A stretch of 14,801 nucleotides of DNA from a virus. Position numbers and translations under genes: made by a program. This document shows positions 1-14,801 of the stretch, one piece after another. The notes under the pieces were generated by a model. The model worked only from the letters and a program-made list of their open reading frames with translations. It ran no database searches and was not told where the DNA came from. Location: the UHGV virus genome UHGV-0275206; one strand, given 5' to 3'. Positions within the stretch are counted from its first letter, which is position 1, and every line of letters begins with the position of its first letter.

Positions 1-189
1 GCGCAGCTTTTCGTTCTCAATTTCAGCATCCCTTTCGGCATACCATTTTATGACGGCGGCAGAATCATAAAGCACCTCATTACCCTTCCCACCACCCCGC
101 AGAACGGGCATTCCCTGCTCCTGCCAGTTCTGAATGGTACGGATACTCGCGCCGAAAATGTCAGCCAGCTGCTTTTTGTTGACTTCCAT
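1..189 (-). CDS. nu1: Terminase small subunit Nu1, N-terminal part (gene runs off the window start)
   Basis: Reverse-complement translation from ATG at 189..187 reads MEVNKKQLADIFGASIRTIQNWQEQGMPVLRGGGKGNEVLYDSAAVIKWYAERDAEIENEKLR, which matches my recollection of the lambda Nu1 N-terminus (HTH region). Not in the supplied ORF track because it is truncated at position 1. Confidence 0.95.
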   Translation of the reverse strand, partial: MEVNKKQLADIFGASIRTIQNWQEQGMPVLRGGGKGNEVLYDSAAVIKWYAERDAEIENEKLR

Positions 190-420
190 TGTTCATTCCA
201 CGGACAAAAACAGAGAAAGGAAACGACAGAGGCCAAAAAGCCCGTTTTCAGCACCTGTCGTTTCCTTTCTTTTCAGGGGGTGTTTTAAATAAAAACATTA
301 AGTTACGACGAAGAAGAACGGAAATGCCTTAAACCGGAAAATTTTCATAAATAGCGAAAACCCGAGAGGTCGCCGCCCCGTAACCTGTCGGATCGCCGGA
401 AAGGACCCGCAAAATGATAA
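190..420. other. Lambda-type cos site: cosB, cosN with 12-nt cohesive end at 367..378, cosQ side
   Basis: Minus strand reads GGGCGGCGACCT (plus 367..378 aggtcgccgccc), followed by sequence I recall as close to the lambda left end (CGGGTTTTCGCTATTTATGAAAATTTTCCGGTTTAAGG...) leading into Nu1. The plus-strand side 379..420 matches the recalled lambda right end (CGTAACCTGTCGGATCGCCGGAAAGGACC). Confidence 0.85.
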
Positions 421-577
421 TAATTATCATCTGCATGTCACAACGTGCATCTACGCCATCAAACCACGTCAAATAATCAATTATGACGCAGGTATCATAT
501 TAATTGATCTGCATCAACTTAACGTAAAAACAACTTCAGACAATACAAATCAGCGACACTAAATACGGGACAACCTC

Positions 578-811
578 ATGTCAACGAAGAACAGAACCCG
601 CAGAACAACAATCCGCAACATCCGCTTTCCTAACCAAATGATTGAACAAATTAACATCGCTCTTGATCAAAAAGGGTCCGGGAATTTCTCAGCCTGGGTC
701 ATTGAAGCCTGCCGCCGGAGACTGTGCTCAGAAAAAAGAGTTTCTCCTGAAGCAAACAAAGAAAAGAGTGACATTACTGAATTGCTCAGAAAACAGATCA
801 GACCAGATTGA
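578..811 (+). CDS. Small ribbon-helix-helix-like DNA-binding protein (77 aa), first gene of an AT-rich plus-strand moron
   Basis: ORF MSTKNRTRRTTIRNIRFPNQMIEQINIALDQKGSGNFSAWVIEACRRRL...; the beta-strand then two-helix pattern resembles CopG/Arc RHH regulators (pattern judgement, not searched). AT-rich upstream region with repeated ATCTGCAT motifs. Orientation is opposite to the late genes. Confidence 0.55.
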   Translation: MSTKNRTRRTTIRNIRFPNQMIEQINIALDQKGSGNFSAWVIEACRRRLCSEKRVSPEANKEKSDITELLRKQIRPD

Positions 812-867
812 AGCAATTTAGATAATCGTGCAGACTACGCCCCTCATATCACATGGAAGGTACTACA

Positions 868-1278
868 ATGGCTCAGGTTGCCATTTTTAAACAAATATTC
901 GATAAAGTGCGAAATAATTTAAACTATCACTGGTTTTATTCTGAACTAAAACGTCACAATGTCTCACATTACATTTACTATTTAGCTACAGAGAATATTC
1001 ATCTTGTTCTTGAAAACGATAATACGGTTTTAATAAAAGGACAGGGTAAGGTTGTAAATGTAAGATTTTCAAAAAATAAATGCCTTATAGAAGCCACCTT
1101 AAAAGGATTCAAATCAGGAGAGTTATCATTTTACGAATACAGGAAAAATCTTGCTACAGCAGGGGTTTTCAGATGGATTACAAATATCCACGAAAACAAA
1201 AGGTATTACTATACCTTTGATAATTCATTACTCTTTACTGAGAACATTCAGAACACTACACAAATATTTCCGCACTAA
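868..1278 (+). CDS. Hypothetical protein (136 aa from the second ATG), AT-rich, partner of the RHH gene
   Basis: ORF 853..1278; ATG at 868 is preceded by GGAAGG with 7-nt spacing. Low GC by eye (about one third). Tyr/Asn/Lys-rich and no motif I recognise. Sits at the Rz-to-cos position where lambda carries bor and related prophages carry morons. Confidence 0.55.
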
Positions 1279-1534
1279 ATCATAACGTCCGGTTTCTTCC
1301 GTGCCAGAACCGGACTCGCTGGCATGATGAAATATGTGTACCCGGTAACCCCGGTGTGCATCGTTTTTGATTATTCCCGCACACTCGCGCAGAAGGAGTT
1401 CCCCGTCGGGCTACGGTCTCTGTTAATACGGGAATACGGCGACGATACAGCGCATGATGTGTCAGGCTTGAATACCTTTATCCTTTAAAAGGGATATCAG
1501 TTAAGTTATCCCGTGTAGGGTATAAACCATTATC

Positions 1535-1562
1535 AAAGCCACTCTGTAGGAAGTGGCTTTTG
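1535..1562 (+). terminator. Hairpin with T-tract downstream of the plus-strand moron
   Basis: Perfect inverted repeat AAAGCCACT (1535..1543) and AGTGGCTTT (1552..1560) with 8-nt loop, followed by TTTTG. Confidence 0.5.
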
Positions 1563-1570
1563 TAATGGCA

Positions 1571-1599
1571 ATAAAAAGCCCCGCGAATGCGAGGCTAAA
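1571..1599 (-). terminator. Rho-independent terminator downstream of Rz/Rz1 (minus strand)
   Basis: Minus strand AGCCTCGC-ATTC-GCGGGGCT (8-bp stem with one G-U, tetraloop) followed by TTTTTAT. Confidence 0.6.
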
Positions 1600-1769
1600 T
1601 CCTGGTATTTGTAATGACTGGTTCTTATCTCAACGCAGCCCCTTACCGCGCGCAAAATGCTCAATATCAAGCATCAGCAATGAGATGTTTAATCTGGATT
1701 CACTCCAGAAGTGAGCACCACCCTGTCTACAGAGCCAGATGTGAAGGATGATGAGTAAAATTATCGCTA

Positions 1770-2237
1770 TCATCGAAGGCATTGCGTCCTGATGTATTCC
1801 TGAAGCGTTCTCAGTGCTGTTTGGTCGCGGATAATTCCGTCCCGGATACCGAGAACGTTTCGTCCAGCAACTGGAGAGAGTTCGACGGTGGCATCATTGC
1901 CCATGCCGGAGGCGCTGGAGGTTTCGGCTGAGGATGGCACAGGGCATTTTCCTTTGACGAGCACCCGACCACCATTATCAAGCTTGCGCCGAAGAGCATC
2001 ATTTTCAGCTTTCGCATCAGCTAACTCCTTCGTGTATTTATCATCGAGTGCATCAGCATCACGCTGGCGCTGCTGCATGTCAGTAATGGTGGCGTTCGCC
2101 TTCTCCAGTTCACTGGCCTTGTTATCGCGCTGTTCTTTGTAGGCGATTGCATTATCACGGTAATGATTAACAGCCCATGACAGGCAGACGATGATGCAGA
2201 TAACCAGAGCGGAGATAATCGCGGTTACCCTGCTCAT
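1770..2237 (-). CDS. Rz: Spanin inner-membrane subunit Rz (i-spanin)
   Basis: From ATG 2237: [38 protein letters not shown]...[15 protein letters not shown], matching the lambda Rz N-terminus as I recall it. ATGA overlap with the endolysin stop. Confidence 0.88.
1811..2017 (-). CDS. Rz1: Spanin outer-membrane lipoprotein Rz1 (o-spanin), embedded in the +1 frame of Rz
   Basis: [39 protein letters not shown]...: signal peptide, lipobox (VVGC) and proline-rich segment typical of Rz1; entirely inside Rz. Confidence 0.75.
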
Positions 2238-2731
2238 TGTTGCCCCCACAAACAGACCTCACGCTCAATCTCACGACGAGTCATCAGGCCTTTCCATTGC
2301 TTACCGCCAGCGTATGCCCAGCGACGTAGCTGGTCACATGCGCCCTTGATATCGCCCTGGTTTATTTTGCGAAGAAGAGTAGATGTTCTGAAATTGCCTG
2401 CGCCCACGTTATAGACGAACGAGTAAAGAGCGCCGCGCGTTGTTTCCGGTATATCGACTTTGATGTACGGGTTAATTTGTCTGGCGACCGTGGCAAGGTC
2501 TTTATTCAGGAGGGCTTTGCATTCTGCTTCGGTATACGTTTTACCTAGCATGATGTCTTTTCCGGTGTGTCCGTAACATACAGTCCATACACCAACAATA
2601 TCTTTGTATGGTATGTGGCTAACACCTTCCAGACCATCGTCACCACTTGGGCCAGTGATTAACACAGATGCTATAGCAATTGCCCCACCACCAATAGCAG
2701 CAGCAACAGCCTTGCGTAATGATGGCGACAT
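2234..2731 (-). CDS. R: SAR endolysin (T4-lysozyme-like muramidase, phage 21 R-type)
   Basis: 165 aa, [59 protein letters not shown]...: Gly/Ala-rich N-terminal signal-anchor-release domain followed by a lysozyme fold; near-identical to what I recall of phage 21 R. Overlaps the holin stop by ATGA/TAATG coupling. Confidence 0.9.
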
Positions 2732-2946
2732 TATTCACCTCTCGCAGCCTTACGCTTATCTTCTTTAATCTTGAAATAAAGGTTTGTCAGATACGTCAGC
2801 AAGCCAAATACCAGACTACCCAGCACTCCAATTGCCGCCCACTGTGAGGGCGTGACTTTATCGAGCAACTGTAAAAACCAGTACCCGACACTACCTGCTG
2901 AGGTGCCATAGGCGACACCCGTTGTTAACTTATCCATGGATTTCAT
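2731..2946 (-). CDS. S: Pinholin, class II holin of phage 21 S type, with dual-start motif (MKSMDK)
   Basis: From ATG 2946: [71 protein letters not shown] (71 aa). The MKS-M start pair gives antiholin and holin forms. SD GAGGTGG upstream. The ORF-track extension to 3009 begins with GTG and is unlikely. Confidence 0.9.
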
Positions 2947-2983
2947 AACCCCACCTCGCAGATGCGGGTGCTGTGTAATGGAA

Positions 2984-3008
2984 ATAAAAAGGCCACCTGA
3001 CGTGGCCA
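2984..3008 (-). terminator. Rho-independent terminator between the methyltransferase gene and the holin (minus strand)
   Basis: Minus strand GGCCAC-GTCAG-GTGGCC (plus 2991..3007) immediately followed by TTTTTATTT. Confidence 0.7.
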
Positions 3009-3013
3009 CCAGA

Positions 3014-4066
3014 TTATTTCCCCACCAGCTCGTTTATCTCTTTCACTGTCTGGTTAAACCGCTCTGACTCAAGCTCAACACCTAAGGCCCGACGCCCCAA
3101 CGCCATTGCTGCTTTTATTGTGGAACCGGATCCCATAAAAAAATCAGCAACCAGATCACCAGGTCGACTACTGGCATTGATTATTTGCCTGAGCATATCC
3201 GCCGGTTTCTCACACGGATGTTTACCCGGGTAGAACTGAACGGGTTTATGCATCCAGACATCGGTATAAGGCACGGAGACTGATACGGAGAAATAGCGCC
3301 GGAGAGATTTAAACTCATCCAGCAATTCAGAATATTTACGATTCAGTGAATCATAAGATGCCACCAGTTGGTGGTGTGGTTGTTCCAGTTGTTGTTCCTG
3401 AAACTTCTCTGCCGCTATACGGGAAAACAGTGCCTGTAACTTCCGATAGTCAGCCTCATTCGGCAACTGCCACTGACTGGCACCAAACCAGTGGGAAACC
3501 ATATTTTTCTTACCTGTGGCTTCGGCAATTTGTTTTGCCGTTATACCCAGTTCGGCACGAGCATCCCTGAAATACGATATCAGCGGTGCCATTATGTGCT
3601 GTTTGAGTTCCCTTTCTTTTGCCGCATAGCCGTCACTTTTGCCGCGATATGGCCCCTGGTAATGTTCAGCAAACAGAACGCGCTCTGTGGCAGGAAAATA
3701 TGCGCGCAGACTTTCTTTATTACACCCATTCCAACGTCCGGACGGCTTCGCCCAGATGATATGGTTAAGCACGTTGAAACGTTCACGCATCATGATCTCA
3801 ATATCAGATGCCAGGCGATGCCCACAGAACAGGTAAAGGCTTCCGGCAGGTTTCAACACCCGCCAGAACTGGGCCAGACAGTGGTCCAGCCACTTAAGGT
3901 AATCTTCGTCCCCTTTCCACTGATTGTCCCAGCCGTTGGGTTTCACCTTGAAGTAAGGCGGATCGGTAACAATCAGGTCAATGGAATCATCAGGCAGGGA
4001 CTGAATAAAATGCAGGCAATCAGCGTTGATTAAATCAACACTGTTTATTTTTACAGTATTTTTCAT
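3014..4066 (-). CDS. DNA methyltransferase, beta-class (motif IV DPPY before motif I FxGxG); likely N6-adenine-specific orphan MTase
   Basis: 350 aa; [10 protein letters not shown] near the N-terminus and DFFMGSGST near the C-terminus. No adjacent restriction endonuclease gene. No SD at the start. Confidence 0.85.
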
Positions 4067-4216
4067 GGATCAGTAAGCGTAACTCTGGTAGGCTCACTCT
4101 GCTTTTGCGCTAAAGCAGTGGGCCGTGGTTCGCTTGTGACCAGTAGGCATGAGCGAATGGCTGGCAGGTGCTACCAACACCCACCAGCCGCCCATTTTCA
4201 CAGCAGGAAACCGCCA

Positions 4217-4420
4217 TTACTGGCAGCGTCTGAATTTATTCCCGTACCCGCCGTTATCCTTCGCCAGACCCGCCAGAACTAACTGAGTCAGTATTAACTG
4301 GCACCGGGCTTCGCTTACTCCGGTAGTTCTCGTCATCATGCGTGGCGTTACCCACTTGTCAGCAGGTAAGAAATGAAGGACTGCGGCGGCGGTTTCTGTC
4401 ATATCTTGCTGTTTTAGCAT
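4217..4420 (-). CDS. Small hypothetical protein (about 67 aa), possible winged-helix-like
   Basis: ORF 4217..4444. The internal ATG at 4420 has a good SD (AGAAGGGA, 7-nt spacing), whereas the first ATG has none. No recognised family. Confidence 0.4.
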   Translation of the reverse strand: MLKQQDMTETAAAVLHFLPADKWVTPRMMTRTTGVSEARCQLILTQLVLAGLAKDNGGYGNKFRRCQ

Positions 4421-4542
4421 GTCTTTTTCCCTTCTGGTTAACATGACATACCAATAACTCTTGTCTAAAATGCCAGCAAGATAAAAAGTCAGTATTCACG
4501 ACAACCAGCGTGTTTACTGTACTGCACCAGGTTTACAGGTAC

Positions 4543-4566
4543 AAAAAAACCGCTCAGCGGCGGGTT
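4543..4566 (-). terminator. Candidate tR'-like intrinsic terminator of a short late-promoter transcript
   Basis: Minus strand CCGC-TGA-GCGG short stem (extendable by a G-U) followed by TTTTTTT (plus A-run 4543..4549). Weak stem, strong T-tract. Confidence 0.4.
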
Positions 4567-4639
4567 TAAGTTGTGTGGCGAAGTAACCACTCTTAACATG
4601 CTAAATGAAAAAATGCGGACCGCGTTAGTGATTTTTCAT

Positions 4640-4695
4640 CTCTTTCACGTTAATTTAAGTCTACAGGATAGAATTAAAAATAAACTGAGGCAAAA
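4640..4695. promoter_or_regulatory. AT-rich divergent promoter region: candidate late promoter PR' (minus) and promoter for the plus-strand cargo operon
   Basis: Minus strand: -35 TTGCCT (plus 4688..4693), 17-bp spacer, -10 TATCCT (plus 4665..4670), then a -10-like TTAAAT element in the initially transcribed region, as in lambdoid PR' sigma-dependent pause sites. Plus strand: -10 TAGAAT (4669..4674) with a weak -35, then SD GAGG (4687..4690). Confidence 0.35.
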
Positions 4696-5559
4696 TTGGA
4701 TAGTTCTACCACTTTCAAAGTCTTCTATGATGCCGAAGATGAAGAATTAGCACAGCATAAGATTGATGCAAAAACACTAAGTTTATCAATAGGGTCTATG
4801 GCTGACCTTATTGCAAAGGCGGATCGAAATCTTAATGATGGGCAGGAAACAGTCAAATTGATGGTTACCGCTCCTGCTGCACCTGGATCAATCGGTGTTA
4901 TTTATTCAATGCAAGAGTTAGTTCCTCATGCTGTCGATGTCGCCAAAGCAATTGGACTCACTGTTGCTGGTGGTGCATTAGCTGGTGGCTCAGCTCTTGC
5001 ATTGATTCGACAATTGGGGAGTAGAAAGGTTATTTCTGTTACTCGAAAGGTCGACACACAAGAAGCAGTATTAGAACTTGATGGAGAAGAAATTATTTGT
5101 CATGAGGCTGTTGCAAAGTTAGTGACTGATCCCGAAATACGACAAGCCTTAGTTAACGTAGTTAGAGCACCACTAGATGGTAAAGAGCGCCCGATCTTCA
5201 AAATTACTGATGATAATGGAGAAGAGATTCTCAAGCTTGAAGGAGAAGAAACTGAAGAAATCAAACCACTACCACGTGGTACTTTACTAGAAAAAGAAGT
5301 TTCTATTGATGAGGTTAACGTCAGATTCATTCAAGTAAACTTTGAAGGGAATAAGGGATGGCGAATTGATTATCTTGGTGAAGAACATTCAGTAAGCCTA
5401 GATGACAATGTTTTCCTTTCGCAGGTTCAGGCTGCAACAGTACAATTTTCAAAAGAGGACCTTTATGTTGTTGATTTAGAAACAACAAAAACATTTACTG
5501 CGCGTGGCGTAACAAACCGTTATGCTATCAAAAAAGTTAAACGTAGACGACCAGCTTAA
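4696..5559 (+). CDS. Cargo gene A: acidic 287-aa protein of unknown function with one Gly-zipper hydrophobic segment
   Basis: TTG start 5 nt after SD GAGG. GC about 37-40% by eye versus about 50-55% in flanking phage genes. Segment AKAIGLTVAGGALAGGSALALIRQLG carries GxxxG motifs; basic C-terminal tail KKVKRRRPA. No catalytic motif recognised. Confidence 0.6.
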   Translation: MDSSTTFKVFYDAEDEELAQHKIDAKTLSLSIGSMADLIAKADRNLNDGQETVKLMVTAPAAPGSIGVIYSMQELVPHAVDVAKAIGLTVAGGALAGGSALALIRQLGSRKVISVTRKVDTQEAVLELDGEEIICHEAVAKLVTDPEIRQALVNVVRAPLDGKERPIFKITDDNGEEILKLEGEETEEIKPLPRGTLLEKEVSIDEVNVRFIQVNFEGNKGWRIDYLGEEHSVSLDDNVFLSQVQAATVQFSKEDLYVVDLETTKTFTARGVTNRYAIKKVKRRRPA

Positions 5560-5565
5560 ACAGGA

Positions 5566-5829
5566 ATGATGTTAACCCAGCAGATCATAGAACTCGCGAT
5601 GTGGATAGGGGTGATCATGATATCACCTCTCCTGTTTCGCTTCTCATACGCTGCATCCGCTTTACTATGGCGGAGGTTATTCCCTGTTCGTAAGTTTGAG
5701 TTTGTTTTTGTCGATGAAGTCACCAACGATAAGCGGTCAATCACTATTGTCATGCCTAAAGACAAAAGCAAAACTATCGTTCAACTGATAGAAGAAGCAA
5801 CGAATGACGGCACCAGTTCAAATGTCTGA
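5566..5829 (+). CDS. Cargo gene B: small membrane protein (87 aa, N-terminal transmembrane segment)
   Basis: Starts 7 nt after the gene A stop (AGGA ATG ATG). Hydrophobic stretch LAMWIGVIMISPLLFRFSYAASALLW, then a charged soluble tail. Confidence 0.55.
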   Translation: MMLTQQIIELAMWIGVIMISPLLFRFSYAASALLWRRLFPVRKFEFVFVDEVTNDKRSITIVMPKDKSKTIVQLIEEATNDGTSSNV

Positions 5830-6235
5830 TGAAAAAAAACCAACTAGCCCAGTCACTTCAACCCTCTCTACTGGCGGTTTTGGGATCATTTTGTCAGGTC
5901 TGGTAACATTTTGCGTACCTGATGCCAATTCAAACCTTGCGAAATTACTATATTTAATAATACCTCTTATTTCGGCAATCCTGACATATATACTTTGCTG
6001 GGTAATTGCACGTCATGGACTTGAATCACCAGAAGATGCAGCAAAAAGAAAGCAATGCCTCCGAGATCTCGAGACCATTGATAAGCAATTAGCATCGAAA
6101 TATACCACTGATGAGTTTAGGCAAAAGCTGCTACGCTCTCGAGAAGCAACTGTGGAAATAATGATCAATATAGGAAAAAATAGTACAGCAAATCCATTAC
6201 CAAAATTTGAACAAATTGAGAAAGATACTGTGTAG
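5804..6235 (+). CDS. Cargo gene C: membrane protein (143 aa, or 137 aa from ATG 5822) with two predicted TM helices and a charged C-terminal helical region
   Basis: Overlaps gene B (coupled). TM candidates GGFGIILSGLVTFCV and LAKLLYLIIPLISAILTYILCWVIA; C-terminal KRKQCLRDLETIDKQLASKYTTDEFRQKLLRSREATVEIM. Ends 18 bp from the convergent Q stop. Confidence 0.55.
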   Translation: MTAPVQMSDEKKPTSPVTSTLSTGGFGIILSGLVTFCVPDANSNLAKLLYLIIPLISAILTYILCWVIARHGLESPEDAAKRKQCLRDLETIDKQLASKYTTDEFRQKLLRSREATVEIMINIGKNSTANPLPKFEQIEKDTV

Positions 6236-6253
6236 GTATCTTTCTCATCTTAA

Positions 6254-6616
6254 TTAATCCATATCTAATGTTAGATCTAGCATTGAAAGGCAGCCATCAA
6301 TAAACCCCTCAGCCATCTGTATCTCAATGCGTATTAATTTCTCATCCTTTTTACGAGCCTTGGCGAGCTTTCTTTTAGAGATACCGAATAGGTAATGGGC
6401 AACAAGAAGCGAATGTTCGTCCGGCCTTTTTTGCTTTAGACGAGCAAGACAACCTTCAAGAATTAATGCATCACTATCTGAACAAGCCTGACGTGTTTTG
6501 CTTGTATAGGGAAGAAGCCCTTTAAACCCAGCAGCTATAGGAGAATAGTCAACTCCTGAACTATCACTCGCCGCCCATGCTCCCCAACGATCCAGAACCA
6601 TTTGAATATCACGCAT
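6254..6616 (-). CDS. Q: Late-gene antitermination protein Q (short Phage_antitermQ type, as in DLP12 QuuD / phage 82)
   Basis: From ATG 6616: MRDIQMVLDRWGAWAASDSSGVDYSPIAAGFKGLL...EGCLARLKQ...; close in pattern to the roughly 125-aa QuuD-type Q as I recall it. SD GGAG upstream. The track start at 6631 is a TTG. Confidence 0.8.
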   Translation of the reverse strand: MRDIQMVLDRWGAWAASDSSGVDYSPIAAGFKGLLPYTSKTRQACSDSDALILEGCLARLKQKRPDEHSLLVAHYLFGISKRKLAKARKKDEKLIRIEIQMAEGFIDGCLSMLDLTLDMD

Positions 6617-6633
6617 CAACTTTCTCCACAAAA

Positions 6634-7629
6634 TCAGGCCAGTACGCCAATTGCCAGCACACGATCGATAAAACGAAATATCAGCTCCAGTTGGGAGCCA
6701 TACTTCTCTTCAAATGCCACGGTATCTGCATGCAGCTCGTCGTGATGCTTTCTGCACAAAGGCAACACAAAAAGGTCATGCGCTTTTGTTCCCATTCCAC
6801 CCTGACCGTGACCTATCAGGTGGTGGGGATCATCAGCGGGCTTTCCACAACATGCACACGGCTGTGTCTTAACCCAGCGCGTGTACTTTTCATTAACCCA
6901 GCGGCGACGTTTTGGGCGTAACATAAAAGACTCCGGCGACTCCGGATCCACTTTCAGCGCCAGCACCTTTTTCGCCTTATCCTGGATGATGCTGGTGGCA
7001 GGAACCGAAGGCACAAGGTCACTTTCCCGGGTAACAGACGGCACAACAGGCTTCGGTAATCTCAGTGCCTTACGGGCTGCACTTTCCGGTAAGGCATCCG
7101 CCAGATCATTACGAATCAGCCACCAGCACAGTTCCGGCATTGTCACAACGTGACTGTCATCAAAACCGAGATCCCGACGCACAACAGACAACACCCAGCG
7201 GGCACAGTTATCCGTTGCCATTGATTCCAGCCGTTCCGTGAACTGATCGCGCAGCTGGTTATCGCAGTGCCAGCACAGACGGATTGCACCCGGAGCGTGT
7301 CGCATTGTGGTCATGTTCTCGCTGTGCCAGTCGGAATGAGGCCACTGGCAGCCTTTTTCACGAAGTAACCAGCTTTCAAGACATTCCACGCCACCAGCAC
7401 GACGGATCACTGCCTCATTGCGGAACACGGCCCGAACGGCAGGATCATCCGCCAGCGGTTGTGATGCCGCCGGAACGGCACCACTGGCGAAAGATGAATA
7501 ACGCTCCGGCTCAGGCTCCAGCAGGACACGCCCCTGCATAAACAGGGGCATCAGCTCTGAACCTGGCCTGAACAATACGATCCCCATACGCGGGGCTATT
7601 TCAGGGGTCAGTAGTGCTCTCACGGTCAC
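6634..7629 (-). CDS. DUF968 (YdfU-like) protein with C-terminal HNH-like Cys/His cluster
   Basis: 331 aa; C-terminal ...QPCACCGKPADDPHHLIGHGQGG...LPLCRKHHDELH; sits directly upstream of Q as ydfU does next to quuQ in Qin-type prophages. GTG start (alternative GTG at 7623 with SD GAGG). Confidence 0.75.
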   Translation of the reverse strand: MTVRALLTPEIAPRMGIVLFRPGSELMPLFMQGRVLLEPEPERYSSFASGAVPAASQPLADDPAVRAVFRNEAVIRRAGGVECLESWLLREKGCQWPHSDWHSENMTTMRHAPGAIRLCWHCDNQLRDQFTERLESMATDNCARWVLSVVRRDLGFDDSHVVTMPELCWWLIRNDLADALPESAARKALRLPKPVVPSVTRESDLVPSVPATSIIQDKAKKVLALKVDPESPESFMLRPKRRRWVNEKYTRWVKTQPCACCGKPADDPHHLIGHGQGGMGTKAHDLFVLPLCRKHHDELHADTVAFEEKYGSQLELIFRFIDRVLAIGVLA

Positions 7630-7630
7630 C

Positions 7631-8440
7631 TCAATGAACGGTATCGAGCAGCTTTAACAGCTCAGGGAATCGGGATTCGAAGAAATGCGGCTGCGTCTCA
7701 CGCGGATTTGCCGGACTGGTGATGTTCTTGCCGAACATGCAGCCTTTCGCCGTCAGCGACCAGAATTTTTTGATGTTGTTAATCGCGGTACGGCTGTATC
7801 GTTCGCGCTGCTCGACGATCCCCAGCTTCGCCATCTGGTGATATGCCTGATTAGCTGTCAGGCGGATACCATACTGCTTCAGCAGTGCACTCAGTGACAG
7901 CGTGGGGCGGCTTGAGCCATCAGGCGCGTCAGCAGGAGCATCAATGGCATAGCGCGGTGCCAGATTCGGTAAGCCAACAGCCTCCTGGAGTTTCTGACAG
8001 GCACCAAGCACTGAAGAGTTAGACAGGTTTAACTCCCTGCGCATAAAGTCCAGCAGAATCACTCCAGCCTGCATCTTGTCAGCAGCCTGCCCGGATAATT
8101 TTTCCGGTGCGCTGGTTACCATATCGAAAGTACGGATCACCTTCAGATGGAATGACGGGCTGATCCACATTGCATAGGCATACACCAGTTCTTTGCAGAC
8201 ATACGTCCCCTGGTTATTTCCGCCATTAATGACGCTAACTGGTTGATTTTGTTCCAGAGGCGGAATTCCACCCTCGGTGAAAAGTTGTTCAATCAATTCA
8301 CAGGTTTGCTTATTGGAGAGCCAGTATTTCGGGCGGTTTTTTTGTTCTCCCCCGGCTGCCCTGTGCAGATCGTTCAGGCTGTAACGCCCATAAGCATCAC
8401 GACGAACTTCAATACCATCAATGACCATCAGATTATTCAT
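7631..8440 (-). CDS. KilA-N domain protein (269 aa)
   Basis: From ATG 8440 (SD GAGGAGAAA): MNNLMVIDGIEVRRDAYGRYSLNDLHRAAGGEQKNRPKYWLSNKQTCELIE...YVCKELVYAYAMWISPSFHLKVIRTFD, a typical KilA-N N-terminal domain, plus a C-terminal domain of unknown function. Confidence 0.8.
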   Translation of the reverse strand: MNNLMVIDGIEVRRDAYGRYSLNDLHRAAGGEQKNRPKYWLSNKQTCELIEQLFTEGGIPPLEQNQPVSVINGGNNQGTYVCKELVYAYAMWISPSFHLKVIRTFDMVTSAPEKLSGQAADKMQAGVILLDFMRRELNLSNSSVLGACQKLQEAVGLPNLAPRYAIDAPADAPDGSSRPTLSLSALLKQYGIRLTANQAYHQMAKLGIVEQRERYSRTAINNIKKFWSLTAKGCMFGKNITSPANPRETQPHFFESRFPELLKLLDTVH

Positions 8441-8459
8441 ACTTCGTTTCTCCTCTTGA

Positions 8460-8849
8460 TCAGGCGGCTGCACCCGCCGTTTTCTCGTACTTACTGATAG
8501 TGATCTCGACCTTCCCTTCCGGGATAACCGGTCCCCACTCCACCAGCATTCTTTTCACCTGGCTGTCGTCTTCCCACACACCCGCGTGGGTCAGGGCGTC
8601 AAACAGCGCCTTGTTATAGTTGTCCAGATCGCGGATCCGGTTATCCGGAGGAAACAACACGATCTCCACTGAAGCAGGTGCCGACGTTGGTTTCGGCAGA
8701 CGACGTAACTGCTCAACTATTGCTGTGCACGCCGCACTTTGGAATTTTCGCCCCGCCGCGCTTATCAGGCTCTTACCAGCAAATGCCCCTTTGTTGGGGT
8801 GTCGCCAGTAGGTGTTCACGCTGGGTGGAAAAGGCAGAATCAGCTTCAT
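8460..8849 (-). CDS. rusA: RusA-family Holliday junction resolvase
   Basis: 129 aa; MKLILPFPPSVNTYWRH...RIRDLDNYNKALFDALTHAGVWEDDSQV, matching the RusA signature (PPSxN, DxDN, catalytic Asp cluster). Confidence 0.85.
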   Translation of the reverse strand: MKLILPFPPSVNTYWRHPNKGAFAGKSLISAAGRKFQSAACTAIVEQLRRLPKPTSAPASVEIVLFPPDNRIRDLDNYNKALFDALTHAGVWEDDSQVKRMLVEWGPVIPEGKVEITISKYEKTAGAAA

Positions 8850-9172
8850 ACTTTCAGCCCCCTCTCATGTAACCAGTGGGCTGCACGCAGCCTTGCGTTT
8901 TCCTCACCGGCAAGCAGTGAGCGGATAATCCCGACCGCCTCGCTGTCGTCGTCCTTCACCGCGGTATGAAGCGTGATCCCCCGGGCCACACCACGCTTTA
9001 TCGTGATGACGCCTTTTTTCTCCAGTGCGCGAAGATGCTCCACCGCTGCATTCACCGAACGGTATCCCAGCATGGTTGCCACCTCCTGATTGGTTGGCGG
9101 GAAGCCGCGTTCTTTCTGATAAGAAATCAGCATATCCAGCACCTGCTGCTGGCATTGAGTTAACGTCGTCAT
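8846..9172 (-). CDS. LexA-type winged-helix DNA-binding domain protein (no peptidase domain)
   Basis: 108 aa; TQCQQQVLDMLISYQKERGFPPTNQEVATMLGYRSVNAAVEHLRALEKKGVI resembles the LexA N-terminal DNA-binding domain. ATGA-coupled to the upstream and downstream genes. Confidence 0.7.
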   Translation of the reverse strand: MTTLTQCQQQVLDMLISYQKERGFPPTNQEVATMLGYRSVNAAVEHLRALEKKGVITIKRGVARGITLHTAVKDDDSEAVGIIRSLLAGEENARLRAAHWLHERGLKV

Positions 9173-9821
9173 GCCGCCATCTCCCTGACCAGTTTTTCTG
9201 CCTGCTGGCGAATCTGCGCCAGAAAGGCCTCACCACATGCCTCAAGTTCATCGCGCCCGATGTAGCTGATTGCCGGTCCCTTCCAGGTCTTGTCGAAAAC
9301 AGCAATAGCACCAGCGAAGAAAGCGCCTGTCGGCACCTGCTTCTCATCCTTCGGGATAAACCAGGCAGGCAGTTCAAAACCAATACGCCCGCGAATAAAA
9401 GCAATATGATCTACATCTTCCGGCCACCACACTTCGCTGGTGGCAGCTTTGATCAGGAAAACATAGCGCCCGCCTTTATCACGCATGGCACTGGCATGCT
9501 TCATGATGTAACGCATGCCGGTGATGTATTGCCCCCATGCTGACTGGCGCGGCTGTATGGGGGATTACCAAAGGCAGCACCTTTAAGCTCCGCAAGGCGT
9601 TCTGACCAGTCATGCGCCAGCGCGTTGTCTTCCGCCGTGTAATACGCAGCACATTTGGCGTTATCACCGTCAGTGAACAGATCCAGAACAAACGGGCCAA
9701 ACAGGGTGTTAATTCCCCAGAAAATGTTGTCCGGCGTGCGCCACTGATCGCCCACTTCCTTCAGTTCATGGGCTGGTTTGTTCCGCAGTTCCACCAGCGC
9801 CTGGCAATATTTATTACTCAT
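9169..9821 (-). pseudogene. Phage Dam-type DNA N6-adenine methyltransferase (PF05869-like) split by a -1 frameshift in a C5/G5 homopolymer
   Basis: N-terminal ORF (9501..9821) carries ...AFGNPPYSRASQHGG and stops. C-terminal ORF (9169..9516) carries ...AFIRGRIGFELP...PTGAFFAGAIAVFD. Both halves together resemble a single Dam-family protein. Adding one C to the run at 9532..9536 fuses them as ...SQHGGQYITGMRYIMKH... Confidence 0.75.
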
Positions 9822-10309
9822 TAAGCCCCCACGTAATTCCCTGAGAGATACCACTCTTCACCTGATGCAGCCCGCTTACTGCTTTTCCGTAAACACCGTT
9901 CACGACGCGCCAAAAAATTGTTTCGTTCTGGCAGGGAGTGGCTTTCACGGAATGCCGCCATCCACACCGTTGCAGCACGACGGTATAAGCCCCTGGACTC
10001 CAGTTCTTCCGCCTGGCGGGTCAGGCACAAAATCACCCGCGGGTCGTTAGTGCCGACATAGAAATTGCGCACAGGTCTGGTTTCACGAACTGGTTGTGGT
10101 TCCGGATCCTGCGCTCTCTCAGTCAGGCGCGGGAAATGTCTGTGTGTATCTCCTTCACAACGGTGAGCCACACGCCCACTCTGACGTAACTTGCTTGCTG
10201 ACTGCAGAACGCGCTGCCGTGAGTAACCTGCAAAAGCATCCGCAATGTCTCCGGAAGTACAGCCCGGATGGGCTTCAATGAATTTCTGAACGTCATTCAA
10301 AAGACTCAT
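9821..10309 (-). CDS. PerC-family transcriptional activator-like protein with an extra N-terminal domain
   Basis: C-terminal AEELESRGLYRRAATVWMAAFRESHSLPERNNFLARRERCLRKS resembles PerC-family regulators; the N-terminal roughly 60 aa (MSLLNDVQKFIEAHPGCTSGDIADAFAGYSRQRVLQSASKLRQSG) looks like a separate winged-helix-like module. Start ATG 10309 lies just after the rep stop. Confidence 0.6.
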   Translation of the reverse strand: MSLLNDVQKFIEAHPGCTSGDIADAFAGYSRQRVLQSASKLRQSGRVAHRCEGDTHRHFPRLTERAQDPEPQPVRETRPVRNFYVGTNDPRVILCLTRQAEELESRGLYRRAATVWMAAFRESHSLPERNNFLARRERCLRKSSKRAASGEEWYLSGNYVGA

Positions 10310-10311
10310 GC

Positions 10312-11253
10312 TCACCCCCTGAATCCTGCCGGGATCTGGCTGTAGTCCACATTGTCGTAACTGGCTTTGAAGTACGGGTCTTCGCGTTTTTCTGTGTACG
10401 TGCTGACGGACGGCGATAAGCGCAGGGAAAGCTCATCCCATTTTTCCCGCAGCTTCGACGGGCTGAGCACGTTACGGCACCAGAACGGATCGCGGCTGAC
10501 GCGGCTGTACATCTCGCAGATTTGTTTGTGAGTACGACCATCCTGCACACACATCAGGCGAATTTCGTTTGCCCAGGCTGTCCAGTTCGGTTCTTTGGGA
10601 CGAACCACCTCGCCGTCACATTCGGCAGCCTGCTCGTACAGGGCGATGATTTTTTTCCAGAGCCACTGTGCGCAGGTCAAATCATCCTGCGTCCCCCACT
10701 GGCGCTTTTTAGGGCTGAATACAACCGCATCAGGATGGCGAGTTAAAAAATCCTGTTCATCCGTCTGCGTGTCCGGTTGCGAAGCGTCCGGACGAGAAGG
10801 TTTTTTATCTGACGGATCATGTTTTGATTTTACTGACGGATCCCCGCCAGATTCTGACGGGTGAAAACCCGCTTTTTTGCCAGATTTCGACGCATCAAAT
10901 TTTGACGGGTCAGATTTTGATGCGTCAGATTTTGACGGGTCAGAATCTGACAGTTGAGAAAATGCCGCTGCCTGAAGCTTCGCAACGTTAAGCTGATAAA
11001 CATTCGACGCATTGCGGTTACCCTGGCGACGCGCCTTACGCGTTAACCAGCCTTCTGCTTCCAGCCGTGCGATAGCCGTTCTGACGGTACTCATCCCCGC
11101 GCCAATCTGACGGGCAATGGTTTCAATTGATGGCCAGCACACACCTTCGTCATTACTGAAATCAGCCAGGCGGGCCATAATTGCCACGCTGGATAACTTC
11201 ATGCCTGATGCAGCGCAACCATCCCATACATAGCCGGTTAATTTAGTGCTCAT
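10312..11253 (-). CDS. Phage replication initiation protein (O-like; N-terminal HTH domain) containing the origin iterons
   Basis: 313 aa; N-terminal MSTKLTGYVWDGCAASGMKLSSVAIMARLADFSNDEGVCWPSIETIARQIGAGMSTVRTAIARLEAEGWL, a pattern I associate with HTH replisome organizers. The central repetitive linker SDPSKSDASKSDPSKFDASKS is encoded by 15-bp tandem repeats. Confidence 0.75.
   Translation of the reverse strand: MSTKLTGYVWDGCAASGMKLSSVAIMARLADFSNDEGVCWPSIETIARQIGAGMSTVRTAIARLEAEGWLTRKARRQGNRNASNVYQLNVAKLQAAAFSQLSDSDPSKSDASKSDPSKFDASKSGKKAGFHPSESGGDPSVKSKHDPSDKKPSRPDASQPDTQTDEQDFLTRHPDAVVFSPKKRQWGTQDDLTCAQWLWKKIIALYEQAAECDGEVVRPKEPNWTAWANEIRLMCVQDGRTHKQICEMYSRVSRDPFWCRNVLSPSKLREKWDELSLRLSPSVSTYTEKREDPYFKASYDNVDYSQIPAGFRG
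10806..10955. repeat. Iteron-like 15-bp direct repeats (probable ori) inside the replication initiator gene
   Basis: Contiguous units at 10881..10955: cagatttcgacgcat, caaattttgacgggt, cagattttgatgcgt, cagattttgacgggt, cagaatctgacagtt; further copies at 10848..10862 (cagattctgacgggt), 10827..10841 and 10806..10820, all with a TGACGG-type core. Analogous to lambda ori within O. Confidence 0.7.
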
Positions 11254-11601
11254 GACCGACCTCTATTTCCCTGAATTTACGACGAAACTGTTCGAGCGGG
11301 CTGAAGCACTCATGCTCATAGCCTTCGCGGAGGTAGATAACCCGTTGTGTTTCCGGTTCCCAACGAATGACTCTGACGGGCACTCCGTAGTGATCTTTGA
11401 ACCAGCGGTTAACTTGTCGCAAAGGACTGTCTCCTTCTGCCGGTTGAAATCACCCACAGCCCACTCTGCAAAGCTGTGGGTTACAATTTCCCTGTCACCT
11501 GGTACATTTACTGCATAGCAATACTCCACCTTCGCTTTTCCACCCGGTACAGGAAGCGCAATCAGTTGCGAGCGACGGTAGTGTGTTGTTAAACTGTTCA
11601 T
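11243..11601 (-). pseudogene. Early-operon hypothetical gene disrupted by an apparent -1 frameshift
   Basis: The frame from ATG 11601 ([52 protein letters not shown]...) degenerates into low-complexity sequence and stops at 11263. An alternative frame opens near 11435 and reads ...[63 protein letters not shown], ending at a stop that overlaps the rep ATG (ATGAGCACTAA), the expected coupled arrangement. A 1-nt insertion near 11422..11431 would fuse the frames. Confidence 0.55.
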
Positions 11602-12155
11602 GCGTTAGTTTCTCCACAACCAGAAGCAATCGACGCCACGACGCCCGGAGCTGCACACTCGCGGGCGTCATTACTTTCTGAAATGCAAAAAATTTTGTAG
11701 ACAAGTGCTGCATGCTCCTGCAGCTTCGAAATTGAGAGATACAGCTCGTCGTTAATTGCTGTCTTCTCATGCGGTTCCACTACACCGTCTTCGATTGCTG
11801 AACGAATCTGTTTTGAATAACTGCCGATCTGTTCAATGACTTCCAGCAGACGCTGGTTAATATCGGCGTTGTCCACATCCTCGACGTCAGGAAGAGACAC
11901 AAAGACGCCATTTGCAGACTGCGCCACAGCGTCAGCAATGAAGTGAGTTCCACCAGCACGTTGCAAAATCATTGCCCATCCCAGCGGGAAAATCTGATCG
12001 CCATCGGCACGAAGGCGGTTAAATAATGCGTTCTCTGTTACATCCAGCCAGTCAGCTGCTTCAGCGTAACCCCCCGGCAACGCTGCGATAGTTTTTCTGA
12101 CAGCTTTCACGTACCACTCAGGCTGTTTTTCTACTTTCCAGTGATGCTTACCCAC
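11598..12155 (-). CDS. Early regulatory protein in the cII position (possibly Phage_CP76 / CII-like family)
   Basis: 185 aa from a GTG start preceded by a strong SD (AGGAGGT, 5-nt spacing) overlapping the cro-like gene end. Family assignment is from position and vague recollection only. Confidence 0.45.
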
Positions 12156-12408
12156 GGTTCACCTCCTGTTCCTGTGGTTTAAACCCATTCTGGTTTTGGC
12201 TAGATTGAAAACGTGCCGGATAAAGAATCTGCATTTCGCTGACTTCACCCTTAAAAAAATTGGCTAAACGTTCTGCAAGCTCGATAGATGGAATCTGCTC
12301 CAGCCTCTCAATACGACTCAACGTCGCTGGATTGACTTGAACACCCGCAGCAACATGCTGCAAAGTGAAACCATGCGCCTTACGCACATTTCGTAATGGT
12401 GATTGCAT
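12148..12408 (-). CDS. cro: Cro-like HTH (XRE-type) early regulator, divergent from the repressor gene
   Basis: 86 aa; HTH segment FTLQHVAAGVQVNPATLSRIERLEQIPSIELAERLANFF; SD GGAGGG upstream; first gene of the minus-strand early operon. Confidence 0.75.
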   Translation of the reverse strand: MQSPLRNVRKAHGFTLQHVAAGVQVNPATLSRIERLEQIPSIELAERLANFFKGEVSEMQILYPARFQSSQNQNGFKPQEQEVNRG

Positions 12409-12505
12409 ATGCCCTCCAAATATTGCGCGTTATGCATGTTATTTCACGCAATTATTTTGCGCAAGTTGATTTGCTTATCACGCAATAAAGAAATGTAATA
12501 AACGC
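12409..12505. promoter_or_regulatory. oR-like operator/promoter region between the cro-like gene and the repressor gene
   Basis: 97-bp intergenic region with dyad sites of form TTGC-N7-GCAA: ttgcttatcacgcaa (12471..12485, perfect) and ttgcgcgttatgcat (12423..12437, imperfect), plus palindromes cgcaattattttgcg (12447..12461) and TTGCGCAA. The repressor ORF starts without an SD, as with leaderless lambda cI from PRM. Confidence 0.6.
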
Positions 12506-13198
12506 ATGAACATAGGAAACCGAGTCAGACAACTTCGCCAAGCGAAGAACATGAAAATCGCCGATCTCGCTGAAGCAATAGGAGTAGATGCGGCGAACAT
12601 CTCGCGCTTAGAAACGGGTAAGCAAAAACAATTTACCGAACAAACACTGAGTAATATTGCCAAGAGCTTAGGTGTTGATATTGCTGATCTCTTTACCTCT
12701 GCCCACAAAAGTAATACTGTATATAAAAACAGTAATAATGAGGATGTTGCGCAGGTGAAGGATGTGTTCCGTATTGAAATGCTGGATATCAGTGCCAGTG
12801 CGGGAAATGGCCTTATCCAGGGCGGTGATGTCATTGATGTGATTCATGCCATCGAATACAGAACTGATAATGCTGTATCAATGTTCGGCGGACGACCAGC
12901 CAATCACATCAAAGTTATCAACGTTCGTGGGGACAGTATGTGTCCAACCATTGAGCCAGGAGATCTCATCTTCGTTGATGTCAGCATCAATCAGTTTGAT
13001 GGTGATGGTATATATGTCTTTGGTTTTGATGACAAAATATACGTTAAAAGACTTCAAATGATTCCTGACAAACTGCTGGTGATTTCTGATAACCAGATTT
13101 ACCGTGAATGGGGAATTACTAGCGAAAACGAACACCGATTCATGGTCTTTGGAAAGGTCTTAATCAGTCAGTCGCAAACCCTTAAGAGACATAATTAA
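12506..13198 (+). CDS. cI: CI-type prophage repressor: N-terminal XRE HTH plus C-terminal S24 (LexA-like) autopeptidase domain
   Basis: 230 aa; IADLAEAIGVDAANISRLETGKQ HTH; C-terminal GDSMCPTIEPGDLIFVD...YVKRL with Ser/Lys dyad; candidate Ala-Gly cleavage site in DISASAGNG. Confidence 0.88.
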   Translation: MNIGNRVRQLRQAKNMKIADLAEAIGVDAANISRLETGKQKQFTEQTLSNIAKSLGVDIADLFTSAHKSNTVYKNSNNEDVAQVKDVFRIEMLDISASAGNGLIQGGDVIDVIHAIEYRTDNAVSMFGGRPANHIKVINVRGDSMCPTIEPGDLIFVDVSINQFDGDGIYVFGFDDKIYVKRLQMIPDKLLVISDNQIYREWGITSENEHRFMVFGKVLISQSQTLKRHN

Positions 13199-13217
13199 CC
13201 TCAATATCCCATCCATC

Positions 13218-13240
13218 GGCCACCGAAAGGTGGCTTTTTA
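13218..13240 (+). terminator. Rho-independent terminator after the repressor gene
   Basis: GCCACC-GAAA-GGTGGC (13219..13234) followed by TTTTT (13235..13239). Confidence 0.8.
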
Positions 13241-13252
13241 CTACCTATAAAT

Positions 13253-13289
13253 TTGCATACCTCGCAAATATCACTTGCATATCTCGCAA
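13253..13289. promoter_or_regulatory. oL-like pair of repressor operators
   Basis: Two perfect TTGC-N7-GCAA dyads, ttgcatacctcgcaa (13253..13267) and ttgcatatctcgcaa (13275..13289), 22 bp centre to centre; same architecture as the site in the cI/cro intergenic region. Confidence 0.55.
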
Positions 13290-13452
13290 TTTAATTTTAT
13301 CTTTTGTTCCAGACCAACTACAGGATTACAACAAAATCTGGTTGCAACACGGTGCATGTGTCGTAAGCAGTCAGTAAATGTCAAAAACGAACAGGCAGGA
13401 CGCCCACGAAGTAGCCGCCTGGGGCATATGAAGTCCAGGATGATTCGTTAGC

Positions 13453-13478
13453 AACAAAAAAGCGCCCTACAGGACGCT
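13453..13478 (-). terminator. Rho-independent terminator downstream of the zinc-ribbon gene (minus strand)
   Basis: Minus strand GCGTCC-TGTA-GGGCGC (one G-U pair) followed by TTTTTTGTT. Confidence 0.6.
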
Positions 13479-13517
13479 TAGCTCTTTAGCAATCTGGATA
13501 TCCACAACAGTAGTAAT

Positions 13518-14009
13518 CTACAGATTGCCGTTAAGTTTTCTGGACAACTCCTCAATGGATGGAGGCGATACGTAATCCGGATTTTTATTCATCAGAAACT
13601 TATTTTCACAGTGGAGGCACCTGCTTTTATGAAAAAGCTCATCTTCGCTAACCGGGAATGGTTGAAGTATCGATACTATCTTTTGTCCAAAACATTTTGG
13701 GCAAAGATGCATGGTTATGCTGCCACCGTTCACGATTACCTCCTTCGAGTATACAAAAGTACCCGACTCAAGTTGGTTAAGGATATAGCCTTCCGTCTGA
13801 GCCTCAAAGTTTTCGAATTCTGCAATTTTAGCTTTGAGAGAAGCATTTATTTCTTGATAAGAGCCCACCAGTTCAACGAGAGACACGCATTCGCGCTGAA
13901 TAGACGCAAGCTTTGAGTTCAGCTCACCAATAGCCGCATTTACTTCAGCTTGAGTTTTTGCCTCGTTCATTAGTTTTGCAATCTGGGCTGTTTCACGAAT
14001 AGCCGTCAT
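13518..14009 (-). CDS. Hypothetical coiled-coil protein with C-terminal CxxC...CxxC zinc-ribbon (about 163 aa from ATG 14009)
   Basis: From ATG 14009: MTAIRETAQIAKLMNEAKTQAEVNAAIGELNSKLASIQRECVSLVELVGSYQEINASLKAKIAEFENFEAQTEGYIL...MHLCPKCFGQKIV...SRCLHCENKF. The ORF-track N-terminal extension (MWCRVPPGAWRRLH...) looks non-coding. Own terminator; orientation convergent on cI. Confidence 0.6.
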   Translation of the reverse strand: MTAIRETAQIAKLMNEAKTQAEVNAAIGELNSKLASIQRECVSLVELVGSYQEINASLKAKIAEFENFEAQTEGYILNQLESGTFVYSKEVIVNGGSITMHLCPKCFGQKIVSILQPFPVSEDELFHKSRCLHCENKFLMNKNPDYVSPPSIEELSRKLNGNL

Positions 14010-14047
14010 TGCTGCCGTTAATTCAGCGATCACATTGAATACTCTTA

Positions 14048-14093
14048 TTGTTGTTGGGGATATCCAGATTAACCGAATCCTTGTTGTTGGGGA
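14048..14093. repeat. Two perfect 13-bp direct repeats ttgttgttgggga, 33 bp apart, upstream of the zinc-ribbon gene
   Basis: Copies at 14048..14060 and 14081..14093, each (TTG)3GGGA; located 40-85 bp upstream of the ATG at 14009 on the minus strand. Confidence 0.6.
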
Positions 14094-14295
14094 ATAACCA
14101 GGTCCACCTCGCCTGATGTGGCTAAAAGCAGGCACATAACAGCTAAGTATTTTCAACCAGAGAGAATCCTTAGCGTTGTGGTGAATGCGGCTCAGCGCAC
14201 GCGGGTTAAGGTTGAGGCTGACAGTCGACCTTCTGTGGATACCCACCCGCCTGGTGTGCAACCTTCGCCAGGCACCGGGAGGCACCCGGCACCAC

Positions 14296-14366
14296 AACTT
14301 TATGCTGTGTGTAGTCCTGGCGGTACCAGTTTGTACCCTTGCTTCCGGCTGGTACCGTCCTTTTTT
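14296..14366 (+). ncRNA. DicF-like small RNA candidate ending in a strong intrinsic terminator
   Basis: CCUGGCGGUACCAGUUUGUACCC resembles the DicF core (UUUGGCGGUAUCAGUUUUACUCC) as I recall it. Hairpin GGCGGTACCAG (14319..14329) with CTGGTACCGTC (14349..14359), then TTTTTT (14361..14366). No ORF with an SD in the region; lies in the pL-side operon, as dicF does in Qin. Confidence 0.45.
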
Positions 14367-14367
14367 G

Positions 14368-14454
14368 CAAAACAGAGAAGAGCATCACCGGACGACGGGC
14401 TCATAACCCAATCCATCCGGGCGGCTGCCACCGCAGGTGTTCTTCTCTGTTTTG
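14368..14454. repeat. Long-range perfect 14-bp inverted repeat enclosing 59 nt (extended RNA stem-loop candidate)
   Basis: caaaacagagaaga (14368..14381) and its reverse complement tcttctctgttttg (14441..14454), between the DicF-like terminator and the next gene start. Confidence 0.6.
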
Positions 14455-14503
14455 TGGAGAAACCAACCGACCTTGCAGGGTCGATATGATGAGGAGCAGC
14501 AAA

Positions 14504-14731
14504 ATGGCTAGCGAACGCAGTACTGATGTGCAGGCATTTATCGGGGAGCTGGACGGCGGCGTATTTGAAACCAAAATCGGCGCAGTTCTCAGTGAGGTCG
14601 CTTCCGGTGTGATGAACACGAAAACCAAAGGGAAGGTCTCACTCAATCTGGAAATCGAACCGTTTGATGAGAACCGTGTGAAAATCAAACACAAACTCTC
14701 ATTGAACCGCCCCGGAAATCCTGGAGACTAA
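14504..14731 (+). CDS. Small early (pL-side) gene truncated by IS insertion; native part about 66 codons, last 9 codons come from the IS end
   Basis: ATG 14504 preceded by SD GAGGAG (7-nt spacing). MASERSTDVQAFIGELDGGVFETKIGAVLSEVASGVMNTKTKGKVSLNLEIEPFDENRVKIKHKLS, then ...LNRPGNPGD* encoded by the IS terminal repeat from 14703. Confidence 0.5.
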   Translation: MASERSTDVQAFIGELDGGVFETKIGAVLSEVASGVMNTKTKGKVSLNLEIEPFDENRVKIKHKLSLNRPGNPGD

Positions 14732-14801
14732 ACTCCCTGAGAAAGAGGTAAACAGGATGACTAAAAATACTCGTTTTTCCCCCGAAGTCCGTCAGCGGGC
14801 G
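14703..14801 (+). mobile_element. Left end of an IS3-family insertion sequence (IS629/IS1203-like), continuing beyond the window
   Basis: Terminal inverted-repeat-like sequence TGAACCGCCCCGGAAATCCTGGAGACTAAACT from 14703, then SD GAGG and orfA start. Confidence 0.75.
14757..14801 (+). CDS. IS3-family transposase OrfA, N-terminal fragment
   Basis: ATG 14757 translating MTKNTRFSPEVRQRA, the typical start of IS629/IS3-group OrfA (HTH part of the transposase). Confidence 0.75.
   Translation, partial: MTKNTRFSPEVRQRA

Follow-up and report, generated by a model that had tools for sequence, protein, structure and literature searches.

The window, that is, the whole stretch of 14,801 nucleotides of virus genome UHGV-0275206 that was analysed, is 100% identical to an E. 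coli chromosomal prophage. Its left end carries, on the minus strand, the N-terminus of a Nu1/NohA-type terminase small subunit (1..189, 63 codons, translation MEVNKKQLADIFGASIRTIQNWQEQGMPVLRGGG...), the first late-strand gene past cos, whose homologue is labelled nohA/nohD in three related loci. The cohesive-end sequence AGGTCGCCGCCC, found by inspection at 367..378, is taken to be the lambda cohesive end GGGCGGCGACCT in reverse complement and hence to mark cosN, while the cosQ heptamer AGGACCC is presumably the one at 402-408, from the lambda coordinates. Beyond cos, the ORF list bears out the two plus-strand genes described in an earlier note on this DNA: a ynfO/ylcI-family gene (DUF3950) at 578..811, encoding 77 amino acids, and a ydfO/ybcV-family gene (DUF1398) at 868..1278, encoding 136 amino acids, or 141 when read from an ATG at 853. 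The ATG at 868 is the likely start: a Shine-Dalgarno-like GGAAGG is seen by inspection on the plus strand at 855..860, 7 nt 5' of it, and the ATG at 853 has no Shine-Dalgarno sequence. The right-hand border of this accessory interval is formed by the late operon's final lysis genes, identified from their ORF translations on the minus strand: the Rz spanin (1770..2249), whose homologue is labelled “lysis protein” or “Rz-like spanin” in two related loci, and Rz1 (1811..2017), embedded in Rz. The pair is indeed flanked by cos and Rz/Rz1 and, as Nu1, Rz and Rz1 all lie on the minus strand, runs antiparallel to the late operon. The 136-aa gene is also AT-rich as described (GC 0.31 and GC3 0.30, versus 0.48 for the whole window), and the idea that the locus is an AT-rich accessory one (“moron”), oriented against the late operon, is supported. 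The two genes are 56 nt apart, as they are in the Qin prophage, with no terminator between them, and in the window they may well be co-transcribed.

The pair was known before: the annotations of both E. coli K-12 and lambda include it, neither family is new, and some part of window positions 200-1800 is matched in 4841 of 5426 complete E. coli genomes (~89%), at up to 14 places per genome. Both are real genes under purifying selection, as judged from dN/dS values of 0.06-0.35: the core of DUF3950 displays 0.06-0.10 when compared with its copies in Stx phage and JLK-2012 (dS 0.8-1.5), and DUF1398 0.2-0.35.

The 77-aa protein is assigned to DUF3950 by Pfam PF13132 (5e-21, 74.7 bits for a cut-off of 25), NCBIfam NF041551 (35.7 bits, cut-off 30) and phrog_949 (8.8e-33). 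It has a pI of 10.6 and a basic N-terminal arm, with six K/R among residues 1-20. In the AF2 monomer, the extended arm is followed by two helices (19-32 and 34-53, pLDDT about 87); past residue 50, the C-terminal tail is variable within the family. The N-terminus had been described as ribbon-helix-helix (RHH)-like, and this is plausible, the basic arm being followed by an alternating IRNIRFP segment and then by the two confidently predicted helices. Significance in sequence or structure comparison, however, is lacking. A PDB profile search with DUF3950 returned no match of any kind at E<=10, nor did the RHH Pfam models match any of 22 DUF3950 members at that threshold. The hhalign comparison with Arc was not significant either (probability 1.8%, P=0.027), although it placed NIRFP on the NLRWP strand of Arc, which we take to be the counterpart of this motif. 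The RHH antitoxins ParD2, MazE and KacA are among the weak, non-significant matches in the structure comparison. Arc and Mnt, the RHH repressors of P22 immI, are small basic phage proteins, as is DUF3950, and Arc further resembles it by an N-x-R-x-P strand motif preceding two helices joined by a G-x-S/N turn; they differ by the want of any significant sequence or structure match. The RHH antitoxins (ParD, M. tuberculosis MazE, KacA) also score below significance against DUF3950, and they differ further in that its supposed partner, DUF1398, is non-obligatory and matches no toxin family. An RHH fold is at most plausible for DUF3950.

The earlier note had seen no recognisable motif in the 136-aa protein. 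This proved incorrect: it matches PF07166 (DUF1398) at 3e-43 (147 bits, cut-off 22) over profile positions 1-119 of 119, and PDB ID 2HH8, the NMR structure of YdfO, at 1.4e-69 over residues 1-140, its full length. The protein has a pI of 9.4 and is predicted to be soluble, with no signal peptide and no transmembrane segment (maximal 19-residue Kyte-Doolittle average of 0.39). Among 24 diverse DUF1398 members, full conservation is limited to L27 and G99, with Y35, T41, N43, A98, W103 and Y114 nearly invariant; the conserved motifs read [AS]TGN and AGVF[KR]W, and no charged, His or Cys residue is invariant. No other Pfam or PDB sequence profile matches the family. A HEPN_AbiA_CTD match (E=0.014, 15.8 bits versus a cut-off of 27) was judged to be due to chance: it is seen only with the 141-aa form and is absent with the 136-aa form and in 17 of 17 family members. 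Wherever the source of a genuine relative is named, it belongs to the Enterobacteriaceae. A wide taxonomic range (Nanosynbacter, Kitasatospora, Brevibacillus and others) was rejected, as these matches lie on contigs of about 3.5 kb or 48.5 kb and look like contamination by lambda control DNA. Two apparent DUF3950-DUF1398 fusions (P0130 and P0134) were likewise set aside as probable gene-calling or translation-table artefacts rather than Rosetta-stone proteins; P0134 has a W at the position of the ynfO TGA stop and then continues into ydfO.

The spacer between cos and the DUF3950 gene is 97% identical to those of the lambda-type phage HK629, Qin and DLP12, and it contains a Fur-box-like element at 410..430. 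An inverted-repeat search identified a perfect palindrome, ATGATAAT-A-ATTATCAT, at 414-430, and positions 410-428 match GATAATGATAATCATTATC at 16 of 19 positions; the 19-bp Fur consensus with up to 3 mismatches (<=3) is found once in the window, versus 0.01 matches expected. The element is located some 233 bp before the Nu1 ATG, equivalent to the Qin nohA site (-233), and by alignment its allele type is that of DLP12 nohB. The Qin nohA site is gel-shifted by Fur in vitro, and the DLP12 nohB site was predicted at 25.3 bits (PMC2189734). On its sequence, the box at 410-428 is a Fur box homologous to the Qin nohA site. It is overlapped by a minus-strand promoter-like sequence, GTGACA-16-TATCAT (441..414), which points toward Nu1 and not toward the DUF3950 gene. 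Between cos and position 578, a consensus scan returned no plus-strand sigma-70 promoter and manual inspection weak candidates only. The repeated ATCTGCAT-like motifs that had been proposed as autoregulatory operators do not exceed chance and are not conserved: two exact copies lie upstream (429 and 507), but the window holds 15 matches at <=1 mismatch versus 15.4 expected, and the first copy reads ATCTACAT in HK629, Qin and DLP12. No operator motif is common to the lambda-type and Stx-type upstream regions, which share one 8-mer. An Rfam PrrF match at 311-441 (E=0.82, 21.5 bits versus a cut-off of 90) is noise.

On the other side of the pair, comparison revealed a conserved non-coding stretch on the plus strand (1340..1568, fold z-score of -2.9) with a long hairpin (1527-1568) at its end. 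The stretch is also found 3' of the lone DUF3950 gene of phage 2851, and its sub-part 1477-1566 is kept in many lambdoid and P22-like phages. An Rfam search with this stretch reached the gathering score of no family. It is possibly the 3' end or terminator of a plus-strand transcript.

The closest annotated relatives are found in Qin-type prophages, which share with the window the order nohA, cos, ynfO, ydfO, the strand and the gene sizes (YnfO 77 aa, YdfO 136 aa). YnfO is 95% identical to the 77-aa protein, whereas the DUF1398 allele has diverged from Qin-type ydfO (dS 0.70). Qin continues to gnsB, ynfN and cspI, whereas the prophage of the window goes straight to Rz. Lambda and DLP12 likewise have both families in the Rz-cos interval, on the strand opposite the late genes, in the order ylcI - ybcW - ybcV (lambdap79) - bor. 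The comparison with the position of bor in lambda therefore needs completing: lambda does carry bor there, but in addition to homologues of both genes. Codons 1-50 of ylcI and its upstream spacer are nearly identical to those of the window, but the YlcI tail is shorter (64 aa in all) and bor lies downstream; the window has neither ybcW nor bor. About 650 bp separate the two genes in lambda and DLP12, and ybcW lies between them on the opposite strand.

A tblastn survey yielded 154 phage records with DUF3950 but only 43 with DUF1398. In the window, Qin, DLP12, lambda, 2H10, phage 2851 and JLK-2012, DUF3950 is oriented divergently to the packaging genes and against the late operon, and its neighbours belong to two unrelated terminase systems, the lambda-type Nu1/A and the HK97-type HNH/TerS/TerL. 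In the Stx-type phage 2851 and in JLK-2012 it occurs alone, adjoining HNH/TerS. DUF3950 is also among the listed accessory genes of capsid-forming PICIs, which have their own TerS/TerL (PMC13612085). Conversely, DUF1398 occurs without a DUF3950 neighbour at an e14-type site next to an icd remnant, on the chromosomes of Klebsiella pneumoniae and Pseudocitrobacter, and in another lambdoid prophage; in K-12, the copy at the e14-type site, beside bluR/e14, is ycgX (PMC3509220). These lone genes share the Pfam family and the conserved motifs, but they lack the DUF3950 neighbour, and some are found in ordinary parts of the chromosome where GC is higher. The distribution of either family is independent of that of the other. 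To note, the 77-aa tail variant of DUF3950 is found with a directly adjacent DUF1398 gene in the window, Qin and ev099.

Published data on the K-12 homologues bear mainly on expression. The convergent ybcW and ylcI transcripts overlap in at least half of the MG1655 RNA-seq sets (PMC12288877). A gSELEX PdhR site of DLP12 lies between ybcV and ybcW, and in a pdhR mutant ybcV mRNA is 10-fold lower and ybcW mRNA is also down (PMC7660256). An ionic liquid induces ydfO 117-fold (PMC4077768). The latter study, citing Wang et al. 2010, also mentions a role of YdfO in oxidative stress, which was rejected here as a mix-up of names with YfdO: the text of Wang et al. deals with YfdK, YfdO and YfdS of CPS-53, and ydfO is nowhere mentioned. 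Oxidative-stress resistance is the only published functional claim for YdfO, and it rests on this confusion. In K-12 TraDIS, ydfO is without insertions and is listed as essential only by TraDIS, which implies that it is non-essential in other data sets; ynfO is unmentioned in the text of the paper (PMC5821084). Rather than true essentiality, the more likely cause is a bias against insertion into AT-rich DNA that H-NS may bind.

The reading that we consider probable is that of a right-end accessory interval, from Rz to cos, holding two prophage genes of known families, each with its own distribution, and not a coupled two-component system. The earlier note had instead suggested a toxin-antitoxin or abortive-infection pair. 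In its type II form, a DUF1398 toxin would be neutralised by the C-terminal tail of DUF3950, which would act as an RHH antitoxin and as its own repressor. The arrangement invites this idea, with a small basic RHH-like protein encoded directly upstream of the 136-aa protein, 56 nt away on the same strand, and so do the predicted N-terminal DNA-binding core followed by a variable, weakly structured tail resembling those of RHH antitoxins, the weak structural matches to ParD2, MazE and KacA, and the tail variant that accompanies an adjacent DUF1398. Nevertheless, a toxin-antitoxin function is very unlikely. Co-occurrence is not strict (154 versus 43 phage records), lone DUF1398 genes persist in Klebsiella (776 cluster members), Pseudocitrobacter, the e14-type site and another lambdoid prophage, and the operon coupling does not hold in lambda and DLP12, where ybcW intervenes on the other strand and the gSELEX PdhR site suggests a separate control region for ybcV. 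No toxin, antitoxin or defence model of Pfam, NCBIfam or PADLOC matches: with the PADLOC-DB 2.0 defence models, the 77-aa protein returned none and the 141-aa protein only Csx23 (E=0.025, 12.6 bits). DUF1398 has no conserved catalytic residues, its HEPN_AbiA_CTD match is sub-threshold, and the K-12 TraDIS insertions are missing in ydfO and not reported missing for the would-be antitoxin ynfO (PMC5821084). The toxin-antitoxin or defence idea for ynfO-ydfO can be deprioritised.

DUF3950 could also be a transcriptional gatekeeper of a variable cos-adjacent slot, and not an antitoxin. What lies downstream of this constant gene varies indeed, from DUF1398 here to ybcW, ybcV and bor in lambda and nothing in phage 2851. 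One conserved 3' element follows DUF3950 in phage 2851 and DUF1398 in the window, which suggests that DUF1398 was inserted into the DUF3950 transcription unit, and the purifying selection on the DUF3950 core is very strong. Still, we hold this to be rather unlikely, as no conserved operator is detectable, the 97% identity of the lambda-type spacer leaving no footprint, the Stx-type upstream region shares a single 8-mer with the lambda-type one, and in DLP12 the PdhR site and the decrease of both mRNAs in the pdhR mutant point to separate control. In a more elaborate version, an Arc/Mnt-like DUF3950 repressor and the Fur box would together gate an iron- or stress-responsive, prophage-expressed slot adjacent to cos in lambdoid phages, delivering DUF1398 as an effector; this we regard as improbable. 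A link to packaging appears more doubtful still: DUF3950 would be a lysogen-made, cos- or terminase-proximal DNA-binding factor, with a possible role in protecting the prophage cos or in keeping down stray transcription of the terminase, and DUF1398 an unrelated passenger. DUF3950 always immediately and divergently adjoins packaging genes, of two unrelated terminase systems, and is carried by capsid-forming PICIs with their own TerS/TerL; moreover, the promoter-like site over the Fur box points toward Nu1 and, with up to 14 matching places per E. coli genome, cross-cutting of a resident cos is conceivable. This argument is purely positional, however, the Rz-cos interval being a general moron hotspot, and no DNA motif is shared by the two packaging contexts. 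Finally, it is most improbable that DUF1398 is a virion protein. The label “head protein” of phrog_413 and the RefSeq/GenBank labels “head protein” or “putative envelope protein” look like propagated, unsupported annotation: the gene is oriented opposite to the late operon, is missing from about 70% of the DUF3950-carrying phage records and stands alone on the Klebsiella chromosome, and its product has neither signal peptide nor transmembrane segment.

The Rz-cos interval is common to many lambdoid phages. According to the favoured reading of an accessory interval with two separately distributed genes, DUF3950 is its conserved resident, most likely a small dimeric Arc/Mnt-type RHH DNA-binding regulator, and DUF1398 an optional AT-rich cargo placed between the DUF3950 gene and the conserved 3' non-coding element. 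DUF1398 would be a soluble basic protein that more likely binds something than performs catalysis, because none of its charged, His or Cys residues is invariant. Both genes being antisense to the late operon, they would be expressed from the prophage rather than during lysis. Their expression appears to be set by host factors, considering the published reports of PdhR dependence, of a stress response and of a Fur-bound box beside cosQ, and the AT-rich composition suggests H-NS-type silencing.

As a discovery, the ynfO-ydfO pair matters little: it is already annotated, and some part of the DNA around it is matched in most complete E. coli genomes. The most testable lead on a possible regulation of the locus is the Fur box next to cosQ. 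Should the iron- or stress-responsive slot delivering DUF1398 as an effector be true, DUF1398, binding a target in the cell, could serve to block superinfection or to modulate the host, and lambda's own uncharacterised right-end genes would gain a function.

Both plus-strand ORFs between cos and the Rz/Rz1 genes lie where the earlier note placed them: the first spans 578-811 (77 aa) and the second 853/868-1278 (141/136 aa). The start of the second is likely the ATG at 868, as GGAAGG precedes it by 7 nt and the ATG at 853 has no ribosome-binding site; the RefSeq product, also 136 aa long, is consistent with this choice. Both are genuine genes. The 50-codon core of the first displays a dN/dS of 0.06-0.10 against the copies of Stx phages and of JLK-2012 (dS 0.8-1.5); for the second, compared with its Qin and DLP12 alleles, the ratio is 0.2-0.35. 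The 77-aa product belongs to the YlcI/YnfO family (Pfam DUF3950, 5e-21; NCBIfam NF041551, above cut-off; phrog_949). The second gene is AT-rich as described (GC 0.31 and GC3 0.30, versus 0.48 for the window), but its product, said to have no recognisable motif, is a DUF1398 member (Pfam, 3e-43) and matches over its full length the NMR structure of the “hypothetical protein ydfO” (PDB ID 2HH8, 1.4e-69). Two database proteins, P0134 and P0130, carry DUF3950 and DUF1398 in a single chain; P0134 has a Trp at the position of the ynfO TGA stop and then reads on into ydfO, and these joined chains are probably translation-table artefacts of metagenome gene calls.

The window comes from a lambdoid prophage, of which it is the right arm in reversed orientation relative to the lambda map. 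Its minus strand codes for the N-terminal part of the terminase small subunit (1-189, translation MEVNKKQLADIFGAS...) and carries the late lysis genes, namely Rz with Rz1 embedded (1770-2249), lysozyme (2234-2731), and holin (2731-3009). By comparison with lambda, 367-378 is the cohesive-end sequence and 402-408 the cosQ heptamer. Beyond the lysis genes are found a DNA methylase, the Q antiterminator, DUF968, KilA-N, RusA, a replication protein, and a cI-type repressor. E. coli WCHEC020031 has a chromosomal prophage 100% identical to 200-1800, phage ev099 is 99.7% identical to 400-1500, and 4841 of the 5426 complete E. coli genomes match some part of the 1.6 kb at 200-1800, at up to 14 places per genome. 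A Qin-type prophage exhibits an identical layout, annotated nohA/ynfO/ydfO, while DLP12 and lambda harbor ylcI, ybcW (opposite strand), ybcV, and bor. The proposed equivalence with the position of bor does not hold, as lambda possesses homologues of both genes together with bor. Both genes belong to catalogued families present in lambda itself and are already known.

The DUF1398 family is small (189 representatives at 50% identity), most of these representatives being fragments or noisy lambda reads, and every named source of a genuine relative belongs to the Enterobacteriaceae. Lambda DNA, as whole 48.5-kb genomes or ~3.5-kb right-end fragments, occurs inside assemblies of unrelated taxa (Nanosynbacter, Kitasatospora, Brevibacillus, Flavobacterium, and others; loci L004 and L012-L040, and many ENA proteins from ~3.5-kb contigs). 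It is probably sequencing control DNA, and such DNA inflates the apparent host range of DUF3950 and DUF1398. The family profile matches only 2HH8 in the PDB. The labels “envelope protein” and “head protein” (phrog_413, RefSeq, GenBank) are unsupported, since the protein is soluble, basic, and devoid of any hydrophobic segment; a virion role would also fit poorly with the antisense orientation of the gene and its patchy distribution.

An RHH-like N-terminus had been proposed for the DUF3950 protein. The protein is strongly basic (pI 10.6, six K/R among residues 1-20), and AlphaFold predicts an extended arm (1-18) followed by helices 19-32 and 34-53 (pLDDT ~87) and a weaker third helix. The hhalign register sets N14-I-R-F-P18 on N11-L-R-W-P15 of P22 Arc, with a probability of 1.8%, and the turn G-S-G-N-F-S resembles G-R-S-V-N-S of Arc. 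The family profile found nothing in the PDB, the RHH Pfam models did not match even at E<=10, and the Foldseek match to ParD2 has an E-value of 7.9. The basic arm, the two predicted helices, and the Arc-like register make the RHH fold a fair lead, reasonable but unproven, while significant sequence or structure matches are lacking.

Downstream of the DUF1398 gene, a conserved non-coding stretch (~1340-1568, fold z = -2.9) terminates in a long hairpin (1527-1568). It has no Rfam family match and may act as a terminator or 3'UTR element or give rise to an sRNA. Many lambdoid and P22-like phages share its distal part at their right end, 1477-1566 being 88-96% conserved in Sf6, HK97, epsilon34, CUS-3, and mEp phages. 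In Stx phage 2851, this stretch (3440-3660 of the locus there) comes after the lone DUF3950 gene, so that the AT-rich DUF1398 gene seems to have been inserted behind a resident DUF3950 gene and ahead of a shared 3' element, as in the classical picture of a moron. The moron label of the earlier note stands, and its observation was largely right. To note, two small ORFs of the DUF1398-Rz gap have no family match: a 54-aa ORF annotated in ev099 (1324-1488, plus strand) and a hydrophobic 50-aa ORF directly after Rz (1630-1782, minus strand), a “hypothetical protein” in a RefSeq-annotated E. coli prophage.

Upstream of the pair, the suggested ATCTGCAT operators amount to two copies (429 and 507) without enrichment, as 15 matches with at most one mismatch occur in the whole window versus 15.4 expected; the counterpart of the first copy in lambda-type HK629, Qin, and DLP12 is ATCTACAT. 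Unlike this pair, the perfect palindrome ATGATAAT-A-ATTATCAT at 414-430 is striking. At 410-428 the sequence agrees with the Fur box at 16/19 positions, the single such match in the window versus 0.01 expected. The distance from this match to the Nu1 start downstream is ~233 bp, which is the position reported for the Qin nohA Fur site. Fur gel-shifted that site, which was also recovered in vivo, and a DLP12 nohB site was predicted with 25.3 bits (PMC2189734); by alignment, the window shares the nohB allele type. A promoter-like GTGACA-16-TATCAT (441..414, minus strand) overlaps the Fur box beside cosQ and is directed across cos to Nu1, and no good plus-strand sigma-70 promoter was found upstream of 578; Fur control of ynfO-ydfO is therefore only a possibility. 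The region may yield a short transcript that crosses cos under Fur control, or be a Fur-bound site without promoter function. A terminator-like hairpin (380..363, minus strand) overlaps cosN.

Expression of the K-12 homologues is documented. Convergent ybcW/ylcI transcripts overlap in at least half of the MG1655 RNA-seq sets (PMC12288877), ydfO is up 117-fold with an imidazolium ionic liquid (PMC4077768), and it changes upon DicC overexpression (PMC11430063). The statement that YdfO overexpression protects against oxidative stress (PMC4077768) is a mis-citation through a YdfO/YfdO name mix-up: the study cited (PMC3105296) deals with YfdK, YfdO, and YfdS of prophage CPS-53 and does not mention ydfO. 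The listing of ydfO as “essential only by TraDIS” (PMC5821084) we infer to reflect insertion bias in AT-rich DNA. At the 3' end of ynfO, 790-806 is the counterpart of the Qin gSELEX PdhR box AAcaGGTcagACCAgaT, weaker in the window allele because its GGT half-site reads GAT (Ile for Val codon change).

The notion that the two genes form a coupled toxin-antitoxin or defence pair is not supported. By tblastn, DUF3950 occurs in 154 records of the phage collection and DUF1398 in only 43. Phages 2851 and JLK-2012 harbor DUF3950 without DUF1398, divergent from packaging genes (HNH, TerS, TerL) of a different type from those of the window. Conversely, DUF1398 lacks a DUF3950 neighbour beside the icd remnant at an e14-type site (ycgX in K-12), between tusA-like and pmp3 genes in the Klebsiella pneumoniae chromosome (776 sequences in the cluster), in Pseudocitrobacter next to a polyketide-like cluster, and in the Nu1-Rz interval of another E. 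coli lambdoid prophage. In lambda and DLP12, ~650 bp and ybcW separate the two genes, compared to 56 nt in the window; gSELEX located a PdhR site between ybcV and ybcW, whose mRNAs both drop ~10-fold in a pdhR mutant (PMC7660256). Neither protein matches toxin, antitoxin, or defence models. A sub-threshold HEPN_AbiA_CTD match was rejected, as it needs the 5-residue N-terminal extension and none of 17 family members gives it. Among 24 diverse DUF1398 proteins, only L27 and G99 are invariant, and Y35, T41, N43, A98, W103, and Y114 nearly so; no acidic, basic, His, or Cys position is invariant, which speaks against a toxin that acts as an enzyme. The toxin-antitoxin reading survives at a low level: no terminator separates the closely spaced window genes, the 77-aa tail variant of DUF3950 accompanies an adjacent DUF1398 gene, and a conserved core with a variable tail is a layout like that of RHH antitoxins. 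However, simple linkage accounts equally well for all three features, and the lambda-type arrangement alone has at least two different DUF3950 tails.

A better defence candidate is a three-gene block at 4696-6235 (plus strand), which runs antisense to the late operon and lies between the Q antiterminator (6254-6631, minus strand) and the DNA methylase/lysis genes. Its first gene (4696-5559, 287 aa) has matches in PADLOC, to the candidate defence family PDC-S42 (E=1e-32), and in NCBIfam, to the “LAPAL motif-containing putative phage structural protein” (2.7e-61); no family model reached its cut-off for ORFs 5566-5829 and 5804-6235.

The ynfO-ydfO locus most likely comprises two separately distributed accessory genes, expressed from the prophage under host control: DUF3950 would be a small DNA-binding regulator and DUF1398 a non-enzymatic binding protein. 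The locus draws attention to an old gap in lambda biology.

Follow-up and report, generated by a model that had tools for sequence, protein, structure and literature searches.

The window analysed here comprises 14,801 nt from the virus genome UHGV-0275206. On its minus strand, a gene at 3014..4066 encodes a 350-aa beta-class N6-adenine DNA methyltransferase, which was assigned to the M.EcoGII family by its PF01555 match and its identity to M.EcoGII. This gene is preceded by a small ORF for a 67-aa winged-helix protein and followed just downstream by an S21-type holin gene (EssD; 2731..2946, minus strand; PF04971 Phage_holin_2_1, E 6e-35), the first lysis gene, which RefSeq annotates as essD in the identical FORC_042 prophage. 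Two hairpins, T1 (4542-4566) and T2 (2982-3007), bracket the methylase and the small ORF. The first-pass annotation had described an orphan beta-class methyltransferase and a small upstream ORF enclosed by two terminator-like hairpins upstream of the holin; our analysis confirmed this layout and recovered both terminators (4542-4566; 2982-3007) where they had been placed. Its view that the methylase lies on the late strand, where Q-modified polymerase would read it, was also supported.

The methylase matches PF01555 (N6_N4_Mtase) over positions 1-220 of the 221-position profile, with an E-value of 2.2e-42 and 145.9 bits, above the curated cut-off of 26.7. Because motif IV (DPPY, residues 35-38) precedes motif I (FFMGSGST, residues 309-316) and the best solved relatives (M.RsrI, MboIIA, and CcrM) are beta-class, the enzyme was placed in this class; its halves align to each of these relatives separately. 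No nuclease gene or domain was found in the flanking ORFs, the neighbours being the winged-helix ORF and the holin, so the term orphan holds, and the cognate endonuclease gene that adjoins the methylase in Type II restriction-modification systems is missing here. The protein is 100% identical to the methylase of cdtI, 81% identical to M.EcoGII over its full length (281/349 residues, central recognition domain included, with only two single-residue gaps), and 89% identical to the reconstructed Anc291 (310/348 residues), the last two reference sequences having been machine-read from a PDF supplement (PMC11551740), so that occasional residue errors are possible. M.EcoGII has been shown to modify adenine irrespective of the surrounding sequence (PMC5778455), Anc291 was expressed by the SUPREM authors and is active on DNA and RNA (PMC11551740), and the specificity of Serratia OS31_p25 and Aeromonas ARM81ld_p56 is reported to be relaxed (PMC7556043). 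The methylase of the window falls between tested non-specific relatives at 81%, 64%, and 53% identity and, by analogy with the M.EcoGII clade, would methylate adenines in almost any context. A target motif, whose determination had been suggested in the first-pass annotation, is thus unlikely to emerge, as three tested members of the clade show no or very relaxed specificity; with no motif to be expected, such an experiment is bound to fail, and a comparison of total m6A between virion DNA and lysogen DNA would be the better suited assay. The annotation had also counted a second adenine methyltransferase candidate, a Dam-type gene in the nin region (~9169-9822). This gene is frameshifted here: compared with E. 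coli FORC_042, whose allele is intact, it has lost 1 nt near 9535/9536, which splits it. Either it is a pseudogene here or the sequence contains an error.

The small upstream ORF (4217..4420, minus strand; 75 aa if the upstream ATG at 4444 is used) proved to be real and conserved. It belongs to phrog_331, is found with the methylase in lambdoid relatives and Photorhabdus, and has relatives at ~50% identity that are named TrmB-family regulators. Its AlphaFold2 model (pLDDT 87.6) has an H-H-H-beta-beta layout, and the Foldseek matches of this model include TrmBL2, Zalpha, the SelB winged helix, and IclR. The predicted structure is a generic winged helix only, with DNA-binding and RNA-binding examples scoring about equally.

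The late antiterminator Q gene (6254..6631, minus strand; 125 aa; PF06530 Phage_antitermQ, E 5.7e-52) encodes a protein that is 89% identical to the Q of cdtI and 47% identical to that of Stx2a phages. From homology with Sakai prophage Sp5, whose PR' has been mapped, we infer a late promoter PR' at 4591..4623 (minus strand), with a -10 element TAGCAT (4598-4603) and a start near 4591. A candidate Q-binding palindrome, GCGGTCCGC (4615-4623, minus strand), occurs only with the closely related Q subtype. In Sp5, the PR' start was mapped by dRNA-seq and an RNase E site lies at +173 (PMC7547250); these mapped data place the start 7 nt after TATCAT. The Sp5 promoter is constitutive and is overridden by Q, and lysogens make a 258-nt StxS transcript (PMC7547250). 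The PR'-StxS-tR' region of the Stx phages Sp5 and Sp15 (PMC7547250) is homologous to the window in its -10 region, at the beginning of the transcript, and in the first hairpin with its U7. It differs in that Sp5 has lost the small ORF, the leader RNA described below, and most of the methylase, of which a C-terminal remnant is left, and in that the tR' mapped there is a further, second terminator, located at +258, to which the window has no counterpart. Two other placements were rejected. A PR' directly after the Q stop (6254) was discarded on account of a reverse-strand cassette that abuts Q within 19 nt; cassette-free relatives (1720a-02 and PhiR49_2) have the counterpart of the ~4541-4645 block directly after Q. 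A reading of Sp5 in which tR' is the first hairpin and the start lies inside Q was rejected on the published site positions: only with a start at position 746 of the Sp5 locus (L183:746) does the published GU|AUU RNase E site fall at +173 and the 3' end within a run of U, and with this start both published Sp5 coordinates differ from NC_002695.2 by the same 142 nt.

Downstream of PR', three hairpins follow on the minus strand. T1 (4542..4566), the promoter-proximal intrinsic terminator that had been called tR'-like, consists of a five-pair stem (4561..4549) followed by U7 (4543-4549) and lies shortly downstream of the inferred late start, at about +27 to +49, as is typical of a tR'. Its hairpin is weak (-7.1 kcal/mol, z -1.3), with 19 of 200 shuffles folding equally well; it is kept in all relatives, and the records of SfV and Ayreon list it as a terminator. 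The Sp5 counterpart of T1 (+26 to +49), which is stronger than T1 itself, is read through in lysogens; the 3' end mapped in Sp5 is not at this hairpin but at +258. The second hairpin, P0 (4210..4227; GCUGCCAGUAAUGGCGGU then UUCCUGCUG), holds the stop codon of the small ORF and is a degenerate terminator here: it has no U-tract in this window, while 32 of 71 distinct relatives have an equivalent hairpin with a full U-tract, and in N15 and phiKO2 the P0 equivalent is the annotated terminator after the late promoter. The third, T2 (2982..3007), begins 6 nt past the methylase stop codon and separates the methylase from the holin; its six G+C-rich pairs (stem 3007..2991) with UUUUUAUUU form a strong intrinsic terminator (-15.6 kcal/mol, z -3.8; 0/200 shuffles), the strongest of the three, and the SfV and Ayreon records carry an annotation for it.

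Immediately before the methylase start codon lies a conserved structured RNA leader of ~125 nt (4072..4194, minus strand) with five helices: P1 (4190-4194/4119-4123), P2 (4178-4189/4159-4170), P3 (4146-4157/4129-4141), P4 (4112-4118/4099-4105), and P5 (4092-4098/4072-4078). The predicted minimum free energy is -68.3 kcal/mol (z -3.5). RNAalifold on a plain MAFFT alignment recovered the fold only partly; the helices were therefore set by hand, tested on the same MAFFT alignment, and then realigned by a covariance model. Across the alignment, 78-81% of cells are compatible with the pairing, compared with 30-47% in slid controls; 21 to 32 of the 43 pairs changed on both sides, and none of 500 shuffles reached the observed values of pairing and change. 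Conservation of the leader, with numerous compensatory changes, extends from the phages of E. coli to those of Vibrio and Aeromonas, and it is present in about one fifth of complete E. coli genomes. Each methylase locus has one match to the covariance model, which in every case extends up to the first start codon, and two deletion derivatives in which the methylase is gone (Sp5-type L177 and PhiR49_2 L178) also lack the leader. A search of 2700-6700 against Rfam 15 (E <= 1) returned no match to the leader and only a chance microRNA match at 6212-6258, and we found no description of this RNA in the literature.

Several simple readings of the leader were discarded. A hidden ORF was rejected, given stops in every frame in 23-40 of 40 sequences. 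The methylase AUG is predicted to be mostly unpaired (probability 0.78), which does not support a simple mask of the start codon. The ribosome-binding site of the methylase is weak (UGAUC only); its pairing with a conserved GGUCA in P3, or else with the loop of P5, was dropped, as inspection by eye revealed no covariation, and a boxA/nut-like reading of CGCUC in P3 was dropped as well, this motif not being conserved in other lineages. Most likely, the leader adds post-transcriptional control of the methylase, acting on translation, stability, or processing. It could possibly be bound by the winged-helix protein encoded alongside it or by the methylase, or else sense a ligand. Whether the leader and the preceding hairpin form an undescribed class of cis-regulatory RNA dedicated to checking M.EcoGII-type non-specific methyltransferases seems to us about an even bet. 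A large catalogue of candidate phage RNAs (PMC10690425) mentions four motifs upstream of 'DNA N-6-adenine-methyltransferase' genes, and the leader may already be catalogued in this set, though uncharacterised.

Taken together, the locus is probably best explained as an M.EcoGII-type late-operon module that is held back by serial terminators in the lysogen, read through by Q-modified polymerase upon induction, used against restriction, and controlled in addition by its leader RNA. Gene identity, anatomy, conservation, and RNA secondary structure were shown here, and from these the promoter position, the silence in the lysogen, the anti-restriction role, and the function of the RNA are inferred. 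In the lysogen, transcription would start from PR' near 4591, and unmodified polymerase would meet T1, the weak P0, and the strong T2 in series, such that little or nothing would reach the holin and the toxic methylase would be effectively off. Upon induction, Q would modify the polymerase at PR' and thereby allow read-through of T1, P0, and T2. The winged-helix protein and the methylase, the first enzyme encoded on the late transcript and located directly before the lysis genes, would then be made, followed by the holin, endolysin, and spanin. Replicating phage DNA would thus be heavily adenine-methylated before packaging, and the progeny could resist many restriction systems in the next host. 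An anti-restriction role, which the first-pass annotation had raised, is the accepted reading for the M.EcoGII family and by analogy may apply to this allele; our literature search found no report of restriction protection by this family during real infection.

The annotation had further proposed that the bracket lets the methylase be expressed in the lysogen. Amended accordingly, the explanation would be low methylase expression in the lysogen, either from an own promoter or by escape from PR' past T1, with T2 halting transcripts before the holin and the prophage giving its host an epigenetic or anti-restriction trait; we regard this as unlikely. The idea of lysogenic expression was only partly supported, as no promoter was found inside the bracket. 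A sigma-70 consensus scan, which weak or activated promoters can escape, detected nothing promoter-like from T1 to the small ORF; the single match before the methylase start is weak (9/12) and lies inside the small ORF, and the window as a whole contains fewer promoter-like matches than shuffled sequences (12 versus a mean of 18.4). Inspection by eye of 4445-4548 on the minus strand and of the small ORF gave only 3/6 hexamers and was rejected as evidence. Of the features of a moron, the consensus scan did not reveal an own promoter active in the prophage, while an insert between genes adjacent in relatives and a terminator at its end were both found (Sp5 and PhiR49_2 are without most of the module, and T2 stands at its end). 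Escape from PR' past T1 fared better. Because T1 lies near the PR' start and its Sp5 counterpart (+26 to +49) is read through in lysogens, unmodified polymerase may reach the methylase without a promoter of its own; with T1 weak, its Sp5 homologue leaky, and P0 without a U-tract, some methylase mRNA might be made in the lysogen. If polymerase passes T1, then T2, the strongest of the three terminators, would be the last block before the holin. The terminator-gene-terminator anatomy is also moron-like, and the module travels as a unit (breakpoints at 4566 and ~2952). Against such lysogenic expression, M.EcoGI and M.EcoGII are reported to cause no methylation in the lysogen and to harm cells when expressed constitutively (PMC5778455, PMC12707154). 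Non-specific adenine methylation would disturb Dam-dependent host functions, and the conserved leader RNA and the weak UGAUC ribosome-binding site favour restraint over steady expression.

The module is widespread. The search for related loci in viral contigs gave 80 near-identical E. coli loci, and the diversity in our comparison came from a species-level genome collection. The module occurs in about 1,100-1,300 of the 5,426 complete genomes of E. coli, and the methylase lies just ahead of holin or lysin genes in cdtI, SfV, Ayreon, phiP27, Hafnia, Providencia, and Serratia as well as in LLS, phiKO2, PY54, N15, ARM81ld, VHML, and Val-yong3. Homology breaks sharply at 4566 and ~2952, and the segment between them moves as a unit; at the T1 edge (4566), homology with SfV, mEp460, and Ayreon ends. 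The modules of SfV (orf47-orf48), Ayreon, mEp460, and cdtI mostly show 97-99% DNA identity across 2952-4566 (for SfV, 96% over 79% of the query), whereas SfV, Ayreon, and mEp460 have another Q of roughly 250 aa and another sequence upstream of T1. M.EcoGII and M.EcoGI of the E. coli O104:H4 C227-11 prophages (PMC5778455) are likewise beta-class, 349-350 aa long, prophage-borne, and orphan. The closest phage context named in that study, 1720a-02, has the same order of Q, T1, small ORF, hairpin, RNA, and methylase. The present allele differs from M.EcoGII in belonging to the cdtI/mEp460/SfV subgroup, and the P0 U-tract present in 1720a-02 is lost here. In the linear-plasmid prophages N15 (gene 52), phiKO2 (gene 52), and PY54 (ORF60), the methylases are only 56-61% identical to this protein, and the leader RNA is present. 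The N15 and phiKO2 records show the order late promoter, terminator, methylase, terminator, and holin, as here; in these linear-plasmid prophages, however, a winged-helix-like gene (gp51) lies upstream of the promoter, not downstream of the first terminator. In the Aeromonas and Vibrio relatives ARM81ld and Val-yong3, a Com-like zinc-ribbon ORF was observed between the leader RNA and the methylase.

These comparisons also bear on whether the terminators have anything to do with the methylase. They might simply mark the generic edges of mosaic modules, or be remnants of recombination between phages, the bracket then being incidental, as would fit the coincidence of the homology breakpoints with T1 (4566) and the holin start (~2952), the richness of the window in terminator-like hairpins (34 versus 15.7 +/- 4.2 in shuffles), and the fact that, under strict criteria, only 33 of 78 diverse species-level relatives have such a hairpin within 150 nt after the methylase stop. 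We consider this quite improbable. Most of these hairpins stand in the same place, 5-9 nt past the stop, with stems of varying and unrelated sequence in many genera as well as in N15, phiKO2, and SfV, and this recurrence with different sequences argues for selection of the terminator feature; a hairpin also directly precedes the leader RNA in most relatives inspected.

It is more doubtful still, and we think very improbable, that the main substrate or role of the methylase lies elsewhere, in late RNA methylation or in replication or packaging like P1 Dam: M.EcoGII does methylate RNA and DNA:RNA hybrids in vitro (PMC5778455), and anti-restriction does not require that the gene stay so closely linked to the lysis genes in distant phages, but the RNA rate is ~100-fold below the DNA rate (0.12 versus 11.12; PMC11551740 Table S3), and a PY54-like phage with an insertion in its methylase gene is still able to lyse and lysogenise (PMC10612081), a dispensability that is as expected of an anti-restriction accessory gene.

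The late-operon reading has a parallel in the com-mom operon of phage Mu, in which a toxic late DNA modification is silent in the lysogen and subject to several control layers (PMC12707154). The two systems differ in that the window has neither a Com activator gene nor a stem that is predicted to sequester the start codon, and in that N6-methylation takes the place of the Mom modification.

Overall, the observation as first made describes a methylase module that is standard in the late operons of many temperate phages infecting Enterobacterales, Aeromonas, and Vibrio, and in itself it adds little: the enzyme family, the absent sequence specificity, and the silence in lysogens are already known, and the layout of terminator, gene, terminator, and holin is on record through the annotations of SfV, Ayreon, N15, and phiKO2. 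Possible novelty may be limited to the leader RNA (4072-4194). The locus matters for the question of how a toxic and widely used enzyme is naturally silenced, which its anatomy makes testable: the proposed PR' at ~4591 is followed by a leaky proximal terminator, the winged-helix ORF and a hairpin, and then by the deeply conserved leader RNA, the weak ribosome-binding site of the methylase, and the strong terminator that precedes the holin.

The late genes of this lambdoid prophage lie on the minus strand. In gene order, a cI-like repressor (12506-13198, plus strand) is followed by replication and nin-region genes, a Dam-type gene (minus strand), RusA, a KilA-N protein, a DUF968 protein, Q (6254-6631), three ORFs (4696-6235) on the plus strand, running against the late genes, the inferred Q-dependent late promoter PR' and the methylase region, downstream of which come holin (2731-2946), endolysin (2234-2731) and spanin (1770-2249). 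Several E. coli chromosomes, FORC_042 among them, match the window with 100% identity over 2900-4700. The methylase ORF (3014-4066, minus strand) encodes 350 aa and proved to be an orphan beta-class methyltransferase, as the first-pass annotation had proposed: it has a full-length PF01555 match (Pfam), its DPPY close to the N-terminus and FxGxG close to the C-terminus follow the beta-class order, its closest solved structures are beta-class enzymes, and no endonuclease gene was found near it. It is 100%, 99.7% and 98.3% identical to its counterparts in phages cdtI, mEp460 and SfV (orf48), respectively, and 81% identical over the full length to M.EcoGII (sequence from the SUPREM paper supplement). 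Its identity to Anc291, a reconstructed ancestor, is 89%; when expressed by the SUPREM authors, Anc291 was active on DNA as well as on RNA (PMC11551740). M.EcoGII methylates adenine in any context (PMC5778455), and relaxed or absent specificity was also reported for two remoter relatives, OS31_p25 of Serratia (64%) and ARM81ld_p56 of Aeromonas (53%), by authors who already predicted it for the homologues in E. coli phages (PMC7556043). These identities, together with the relaxed specificity of the relatives, indicate that the protein, judged by its sequence, belongs to a family already known and characterised, and a target motif is not to be expected of it. The claim of a second adenine-methyltransferase candidate did not hold, since the nin-region Dam-family (PF05869) gene (about 9169-9822, minus strand) is broken by a 1-nt deletion at about 9535/9536 relative to the intact FORC_042 allele, resulting in two ORFs split just after the NPPY motif.

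The two hairpins said to bracket the methylase were both found where they had been placed. T2, the terminator before the holin (2982-3007), is strong (-15.6 kcal/mol, z -3.8), starts 6 nt beyond the end of the methylase ORF and leaves 36 nt to the holin start codon, while T1, on the promoter side (4542-4566), has five pairs only, followed by U7 (-7.1 kcal/mol, z -1.3). The same arrangement is annotated in other records: both terminators surround the same two genes in SfV and Ayreon, and in those of N15 and phiKO2 a late promoter is followed by a first terminator, the methylase and another terminator ahead of the holin. In every phage relative examined (E. coli, Hafnia, Providencia, Serratia, Klebsiella, Yersinia, Aeromonas and Vibrio), the methylase either adjoins the lysis genes or precedes them by a few genes, the latter being the case in Stx phages and in that of Providencia. 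A terminator-like hairpin was present within 150 nt of the stop codon in 33 of the 78 species-level genomic loci, mostly 5-9 nt after it. Because this terminator recurs with unrelated stem sequences, the pattern argues that it is itself under selection. A further hairpin, P0 (4210-4227, minus strand), contains in its loop the TAA stop codon of the small ORF upstream of the methylase; its U-tract has decayed to UUUCCUGCUG in the window but is kept in many relatives. Most relatives carry a GC-rich hairpin at this position, directly 5' of the leader RNA described below, and in many it is a full intrinsic terminator abutting that RNA. As a whole, the module is ordinary: a non-specific adenine methyltransferase already known, encoded where such genes usually lie, at the start of the late operon, and flanked by terminators annotated by others.

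The position of T1 relative to PR' was deduced from Sakai Stx prophage Sp5, in which the PR' start, a 3' end 258 nt downstream and an RNase E cleavage at +173 (in GUAUU, between GU and AUU) have been mapped (PMC7547250). In the Sakai sequence, a single arrangement accommodates all three: the transcript starts at the central A in TAAG-A-GTGG, 7 nt downstream of the hexamer TATCAT, and the second terminator provides the U-run on which its 3' end falls. The two published positions are then shifted relative to NC_002695.2 by an identical 142 nt. The block at ~4541-4645 of the window has its homologue downstream of Q in Sp5, and in 1720a-02 and PhiR49_2, which have the same Q subtype and no cassette, the matching block directly follows the Q stop codon. 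Carried over from Sp5, the -10 hexamer TAGCAT lies at 4598-4603 and the start near 4591, by which homology T1 would be the promoter-proximal terminator at +27 to +49 of the PR' transcript. Placing PR' directly after the Q stop codon (6254) was rejected, as only 19 nt separate it from the end of the reverse-strand cassette. The palindrome GCGGTCCGC (4615-4623), between the -35 and -10 positions, was found only alongside closely related Q proteins and is for this reason a candidate Q-binding site.

The cassette site between Q and PR' looks like an accessory-gene hotspot. Other reverse-strand cassettes occupy the 4696-6235 position in related prophages; here, the first ORF (287 aa) matches the PADLOC candidate defence family PDC-S42 (E 1e-32) and NCBIfam LAPAL_fam, and a perfect 12-13-pair palindrome (hairpin 6217-6247, z -5.0) stands at the cassette end beside the Q stop codon. 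The top promoter-like match of the window (4443-4471, plus strand; ATGACA, 17 nt, TAAAAT; 10/12) is antisense to the small ORF start and directed through T1 at the cassette; it may be due to chance, because its sequence is also kept in cassette-less phages. In Stx2a-type phages, the last ~35 methylase codons remain between the mapped tR' and tRNA genes (Sp5, locus L183, ~1010-1120; PhiR49_2, locus L178, 3048-3326), and since only this C-terminal part is kept, these phages are deletion derivatives of the module.

Expression of the bracketed methylase in the lysogen, which the first-pass annotation had also proposed, stands only in part. Effective silence is most likely: silence and toxicity are reported for M.EcoGI and M.EcoGII, the latter giving no methylation in its lysogen and being harmful when expressed (PMC5778455; PMC12707154). 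Moreover, a conserved leader lies upstream of the methylase, and the ribosome-binding site of the gene is weak. The sole complement to the 16S rRNA 3' end near the start codon is the GATC (a Dam site) at 4068-4071, 1 nt before the ATG, and UGAUC(U/C)AUG is retained in nearly all enterobacterial relatives. Set against these points, the live alternative is low-level expression through leakage at T1, in which case T2 would be the effective barrier before the holin. The Sp5 homologue of T1 is stronger, yet enough polymerase passes it in lysogens for the 258-nt StxS RNA, and by this analogy T1 is probably leaky; such leakage would suffice without a promoter of the methylase's own, and P0, the next hairpin after T1, is without a U-tract in the window. 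The usual reading as a moron, an insert with its own promoter, is not supported, because in our scan nothing promoter-like lay between T1 and the small ORF, and a single weak match was all that preceded the methylase.

The small ORF (4217-4420, minus strand) is conserved and encodes 67 aa from the RefSeq start. Its AlphaFold2 model (pLDDT 87.6) matches both DNA-binding and RNA-binding winged helices, and the product is thus predicted to be a stand-alone winged-helix protein; N15-group gp51 proteins align to it weakly (17-20% identity). Possible targets are the leader RNA or methylated DNA.

This leader RNA (4072-4202, minus strand) comprises five helices with strong covariation in Enterobacterales, Aeromonas and Vibrio phages. 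The 150 nt from the small ORF to the start of the methylase form a much more stable fold than shuffled sequences (-68.3 kcal/mol, z -3.5), and the interval can still be aligned between phages that share no more than 56-65% identity in the methylase. The blocks AAUGGGCG, GGCCCA and GAGCCUAnCA are invariant, whereas the intervening stems vary in sequence and remain complementary. Covariation was assessed on 40 sequences of at most 93% mutual identity (32 genomic loci, the window and seven phages), with the five helices set by hand. In a plain MAFFT alignment, 78% of the cells pair, compared to 30-47% with slid partners, and 21 pairs are changed on both sides; none of 500 shuffles reached the observed values. 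After realignment with a covariance model (75 hits), 81% of the cells pair (31-46% when slid) and 32 of 43 pairs are changed on both sides (13-18 in slid controls), although this alignment is fitted to the structure and the MAFFT figures are the conservative ones. G-U pairs are frequent on the leader strand, which fits an RNA read in the methylase sense, and no reading frame is open across the region.

With the covariance model, hits came at exactly one per methylase locus, in the orientation of the methylase and ending at the first start codon; VHML, Val-yong3, PhiR46_1 and ARM81ld were hit as well. In Val-yong3 (L180, 1862-1978) and ARM81ld (L016, 2862-3077), a small Com-like or zinc-ribbon ORF stands between the RNA and the methylase, and the RNA ends there; these Aeromonas and Vibrio ORFs echo com-mom of Mu. 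The RNA was not found in P2-like phiO18P, Photorhabdus L150 (which at least retains the small ORF) or Xenorhabdus L156, nor, by a motif check, in other loci of those two genera. It was also not found in Sp5-type phages and PhiR49_2, two deletion derivatives without the methylase, and its loss accompanies methylase loss. Rfam gave no match and no description was found in the papers searched, among which a large phage RNA catalogue (PMC10690425) mentions unnamed motifs upstream of adenine methyltransferase genes. A simple start-codon mask was rejected as its role, the AUG being mostly unpaired in the predicted fold. It is this leader RNA, inside the region delimited by the first-pass annotation (2984-4566), that is the part worth following up.

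Follow-up and report, generated by a model that had tools for sequence, protein, structure and literature searches.

A probable Q-dependent late control region beyond an antisense cargo operon in an E. coli lambdoid prophage

We find that a conserved stretch at positions 4636-4543 (minus strand) probably serves an E. coli lambdoid prophage as its Q-dependent late regulatory cassette, and that a cargo operon in antisense orientation separates this cassette from the Q gene. The stretch of DNA analysed here, called the window, is 14,801 nucleotides long and forms part of such a prophage; its positions 4400-6700 are 100% identical to E. coli strain 98219. Read along the minus strand, the cassette would consist of an A tract at -45..-41, a palindrome, a -10 element TAGCAT, a start near 4591, a conserved initial transcribed block and a terminator at about +49. 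We propose that RNA polymerase uses this promoter constitutively and that, without Q, it would make a leader of about 49 nt and stop at the terminator. Q, supplied in trans from its gene 1.6 kb away, would load onto a polymerase that may pause just past the start, perhaps by binding the palindrome, and the Q-modified polymerase would then read through the terminator into orf75 and the genes for the methylase, holin, lysozyme and Rz. As a mechanism this is the standard lambdoid Q-dependent late switch, and the displaced layout is not new: it is common and already known from the K-12 prophage DLP12. What is specific here is the palindrome type of this Q clade and the range of antisense cargo found at the junction.

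The locus is laid out as follows, with positions relative to the start where they apply:

6634-7629, minus strand: DUF968/HNH gene.
6254-6616, minus strand: Q antiterminator gene, 120 aa if translation begins at the ATG that is residue 6 of the listed ORF 6254-6631.
6217-6247, both strands: 13-bp hairpin, from the terminator scan.
5804-6235, plus strand: cargo ORF 3, 143 aa.
5566-5829, plus strand: cargo ORF 2, 87 aa.
4696-5559, plus strand: cargo ORF 1, 287 aa, with a TTG start and a GAGG ribosome-binding site.
4653-4693, minus strand: -35, -10 and pause element proposed by the first-pass annotation, judged a chance match.
4625-4636, minus strand: upstream edge of the module, AAAAATCACTAA, with the A tract at -45..-41, from alignment and column conservation.
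4615-4624, no strand assigned: palindrome CGCGGTCCGC at -33..-24, candidate Q-binding element, from conservation.
4598-4603, minus strand: putative PR' -10 hexamer TAGCAT, aligning with TATCAT of Sp5.
4591, minus strand: probable late transcription start (+1, an A), give or take 1-2 bases, from homology to Sp5 L084:746.
4575-4590, minus strand: small leader hairpin GUGGU-loop-GCCAC at +2..+17, from RNA folding.
4543-4563, minus strand: promoter-proximal intrinsic terminator, from the terminator scan, folds and the conserved hairpin.
4444-4217, minus strand: orf75.
4066-3014, minus strand: N6/N4 DNA methylase, by Pfam/PHROG.
3009-2731, minus strand: S21-type holin, by Pfam/PHROG.
2731-2234, minus strand: lysozyme, by Pfam/PHROG.
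2249-1770, minus strand: Rz-like ORF.

The late genes, from orf75 through the methylase, holin and lysozyme to the Rz-like ORF, all lie on the minus strand downstream of the module, in an order that is also found in phage cdtI and phage Ayreon. To our knowledge, the Q clade of the window has not been studied before. Its Q matches Pfam PF06530 (Phage_antitermQ, E 6e-52), the family of Q21 and Q933W (Yin et al.). The match to the solved Q21 structures 6P18 and 6JNX is weak (E 0.003). The QuuD protein of DLP12 is 50% identical to it and the Q of the Stx phage Sp5 47%, and these two are 78% identical to each other.

The first-pass annotation had placed a late unit 1.6 kb from Q, separated from it by an inserted cargo operon. 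This general arrangement holds, as does the terminator; the promoter and pause coordinates that came with it do not. The Q stop lies at 6254, 1,630 bp from the palindrome, and the late control unit is this far from Q because a reverse-oriented operon of three plus-strand ORFs (4696-6235), antisense to Q, stands between them.

The comparison with relatives makes the insertion visible. It drew on 80 viral contigs encoding a Q 73-98% identical to that of the window, and 82 sequences were examined in all (81 relatives and the window). Of these 82, 75 have, together with a Q of this clade, a module of about 95 bp that corresponds to 4636-4543; in the rest no module was detectable, mostly, it appears, because the contig ends shortly past Q. 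In 12 cargo-free loci the palindrome follows the Q stop by only 1-20 bp, while in 63 cargo-bearing loci, the window included, the distance is 832-1683 bp. Homology to the window module ends at about 4636-4640. Where Q is uninterrupted, its last codons and stop (AAAAATGATTAG) match window 4636-4625 (AAAAATCACTAA) in the alignment, which places the cargo between the Q 3' end and the module, and the Q of the window is without the tail of about 10 aa that its cargo-free relatives have.

In phages whose Q is unrelated (Ayreon, Stx2c phages), homology to the window is confined to positions from 4566 downward. The segment 4636-4567 therefore travels with this Q family, and the terminator and late genes form one mosaic unit. 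The cassette adjoins the Q gene in the 12 cargo-free relatives, in Sp5 and in phage 21, and is set apart from it in the window and likewise in DLP12; since Q would act in trans, adjacency appears to be a usual feature of these systems and not a mechanistic requirement.

The position of the promoter follows from Sp5. Homologous sequence is found after the Q stop in Stx phages, Sp5 among them, and dRNA-seq has mapped the Sp5 PR' start to a point 258 nt before the 3' end of tR' (Sy et al., PMC7547250), with an RNase E cleavage site (between GU and AUU) at +173 (PMC7547250). On the Sakai sequence the end of the tR' T run (+258) and the only GUAUU motif (+173) both set +1 at L084:746, the A between CATATCATGATAAG and GTGGTTAC, just after GATAAG. 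The Sp5 -10 element, TATCAT, lies 7 nt upstream of the mapped start and is preceded, across a 16-bp spacer, by a -35 TTTACG. In the alignment, L084:746 falls on window 4591 and TATCAT on window TAGCAT (4603-4598). Most likely, then, the late start of the window is at about 4591 with TAGCAT as its -10, a placement made by homology.

Conservation within the module agrees with this placement. Columns were scored over 28 representatives spanning 25 cargo classes. The A tract at -45..-41 is 82-93% conserved, the interval -33..-23 reaches 86-100%, the palindrome columns lying in this same range, and the spacer at -22..-13 falls to 29-71%. Inside the hexamer, T at -12 (93%), A at -11 (100%) and T at -7 (100%) stand beside -10 at 32% and -8 at 50%; this is the pattern that would be expected of a -10 element under selection. 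TAnnnT occurs at the -10 position in 43 of the 49 unique modules. Conservation is again 93-100% from -6 to +6, and the block -6..+9 (GTTAAGAGTGGTTAC, 4597-4583) is 75-100% conserved, at least 93% except at +7 and +8. The A tract in AAAAATCACTAA is possibly an UP-element-like tract.

The module could instead be only the terminator and 3' UTR of the early (Q) transcript, left as a relic after cargo insertion, with the late promoter elsewhere, for example upstream of orf75 or of the holin. The module does lie directly after the Q stop in cargo-free relatives, where a 3' end signal would be expected, and Ayreon has annotated terminators at several places here. We consider this reading very unlikely all the same: the primary start of Sp5 maps inside the homologous module, the conservation at -12, -11 and -7 fits a -10 element and not a 3' UTR, and the module is intact in the 63 cargo-bearing loci, where the Q transcript does not reach it. 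Moreover, on the minus strand from 4540 to the late genes, the sole match of the promoter scan is a 9/12 site inside orf75.

A late promoter within the module is nonetheless easy to overlook by consensus. In the window clade there is no recognisable -35 (AACGCG stands at -35..-30) and the -10 matches at 4 of 6 positions, so the consensus scan, with its threshold of 9/12, does not call the promoter placed by homology; nor does it call the one proposed by the first-pass annotation. The same scan also misses the experimentally defined PR'21 and the phage 21 terminator, and we dropped it as a criterion.

That earlier promoter consisted of TTGCCT (4693-4688), a 17-bp spacer and TATCCT (4670-4665), with transcription from near 4658, a lambda-like pause element TTAAAT (4658-4653) at +1..+6 and a leader of about 110 nt to the same terminator. 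All its elements are present on the minus strand, upstream of the terminator; the spacer is 17 bp, the -10 has the key A and T, and its consensus score of 8/12 is better than that of the promoter placed by homology. Yet 8/12 is below the scan threshold, 57 equally good sites occur in the 14.8-kb window, and when the 139-bp AT-rich region is shuffled at matched composition, 72% of the shuffles have one or more; a match at chance level has no weight on its own. The hexamers and the pause element also lie outside the conserved module, in cargo-specific DNA. They are common only to L003 and L049, which have the same cargo, and are absent from L041, L044, L054, L058, L067 and L078, whose cargo is homologous but diverged, as well as from all other cargo classes and the cargo-free loci examined. 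The '-35' TTGCCT(C) has another explanation: read on the opposite strand, it is part of the ribosome-binding site GAGGCAA ahead of the cargo TTG start at 4696. Finally, the palindrome would sit at +35..+44, downstream of the proposed pause element, and in phage 21 the Q-binding element is upstream of the pause element, the opposite layout. Lambda, too, has its Q-binding element upstream of its pause element. We therefore hold this promoter to be very unlikely, and most likely it is misplaced by about 67 bp. The first-pass annotation had itself named a late start outside 4640-4700 as an observation that would tell against it; as homology to Sp5 puts the start at about 4591, outside that interval, this is probably the case, and the leader shortens to about 49 nt.

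Within the module, a sigma-dependent pause element is harder to recognise. No TAnnnT occurs at +1..+15 of the window, where +7..+12 reads TACTTC (TACATT in Sp5). TAAGAG at -4..+2 resembles TAAGCT of phage 21; it was rejected as a pause element because its first base is only 8 bp beyond that of the -10 hexamer, too near the -10. An inverted repeat, GTTAAG (-6..-1) and CTTAA (+22..+26), surrounds the start site. GATAAG/CTTAT in L072, L080 and L083 first suggested a covarying RNA helix; that reading was dropped because most loci of the Q933W clade have GATAAG together with CTTAAC, and because the 5' arm precedes the mapped start.

Among the window-clade sequences, all 75 with a module contain the palindrome CGCGGTCCGC, with at most one mismatch, and the window holds a single copy. 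In the Q933W clade this position is taken by TTTACGATCGTAAA, in 78 of 78 loci with the module (80 fetched), and in DLP12 by TTTACGTACGTAAA; the locus scan with Sp5 Q returned only proteins 95-100% identical to it and no intermediate clades. The sequence of the palindrome thus varies with the Q clade and its position, centred near -27, is kept, which makes it a candidate Q-binding element. We suggest that the palindrome at 4624-4615 could be the site to which Q of this clade binds.

The terminator is real and conserved, and here the first-pass annotation, which had described a hairpin with a T7 run as a tR'-like terminator, was borne out. On the minus strand the stem occupies 4563-4550 (CCGC/GCGG flanked by A-U pairs) and the T7 run 4549-4543; relative to the start the hairpin spans +29..+42 and U7 +43..+49. 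It is one of 8 terminator-like sites that the terminator scan detects in 2.9 kb, where 2.6 would be expected. The stem in the window is weak (4 G-C pairs, -13.4 kcal/mol, z -1.65), and 24 divergent relatives retain a GC hairpin with a T run at this place, their stems differing in sequence, with some compensatory changes. The leader from 4591 would be about 49 nt long, and as the phage 21 terminator is annotated at +3..+50, a leader of this length has a direct precedent. Near its 5' end the small hairpin GUGGU-loop-GCCAC (+2..+17) is predicted with five pairs in the window, Sp5 and L066 and with four in DLP12; the consensus fold has three.

Sp5 transcripts run past the homologous first hairpin to the second terminator at +258 (PMC7547250), and the Sp5 PR' leader gives rise to the regulatory RNA StxS (PMC7547250). 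By analogy the module might mainly yield a short regulatory RNA, or an antisense sRNA from a plus-strand promoter-like site at 4443-4471 might overlap it; in fact, an STnc130 match on the plus strand (4440-4575) lies beside this site, which scores 10/12. We judge this very unlikely as the main role of the module. The StxS segment, from the first hairpin to tR', is absent from the window; the STnc130 match scores 21.6 bits against a threshold of 55 bits; and an RNA formed as a by-product would be compatible with a late-promoter role. The Rfam scan of the whole window gave no match at the gathering threshold, and the permissive scan gave only sub-threshold matches, to STnc130, STnc310 and P9. 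The tRNA scan found no tRNA.

A late promoter with its own terminator in the module can be set beside known Q systems. One counterpart is PR' of the Stx phages Sp5 and 933W, homologous from about -12 to the first hairpin and T run (84% over 66 bp), with the same spacing of -10, start and hairpin and a palindrome centred near -27. Their palindrome, TTTACGATCGTAAA, differs from that of the window in including the usable -35 TTTACG, and their Q is 47% identical; in Sp5, unlike the window, the cassette overlaps the Q stop codon, the second terminator tR' follows at +258 and the StxS segment is present. Phage 21 (record OL657228; Yin et al. 2019) shares with the window a Q of the PF06530 family, a protein-binding element in the -35 to -10 interval, a very short leader with a terminator ending by about +50, and an S21-type holin downstream. 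Its QBE, defined by experiment, is however a direct repeat (ATTGAGCA/AATGAGCA) at -27..-12, whereas the window has a palindrome at -33..-24; a consensus -35 (TTGACA) and a clear pause element (TAAGCT, +2..+7) are present in phage 21 and not evident in the window; and its Q is only distantly related (E 0.003). The phage 21 cassette starts 6 bp after Q, so that the annotated record agrees with the earlier statement that the unit directly follows Q in this phage.

The layout has a parallel in DLP12 of E. coli K-12, where quuD is followed by nmpC (a porin gene) in antisense, then by the module and by essD and the lysis genes. DLP12 differs in carrying a porin gene and no defence candidate as cargo, in having a palindrome of the Q933W kind (TTTACGTACGTAAA), and in that the holin gene follows the module directly, with neither orf75 nor the methylase. 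Work cited in PMC7918800 reportedly places the DLP12 lysis cassette under Q-type antiterminator control. A DLP12 reporter paper numbers its fragment -121 to +650, and its forward primer is at L085:3254, 476 bp upstream of the probable start of the module. By that numbering +1 would fall near L085:3375, 355 bp ahead of the module, and the reference start would then be another one; the numbering was not adopted for the module and probably refers to another promoter, the RpoE-dependent one.

The PR'-qut-tR' region of lambda (6S RNA) resembles the window in having a late promoter, promoter-proximal Q loading and a terminator before the lysis genes; there is no sequence homology. The lambda leader is 194 nt long and its pause element lies at about +2..+7. 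The Q of lambda belongs to an unrelated family, PF03589 (Yin et al.).

The cargo that separates Q from its presumed target matches phrog_3243, and its first ORF is the PADLOC defence candidate PDC-S42 (E 1e-32); a Pfam search of the cargo ORFs gave no match. The operon is thus a candidate anti-phage defence system, and PADLOC candidates (TIR-TM, PDC-S20) also occur in the cargo of other loci. At least 25 cargo size classes are found at the junction, with ORFs antisense to Q in all 25. The interval from the Q 3' end to about -46 of the putative promoter is, to judge from these alignments, a recurrent insertion site for antisense cargo. As the cargo lies upstream of PR', late transcription would not include it. 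The 13-bp hairpin at 6217-6247 fills the space between the Q stop (6254) and the stop of cargo ORF 3 (6235) and is likely a two-way terminator that insulates the converging Q and cargo transcripts.

Two stronger proposals can be drawn from these observations. The Q/PR' junction, from the Q C-terminus to about -46, could be a dedicated and precisely bounded exchange site for antisense defence cargo in lambdoid prophages of the Q21/933W family, and this Q clade could recognise a symmetric palindrome of 9-10 bp centred at -27, and not a direct repeat as Q21 does. We offer this pair as a possibility that we ourselves find doubtful. If palindrome recognition were true, Q would load in a different mode, perhaps replacing the missing -35 contact.

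For a group of prophages that is common in E. coli, the probable late-gene switch can now be placed at defined coordinates, together with a testable candidate Q-binding site for this Q clade, and hunting for promoters by consensus misleads in this family. A recurrent site for antisense cargo also explains how accessory and defence genes can separate a regulator from its target and leave late control undisturbed, and the two-way hairpin appears to shield such cargo from Q read-through.

The junction between the Q antiterminator gene and the predicted Q-dependent late promoter PR' is a cargo site that has been used repeatedly. Across the window and relatives L003-L082, whose Q proteins are close to its own, 0.8-1.7 kb of cargo lies between the Q stop codon and the module, the conserved late-control cassette, in 63 of 75 sequences. 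These cargos fall into 25 size classes and are oriented antisense to Q in every case. The window's own cargo is located as follows:

4696-6235, plus strand: cargo region

Its first ORF is scored as PDC-S42 by PADLOC (E 1e-32), and the cargos of other loci match TIR-TM and PDC-S20 (KAP NTPase). Others resemble an NYN nuclease or, judged by inspection and without a family match, a Clp-like protease.

Q and the final ORF of the cargo run toward each other, and the 18-bp gap between them is occupied by a 13-bp hairpin (window 6217-6247). Because a terminator scan scored this hairpin as terminator-like on both strands, it is probably a two-way insulator. The Q ORF as listed (window 6254-6631, minus strand) begins with TTG; its homologues QuuD and Sp5 Q start at a Met six residues into it (MRDIQ...), and thus the true start is probably 6616. 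At its C-terminus, the window Q is without the tail of about 10 residues (DWLPKKVKND) present in cargo-free relatives.

On the plus strand, the top promoter-like match of the region (ATGACA-17-TAAAAT, window 4443-4471, 10/12) is directed toward the cargo across the complement of the module's terminator. Rfam gives a match below threshold that spans it, to STnc130, a small RNA of Salmonella (window 4440-4575, plus strand; 21.6 bits vs 55, E about 0.3-0.5). The site could belong to an antisense RNA, serve as promoter for the cargo, or be due to chance.

On the minus strand, the inferred late start is flanked by an inverted repeat, GTTAAG / CTTAA (window 4597-4592 and 4570-4566). Both arms are altered jointly in some relatives (GATAAG / CTTAT), a change not seen in most loci of the Q933W clade. 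At comparable positions, phage 21 carries CTTAAG and TAAG, the latter being its pause element. In Stx phage Sp5 (L084), the PR' transcript contains a strong terminator-like hairpin followed by U7 at about +25..+49 (L084 770-795; -21.9 kcal/mol, z -3.7), far ahead of the published tR' at +258; this hairpin goes unmentioned in the passages of PMC7547250 that were consulted.

The same module is found in the DLP12 prophage of E. coli K-12 (L085), between nmpC and essD:

L085 3690-3775: DLP12 module, in the order palindrome TTTACGTACGTAAA, -10 TATGCT, GTTAAGAGTGGTTAC, hairpin, T run

Since DLP12 carries this module, its late start is predicted to lie near genome position 577,229.

Follow-up and report, generated by a model that had tools for sequence, protein, structure and literature searches.

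The segment at positions 4637-6254 of the window, the 14,801-nt stretch of virus genome UHGV-0275206 that was analyzed here, is a self-contained, horizontally exchanged accessory cassette of ~1.6 kb. In this lambdoid prophage of E. coli, the cassette fills a variable slot flanked by the gene of the antiterminator Q and by the inferred late promoter. It comprises a leader, three genes, denoted A, B and C, as well as a terminator hairpin. Judging from the genomic context, the most likely role of the cassette, to which we assign a probability of roughly one half, is the exclusion or abortive infection of other phages by a lysogen-expressed system that acts through the membrane, with A as the core component and B and C as its partners.

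The boundaries of the cassette are defined by comparison with related phages. Homology both to phage 1720a-02, an Stx2 phage in which the slot carries no cargo, and to cdtI ends at position 4636 and restarts at 6255-6258. Furthermore, other cargos, of two genes in cdtI and of one gene in mEp460_4F5, occupy the slot with boundaries identical to those of the cassette. On one side, the slot is bounded by the Q stop codon; on the other, it meets a conserved element that is specific to this Q type and that precedes a tR'-like terminator. The GC content of the cassette is 39.6%, compared to 49.1% and 52.3% in its left and right flanks, respectively, and the GC3 values of genes A and C (0.24 and 0.28, respectively) are well below the 0.50-0.56 found in the neighboring genes. 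All neighboring phage genes, namely, Q, DUF968, KilA-N and RusA on the right, and a small hypothetical gene, a DNA methylase, holin, lysozyme and Rz on the left, are encoded on the minus strand, so that the cassette genes run antiparallel to every one of them. Fixed boundaries, alternation between the empty, ABC, cdtI and mEp460_4F5 states, deviant GC content and a dedicated terminator hairpin identify the cassette as a moron, or exchangeable prophage cargo. Thus, the original prediction of a low-GC, antiparallel block representing moron-type cargo near Q was borne out, down to the existence of a relative, 1720a-02, that is empty at the same boundaries. More generally, the interval between Q and its late promoter in Q21-related lambdoid prophages is a sharply delimited cargo slot, and given that it holds at least three unrelated antiparallel cargos, this slot can be mined for further accessory or defense genes.

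The elements surrounding the cassette are those of the Q-dependent late switch. Q itself (6254-6631, minus strand; PF06530, Pfam E = 6e-52) is convergent with the cassette and is a distant relative of Q21 (match to PDB 6JNX/6P18, E = 0.003); one Q family adjoins the triad in all enteric loci. The Q-type-specific backbone element (4566-4636, minus strand), which contains the palindrome GCGGTCCGC and TGTTAAGAGTGG, directly abuts the Q stop codon in the empty-site phage 1720a-02 and is present in all enteric loci, with sequence identity above that of the flanks. Phage Ayreon, which has another Q type, lacks this element, and its homology to the window ends at 4566. The position of the element suggests that it represents the late promoter/qut leader; a search for the -35 and -10 hexamers of pR' within it yielded none that could be assigned. 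It is followed, upstream of the late genes, by a tR'-like intrinsic terminator (4549-4561, minus strand) composed of a stem and TTTTTTT, and the homologous place in Ayreon is annotated as 'terminator'. At the opposite end of the cassette, a scan revealed a hairpin with a 13-bp stem that spans the C stop codon (6217-6247) and serves as a terminator between the convergent C and Q; a stable hairpin is found at this position in nearly all homologous loci, with different stem sequences. No RNA family was matched in an Rfam search of the window. The cassette-specific leader (4637-4695, plus strand) includes a Shine-Dalgarno sequence, GAGG, at 4687-4690 and a -10-like TAGAAT at 4669-4674. A consensus-based promoter scan detected no plus-strand site meeting the criteria in this leader, upstream of A, and promoter-like sites in the region were no more frequent than in shuffled sequences; hence, expression of the cassette in the lysogen is assumed. 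Because it faces Q and is closed off by a dedicated hairpin, the cassette would be transcribed independently of, and against, the lytic program, and read-through from Q upon induction could silence it.

The three predicted plus-strand open reading frames at 4696-6235 were confirmed and show the hallmarks of a conserved unit. Gene A (4696-5559; 287 aa) starts with TTG, and the position of its start is kept across homologous loci, in the form of ATG, GTG or TTG. It is followed after 6 nt by gene B (5566-5829; 87 aa), which in turn overlaps gene C. For the latter, the ATG at 5822 (5822-6235; 137 aa) is more probably the start than position 5804 (5804-6235; 143 aa), because most homologues are 133-138 aa long and this ATG overlaps the B stop codon as ATGTCTGA. 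The short A-B gap together with the B/C overlap makes translational coupling of the three genes plausible. Moreover, A, B and C are adjacent and in the same order in all 65 of the 65 A-carrying loci examined, which range from E. coli to Pseudomonas (36% identity of A in the latter); a scan of genome contigs recovered a single locus only. The dN/dS values against orthologues are 0.03 for A, 0.07-0.15 for B and 0.09-0.27 for C; thus, all three are real genes under purifying selection (dN/dS 0.03-0.27).

The original prediction held that none of the three proteins could be assigned to a known family and that the module was undescribed. For A, this view has to be abandoned: the protein gives full-length, above-threshold matches to families of candidate or putative function, namely, PADLOC PDC-S42 (PDLC05015; residues 3-287, E = 9.8e-33), PHROG 3243 (E = 2.7e-61) and NCBIfam NF053583 (207.5 bits against a cut-off of 60). 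B and C matched nothing in the PADLOC, Pfam, PHROG or NCBIfam libraries and have no known relatives. The family of A comprises 2026 clusters at 50% identity, all with a single architecture. Its NCBIfam name is 'LAPAL motif-containing putative phage structural protein'; the eponymous motif reads DLAPALL in the remote members and DAKTLSL in the A protein of the window, which is a divergent branch of the PDC-S42/PHROG 3243/NF053583 family. A Pfam search with A, B and C found no significant domain and no defense motif, and no signal peptide, enzyme domain or virulence-family match was detected in A.

The AlphaFold (AF2) model of A (pLDDT 86.5) confidently predicts a novel multi-domain fold in which one domain is OB-like. 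As predicted originally, A is acidic (pI 4.97) and contains a Gly/Ala-rich hydrophobic stretch, at residues ~85-105; however, the hydrophobicity of the proposed Gly-zipper segment is only borderline (KD 1.78), as it is across the family, and the AF2 model shows no membrane helix there. We therefore rejected its interpretation as a transmembrane (TM) helix. In B, hydropathy analysis predicts one hydrophobic (TM) segment, at the N-terminus, followed by a small soluble C-terminal part, and the protein carries the conserved motif W.GVI...P..YRF.YA.S.LLWR+LFP. For C, hydropathy and the AF2 model jointly predict two hydrophobic helices followed by a two-helix charged tail (AF2 helices at residues 17-31, 38-65, 70-91 and 97-116). 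An invariant juxtamembrane motif, RHGLESPEDAAKR, lies next to TM2 on the cytoplasmic side, as expected for a protein-protein contact. Hence, the anticipated combination of a soluble protein with two small membrane proteins, one with a single TM segment and the other with two TM segments and a charged helical tail, agrees with both the hydropathy profiles and the C model.

To place A in a broader context, we considered the remote members of its family, most of which occur without B and C. These are single genes encoding proteins of ~305 aa, with E values of 1e-77 to 1e-100 on the PDC-S42 model. In six independent lineages, including E. coli Rac-like prophages (two protein families), two P. savastanoi prophages, Halopseudomonas and one further genome, they are located directly downstream of a cI/S24 repressor gene, on the same strand. 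The remote form is found in few of 50,697 deposited phage genomes, and where a host is named, these are mostly temperate phages of Gram-positive bacteria: in phage A2, the A homologue lies between lysin and int, and in a Listeria phage, it is adjacent to a 'superinfection immunity' gene and int. Altogether, the family spans Proteobacteria and Firmicutes, in prophage immunity regions. The PDC families were compiled from genes that lie within BREX, DISARM or Type I R-M loci, and the source paper presents its 145 PDC systems as candidates; literature searches for PDC-S42, the 'LAPAL motif' and WP_032198010 found no paper, and these terms gave no hit in the supplements of the PDC paper and of DefensePredictor. 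The membership of A in PDC-S42, together with relatives located on the repressor side and in lysogeny modules, lends circumstantial support to a role in defense or exclusion.

The evidence from location also fits other lysogenic-conversion functions. The accessory slot, the lysogeny-module context, the separate transcription unit and the low GC content would suit any moron, lambdoid prophages are well known to carry such genes in the Q-to-lysis region (stx; nmpC in DLP12), and the Pfam search revealed no defense motif. The cassette could thus be a conversion or fitness cassette devoid of a defense role, in which A and two inner-membrane proteins alter a property of the host, such as envelope or stress physiology or host interaction, to the advantage of the lysogen. 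We consider this unlikely, given that A lacks a signal peptide, an enzyme domain and any virulence-family match, that its family was independently picked up within BREX/DISARM/R-M loci, and that the spread of the family from Proteobacteria to Firmicutes in immunity regions argues for a phage-directed rather than a host-niche-specific function.

Also counting against an exclusion role are the family label of NF053583 and an A-family gene in a Mu-like phage that is located inside the head-gene cluster, between gpF/G and the protease. Both would be compatible with the cassette being part of the phage's own lytic program, either through a protein of the virion or of its assembly or through a factor that times lysis, and in the enteric loci the triad is always found between Q and the lysis cassette, upstream of the holin, endolysin and Rz genes. 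Nevertheless, such a function is highly improbable. The cassette runs opposite to all late genes, from which the inferred late promoter and the terminator separate it, and lies outside the structural module; in otherwise similar phages, the slot is empty or filled with unrelated genes. Furthermore, neither A nor C has a match among the 50,697 deposited phage genomes, the Mu-like phage being the sole exception to the lack of a structural association, and most of the remote members of the A family adjoin a repressor rather than structural genes. The Pseudomonas triads adjoin neither Q nor lysis genes. The Pfam search returned no match to holins, antiholins or structural proteins; in particular, B and C lack any lysis-related match in Pfam, PHROG and NCBIfam and are encoded on the strand opposite to that of the holin (2731-3009).

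Under the exclusion model, A would be the cytoplasmic core component and probable sensor. In view of its OB-like domain, A may be triggered by a phage intermediate, either a nucleic acid or a protein. B, with one TM segment, and C, with two TM segments and a helical cytoplasmic tail, would be inner-membrane partners and effectors, the activation of which would compromise the membrane or block entry. Given that most family members do without B and C, these proteins may instead be modulators rather than effectors. Expression in the lysogen, the defense function and the assignment of sensor and effector roles are what we infer from this body of evidence. The co-translation of small hydrophobic membrane proteins with a larger soluble partner is also reminiscent of an addiction module resembling toxin-antitoxin (TA) systems, in which B and/or C would be membrane toxins restrained by A, or the reverse, and would stabilize the prophage; in some related prophages, HicAB occupies a neighboring position, so TA-type cargo does occur in the vicinity. 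We regard an addiction module as decidedly improbable, because A is common as a single gene without B and C and hence is not simply their antitoxin, and there is no sign of an unstable-antitoxin arrangement. Moreover, TA and abortive-infection roles overlap, such that this possibility is in part a sub-case of the exclusion model. If the cassette does exclude phages, this would provide a function for a very large prophage protein family. The cassette is small enough for a ~1.7 kb construct, and it can be obtained in natural lysogens of E. coli, such as FORC_042 and an O25b:H4 strain.

Among known systems, lambdoid morons are known from the interval between Q and the lysis genes, as exemplified by stx in Stx phages and nmpC in DLP12. 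The cassette resembles these in map region, foreign composition and variable presence among related phages. However, stx belongs to the late strand, where it follows pR'/tR', and is Q-dependent, whereas the cassette is encoded on the other strand, in the interval from Q to the inferred pR', is equipped with a terminator of its own, and should be independent of Q. Thus, of the original analogy with stx as a classic moron site, the variable accessory slot stands, but the position relative to the late promoter does not. Positional counterparts are the cdtI and mEp460_4F5 cargos, which share the insertion boundaries, antiparallel orientation and similar size with ABC. In cdtI, orf54 (DUF6731, 313 aa) is accompanied by orf53 (147 aa, hydrophobic and apparently multi-TM), that is, as in ABC, a soluble protein of ~300 aa is paired with a small membrane protein; mEp460_4F5 encodes a 308-aa protein. 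No relationship of A to orf54 or to the 308-aa protein was detectable (hhalign probability 0.4%), and neither cargo has a PADLOC match. Tai (tail assembly interference), which concerns a different locus and system, was ruled out as the identity of the cassette.

PDC-S42 shares with A a length of ~290-305 aa, a full-length model match and mostly prophage carriage. It is, however, a single-gene ('S' class) candidate centered on the ~305-aa forms, whereas A of the window, which matches it at 1e-32, is always followed by B and C, in 65 of 65 loci. We tentatively propose that the PDC-S42/'LAPAL' family (at least 2000 clusters at 50% identity) could be the core, with a new fold, of a widespread and previously uncharacterized mechanism of superinfection exclusion or abortive infection, of which the cassette would be a distinct three-component version, with B and C recruited as effector or anchor.

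In its layout, the cassette is reminiscent of lambda RexAB and RexAB-type systems, such as RexABpp of P. putida: in each case, a prophage encodes a cytoplasmic protein of ~280 aa and a membrane protein of ~140 aa, the genes of which are transcribed separately from the lytic genes. A was rejected as a RexA homologue on sequence and fold comparison. Unlike the four-TM RexB, C has two hydrophobic and two soluble helices and B has one hydrophobic segment, with no Pfam RexB match in either. In lambda, rexAB follows the repressor gene, co-oriented with it, a position shared by the remote relatives of A that occur as single genes; the cassette of the window instead adjoins Q, and the repressor is at 12506-13198. 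Rex systems employ the membrane protein as effector and the soluble protein as its activator, the mode of action that the exclusion model envisages for the cassette, and the P. putida study counts only five RexAB-like systems described so far (PMC12894663). If the exclusion model is correct, the cassette would join these few Rex-like systems of a soluble sensor and a membrane effector as a three-component, membrane-linked variant with a new fold.

Three co-oriented genes, which we call A, B and C, occupy positions 4696-6235 on the plus strand, antiparallel to all neighbouring phage genes, as had been proposed. Gene A (4696-5559, 287 aa) starts with TTG, preceded by GAGG five bases upstream, and is followed by B (5566-5829, 87 aa) and C (5804-6235, 143 aa as called). 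Given that C homologues are mostly 133-138 aa long and that an alternative ATG at 5822 overlaps the stop codon of B (ATGTCTGA), the real C protein probably starts there and is 137 aa long. The gap between A and B is only 6 nt, and B and C overlap, so that coupled translation of the three genes is plausible. The lower GC content described in the original prediction was also confirmed: the block has 39.6% GC, compared with 49.1% in the left and 52.3% in the right flank, and GC3 is 0.24 in A and 0.28 in C, versus ~0.50-0.56 in neighbouring genes. The minus-strand genes on the right encode the antiterminator Q (PF06530), DUF968, KilA-N and RusA proteins, and those on the left a small hypothetical protein, a DNA methylase, a P21-type holin, lysozyme and Rz. 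Protein A is acidic (pI 4.97), and hydropathy analysis revealed one N-terminal hydrophobic segment in B and two in C.

Comparison with related phages, including one with an empty junction, as had been suggested, defined the boundaries of this cassette. The Stx phage 1720a-02 is homologous to the window as far as 4636 and again from 6258 onwards; because these two points are contiguous there, with a conserved element directly abutting the Q stop codon, 1720a-02 represents an empty site. In phage cdtI, the boundaries match those of the cassette (4636 and 6255), and the slot between Q and the inferred late promoter pR' carries two antiparallel genes unrelated to A-B-C (positions 2750-4138 of locus L069), namely, orf54 (313 aa, DUF6731) and orf53 (147 aa, hydrophobic and apparently multi-TM). 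The slot of mEp460_4F5 (positions 3737-4663 of locus L002) holds a single antiparallel gene, also unrelated, for a 308-aa protein without a family match. Neither cargo was matched by PADLOC, and the encoded proteins are candidates in their own right. Thus, from the boundaries shared with 1720a-02, cdtI and mEp460_4F5, the cassette spans 4637-6254, and the slot, now precisely delimited, behaves in these comparisons as a cargo hotspot, in line with the moron site originally envisaged. The exact module is rare: of 5426 complete E. coli genomes, 12 carry it (99.7-100% identity), and it had no match among deposited phage genomes.

In composition, the Q gene itself (6254-6631; 42.6% GC, GC3 0.33) resembles the cassette more than the early genes. 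Homology to mEp460_4F5 begins inside Q, at 6489, so that only the N-terminal part is common to the two Q proteins; this is a recombination junction within the gene. The window contains two further low-GC ORFs. One (853-1278, plus strand, 35% GC, within a low-GC stretch at 751-1350) is an accessory gene separating Rz from the terminase region, antiparallel to its neighbours, and its product of 141 aa is a DUF1398 protein (Pfam E = 3e-43); it had no PADLOC match, and the RefSeq record compared lists no CDS at the matching place. The other, a 259-aa ORF on the minus strand (13518-14297) where GC is 42-43%, is found just past, and convergent with, the cI-like repressor gene (12506-13198, plus strand); it matched neither Pfam nor PADLOC and may be another accessory gene of the immunity region.

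Directly to the left of the cassette, a 70-bp element (4566-4636) is present in all enteric loci at an identity exceeding that of the surrounding DNA and wherever this Q family (PF06530) occurs; phage Ayreon, with another Q type, lacks it, homology ending at 4566. The element contains a perfect palindrome, GCGGACCGC (4612-4626, plus strand), followed by AGTGATTTTT; both are invariant across the enteric loci, and their end coincides with the cassette boundary. The palindrome may serve for Q binding, for termination on the plus strand or as the joint at which cassettes recombine. Next to the element, a scan located an intrinsic terminator of the late (minus) strand (4549-4561), labelled as a terminator in the Ayreon annotation. 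Although pR' promoter hexamers could not be assigned in the 70-bp element, its position makes element and terminator most likely a Q-dependent late promoter/qut leader with tR'. If so, Q and pR' flank the cassette, and late transcription does not cross it, unlike stx, which is located downstream of pR'. At the other end, the C stop codon, 18 nt from that of Q, lies within a hairpin with a 13-bp stem (6217-6247). A stable hairpin recurs at this junction in nearly all homologous loci, with unrelated stem sequences; such conservation of structure, but not of sequence, speaks for a terminator separating the convergent C and Q genes. The promoter scan yielded no convincing cassette promoter. A -10-like TAGAAT is present upstream of A (4669-4674), and the best promoter-like site of the region (4443-4471, plus strand, ATGACA-17-TAAAAT, 10/12) belongs to the phage backbone and points at the slot. 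It lies upstream of the tR' hairpin, whose T-tract is poor in the plus direction, and could drive whatever cargo occupies the slot.

A was originally thought to belong to no family, and the module to be undescribed; both statements were too strong. Protein A has full-length matches to the PADLOC phage-defence candidate family PDC-S42 (E = 1e-32), to PHROG 3243, of unknown function (E = 3e-61), and to NCBIfam NF053583 (207 bits, cut-off 60), named 'LAPAL motif-containing putative phage structural protein'. PDC families originate from a guilt-by-embedding screen for genes located inside BREX, DISARM and Type I R-M loci, and are explicitly only candidates according to their authors (bioRxiv 10.1101/2024.01.29.577857). 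An exhaustive profile search recovered 2026 clusters at 50% identity (787 with E <= 1e-10), nearly all of which are 285-315 aa long and align over their entire length. The centre of the PDC-S42 model consists of single-gene forms of ~305 aa (E = 1e-77 to 1e-100); the A protein of the window represents a divergent branch of the family. Its AlphaFold model is confident (pLDDT 86.5, pTM 0.77), with a mixed alpha/beta, multi-domain fold; neither Foldseek (E <= 1e-3) nor a sequence search found a match in the PDB, and the four matches in BFVD are all uncharacterised viral proteins. The Gly/Ala-rich hydrophobic stretch is conserved in position (in 126 of 136 representatives, hydropathy peaks within residues 60-100). 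With its borderline hydrophobicity (median 1.58) and no membrane helix in the model, it could be a membrane-interacting or a buried segment.

We considered 65 loci with an A relative, drawn from complete genomes and from prophages in IMG/VR as well as metagenomes. In all 65, homologues of B and C directly follow A in unchanged order, even in the Pseudomonas-type loci, where A identity is only 36-37% and B is present but missed by the gene finder. In B, W.GVI...P..YRF.YA.S.LLWR+LFP is retained as a motif ahead of a small soluble part; C retains STGG.G.ILS in its first hydrophobic helix and, after the second, an almost invariant juxtamembrane motif, RHGLESPEDAAKR, preceding a helical tail (modelled helices 17-31, 38-65, 70-91 and 97-116; moderate confidence, pLDDT 63). 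Together with the dN/dS values against orthologues (A, 0.03; B, 0.07-0.15; C, 0.09-0.27), this constant linkage indicates that the triad is a conserved functional unit. Q and module alleles are shuffled against each other: in L020-23, for example, Q is 95% identical, compared with 71, 56 and 53% for A, B and C. One contig, titled Vagococcus sp. WN89Y (Gram-positive), carries an enterobacterial-type prophage segment with A (69% identity), B, C, Q (67%), DUF968 and DNA methylase genes; this assembly is likely contaminated or misassigned.

The strongest functional clue comes from the neighbourhoods of remote A relatives, none of which is accompanied by B or C. Six independent relatives directly follow a prophage cI/S24 repressor on the same strand, divergent from cro/YdaS: two different proteins from E. 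coli-type Rac-like prophages, one protein in two different P. savastanoi prophages, one in Halopseudomonas and one in a further genome. This is the position of rexAB in lambda. In the Rac-like prophages, the A relative lies between the repressor and kilR, a region which in K-12 Rac holds sieB. The homologue in Lactobacillus phage A2 (ORF19) lies between lysin and int, a classical lysogenic-conversion site, and that of a Listeria phage between a 'superinfection immunity' gene and int. The exceptions are one chromosomal copy (Arenimonas), followed (L075, 7001-7504) by genes for a 167-aa Cys-rich protein and an ADP-ribosylglycohydrolase, possibly a different partnership, and two Mu-like prophages, with the relative before mor in one and within the head cluster in the other. 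In the latter (7001-7948 of L085), Mu F/G-like genes and a protease gene flank it on the same strand, the only context fitting the NCBIfam 'structural' label. A tblastn search of 50,697 deposited phage genomes with A and C themselves gave no match. Given this and the neighbourhoods above, the family is typical of lysogeny rather than virion modules, which argues against that label. A structural or lysis-timing role is very improbable also because the cassette opposes the phage genes, the slot content varies and Pseudomonas triads are located away from Q and the lysis genes.

From context and architecture, we propose, at about even odds, that A-B-C is a lysogen-expressed exclusion or abortive-infection system; the plausibility of defence and the architecture noted in the original prediction thus stood. 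A lysogenic-conversion function other than defence is unlikely by comparison, and a toxin-antitoxin or addiction module still less probable, considering that A exists without B and C in most lineages. In the proposed defence system, A would be the conserved core and would probably act as the sensor; the OB-like domain in its model hints that the ligand may be a nucleic acid or a protein. B and C would be inner-membrane partners that execute the response, through membrane damage, depolarisation or entry block, or else anchor or modulate A, with the invariant cytoplasmic motif of C as a candidate contact site. Being convergent with Q and having a dedicated terminator, the unit would be independent of the lytic cascade; upon induction, Q read-through could silence it by antisense transcription and so avoid self-harm.

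For specialists in prophage-encoded defence, the cassette by itself is no surprise; it is a well-delimited, cheap-to-test candidate tied to a very large orphan family. It belongs to PDC-S42/PHROG 3243/NF053583 through A only and departs from this family, single-gene by definition, in having three genes; it is a new three-gene variant of a known candidate family, B and C being the new components. The Tai systems are found at a different locus. Nearest in working mode, by analogy, are the RexAB-type systems, prophage-encoded and lysogen-expressed, in which a soluble activator is paired with a membrane effector; the likeness is architectural only, as initially stated. In the recently described RexABpp of P. 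putida, overexpression of the soluble protein causes membrane damage for which the membrane protein is required (PMC12894663).

Follow-up and report, generated by a model that had tools for sequence, protein, structure and literature searches.

The DNA analysed here (the window) is a stretch of 14,801 nt from UHGV virus genome UHGV-0275206. Judged by identity to annotated relatives and by Pfam matches, it is the section of an E. coli lambdoid prophage of the SfV/SfII/CPS-53 type that deals with regulation, replication and lysis. The early-right operon runs on the minus strand in the order cro-like gene, YmfL, DUF4222, HTH_36, PerC/YfdN, dam, LexA DNA-binding domain (LexA-DBD), RusA, KilA-N, DUF968 and Q. 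Successive early genes are linked by junctions at which stop and start overlap (Table 1), with a further ATGA junction at 8849-8846. In the window's feature order, the gene of a second methyltransferase lies just upstream of the holin gene and is followed by holin, lysozyme and Rz. The 108-aa LexA-DBD protein encoded downstream of dam lacks a peptidase S24 domain in Pfam searches.

Table 1. Features of the window, with strand and basis of assignment
Feature	Position	Strand	Basis
cI-like repressor	12506..13198	+	annotated relatives/Pfam
HTH_36 protein, occupying a replication-gene position	10312..11253	-	annotated relatives/Pfam
Smallest block identical in the window and all 10 carriers fetched	8991..10626		mismatch maps
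PerC-family YfdN homologue, upstream neighbour of dam	9821..10315	-	identical and annotated in strains VTB97432v and Bongo; PF06069
TAATG junction; PerC/YfdN stop shares one base with dam start	9819..9823	-	sequence; PGAP coordinates in VTB97432v
dam (broken)	9169..9821	-	PF05869/TIGR01712
N-terminal ORF of the broken yfdM-type phage dam gene	9501..9821	-	translation; PF05869; YfdM identity
Deletion scar, C5 on the plus strand, G5 in the gene	9532..9536	-	alignment to YD786, 689R6 and SfV; allele counts
C-terminal ORF of the same dam gene, other frame	9169..9516	-	translation; PF05869; separate gene calls in public assemblies
ATGA overlap; premature TGA 9503-9501 over ATG 9504-9502 of the C-terminal frame	9501..9504	-	sequence; start calls of the 111-aa ORF
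ATGA junction; normal dam stop overlaps LexA-DBD start	9169..9172	-	sequence; PF01726
108-aa LexA-DBD protein, downstream neighbour of dam	8846..9172	-	PF01726
Q	6254..6631	-	annotated relatives/Pfam
Variable island between Q and the late methyltransferase	4696..6235	+	relatives differ in this slot
Second methyltransferase, N6_N4 type, 350 aa, intact	3014..4066	-	PF01555 N6_N4_Mtase, E 2e-42

The variable island contains a 287-aa ORF (4696..5559, plus strand) that matches PDC-S42, a candidate defence family in PADLOC (E 1e-32), as well as phrog_3243, with no Pfam match, followed by two small ORFs (5566..5829 and 5804..6235, plus strand) without matches. The same slot holds a KAP-family NTPase in VTB97432v, and lipocalin, 2-thiouracil desulfurase and AraC genes in another relative (L008). 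Elsewhere in the window, the sequence at 14178..14489 (plus strand) is identical to a segment that PGAP labels 'frameshifted hypothetical protein' at the equivalent 5382..5693 of the VTB97432v and Bongo loci, and it contains a T6 run.

A phage dam gene split between two frames

The original prediction placed the NPPY-containing half and the RGR/FFAGA-containing half of a Dam-type methyltransferase in different frames, and translation of the minus strand bears this out. The N-terminal ORF starts at ATG 9821, stops at 9503-9501 and encodes 106 aa ending in ...AAFGNPPYSRASQHGGNTSPACVTS. Its residues 1-95 are those of the intact protein, residue 96 is G in place of E, and GNTSPACVTS then leads to the TGA; the ORF is closed by the out-of-frame tail NTSPACVTS, which comes after ...GNPPYSRASQHGG. 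The C-terminal ORF begins MRYIMKHASAMRDKGGRYVFLIKAATSEVWWPEDVDHIAFIRGRIGFELPAWFIPKDEKQVPTGAFFAGAIAVF..., with a start at ATG 9516 (115 aa) or ATG 9504 (111 aa), and ends at 9171-9169. The IRGRIGF, AFFAGAIAVF and MRYIMKHAS blocks all lie in this ORF, while motif IV (NPPY, invariant in a six-member alignment) occupies residues 86-89 of the N-terminal ORF.

The two ORFs adjoin on a single Pfam profile, PF05869 (DNA N-6-adenine-methyltransferase, Dam). The N-terminal ORF covers profile positions 3-73 (E 4e-25, 88.8 bits) and the C-terminal ORF positions 73-167 (E 1.7e-16, 60.8 bits), so the split gene is real and not a chance resemblance. Once joined and repaired, the 217-aa protein matches PF05869 with E 1e-45 and 155.8 bits (cut-off 28.1), and matches TIGR01712, the NCBIfam equivalog model for 'phage N-6-adenine-methyltransferase', with E 7e-77 and 256.5 bits (cut-off 97.05). 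Since the frame changes after residue 95 and the window has no uninterrupted ORF over the whole domain, it carries a pseudogene of the PF05869/TIGR01712 family and not an intact member. A sequence search against solved structures returned no relative; the best match was to a xylose isomerase, which is unrelated (E 0.69).

The closest named relatives are the methyltransferase genes of SfV (where it is called 'dam'), SfII, mEp460 and Stx2 prophages, which share 96.7-99.6% nucleotide identity with the window over the gene and its junctions. They have the same neighbours (PerC/YfdN upstream, LexA-DBD downstream) and the same early-right position. All are single 654-nt ORFs that encode 217 aa and read QHEGQY, whereas the window's 653-nt gene lacks the A of GAG and is split. 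A 720-nt match to SfII was considered as another indel allele and rejected; SfII carries dam as an unbroken 654-nt ORF, and the difference in length stems from sequence upstream of it.

The gene also has a counterpart in E. coli K-12. YfdM (b2356, 91 aa; 8113..8388 in the K-12 locus L015), from cryptic prophage CPS-53, matches the window's protein over residues 1-89, through NPPY, with 100% identity, and thus the window's gene is a full-length relative of yfdM. The K-12 gene has the same upstream yfdN and is likewise a truncated copy of dam. However, its C-terminal half is absent through a larger prophage deletion, whereas the window keeps the whole C-terminal half in the other frame.

The lesion is a lost A

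We aligned the window with intact alleles from E. coli YD786, phage vB_EcoM-689R6 and phage SfV. The window reads CATGGGGGCAA where the intact alleles read CATGAGGGGCAA. The intact reading is CAG CAT GAG GGG CAA TAC (Q H E G Q Y), that is, CATG-A-GGGGCAA; in the alignment of the window and VTB97432v with the three intact alleles, the window appears as CAGCATG-GGGGCAATAC. The missing base is thus an A in the gene (a T on the plus strand) between 9536 and 9535, in codon 96 (GAG), seven codons past NPPY. Loss of this A joins G and GGGG, so the five-base run is a product of the deletion, and the ancestral tract on the plus strand is C4-T-C.

This changes how the frameshift is to be read. The C5 run to which the original prediction pointed is present on the plus strand, but a change in homopolymer length as the cause of the frameshift is contradicted by the intact alleles, which have an A inside the tract. 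One extra C would restore the frame on paper, giving QHGGQY, yet this does not match the ancestral state and the resulting sequence was found in none of the collections searched. The intact protein has 217 aa and not the roughly 225 aa expected of a repaired ORF. This extra base, a sixth G in the gene, was rejected as the ancestral state, with no match in the E. coli records, IMG/VR or the protein collection.

Allele counts were taken from several collections. Megablast found the dam gene in 2,124 of 5,426 complete E. coli genomes. Matches of 721 nt, the window's length, came only from VTB97432v and Bongo, and every other match among those listed spans 722 nt. An 82-mer carrying the deletion is exact in 2 of the 1,724 matching complete E. 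coli records and the wild-type 82-mer in 587; a spread sample of the remaining records all span 82 nt, the intact length, except the weakest, a partial match. The six-G 82-mer has no exact match in the same 1,724 records. Among IMG/VR contigs, the wild-type pattern occurs in at least 120 and the deletion pattern in one; the six-G and four-G forms occur in none. The exact 217-aa product of a six-G revertant is absent from about 15 billion proteins. No deletion allele was found among 185,579 species-representative genomes, a count of little weight since E. coli is one representative there.

The dam gene is, by the pattern of its substitutions and reading frames, normally maintained. It is intact in 106 of the 110 IMG/VR copies that have the wild-type site, and codon differences among these copies show a synonymous excess (886 synonymous vs 288 non-synonymous). 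The other four copies (L042, L083, L090 and L044) are broken, three by frameshifts that each have a position of their own and one by a nonsense codon. Four unrelated disruptions among 110 copies indicate that it is commonplace for this accessory gene to decay sporadically in prophages, and the window's allele appears as one case that spread. K-12 YfdM ends two residues past NPPY and the window's frame changes seven residues past it, two independent truncations close to each other. Since the other four disruptions are located elsewhere, these two imply no hotspot.

Carriers of the allele and its spread

On 82 contigs from NCBI, ENA and Logan (163 index blocks), the 106-aa frameshift product recurs exactly, down to its wrong tail. 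The C-terminal ORF product is found on 79 contigs in its 111-aa form and on 19 contigs in its 115-aa form, Shigella sonnei among them. Public assemblies call the C-terminal ORF as a separate gene, as in the carrier L007 (8318-8653, vs 8001-8321 for the N-terminal ORF). We fetched ten carrier loci: two RefSeq complete genomes, the complete GenBank chromosome CP055967, four draft assemblies, one TPA assembly, one ENA metagenome contig and one IMG/VR prophage. The 653-nt gene is identical to the window's in all ten. The two RefSeq carriers are strains VTB97432v (L001) and Bongo (L002), one a chicken isolate from South Africa and the other from an Eastern Bongo in the USA, and in both PGAP labels the gene 'phage N-6-adenine-methyltransferase, frameshifted'. 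Public genomes thus already carry the allele annotated as a frameshifted pseudogene.

Beyond the gene, the carriers differ. Positions 8004-14702 of the window are base-for-base identical to the VTB97432v locus and to another carrier (L006) and differ at one position from the Bongo locus; mismatches to these carriers are concentrated in window positions 6258-8003. One carrier (L010) diverges upstream of about 10626 and has a different immunity region with another repressor/cro pair. Another (L012) diverges downstream of about 8991 and has a different integrase, antiterminator, lysis cassette and terminase. Over the full window, none of the ten loci matches without differences. The intact twin of the deletion haplotype is the YD786 allele, 99.9% identical with one gap. 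The pattern is that expected of a single deletion on a single haplotype, represented by the shared block 8991..10626; recombination later moved the allele into several prophage mosaics and accounts for the differences between carriers to either side of the block. Since all carrier copies are identical, they are uninformative on selection acting on the two halves.

Interpretation of the split gene

Together, our results suggest that the window carries an ordinary loss-of-function dam pseudogene of a lambdoid prophage, a reading that we regard as highly probable. The 1-nt deletion behind it has a single origin and was spread by recombination. A decaying prophage gene was among the explanations first offered for the frameshift, and it is the one that the identical alleles labelled by PGAP in two complete genomes uphold. 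Normally, dam encodes a 217-aa enzyme that belongs to the small phage Dam family and is an orphan N6-adenine DNA methyltransferase. Loss of the A from codon 96, just past NPPY, shifts the frame, adds 10 wrong residues and leads to the stop at 9503-9501, and it leaves the second half of the single catalytic domain detached from the first. Because the two halves of one small catalytic domain are separated, the gene is most likely a pseudogene whose methyltransferase activity is lost. The loss is tolerated and is presumably neutral. The phage enzyme is accessory; should its target be GATC, it would duplicate host Dam in E. coli, and its loss would be harmless in a Dam-positive host. Recombination has since taken the allele into several prophage mosaics.

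A GATC target for the window's dam subfamily is suggested by phage VT2-Sakai, whose orphan methyltransferase M.EcoVT2Dam is stated to target GATC (PMC6602927). This enzyme is probably the product of VT2-Sakai orf32 (175 aa; PF05869, E 6e-65), the only PF05869 gene in the part of the record examined. The orf32 protein shares the NPPYS and GRI.F motifs with the window's protein. However, its gene belongs to the nin region of another lambdoid phage, and the protein is 31% identical to the window's protein and lacks a stretch of about 15 residues, including the TGM block, where the window's frameshift falls. With this identity and this missing stretch, the specificity of the VT2 Dam is not simply transferable to the window's gene.

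The frameshift may also reach beyond dam. In the frameshift allele, translation of the N-terminal ORF stops about 330 nt before the ATGA junction of dam and LexA-DBD. Since the start of LexA-DBD is coupled to the dam stop through this junction, the frameshift upstream may influence translation of LexA-DBD. A promoter scan of 8800-10400 found no promoter-like site and nothing that points to an internal promoter serving the C-terminal half, and a terminator scan of the same region gave one terminator-like site, below the shuffle mean. The ATGA at 9504-9501 is a possible termination-reinitiation site, and reinitiation there could yield the 111-aa C-terminal fragment and limit polarity on the downstream genes.

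This ATGA overlap, which has the same arrangement that joins neighbouring genes of the operon, raises the question of whether the broken gene still works in two pieces. Ribosomes could restart at the overlap, and the 106-aa and 111-aa fragments could together form an active methyltransferase; alternatively, the N-terminal fragment could have an activity of its own like that of YfdM. The break sits between NPPYS and the next conserved block (TGM..IM.KA), within a linker that varies in length, is poorly conserved and is absent from VT2 Dam. Prophages that look complete have kept the allele, as have several mosaics, and retained function in either form would, if true, explain this persistence. 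The carriers are identical, however, so their persistence may just reflect a young allele. Moreover, the cut parts halves of one small catalytic domain, about 11 residues are lost or replaced, including the conserved TGM block, and no Shine-Dalgarno-like sequence precedes either ATG (9516 or 9504). The split is also seen in one haplotype only, set against the single ORFs of most IMG/VR copies and the four copies broken elsewhere. A naturally two-subunit methyltransferase was considered and rejected, as only this one identical haplotype is split and diverged relatives do not have two adjacent ORFs. For the fragment alone, deletion or overproduction of the 91-aa K-12 YfdM has been reported to change the propagation of the T1-like phage SW1 (preprint 10.1101/413146), and in view of this phenotype the 106-aa fragment may not be inert and could have a function of its own. 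We consider a two-piece enzyme or an active fragment unlikely. Still less credible, and close to negligible in our assessment, is a full-length protein made by programmed ribosomal frameshifting or transcriptional slippage at the G run of the junction. The site, T GGG GGC, is not a canonical X XXY YYZ heptamer, and five G's are too short for efficient transcriptional slippage. Neither a two-frame architecture nor a slippery site is conserved across homologues, which are single ORFs in 587 phage records and in the 106 intact IMG/VR copies, with the split confined to one haplotype.

Two further readings turn on the G5 run itself. The original prediction raised a slippage-prone tract that switches the methyltransferase on and off, in which the C5/G5 run would gain and lose bases by slipped-strand mispairing. 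A five-base homopolymer does lie exactly at the frame change, and one base more would restore the full-length frame, much as the phasevarion mod genes of Haemophilus, Neisseria and Helicobacter are methyltransferase ORFs broken at a short run of identical bases. In phasevarions, however, the length of the repeat tract varies from strain to strain and inside one strain, with ON lengths and OFF lengths both observed, whereas the window's dam has an ON allele without the homopolymer and no length variants were found. The natural ON allele has an interrupted tract, G-A-GGGG, and is not a length variant of the window's run; the only alternative states seen are A present and A absent. When tract length was compared in related prophages, as had been proposed, no polymorphism appeared: G6 is absent from the E. 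coli records, IMG/VR and the proteins searched, G4 is absent from IMG/VR, and the carriers show zero length differences between them. A 5-base run is also shorter than the tracts known to switch at contingency loci. Phase variation thus fails its defining tests for want of tract-length polymorphism, and we hold it to be very improbable. Much the same can be said of a sequencing or assembly error, in which the source genome would be intact and one base dropped in base calling. Single-base indels beside G/C runs are a common type of error, and only 2 of the 1,724 complete-genome records share the allele. Against this, the same allele, with the gene 100% identical, recurs in at least 10 further loci that were fetched and that come from a range of submitters and pipelines, the same truncated product is encoded on the 82 contigs, the lost base is an A between G's and not a change in homopolymer length, and 587 complete genomes have the identical local sequence assembled in its intact form. 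These findings rule out a one-off error of assembly. A systematic error is very unlikely, because the same context is intact in hundreds of genomes and the lost base lies outside a homopolymer, and we give the error reading as a whole hardly any credence.

For the loss-of-function pseudogene that we favor, the significance is small beyond correct annotation. The locus illustrates that a homopolymer seen at a frameshift may have been created by the mutation instead of causing it, and that the intact allele must be checked before phase variation is called. The allele is also a convenient single-origin marker for recombination among SfV/CPS-53-like prophages. The intact N6_N4 methyltransferase of the late region would be the prophage's remaining candidate for non-host methylation. 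With its reading frame broken, the phage Dam of the early operon most likely contributes nothing to adenine methylation in the strain, and the strain's methylome should be read against host Dam and this second prophage methyltransferase.

Follow-up and report, generated by a model that had tools for sequence, protein, structure and literature searches.

The segment at positions 10771 to 10950 of the 14,801-nucleotide stretch of viral DNA analyzed here (referred to as the window) very probably serves, as far as its sequence and that of its relatives can tell, as the origin of replication in an SfII-like lambdoid prophage, lying in the linker-coding part of the prophage's own O-like initiator gene, rep. 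A first-pass annotation of the same DNA had proposed iterons embedded in the initiator gene, in parallel to the lambda origin inside O, and this proposal is supported by homology, by the position of the repeats in the linker, by frozen codons, and by inheritance of the repeats as a cassette. The principle is not new, as lambdoid phages are known from textbooks to carry origins within their initiator genes; here it is found in a very common, poorly annotated family. No paper describing this origin was found in the literature searched, which was without the 2006 review of Weigel and Seitz, and searches with the motif strings gave unrelated matches only. In the SfIV genome paper, the replication module is reported to be common to SfIV, SfII, and SfV, and no origin is mentioned (PMC3851460).

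The window belongs to a lambdoid prophage (Table 1). The match to SfII covers positions 6570 to 13449 at 97% identity and reaches 98.7% over 10000 to 12500. Similarity to SfII is absent at positions 1 to 6570 and 13450 to 14801, except at 14104 to 14469, and the prophage is considered a mosaic because the match ends at these borders. Rep itself is 100% identical to the SfII protein annotated as "O protein family protein," and SfII and SfIV, both isolated phages, carry the replication module with a Rep that is 99 to 100% identical. In a promoter scan, the early operon showed no convincing sigma-70 site; activation of the origin by transcription is therefore suggested by analogy only. Further downstream, the Dam-type methylase gene (PF05869; 9169-9854, minus strand) is broken into two open reading frames by a 1-nt deletion near position 9513 (CATG-GGGG here, CATGAGGGG in SfII) and is therefore a pseudogene in this prophage.

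Table 1. Genes, Rep domains, and parts of the putative origin, in window coordinates ("sense" refers to the strand of rep; parts of the element are listed from promoter-proximal to promoter-distal)
Feature	Position	Strand	Description
cI	12506-13198	+	
cro	12148-12408	-	Early operon
CII/CP76-like gene	11598-12155	-	Early operon
112-aa ORF	11263-11601	-	Early operon, upstream of rep
rep, O-like replication initiator, 313 aa	10312-11253	-	ORF; PHROG 391 "replication initiation O-like"; SfII match
Rep N-terminal winged-helix DNA-binding domain, aa 1-102	10948-11253	-	Pfam HTH_36
Rep linker, predicted disordered, aa 103-161	10771-10947	-	pLDDT <50
Rep C-terminal helical domain, aa 162-313	10315-10770	-	Homologous to lambda O C-terminal domain
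Five tandem iteron units, 11-mers TCA(A/G)A(A/T)TCTGA (sense)	10880-10950		15-bp period, variable 4-nt spacers
Positions of the 11-mers	10940-10950, 10925-10935, 10910-10920, 10895-10905, 10880-10890		
Spacer with A6 tract and T4 tract, sense CAAAAAAGCGGGTTTTCA	10862-10879		Read from sequence
19-bp near-perfect palindrome CCCGyCAGA-A-TCTGGCGGG	10843-10861		Most conserved iteron copy; same core as 11-mers
Two GATCCGTCAG copies (sense), 24 bp apart	10833-10842, 10809-10818		Each with Dam GATC site
A+T-rich stretch, 71% A+T, candidate unwinding element	10800-10834		Least stable 35-mer within rep
GC-rich distal element	10771-10799		Palindrome GTCCGGAC at 10786-10793; 15-bp-spaced direct repeat CTTC-N4-CCGGAC (sense)
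PerC-like gene, 164-aa product	9821-10315	-	Directly downstream of rep
Phage Dam methylase, then LexA-like, RusA, KilA-N, DUF968/HNH, and Q genes		-	Early operon, after PerC-like gene
Second DNA methylase, N6_N4_Mtase	3014-4066	-	Adjoins lysis genes

Rep is an O-like initiator in three parts, namely, a winged-helix N-domain, a linker for which disorder is predicted, and a lambda-O-type C-domain. The whole protein falls within PHROG 391 (E value, 1.2e-135), and comparison with lambda O by BLASTP gave an E value of 7e-26. The C-terminal part, for which the first-pass annotation had named a domain search as a check, is homologous to the C-terminal domain of lambda O, with 39% identity over aa 166 to 277 (E value, 1e-17; tblastn against phage genomes); the same residues also match phi80 gene 15 and 933W O. 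The structure was predicted with AlphaFold2 from a 36-sequence alignment, which yielded a winged helix, a low-confidence linker, and a helical C-domain with the boundaries given in Table 1, the block-mean pLDDT of the C-domain being mostly about 90 across aa 189 to 278. A fold search with the full-length model was dominated by generic winged helix-turn-helix proteins. In Pfam, the sole match of Rep is the N-terminal HTH_36 winged helix; no match was obtained to Rep_3 or to Phage_rep_O (PF04492), the family that lambda O itself matches with an E value of 6e-36. Rep is thus not a full member of the lambda O family, in that its N-domain belongs to another Pfam family, its palindromes recur with a 15-bp period, and no P gene accompanies it. 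Regarding nomenclature, PGAP calls the protein "helix-turn-helix domain-containing protein," and other pipelines use the misleading "primosomal protein I" (DnaT), an annotation supported by neither Pfam nor NCBIfam.

The repeats themselves had been described beforehand as at least five contiguous 15-bp units inside the rep ORF, with more degenerate copies upstream, translated as an SDPSK/SDASK pentapeptide linker. All of this was confirmed: the units occupy positions 10880 to 10950, related copies extend down to about 10809, and the translated ORF includes SDSDPSKSDASKSDPSKFDASKSGKK, each unit encoding an SDPSK-like pentapeptide. Tandem Repeats Finder reported, at positions 10881 to 10944, a period of 15 (4.3 copies, 81% matches) as well as a period of 30 (2.1 copies, 88%), and a repeat search returned copies at 15-bp steps together with related copies near 10807 to 10862. 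The sequence TGACGG, which had been taken as the repeat core, did not survive this analysis. It occurs five times within 10806 to 10955 and is exact in only two of the five contiguous units; moreover, it straddles the variable 4-nt spacer, to which its CCG/GCA part belongs in 265 units collected from relatives. Judged from these units, the conserved core is instead the palindrome CAGAWTCTG within the 11-mer TCA(A/G)A(A/T)TCTGA.

The regularity of the array was gauged against two kinds of randomized sequence. With one mismatch or fewer allowed, TCAGAWTCTGA occurs four times in the 14.8-kb window, always within 10847 to 10950, where 0.26 occurrences are expected, and none of 200 shuffles reached four copies. 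For the second comparison, the amino acids were kept and synonymous codons were redrawn 20,000 times from the codon usage of the window. None of these resamplings reproduced the five palindromic 11-mers (mean, 0.18; maximum, 3), and the mean identity between units, 0.75 as observed, was 0.51 after resampling, with a maximum of 0.73. The repeat is therefore real, nonrandom, and more regular than the encoded peptide needs.

The array occupies nt 304 to 407 of rep, between the regions encoding the two domains, and the four iterons of lambda are found at the same relative place, nt 349 to 435 of O. Across these 265 units, variation falls in the 4-nt spacer while the 11-mer is conserved, and the spacing between units equals 15 bp in 192 of 198 cases. 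Linker length among database homologues is polymorphic in steps of 5 aa, which corresponds to unit copy number. On the promoter-distal side of the array, the A and T runs of the spacer are partly conserved in 66 relatives, and the adjoining 19-bp palindrome, better conserved than any other part of the element, shows conservation of at least 90% in 66 unique relatives; in more distant relatives, a perfect 17-bp palindrome, CCTCCAGAATCTGGAGG, takes its place. Both GATCCGTCAG copies, set in the least stable stretch of rep, are conserved in the consensus, and the Asp codon within them is GAT in 77/77 and 69/69 homologues. The CCGTCAG starts of the promoter-distal copies are 21 and 24 bp apart, compared with 20, 24, and 23 bp for the iterons of lambda. 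The candidate unwinding element, with a nearest-neighbor free energy of -40.3 kcal/mol (window mean, -47.4; standard deviation, 3.9), is in the right place for such a tract, but its A+T richness is modest, and it ranks no higher than among the top 4% of the window. The GC-rich end also contains frozen codons (Cys TGT in 54/54 and Asp GAC in 64/64 homologues).

Evidence for selection on the DNA itself was obtained from synonymous codon choice. Four phages sharing the N-domain (Klebsiella phage 1 LV-2017, Citrobacter phiNP, Yersinia YeP3, and phiP27) were compared with the window; at conserved degenerate residues, the fraction of identical codons ranged from 0.77 to 0.93 in the linker versus 0.38 to 0.48 in the N-domain (Fisher P values from 3e-4 to 1e-7). 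A scan covering one genome per species yielded 80 prophage loci across the Enterobacterales, of which 77 were usable. In this set, codon entropy is approximately zero at most conserved residues of aa 104 to 161, whereas it amounts to 1 to 2.4 bits at most positions of aa 1 to 97 and again after aa 163. Frozen linker codons include Ser TCA (72/72), Ser TCT (60/60), Val GTA (75/75), and Asp GAT (77/77), and the consensus of 66 unique sequences is at least 90% conserved over CCAGAATCTGG.GGGGATCC.TCAGTAA. Because synonymous codons are frozen at positions 10771 to 10947 and scrambled on both sides, this segment is under selection at the DNA level. The extent originally assigned to the element, 10806 to 10955, does contain the array, but the DNA-constrained segment continues for about 35 bp, to approximately 10771. 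The frozen zone (10771 to 10944) has almost the same boundaries as the linker for which AlphaFold2 predicts disorder, which makes rep a clean case of dual coding, in which frozen codons overlap a predicted disordered linker in a gene that doubles as a DNA site. An overlapping gene was rejected as the cause of the codon freeze: in most of the 66 loci, each alternative frame is interrupted by stop codons within the zone, and the best alternative frame is open in 25 of 66.

These data also bear on the reading in which the repeats matter at the protein level only, as a low-complexity Ser/Asp/Pro/Lys linker whose length is driven by slippage and whose DNA has no function of its own. The 5-aa steps in linker length among relatives and the predicted disorder would suit such a linker. 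Nevertheless, synonymous codons of the linker are fixed in the 77 species-level homologues while the flanks are saturated, the 11-bp DNA core stays constant, in contrast to the amino acids that the spacers encode, and the palindromes are never reproduced by codon resampling; we regard a purely protein-level role as extremely improbable.

A cis-regulatory function of the conserved DNA, for instance, as a Rep operator repressing or attenuating its own operon, as an mRNA structure controlling translation, or as an antisense terminator or promoter, was weighed as well. The single strand folds much better than shuffled sequences (z = -5.6), yet the good fold results from the palindromes themselves, and long-range pairs would be lost with the changes in unit number that are seen among relatives; a search of the window for Rfam RNA families gave no match. 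A terminator-like hairpin with a T run (CGGGTGAAAACCCG followed by CTTTTTTG; 10858-10877, plus strand) does lie inside the array, antisense to rep, but among relatives only its A and T runs are conserved and the stem is not. Exact copies of TCTGACGG occur five times in the window, all on the plus strand between 10808 and 11379, and the extra copies at 11080-11087 and 11106-11113 (winged-helix part of rep) and 11372-11379 (112-aa ORF) could point to such a role. The DNA of the two extra copies within rep is, however, not conserved in more distant relatives; these copies could be auxiliary or autoregulatory sites, or they could have arisen by chance. Finally, the phage must have an origin somewhere, and the early region shows no second repeat cluster. 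Taken as the main function of the segment, cis regulation is therefore rated as unlikely.

The distribution of the repeats among relatives points to a cassette composed of the N-domain and the repeats, which is joined to four different, unrelated types of C-domain: a lambda-O-like type (15 loci, including this window), Phg_2220_C (57 loci), the phiP27 type (2 loci), and a further type (2 loci). The junction to the C-domain directly follows the conserved DNA. Genes downstream of rep differ among these relatives (PerC-like, methylases, DnaC-like, P-like, or none), and the sole constant companion of the repeats is the N-domain, as expected if the N-domain is the protein that reads them. In relatives whose N-domains are only 41 to 53% identical, perfect CCTCCAGAATCTGGAGG palindromes and the GATCC element are kept. 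Covariation between N-domain and iterons was not demonstrable across this family, since the core is identical even at 41% N-domain identity; the invariance of the core makes the comparison uninformative. One database protein (P0137, with a single member) is without the tandem-unit stretch of the linker, and thus either the tandem part may be dispensable or this copy is defective.

Given this modular architecture, it is conceivable that the segment is kept as a joint for homologous recombination between modules, or that it is recognized not by Rep but by some other protein, for example, a host factor, SeqA or Dam at the GATC sites, or the downstream regulator. The swap of C-domains directly after the conserved DNA is compatible with the former, and the invariance of both GATC sites, along with the presence of a methylase gene after rep in most relatives, is compatible with the latter. 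A neutral joint, however, would drift as a whole, and the sequence is kept down to 41% N-domain identity; as for another DNA-binding protein, the downstream genes differ among relatives, and the N-domain alone is always found with the repeats. Both variants are accordingly judged very unlikely as the primary explanation, and a role as a joint is more easily seen as a consequence of constraint on an origin than as an alternative to it. In that secondary capacity, the conserved origin DNA might serve as a recombination joint for domain shuffling.

Besides the P0137 protein and the uninformative covariation, three features weigh against an origin: the N-domain does not belong to the family of the lambda O N-domain, the 15-bp period corresponds to about 1.4 helical turns and thus departs from the spacing of about two turns seen in lambda and plasmid iterons, and the A+T-rich tract is modest (71% over 35 bp). 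An origin is still, in our assessment, what best fits the frozen, palindromic DNA at this place in an O-like gene. In the proposed mechanism, Rep would be made from the early cro/cII operon, and its winged-helix domains would bind the palindromes, probably as dimers, to build an O-some-like complex. This complex would strain and open the adjoining A+T-rich tract, after which the Rep C-domain would bring in the host DnaB helicase. The SDPSK/SDASK peptide repeat would then be a by-product of binding sites placed in frame in a tolerant disordered linker.

Helicase loading is a step at which this system differs in gene content from lambda, where the O C-terminal domain binds P rather than replacing it. 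The earlier observation that no P/DnaC-like loader gene adjoins rep can be extended to the window and to the whole SfII genome, neither of which contains a P, DnaC, or helicase gene; the remainder of SfII consists of structural genes. When lambda P was used as a tblastn query for the window and for the early region of SfII, the matches were noise only (E values of at least 6), and the 164-aa protein encoded downstream, considered as a hidden P, is PerC-like and unrelated to lambda P. Since SfII and SfIV carry the module and SfII has no loader gene, host factors must suffice; as the phage encodes neither P nor DnaC nor a helicase, loading would have to proceed by way of the DnaB-DnaC complex of the host. 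Among the 15 relatives with a lambda-O-type C-domain, a P-like gene lies beside rep in one (L078). Of the two loci noted at L078:3445-4197 and L045:3325-4062, L078 has the lambda-O-type C-domain, as expected, and L045 has the Phg_2220_C type, an unexpected pairing. In Hafnia and Erwinia phages, the O-like genes with this C-domain are followed by a replication gene, which is annotated as a P-like loader (Phage_lambda_P) in Erwinia phage 59 and is a "putative DNA replication protein" of P-like size in Hafnia phage Meifeng. The lambda-O-type C-domain thus regularly occurs without P. Modules of this kind are reportedly classed as "initiator-solo" in the Weigel and Seitz review of phage replication modules. 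It is possible, albeit rather doubtful, that a lambda-O-type C-domain without P recruits host DnaB-DnaC directly in such a loader-free lambdoid system, that Dam methylation and SeqA at the two invariant GATC sites of the candidate unwinding tract gate firing, and that the origin DNA also acts as a recombination joint for the four helicase-recruitment domains.

A methylase gene follows rep, either directly or past a PerC-like gene, in most relatives (L010 to L089 and L002 to L004), and these enzymes belong to the D12 class, the PF05869 Dam class, or ParB-like fusions. With two invariant GATC sites in the element, methylation might be linked to origin firing.

The family is widespread. The initiator is matched by 2,374 protein clusters, and of 5,426 complete genomes of E. 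coli, 1,953 (approximately 36%) carry the 185-bp element, whatever the type of rep C-domain, with up to four copies of rep and element per genome. Many database entries for Rep are "partial" fragments that end at contig ends (P0001 to P0120); multiple prophage copies probably break short-read assemblies at rep. A circular "plasmid" of E. coli CX04 (NZ_CP081716.1; 37,667 bp) is an SfII-like phage genome with this rep and origin element; it has no mobility type assigned and is presumably an excised or replicating phage assembled as a plasmid. In the phiP27 record (AJ298298, positions 3001 to 6204), the product designated L17 is a Rep of the HTH_36 type, and a DnaC-like gene and a helicase gene come next. 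This differs from the description of a "P27" O protein that is nearly identical to lambda O and has six iterons (PMC7466680), and the two are possibly not the same replicon. Serotype-converting Shigella phages of the SfII/SfIV/SfV type, and their relatives, could be annotated better with a defined element (core CAGAWTCTG, 10771 to 10950) and the correct domain assignment.

Iterons inside the initiator gene are the rule in lambdoid phages, including lambda, 933W, P22, and L (PMC7466680; PMC8022706). In lambda and the Stx phages, iterons and an A+T-rich tract lie in the middle of the initiator gene, and the number of iterons varies, adding residues to O (PMC7466680). The element described here resembles the origins of lambda and 933W (six iterons) in several respects: the initiator is built from a DNA-binding N-domain, a linker, and a C-domain, the C-domains being homologous; inverted-repeat iterons in the middle of the gene are translated as the linker; a candidate A+T-rich unwinding tract, although weaker in this phage, is on the promoter-distal side; and iteron number varies between relatives. 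As in lambda, the initiator gene follows cro and cII in the early operon. It differs from lambda in its N-domain (HTH_36 here, Phage_rep_O in lambda), in its 9- to 11-bp palindromic core with a strict 15-bp period as opposed to 19-bp sites about 20 to 24 bp apart, and in that no P gene follows rep. Phage L gene 18, whose six imprecise copies of an 11-bp sequence were identified by sequence inspection alone, and its P22 counterpart likewise have iterons inside the initiator gene that differ from phage to phage (PMC8022706). Unlike in P22 and L, where a DnaB-type helicase of the phage's own (gene 12) adjoins the initiator, neither helicase nor loader is encoded here.

Outside the lambdoid phages, iteron plasmids such as pSC101, R6K, RK2, and P1 use a winged-helix initiator that binds direct repeats beside an A+T-rich unwinding element, and they use host DnaB-DnaC without an element-encoded loader; P1 oriR has GATC sites in its unwinding region. 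The present system would share the winged-helix initiator and the use of host DnaB-DnaC with no loader of its own, and it has direct repeats adjoining an A+T-rich stretch and, as in P1 oriR, GATC sites in that stretch. In contrast to these plasmids, Rep has no Rep_3 domain, the window contains no DnaA box (TTWTNCACA), the repeats lie inside coding sequence, and their period is 15 bp as opposed to about 22 bp. The last comparison is with SPP1 G38P and the DnaD-like replisome organizers of phages of Gram-positive bacteria. Among the PHROG families, those called "DnaD-like helicase loader" and "replisome organizer" are matched by the Rep C-domain, and a fold search with this domain alone gave weak matches only, including G39P and DnaD-like domains. 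As in SPP1, in which oriL lies within gene 38, the putative origin is located inside the gene for the protein that would organize replication.

Follow-up and report, generated by a model that had tools for sequence, protein, structure and literature searches.

STnc100 is a multi-copy prophage sRNA; eleven copies are annotated in EDL933, all of them with reads, and one copy has been confirmed by northern blot (PMC5331693). The PasD sRNAs depend on Hfq and are plentiful in RIL-seq data (PMC8550237), and their kinship with STnc100 was stated in a 2026 preprint (bioRxiv 10.64898/2026.05.13.724894). The locus described here is a divergent, below-threshold variant of the STnc100/PasD family located in a pL leader. 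It lies in the window, i.e., the whole stretch of 14,801 nt of the virus genome UHGV-0275206 that was analysed. The initial annotation of this DNA had described a DicF-like sRNA candidate followed by a long perfect-stem hairpin; the structured domain upstream of these elements (14175-14298) and the STnc100 kinship were absent from that reading. The interpretation that we favour, with modest confidence, is that the region constitutes the non-coding leader of the pL operon of an SfV/SfIV/ST64B/e14-like prophage and encodes a composite RNA of the STnc100/PasD kind, which would yield a processed, Hfq-bound sRNA.

The leader of the pL-side operon

The window covers the immunity region of a lambdoid prophage of the SfV/SfIV/ST64B/CPS-53/e14 kind. 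The cro gene occupies the minus strand (12148-12408), and cI, with an S24 peptidase domain, is encoded on the plus strand (12506-13198) and has its terminator at 13218-13240. Directly past this terminator, on the plus strand, lie two operator-like sites, TTGCATAnCTCGCAA (13253-13289), the presumed pL promoter/operator. Motifs of this type recur between cI and cro (12471-12485) and are also present 3' of cI in ST64B and mEp460. The pL promoter itself is predicted at approximately 13250-13300. The presence of cI, cro and the operator sites defines the plus strand beyond 13290 as a pL-type operon, which bears out the pL-side location given in the initial annotation. A scan of 13400-14801 for consensus promoters detected none; thus, the leader RNA would be made only upon induction.

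The earlier description of the region as ORF-poor needs qualification: two ORFs do overlap it, and neither behaves as a gene. On the minus strand, the accessory gene phrog_1244 is located at 13518-14010, and a long ORF starting with TTG overlaps the RNA region. Since the family profile of phrog_1244 begins at an ATG near 14010, the longer minus-strand ORF, which reaches 14297, is not real. On the plus strand, an ORF starting with GTG (14118-14489) is the counterpart of K-12 ymfH. The frame is open over 123 codons in the window and 103 codons in K-12, and RefSeq labels the latter 'putative protein YmfH', which speaks for a protein product. However, the window and K-12 copies, 90% identical, are separated by a 1-nt deletion and later indels that put around 30 central codons into different frames, and ST64B has additional indels whose lengths are not divisible by three, one of them of 20 nt in the terminator loop. 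The ORF also runs across a terminator, and the pattern of variation preserves base pairs but not codons. The ORF, including ymfH, is not a conserved protein, and we give almost no credence to a coding role of the plus-strand frame. The segment 14011-14503 is non-coding.

The RNA region opens with a conserved lead-in on the plus strand (14111-14174), to which positions 1-30 of the Rfam STnc100 model align. It comprises a small hairpin, GCCTG...CAGGC, then ACATAAC, and a short hairpin, AGCTAAG...CTTAGC (14141-14174), which abuts the structured domain, referred to below as the scaffold. The GCCTG...CAGGC hairpin with ACATAAC resembles the 3' end of a preceding scaffold. The conserved block in SfV-type phages begins at about 14104. 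At the other end of the region, the remainder of the yfdP leader (14455-14503, plus strand) contains UGGAGAAACC, which resembles a degenerate scaffold 5' strand; the correspondence between GTGGAGAA and GTGGTGAAT in the alignment supports this resemblance. A small hairpin (14468-14483) and the Shine-Dalgarno sequence GAGGAG of yfdP (14491-14496) complete the leader on the same strand. The 5' part of yfdP (14504-14702, plus strand; phrog_33467 and phrog_204) is the first ORF past the RNA region, and its start at 14504 is the start annotated in K-12, at the equivalent ATGGCTAGC. The gene is interrupted at 14702/14703 by an insertion sequence of the IS3 family, presumably IS629-like, and alignments to other genomes end at 14702.

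The distribution of the element was determined with a 322-nt query (14139-14460), and the element was counted as present when at least 80% of it was found. By this measure, 1825 of the 5426 complete E. coli genomes carry it. K-12 is among them; its copy lies within e14 (NC_000913.3, about 1,201,100-1,201,460, minus strand), between ymfJ and xisE on the operon strand, and is annotated as ymfH. Phages SfV, SfII and SfIV, among others, also carry it, and ST64B does so at approximately 77% identity. No RNA annotation of the element was present in any record examined. Several other loci and RNAs were considered and rejected as counterparts. The region upstream of yfdP in K-12 CPS-53 is different, and the element is absent from it. 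The sRNA svsR/C0293 of the SfV-like prophage NC-SV maps to the cI 3' end, and a comparison of C0293 with the window gave no significant match. The multicopy prophage sRNA HnrS (66 nt) belongs to the late region.

The scaffold domain and its relatives

The plus-strand domain at 14175-14298 is a multi-hairpin structure closed by a 9-bp helix, P1, in which GUUGUGGUG (14175-14183) pairs as an inverted repeat with CACCACAAC (14290-14298). The P1 5' strand is followed by GUGAAU (both within 14175-14186). Inside P1, a linker, AAU, leads to a first hairpin; next come an inner helix with a further hairpin inside it, one more hairpin, and the last hairpin, CCGGGAGGCACCCGG, which abuts the P1 3' strand (14275-14298). 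The predicted fold of 14140-14370 has an energy of -93.1 kcal/mol (z -3.5).

Units of the same family were collected by exact-word scans of IMG/VR with three anchors, which gave at least 120 contigs per anchor. Among the IMG/VR matches listed, the units have common ends of two types and a wholly different interior of approximately 20-150 nt, and P1 covaries across at least 135 distinct phage variants. In most of the 263 distinct units among these matches, the closing helix runs for 7 to 9 uninterrupted pairs; 59% of the units reach at least 8, as compared with around 5% of mismatched controls, in which the 3' strand of the closing helix was borrowed from a different unit. Pairs 5-7 of the closing helix each occur as four or five pair types among the matches listed, with pair 6 found as G-C (69), A-U (42), U-A (14), C-G (5) and G-U (5); examples of such helices are GCAUGGUG/CACCAUGC, AUGCAGUG/CACUGCAU and GAUUGGAUG/CAUCCAAUC. 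The internal helices likewise stay paired through double changes between the E. coli and the Salmonella (ST64B) copies. The covariation of the closing helix, together with these compensatory changes, establishes that the scaffold is a structured RNA. Counts of G-U pairs were not used for strand assignment, as they are biased by the pairing rule.

Conserved ends flanking exchangeable interiors could also be recombination boundaries of lambdoid phages, with the folds and the ORF-free state arising as by-products and no RNA function at all. Mosaic breakpoints at 14050, 14104 and 14318 do coincide with module edges, and the same modules are encountered in many combinations and in unrelated phage types. 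Nevertheless, P1, the internal helices, the terminator and the long hairpin are all kept paired by compensatory changes despite sequence differences, and pairing of one end with the other is not required of recombination sites. We consider a purely recombinational origin of the conserved ends to be very unlikely.

When Rfam was searched with relaxed thresholds, the best match was STnc100 (RF02076) on the plus strand at 14145-14368, with 40.3 bits and E 3.8e-7. The match is not truncated and spans the full model (positions 1-206); its score is lower than the Rfam gathering score of 47, and there was no match at the gathering threshold. In ST64B, the counterpart aligns to only a part of the STnc100 model, with 35.1 bits. 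The counterpart in mEp460 has kept the ends with another interior, and no Rfam family matches it. A search of the literature with scaffold sequence strings returned a qPCR primer for STnc100 as its sole match.

The scaffold is larger and more conserved than a simple base-pairing sRNA needs and may have another role. The main rival to our interpretation places this role in cis: the scaffold, alone or together with the long hairpin, would either modify RNA polymerase or bring in Nus factors, so that the long leader escapes Rho and polymerase passes the terminator into yfdP...xis-int, as with a put-like or a boxA/nut-like device. The position of the element agrees with such a device, as it lies between pL and the first ORF with a strong terminator in the path, and the e14 copy is directly upstream of xisE-intE. 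The pL-side regions examined (PhiR49_1, mEp460, ST64B) have no annotated N-like gene. In some phages (L086, L120, L082) a consensus-like promoter and operator palindromes stand immediately upstream, so that the transcript of these phages begins with the scaffold. UGCUCUUU, which equals the core of rrn boxA, stands before many type II units; the window copy, however, has AAUCCUUAGC where a boxA-like motif would stand. HK022 uses put RNA instead of N, but its putL turned out to be unrelated: an Rfam scan of the pL-nun spacer gave no STnc100 match and no other match in common with the window, and there is no sequence similarity. Two further points speak against a cis-acting device: family members are also encountered in virulent phages and, in late operons, 3' of stx2B, and stable, Hfq-dependent small RNAs are reported for the family (PMC5331693, PMC8550237). 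On balance, a cis-acting role appears rather unlikely, and the interpretation as the source of a processed sRNA remains the one that we prefer.

The terminator module and its likeness to DicF

The 3' module (14299-14366, plus strand) consists of a linker and an intrinsic terminator. The linker, UUUAUGCUGUGUGUAGUCCU (14299-14318), is single-stranded, and its A/U-rich 5' end may be an RNase E site. Within the linker lies the conserved motif GCUGUGUGUAGUC (14304-14316), which the consensus fold leaves unpaired. The motif is kept in E. coli phages and, ahead of terminators that are unrelated, also in Cronobacter phiES15, in Klebsiella Kp4866-6 and in several IMG/VR contigs; in the IMG/VR contigs it is joined to either scaffold type. 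ST64B of Salmonella has one substitution (GCUGUGUGAAGUC). As the motif is conserved and single-stranded while the terminators behind it differ, it looks like an sRNA seed, and we regard it as a candidate for this function. The only perfect complement of GCUGUGUGUAGUC in the window is at its own locus, so the window itself offers no target.

The terminator (14319-14366) has a 13-bp stem (14319-14331 / 14347-14359), a 15-nt loop and a U6 tract; at the sequence level, TGGCGGTACCAGTTTGTACCC...CTGGTACCGTCC is followed by TTTTTT at 14318-14366. A repeat finder detected a perfect 9-bp core of the stem (14321-14329 / 14349-14357). The fold has an energy of -20.9 kcal/mol (z -2.5), which was equalled by 3 of 200 shuffles, and the stem is preserved by five double changes in ST64B. 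The stretch directly 5' of the terminator is not U-rich, a point against the sRNA interpretation. The GC-rich stem and U-tract noticed in the initial annotation are therefore present, at 14318-14366, and the structure supports its view of a non-coding RNA that ends, in the manner of DicF-type sRNAs, in an intrinsic terminator after a single-stranded stretch.

Membership in the DicF family, in contrast, did not withstand comparison with the covariance model. The Rfam DicF model (RF00039) aligns to 14306-14360 with 15.7 bits and E 1.7, as against a gathering score of 48 and the 76.7 bits obtained for true DicF. The resemblance is nonetheless not pure chance; this E value is multiplied by 4227 families. 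The best local alignment of DicF to the whole window, on either strand, falls at 14318-14365, and 11 of 400 shuffled DicF sequences score as well. In the opposite direction, a profile of window-type 3' modules, built without DicF, finds DicF as its sole match in the 4.5-kb Qin locus (E 0.005); this match spans the terminator only and excludes the seed.

A true DicF orthologue would block ftsZ translation and cell division. Both terminators contain TGGCGGTAyCAGTTTkTAC, the operon position is of the same kind, and a related scaffold adjoins DicF in Qin, all of which speak for orthology. Nonetheless, apart from the low model score, the two RNAs have no seed in common: the DicF seed UUUCUGGUGACG is not present, and its place is taken by AUGCUGUGUGUAGUC, in line with the earlier remark that the 5' seed differs. 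The CUCCG anti-Shine-Dalgarno loop, through which DicF pairs with the ftsZ ribosome-binding site, is absent from the window loop. DicF-like targeting of ftsZ was also rejected on energetic grounds, as 64% of shuffled sequences form an equally good duplex with the ftsZ leader. Orthology with DicF is thus extremely improbable: the locus is built in the style of DicF but is not DicF.

The relationship between the two loci extends to the scaffold. The spacer between dicF and dicB in K-12 Qin is a scaffold of the window type, UGUGAUGUGGUGAAUGCGGCUGAGCGCACGCGG ... CACCUGGAGGCACCAGGCACUGCAUCACA, which matches STnc100 with 34.4 bits (2433-2642 of the Qin locus, L125). Its closing helix is predicted to comprise 27 bp, including the DicF U-tract (z -4.4), and its last hairpin shows a compensatory change, CCUGG/CCAGG. 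The presence of an STnc100-type scaffold directly after DicF indicates that the Qin and window loci are built from related modules. A second scaffold on the other side of DicF was also considered: the 190-nt DicF precursor might consist of a scaffold plus DicF, as GGUUGUGGC...GCUGCAAC form a pair near the expected 5' end. This idea found no support, as the minimum-energy fold skips this pair and Rfam sees no scaffold there.

The long hairpin, the proposed processing and comparison with known systems

The terminator is followed on the plus strand by a hairpin of 87 nt (14368-14454), in which a basal stem leads to a three-way junction. The perfect 14-bp inverted repeat enclosing 59 nt was found exactly as first described, with CAAAACAGAGAAGA (14368-14381) and TCTTCTCTGTTTTG (14441-14454) as its arms, and the next gene, in whose leader it was said to lie, is yfdP. 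When G-U pairs are included, the basal stem amounts to 20 bp (14367-14386 / 14436-14455). This predicted continuous duplex of about two helical turns is of the length expected of an RNase III substrate, as had been proposed. The 93-nt fold has an energy of -46.6 kcal/mol (z -6.2), and none of 200 shuffles was as good. The hairpin is present in the e14 copy and missing from the yfdP copy of K-12 CPS-53.

The long hairpin is a separate recurring module rather than a one-off, a point missed by the earlier reading. Long hairpins of the pattern (C)ACAAC-AGGUAAGAGCA...UGCUCUUUCC immediately precede a scaffold in many phages. Several of these upstream hairpins contain the interior motif of the window hairpin, ACGGGnnCAUAACCCAAUC, and the small helix around it differs from hairpin to hairpin (CCGGA/UCCGG, GCGUG/CACGC, GGCGGCA/UGCCGCC). 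The RNAalifold analysis of the hairpin homologues was limited by the poor MAFFT alignment of their 3' arms. The sequence UUUUGUGGAGAAAC, located 3' of the window hairpin, aligns with the scaffold start GUUGUGGUGAAUGC; judged by sequence, the window hairpin looks like an upstream-hairpin module that has lost its own scaffold.

Some features of these modules recall tRNA. One inner arm of the window hairpin contains CGGGCUCAUAACCC (14 nt), which is identical to the anticodon stem-loop of the E. coli initiator tRNA in an alignment to metZ. Other upstream hairpins often contain the T-arm-like GGTTCGAnTCC, and genuine tRNA genes adjoin units in several contigs. The hairpin and scaffold modules may therefore be tRNA-derived. 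A stronger version holds that scaffold and hairpin together are tRNA-derived or tRNA-like elements that serve either as punctuation for RNase P- or RNase III-type processing of a polycistronic non-coding transcript or as decoys for tRNA-directed nucleases, with the variable interior as the cargo. The topology of the scaffold is cloverleaf-like, with its closing helix of 7-9 bp, 3-nt linker, 4-bp hairpin, variable middle and abutting last hairpin. The first loop of type II units is complementary to the last one (GCUGAU / AUCAGC), and one variant shows their co-deletion; yet this loop-loop covariation derives from very few variants, and the loci were chosen by anchors that include those loops. 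ARAGORN found no tRNA in the window, and Rfam gave no tRNA match at E up to 10 in 13900-14801. The CAU of the anticodon-like loop is not invariant, because the K-12 e14 copy has GGGUUAAUAACCC. A tRNA-like function of this kind strikes us as unlikely, and we return to the processed sRNA as the preferred product of the locus.

According to this preferred reading, inactivation of cI would allow transcription from pL (approximately 13250-13300) through a leader of about 1 kb that is not translated. The scaffold domain (14175-14298) would fold, and part of the polymerases would halt at the terminator (14319-14366). The resulting precursor would give a stable product of approximately 192 nt, comprising the scaffold and the 3' module. 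An RNase E-type cut in the A/U-rich linker may then release an sRNA of approximately 66 nt (14299-14366), which probably binds Hfq via its hairpin and U-tail and would pair with its targets via GCUGUGUGUAGUC. Transcripts that read through the terminator would bear the 20-bp hairpin (14368-14454), where an RNase III-type enzyme may cut both strands. Such a cut would detach the sRNA portion and determine where the yfdP...int message begins. The structures with their conservation and covariation, the family relationship, the operon position and the lack of a coding signal are observed, and the steps of transcription, partial termination, processing, Hfq binding and pairing are proposed by analogy with the family and with DicF.

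A still wider reading can be put forward tentatively, as a possibility more than an expectation: the window RNA may be one instance of an unrecognised, very large modular RNA system of enterobacterial phages, defined by a cloverleaf-like scaffold with a hypervariable interior. Its units would have a closing helix of 7-9 bp as well as a first hairpin and a last one, whose loops would be complementary in one of the types. They would often be preceded by a long tRNA-derived hairpin, form tandem arrays beside tRNA genes, and occur in both temperate and virulent phages. The system would include STnc100, PasD, the RNA that follows DicF and the K-12 'ymfH', and the scaffold would possess a function of its own beyond carrying a seed, such as processing, stabilisation, interaction with polymerase or Nus factors, or acting as a decoy.

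If these views are correct, a common element has been mis-annotated: about one in three complete E. coli genomes contains at least 80% of it, and the K-12 annotation lists it as a protein (ymfH). DicF would become one case of a general design, in which sRNAs ending in a terminator are cut from pL-type transcripts beside a conserved scaffold, and GCUGUGUGUAGUC would be a new candidate seed. The terminator and the 20-bp hairpin immediately precede xis-int in e14 and yfdP...int in SfV-like phages; int/xis expression may thus depend on them, as may the extent of excision and of early-left expression after induction. The element, a variant of the STnc100/PasD kind, has an unexpectedly large modular family behind it, and its K-12 annotation is probably wrong. 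Since K-12 carries a copy, these readings can be examined in a standard laboratory strain.

The locus combines features of several known systems. Like the RNase III stems of the lambda N-leader, sib and the rRNA precursor, the window hairpin offers a continuous duplex of at least 20 bp and would stand in an early phage transcript, shortly before the first protein-coding gene; the Qin scaffold, with its predicted long closing helix, is comparable in this respect. It differs from those sites in having a three-way junction and a tRNA-like arm. HK022 put and the window element are both structured RNAs in an early-operon leader but differ in size and topology, and the window element lies about 0.9 kb from pL. 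As in the case of DicF, an sRNA-like module extends to the first intrinsic terminator of a pL-type operon under repressor control, and the terminator stems are similar (GGCGGUAyCAG...CCGyC and a U-tract); the order of modules, however, is scaffold and then sRNA here, whereas in Qin DicF precedes the scaffold. STnc100 and PasD differ from the window copy in the interior of the scaffold and in the spacer/seed, and the window copy is followed by the extra long hairpin module. The locations are also distinct: the window copy is in a pL leader upstream of yfdP and the e14 copy upstream of xis-int, while the described STnc100 copy is 75 nt downstream of the stx2 operon and PasD is near Q and lpxR. 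What they have in common with the window copy is a prophage location and one architecture, namely a closing helix running into GUGAAU, a first hairpin, the invariant last hairpin abutting the closing helix, and a single-stranded spacer leading to an intrinsic terminator, here at 14299-14366.

A modular scaffold family in phages

The scaffold, the structured domain with a closing helix at 14175-14298 of the window, has counterparts ("units") in many IMG/VR phage loci (L005-L305, e.g., L029, L091, L103, L146, L158 and L197), in which the ends are conserved and of two types, and the interiors are hypervariable. Together they make up a modular family of very large size. Tandem arrays with a spacing of roughly 253 nt were found in L146, L158 and L197, and real tRNA genes often adjoin the units (L007, L029, L091, L098). 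The junction sequence CAGTGCTCTTTCCGTTGTGGTGAATGCGCAGGCTGATGCGC is present in 160 phage records, the majority from Klebsiella and Escherichia, with very different genome sizes of about 40 kb to 158 kb; examples include Klebsiella phages Magnus, ZCKP8 and SopranoGao, and Escherichia phages nithesis, RCS47, HK633 and CUS-3. None of the matches listed among these records carried an annotation of the junction.

In units of the second end type, type II (e.g., L079, L033, L093), the upstream hairpin carries UGCUCUUUCC as its 3' arm, and GUUGUGGUG follows. The motif UGCUCUUU of these units, which has the same sequence as the core of the rrn boxA, is absent from the window's own copy. The two arms flanking the type II scaffold are mutually complementary, so that they could alternatively pair with each other in one uninterrupted stem of about 22 bp. 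The loops of the first (GCUGAU) and last (AUCAGC) hairpins are complementary as well; one variant alters both loops (GCGAU/AUCGC) and another disrupts the pairing, the evidence for loop pairing being thin because the anchors used to choose the loci include these very loops.

Surroundings of the element in the window

Within the long hairpin (14368-14454), the segment CGGGCTCATAACCC (14396-14409) matches the initiator-tRNA (metZ) anticodon stem-loop at every position. It is retained with small changes in the Salmonella, Klebsiella and other phage copies, and is not kept in the e14 copy. The first ORF after the RNA region, yfdP (from 14504), is interrupted by an insertion sequence (14703-14801) that has an inverted-repeat-like end, TGAACCGCCCCGG, and, after it, an ORF with the start MTKNTRFSPEVRQRA; it is presumably of the IS3 family, IS629/IS1203-like. 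All matches between the window and other genomes end at 14702.

Upstream of the element, an accessory gene of unknown function (phrog_1244, in the region 13518-14100) lies on the minus strand, antisense to the pL leader, with its own terminator at 13460-13479 and three direct repeats, each about 18 nt long (at 14042, 14075 and 14164), upstream of it. The gene content at this position varies from phage to phage. The first part of the leader (13300-13460) is conserved piecewise, 13300-13360 being common to mEp460 and 13385-13450 (GAACAGGCAGGACGCCCACGAAGTAGCCGCC...) to ST64B, which suggests that the leader holds further structured modules. Near their antirepressor genes, mEp460 (L003 323-511) and ST64B (L004 409-597) encode strong Rfam matches to the C4 antisense RNA (84 and 80 bits, respectively) and isrK (67 and 64 bits); both RNAs are absent from the window.

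A copy in K-12 e14 and a related scaffold in Qin

The whole element is present in K-12 e14, about 90% identical to the window, on the minus strand at about 1,201,069-1,201,460 of NC_000913.3 (L341 4570-4960), immediately 5' of xisE-intE. RefSeq labels this copy 'putative protein YmfH'; the reading frame is not conserved between ymfH and the window ORF, and ymfH is thus probably a mis-annotated RNA locus.

In K-12 Qin, a scaffold of the same family (L125 2433-2612; STnc100, 34.4 bits) occupies the entire dicF-dicB spacer. Its predicted closing helix, 27 bp with a z-score of -4.4, takes in the DicF U-tract and resembles a duplex of the RNase III type, placed just 5' of dicB.

Follow-up and report, generated by a model that had tools for sequence, protein, structure and literature searches.

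The insertion sequence IS629, of which IS1203 and IS3411 are isoforms, generates target duplications of 3-4 bp and inserts into targets without sequence specificity (PMC3271280). Prophages are its main location in Escherichia coli O157:H7, where they harbour 62% of the copies, and matching duplications have been retained by only 21 of 47 copies in O157:H7 genomes (PMC3271280). The sites occupied by IS629 have been catalogued in the O157:H7 strains Sakai and EDL933 and their relatives (PMC3271280), and the site described below, at codon 67 of the prophage gene yfdP, is absent from the complete genomes that we searched.

The closest comparable case is found in the closed genome of E. coli RM13322 (NZ_CP050498.1), in which a full element of 1310 bp (locus L002, 6870-8179), starting with TG and ending with CA, is inserted in yfdQ. 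In RefSeq this copy is annotated as a transposase of the IS3 family that has a programmed frameshift; its OrfA matches HTH_Tnp_1 and its OrfB matches rve/HTH_21, its terminal inverted repeats agree at 22 of 25 positions, and the 3-bp duplication ACC stands on its flanks. Over 1310 nt the copy shows 99.5% identity to an element of phage BP-4795 that is annotated as OrfA/OrfB of IS629; its identity to copies in the Stx2a phages of O157:H7 is 98.2%. The module that carries IS629 in yfdQ also contains an IS600, upstream of int.

Other insertion sequences provide two further points of reference. Polar insertions are known from the early operons of phage lambda, for example those of IS2 such as lambda r32, and in lambda N-modified transcription overrides the polarity of the inserted element. 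Insertion of IS911 is attracted by sequence resembling an inverted repeat.

Here we describe an insertion at the extreme end of a viral genome sequence (UHGV-0275206), hereafter the window, by which we mean the whole stretch of 14,801 nt that was analysed. It shares with RM13322 the left-end allele and orientation of IS629, the early-left module and the same cI-type repressor; it differs in its target gene, the RM13322 copy being 466 bp further downstream with a clean ACC duplication, and in that the window holds the left end of the element only. An event of this type, IS629 in an accessory prophage gene, is already known, and what is new is the insertion site.

Results and Discussion

Junction of yfdP with IS629 at codon 67

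Alignment to intact genes shows native sequence up to position 14702 and divergence from 14703. When positions 14300-14801 were compared by megablast with 5,426 complete E. coli genomes, similarity ended at 14702 (query position 403) in 1,084 complete-genome records, these being the records in which at least 80% of the query was covered, and the underlying gene in the matched genomes is annotated yfdP. At the point of divergence TGAACCGCCCC... in the window corresponds to ATGTTCGCCC... in intact genes; in a longer view of the alignment, sequence is shared up to ...AAACTCTCAT and then continues as TGAACCGCCCCGGAAATCC... in the window and as ATGTTCGCCCAAC... in intact yfdP. The native portion (14504-14702, +) comprises 66 of the 120 codons (1-66) plus the opening base of codon 67, and matches with 100% identity the initial 199 nt of the 363-nt yfdP of E. 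coli AMSCJX02 (locus L001, 6205-6403), in which the gene is intact and encodes 120 aa; the same fragment is 100% identical in many other genomes. Its ATG at 14504 is the RefSeq start of YfdP in relatives (L001 6205 corresponds to window 14504). The open reading frame from this start begins MASERSTDVQAF... and runs to a TAA stop at 14729-14731, giving a chimeric product of 75 aa (14504-14731, +) in which 66 YfdP residues are followed by the tail LNRPGNPGD.

All 99 nucleotides from 14703 to the end of the window (14703-14801, +) are identical to RM13322 L002 6870-6968, the first 99 nt of the IS629-type element of the IS3 family. The left inverted repeat (IRL; 14703-14727, +) starts 5'-TG; in the full-length reference copy, its 25 positions agree with the reverse-complemented right end at 22. 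The ribosome-binding site of orfA, AAGAGG, can be read at 14743-14748 (+), 8 nt before the orfA ATG, and codons 1-15 of orfA (MTKNTRFSPEVRQRA; 14757-14801, +), which is cut by the window end, are identical to those of the reference copy. On a longer ENA contig orfA is called as a partial gene (L003, 10254-10340). The element is oriented in the same direction as yfdP.

The first-pass annotation had proposed an IS3-family element whose terminal repeat begins at 14703 inside a small open reading frame and adds nine codons of its own. The position is exact to the base, divergence and the 99/99 identity to the IS left end coinciding there, and the nine codons are those of the tail that follows the 66 native ones. 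Membership of the IS3 family is upheld by the identity of the left end to a 1310-bp copy that is itself 99.5% identical to annotated IS629; on this sequence identity the inserted element is confirmed as an IS629 isoform, with only its left end lying within the window.

A different reading of the same letters would make the sequence from 14703 a native variant C-terminus of YfdP that is present in some phages, with no IS involved. Comparison with intact homologues, to which the first-pass annotation had also pointed, bears directly on this: unlike the window, yfdP in 2,503 complete-genome records, in phage SfV and in phage PhiR49_1 continues ATGTTCGCCC... to a conserved 120-aa product. The continuation in the window is moreover that of an IS end found thousands of times in E. 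coli genomes, and it includes the start of a transposase gene. A native variant C-terminus is ruled out by the intact continuation in relatives together with the IS-end identity of the window, and its probability is vanishingly small.

We considered whether an inverted-repeat-like sequence within yfdP (AACCGC...TTTCC) had attracted IS629. This was rejected because alignment of either inverted repeat was no better than with shuffled sequence: for IRL and IRR aligned locally to yfdP with 300 nt on either side, the observed score was reached by 390 of 500 and 36 of 500 shuffles respectively.

Support for the junction and its distribution

Assemblers are at their least reliable within repeats, and it is within one that the window ends; an assembly chimera would be a contig wrongly extended into an IS located elsewhere in the genome. 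Against this, the exact 75-aa chimeric protein is found on 18 contigs that show the same junction and come from at least four samples, two assemblers and different values of k; its sources in the protein collection are Logan and ENA only. We inspected four of these contigs, one of 27 kb from ENA (megahit, k141) and three from Logan (k31). Upstream of the junction they show no mismatch to the window over 10,199, 7,527, 3,601 and 1,570 nt, and they end 141, 30, 30 and 30 nt into the IS, that is, after k or k-1 bases. For a de Bruijn contig to run k or k-1 bases into a repeat, k-mers and hence reads must span the junction, which argues that the junction is no chimera, and we regard a chimeric origin as very improbable.

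The same behaviour explains where the window stops. Its last position, 14801, is 99 nt into the IS and is almost certainly the end of a contig at the repeat, consistent with k = 99. A short-read assembly graph would break at multi-copy IS629 and so leave the window to end at this point, and because of that break the sequence beyond 14801 is unreachable from these assemblies. Contigs that end inside an IS conceal the second junction, of which this case is a practical reminder.

None of the 5,426 complete E. coli genomes searched has the junction at codon 67 of yfdP, and an exact pattern for the left junction has no match in GTDB representative genomes or JGI metagenomes. We infer a single event in one lysogen lineage or clone. 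The junction can thus serve as a lineage marker, occurring in none of the 5,426 complete genomes and yet fixed in one clone that is represented in at least four samples.

Position of yfdP in the prophage

The gene layout of the window was established from gene calls and Pfam matches. A cI-like repressor gene (12506-13198, +), whose product has HTH_3 and Peptidase_S24 domains, stands opposite a cro-like gene (12148-12408, -), and a terminator scan places the cI terminator at 13218-13235. Exact matches to the operator-like palindrome TTGC-N7-GCAA occur three times in the whole window and all of them flank the cI-like gene, one in the cI-cro spacer (12471-12485) and two just 3' of the cI terminator (13253-13267 and 13275-13289), the latter pair marking a putative oL/pL. 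To judge from their sequence and position, the three palindromes probably serve this immunity type as its oR and oL operators. From 13383 onward the window is homologous to the heteroimmune phages SfV and PhiR49_1. A simple promoter scan of 12300-14801 detected no consensus sigma-70 promoter, so pL is placed by the operators and the boundaries of the immunity region, which put a rightward oL/pL at about 13250-13305.

Intact relatives have a constant gene order on this side of the repressor. In SfV and PhiR49_1, which are viable, the genes cI, yfdP, yfdQ, yfdR, two small genes, xis and int follow one another on one strand (in SfV, cI, orf33, orf32 (yfdP), orf31, orf30, orf29, orf28, xis and int), and the order is the same in AMSCJX02 and RM13322. 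In the window yfdP lies on the + strand, 1.2 kb downstream of the cI-like gene. The operators flanking cI and this synteny agree with the first-pass placement of the interrupted gene among the early genes on the pL side, and support the view that yfdP belongs to the early-left operon of a lambdoid prophage.

A full-length match to the STnc100 small RNA family (RF02076) lies on the + strand (14145-14368), downstream of the putative pL and ahead of yfdP; with 40.3 bits (E = 2e-7) it is below the gathering score of 47; at gathering thresholds Rfam reports nothing in the window, and STnc100 appears only in the relaxed search. STnc100 is a prophage small RNA and a relative of PasD (bioRxiv 10.64898/2026.05.13.724894). 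The 3' hairpin of the STnc100-like RNA (14322-14358) is followed by a U-run, through 14368. This terminator-like hairpin lies between the putative pL and yfdP, and the promoter that serves yfdP is therefore uncertain. In relatives, RefSeq describes the stretch 14145-14368, just upstream of yfdP, as a 'frameshifted hypothetical protein', which by its resemblance to STnc100 is probably a mis-called non-coding RNA.

A very long stable hairpin (14361-14465, +) occupies the space between the STnc100-like terminator and the start of yfdP. The leader from 14300 to 14510 folds with -90 kcal/mol (z = -5.5), and the sequence from 14318 to the yfdP start is 95-98% conserved in many heteroimmune phages, among them Stx2c phages, mEp460 and SfV. 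The hairpin may serve as a leader, or it may attenuate yfdP expression.

A gene of 171 aa (13518-14033, -) with its own terminator (13460-13479) runs in the other direction in the interval that separates yfdP from the putative pL, which is a moron-like position. Its product has no significant match in Pfam and matches phrog_1244, a family of unknown function, and its C-terminal part contains two Cys pairs (CPKC...CLHC).

The remainder of the window, on the minus strand, contains the genes for Rz, lysozyme and holin (1770-3009), a DNA methylase (3014-4066) and Q (6254-6616), as well as DUF968, KilA-N, RusA and LexA-like genes and genes for Dam, PerC, an O-like HTH_36 protein and a CP76 (cII-like) protein. 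Three + strand reading frames of 287, 87 and 143 aa (4696-6235) lie between Q and the DNA methylase and lysis genes; they have no match in Pfam and run opposite to the surrounding late-gene direction.

The gene for the Dam-type N6-adenine methyltransferase (9169-9854, -) is split into two reading frames by a 1-nt deletion between 9535 and 9536, where the window has CATG-GGGG and RM13322 and PhiR49_1 have CATGAGGGG; the deletion is also present in independent contigs. With this exception, the visible genes from the replication to the immunity region are organised as in the sequenced phage PhiR49_1.

The far end of the element

The best overall explanation is a transposition of IS629 into codon 67 of yfdP by simple insertion, which we consider fairly probable. 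An element of 1310 bp would have moved by copy-out/paste-in into an SfV/DLP12-like lambdoid prophage, striking what would be the first conserved gene of the early-left operon; the IS copy would be complete, and its right end would be joined to the remainder of yfdP through a duplicated CAT. This triplet (14700-14702) is the presumptive target, to judge from ACC in RM13322 and the 3-4 bp duplications of IS629. Simple insertion implies that CAT is repeated at the other end of the IS, the second copy lying outside the window. The right junction is then predicted as ...GGGGCGGTTCA (ending GGTTCA), followed by CAT or TCAT and by ATGTTCGCCC...; with the triplet it would read GGGGCGGTTCA-CAT-ATGTTCGCCCAACTAACC.

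The exact DNA of this predicted junction, with a duplication of either 3 or 4 bp, does not occur in GTDB representative genomes or in JGI metagenomes. An exact look-up of the junction-specific ORF products expected from contigs assembled with k31 or longer k found none in the protein collection, and a homology search with the predicted right-junction product found no N-terminus derived from IS629, but brought to light the separate breakpoint in intact yfdP that is described in the last section. A 35-aa product with an internal start is on record, and 9 of the 10 places shown for it are contig-edge partials; the tenth (L007) was examined as a candidate and rejected, being an unrelated gpJ-yfdP fusion and no IS629 right junction.

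That the right junction was recovered neither by DNA pattern nor by ORF look-up or homology search speaks for a second explanation, according to which the IS629 copy marks the boundary of a rearrangement and something other than the 3' part of yfdP now follows the IS. After insertion, recombination between IS629 copies, or a deletion or inversion adjacent to the IS, would have deleted or moved the segment from yfdQ to int and left a prophage without its excision module. Such a history would accord with the absence of matching target duplications from more than half of the IS629 copies in O157:H7 (PMC3271280). The region from yfdP to int is also prone to rearrangement, RM13322 having both IS629 and IS600 there, and many independent deletions and one inversion terminate in yfdP. 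Set against this, several copies of the yfdP 3' part and of yfdQ are present in many genomes (at a median of 3 places in each), so that contigs with the right junction may be tiny and without a called gene, which makes the negative result a weak one; GTDB is limited to a single genome for each species, and this strain is rarely represented in JGI metagenomes. RM13322, the closest comparable case, is moreover a simple insertion with a 3-bp duplication. We regard a rearrangement boundary as possible though doubtful.

Predicted effects on YfdP and on the early-left operon

YfdP matches phrog_204, a PHROG family annotated as of unknown function, and has no match in a local copy of Pfam. No solved relative was found, and a Foldseek search of the PDB with the predicted structure returned nothing with E < 0.01 or TM > 0.34. 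The gene is dispensable for the replication-inhibition phenotype of yfdQRST and for its effect on DnaA (PMC4776307).

The insertion leaves 66 of the 120 residues with a 9-residue IS tail. What is lost is the half of YfdP under the strongest conservation: of the 26 columns that are invariant among 33 aligned homologues, 20 fall beyond residue 66. In the AlphaFold model (mean pLDDT 74), a helix (residues 9-39) precedes three strands (44-55, 58-71 and 74-88), and the cut at residue 66 falls inside the second strand of this sheet. With 20 of the 26 invariant columns lost and a strand of the predicted sheet severed, it is a safe inference from alignment and model that the truncated YfdP would be inactive.

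Effects on the genes downstream are less certain. The element lies between the promoter and the distal early genes, as do the polar insertions of lambda, and polarity is to be expected in both; lambda has the N override, whereas here no N-like gene or nut site was identified. A search of the full-length IS for sites resembling intrinsic terminators found none on the + strand. Polarity, if there is any, would therefore depend on Rho and need not be strong. Rho-dependent termination over the mostly untranslated orfB would lower pL-driven expression of yfdQ, yfdR, the two next genes, xis and int, and a polar effect on xis and int, if present, would contribute to fixing the prophage in the chromosome. 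Crippling of the pL operon by IS629 is possible, and the earlier judgement that the insertion probably cripples this operon is not borne out, given the lack of an intrinsic terminator on the + strand of the IS.

The further suggestion that the insertion, alongside two frameshifts, fits a defective prophage could likewise not be substantiated, since dam and yfdP are accessory and the remaining visible genes are organised as in PhiR49_1. As for frameshifts, the one in dam stands, the 1-nt deletion being real; the RefSeq 'frameshifted hypothetical protein' upstream of yfdP is likelier to be the non-coding STnc100-like RNA. IS629 in accessory prophage genes is part of the usual decay of E. coli prophages and is of little significance on its own.

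The transposase gene of IS629 starts 25 nt past the stop of truncated yfdP, in the direction of the early-left transcript. Since orfA would thereby follow a repressor-controlled transcript, SOS induction could drive a burst of IS629 transposase. We think it improbable that the insertion has regulatory effects beyond the loss of a gene, whether as such an induction-driven burst, as a prophage locked by polarity or through a feature shared with the hot spot in yfdP that is described below.

A recurrent breakpoint in intact yfdP

Intact yfdP contains, 14 nt downstream of the IS629 site and so outside the window, a TA dinucleotide that forms the fixed end (TAACCGCGGGAAAATTTCC...) of a recurrent breakpoint. 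The breakpoint is at L001 6417-6418, and the fixed end encodes YfdP from residue 72 onward. At least 17 unrelated sequences are found fused upstream of this end, in rare and mostly singleton ORF clusters from different genomes. In the DNA, one pair of TA sites, of which window 14240-14241 is one member, is seen with a deletion (L019, L020) as well as with a conservative inversion (L021). Further partners of the TA end are located within rusA (window 8642/8643), a tail-fibre gene, gpJ and a DUF4145 gene. The pattern resembles site-specific or TA-targeted recombination. Were the middle of yfdP a specific hot spot of this kind, with at least 17 independent rearrangements at the TA, the insertion of IS629 might, though improbably, reflect the same local DNA feature. 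The native sequence is known for three partner sites, and in each of these the crossover falls at a TA and the 5' flank is rich in G.
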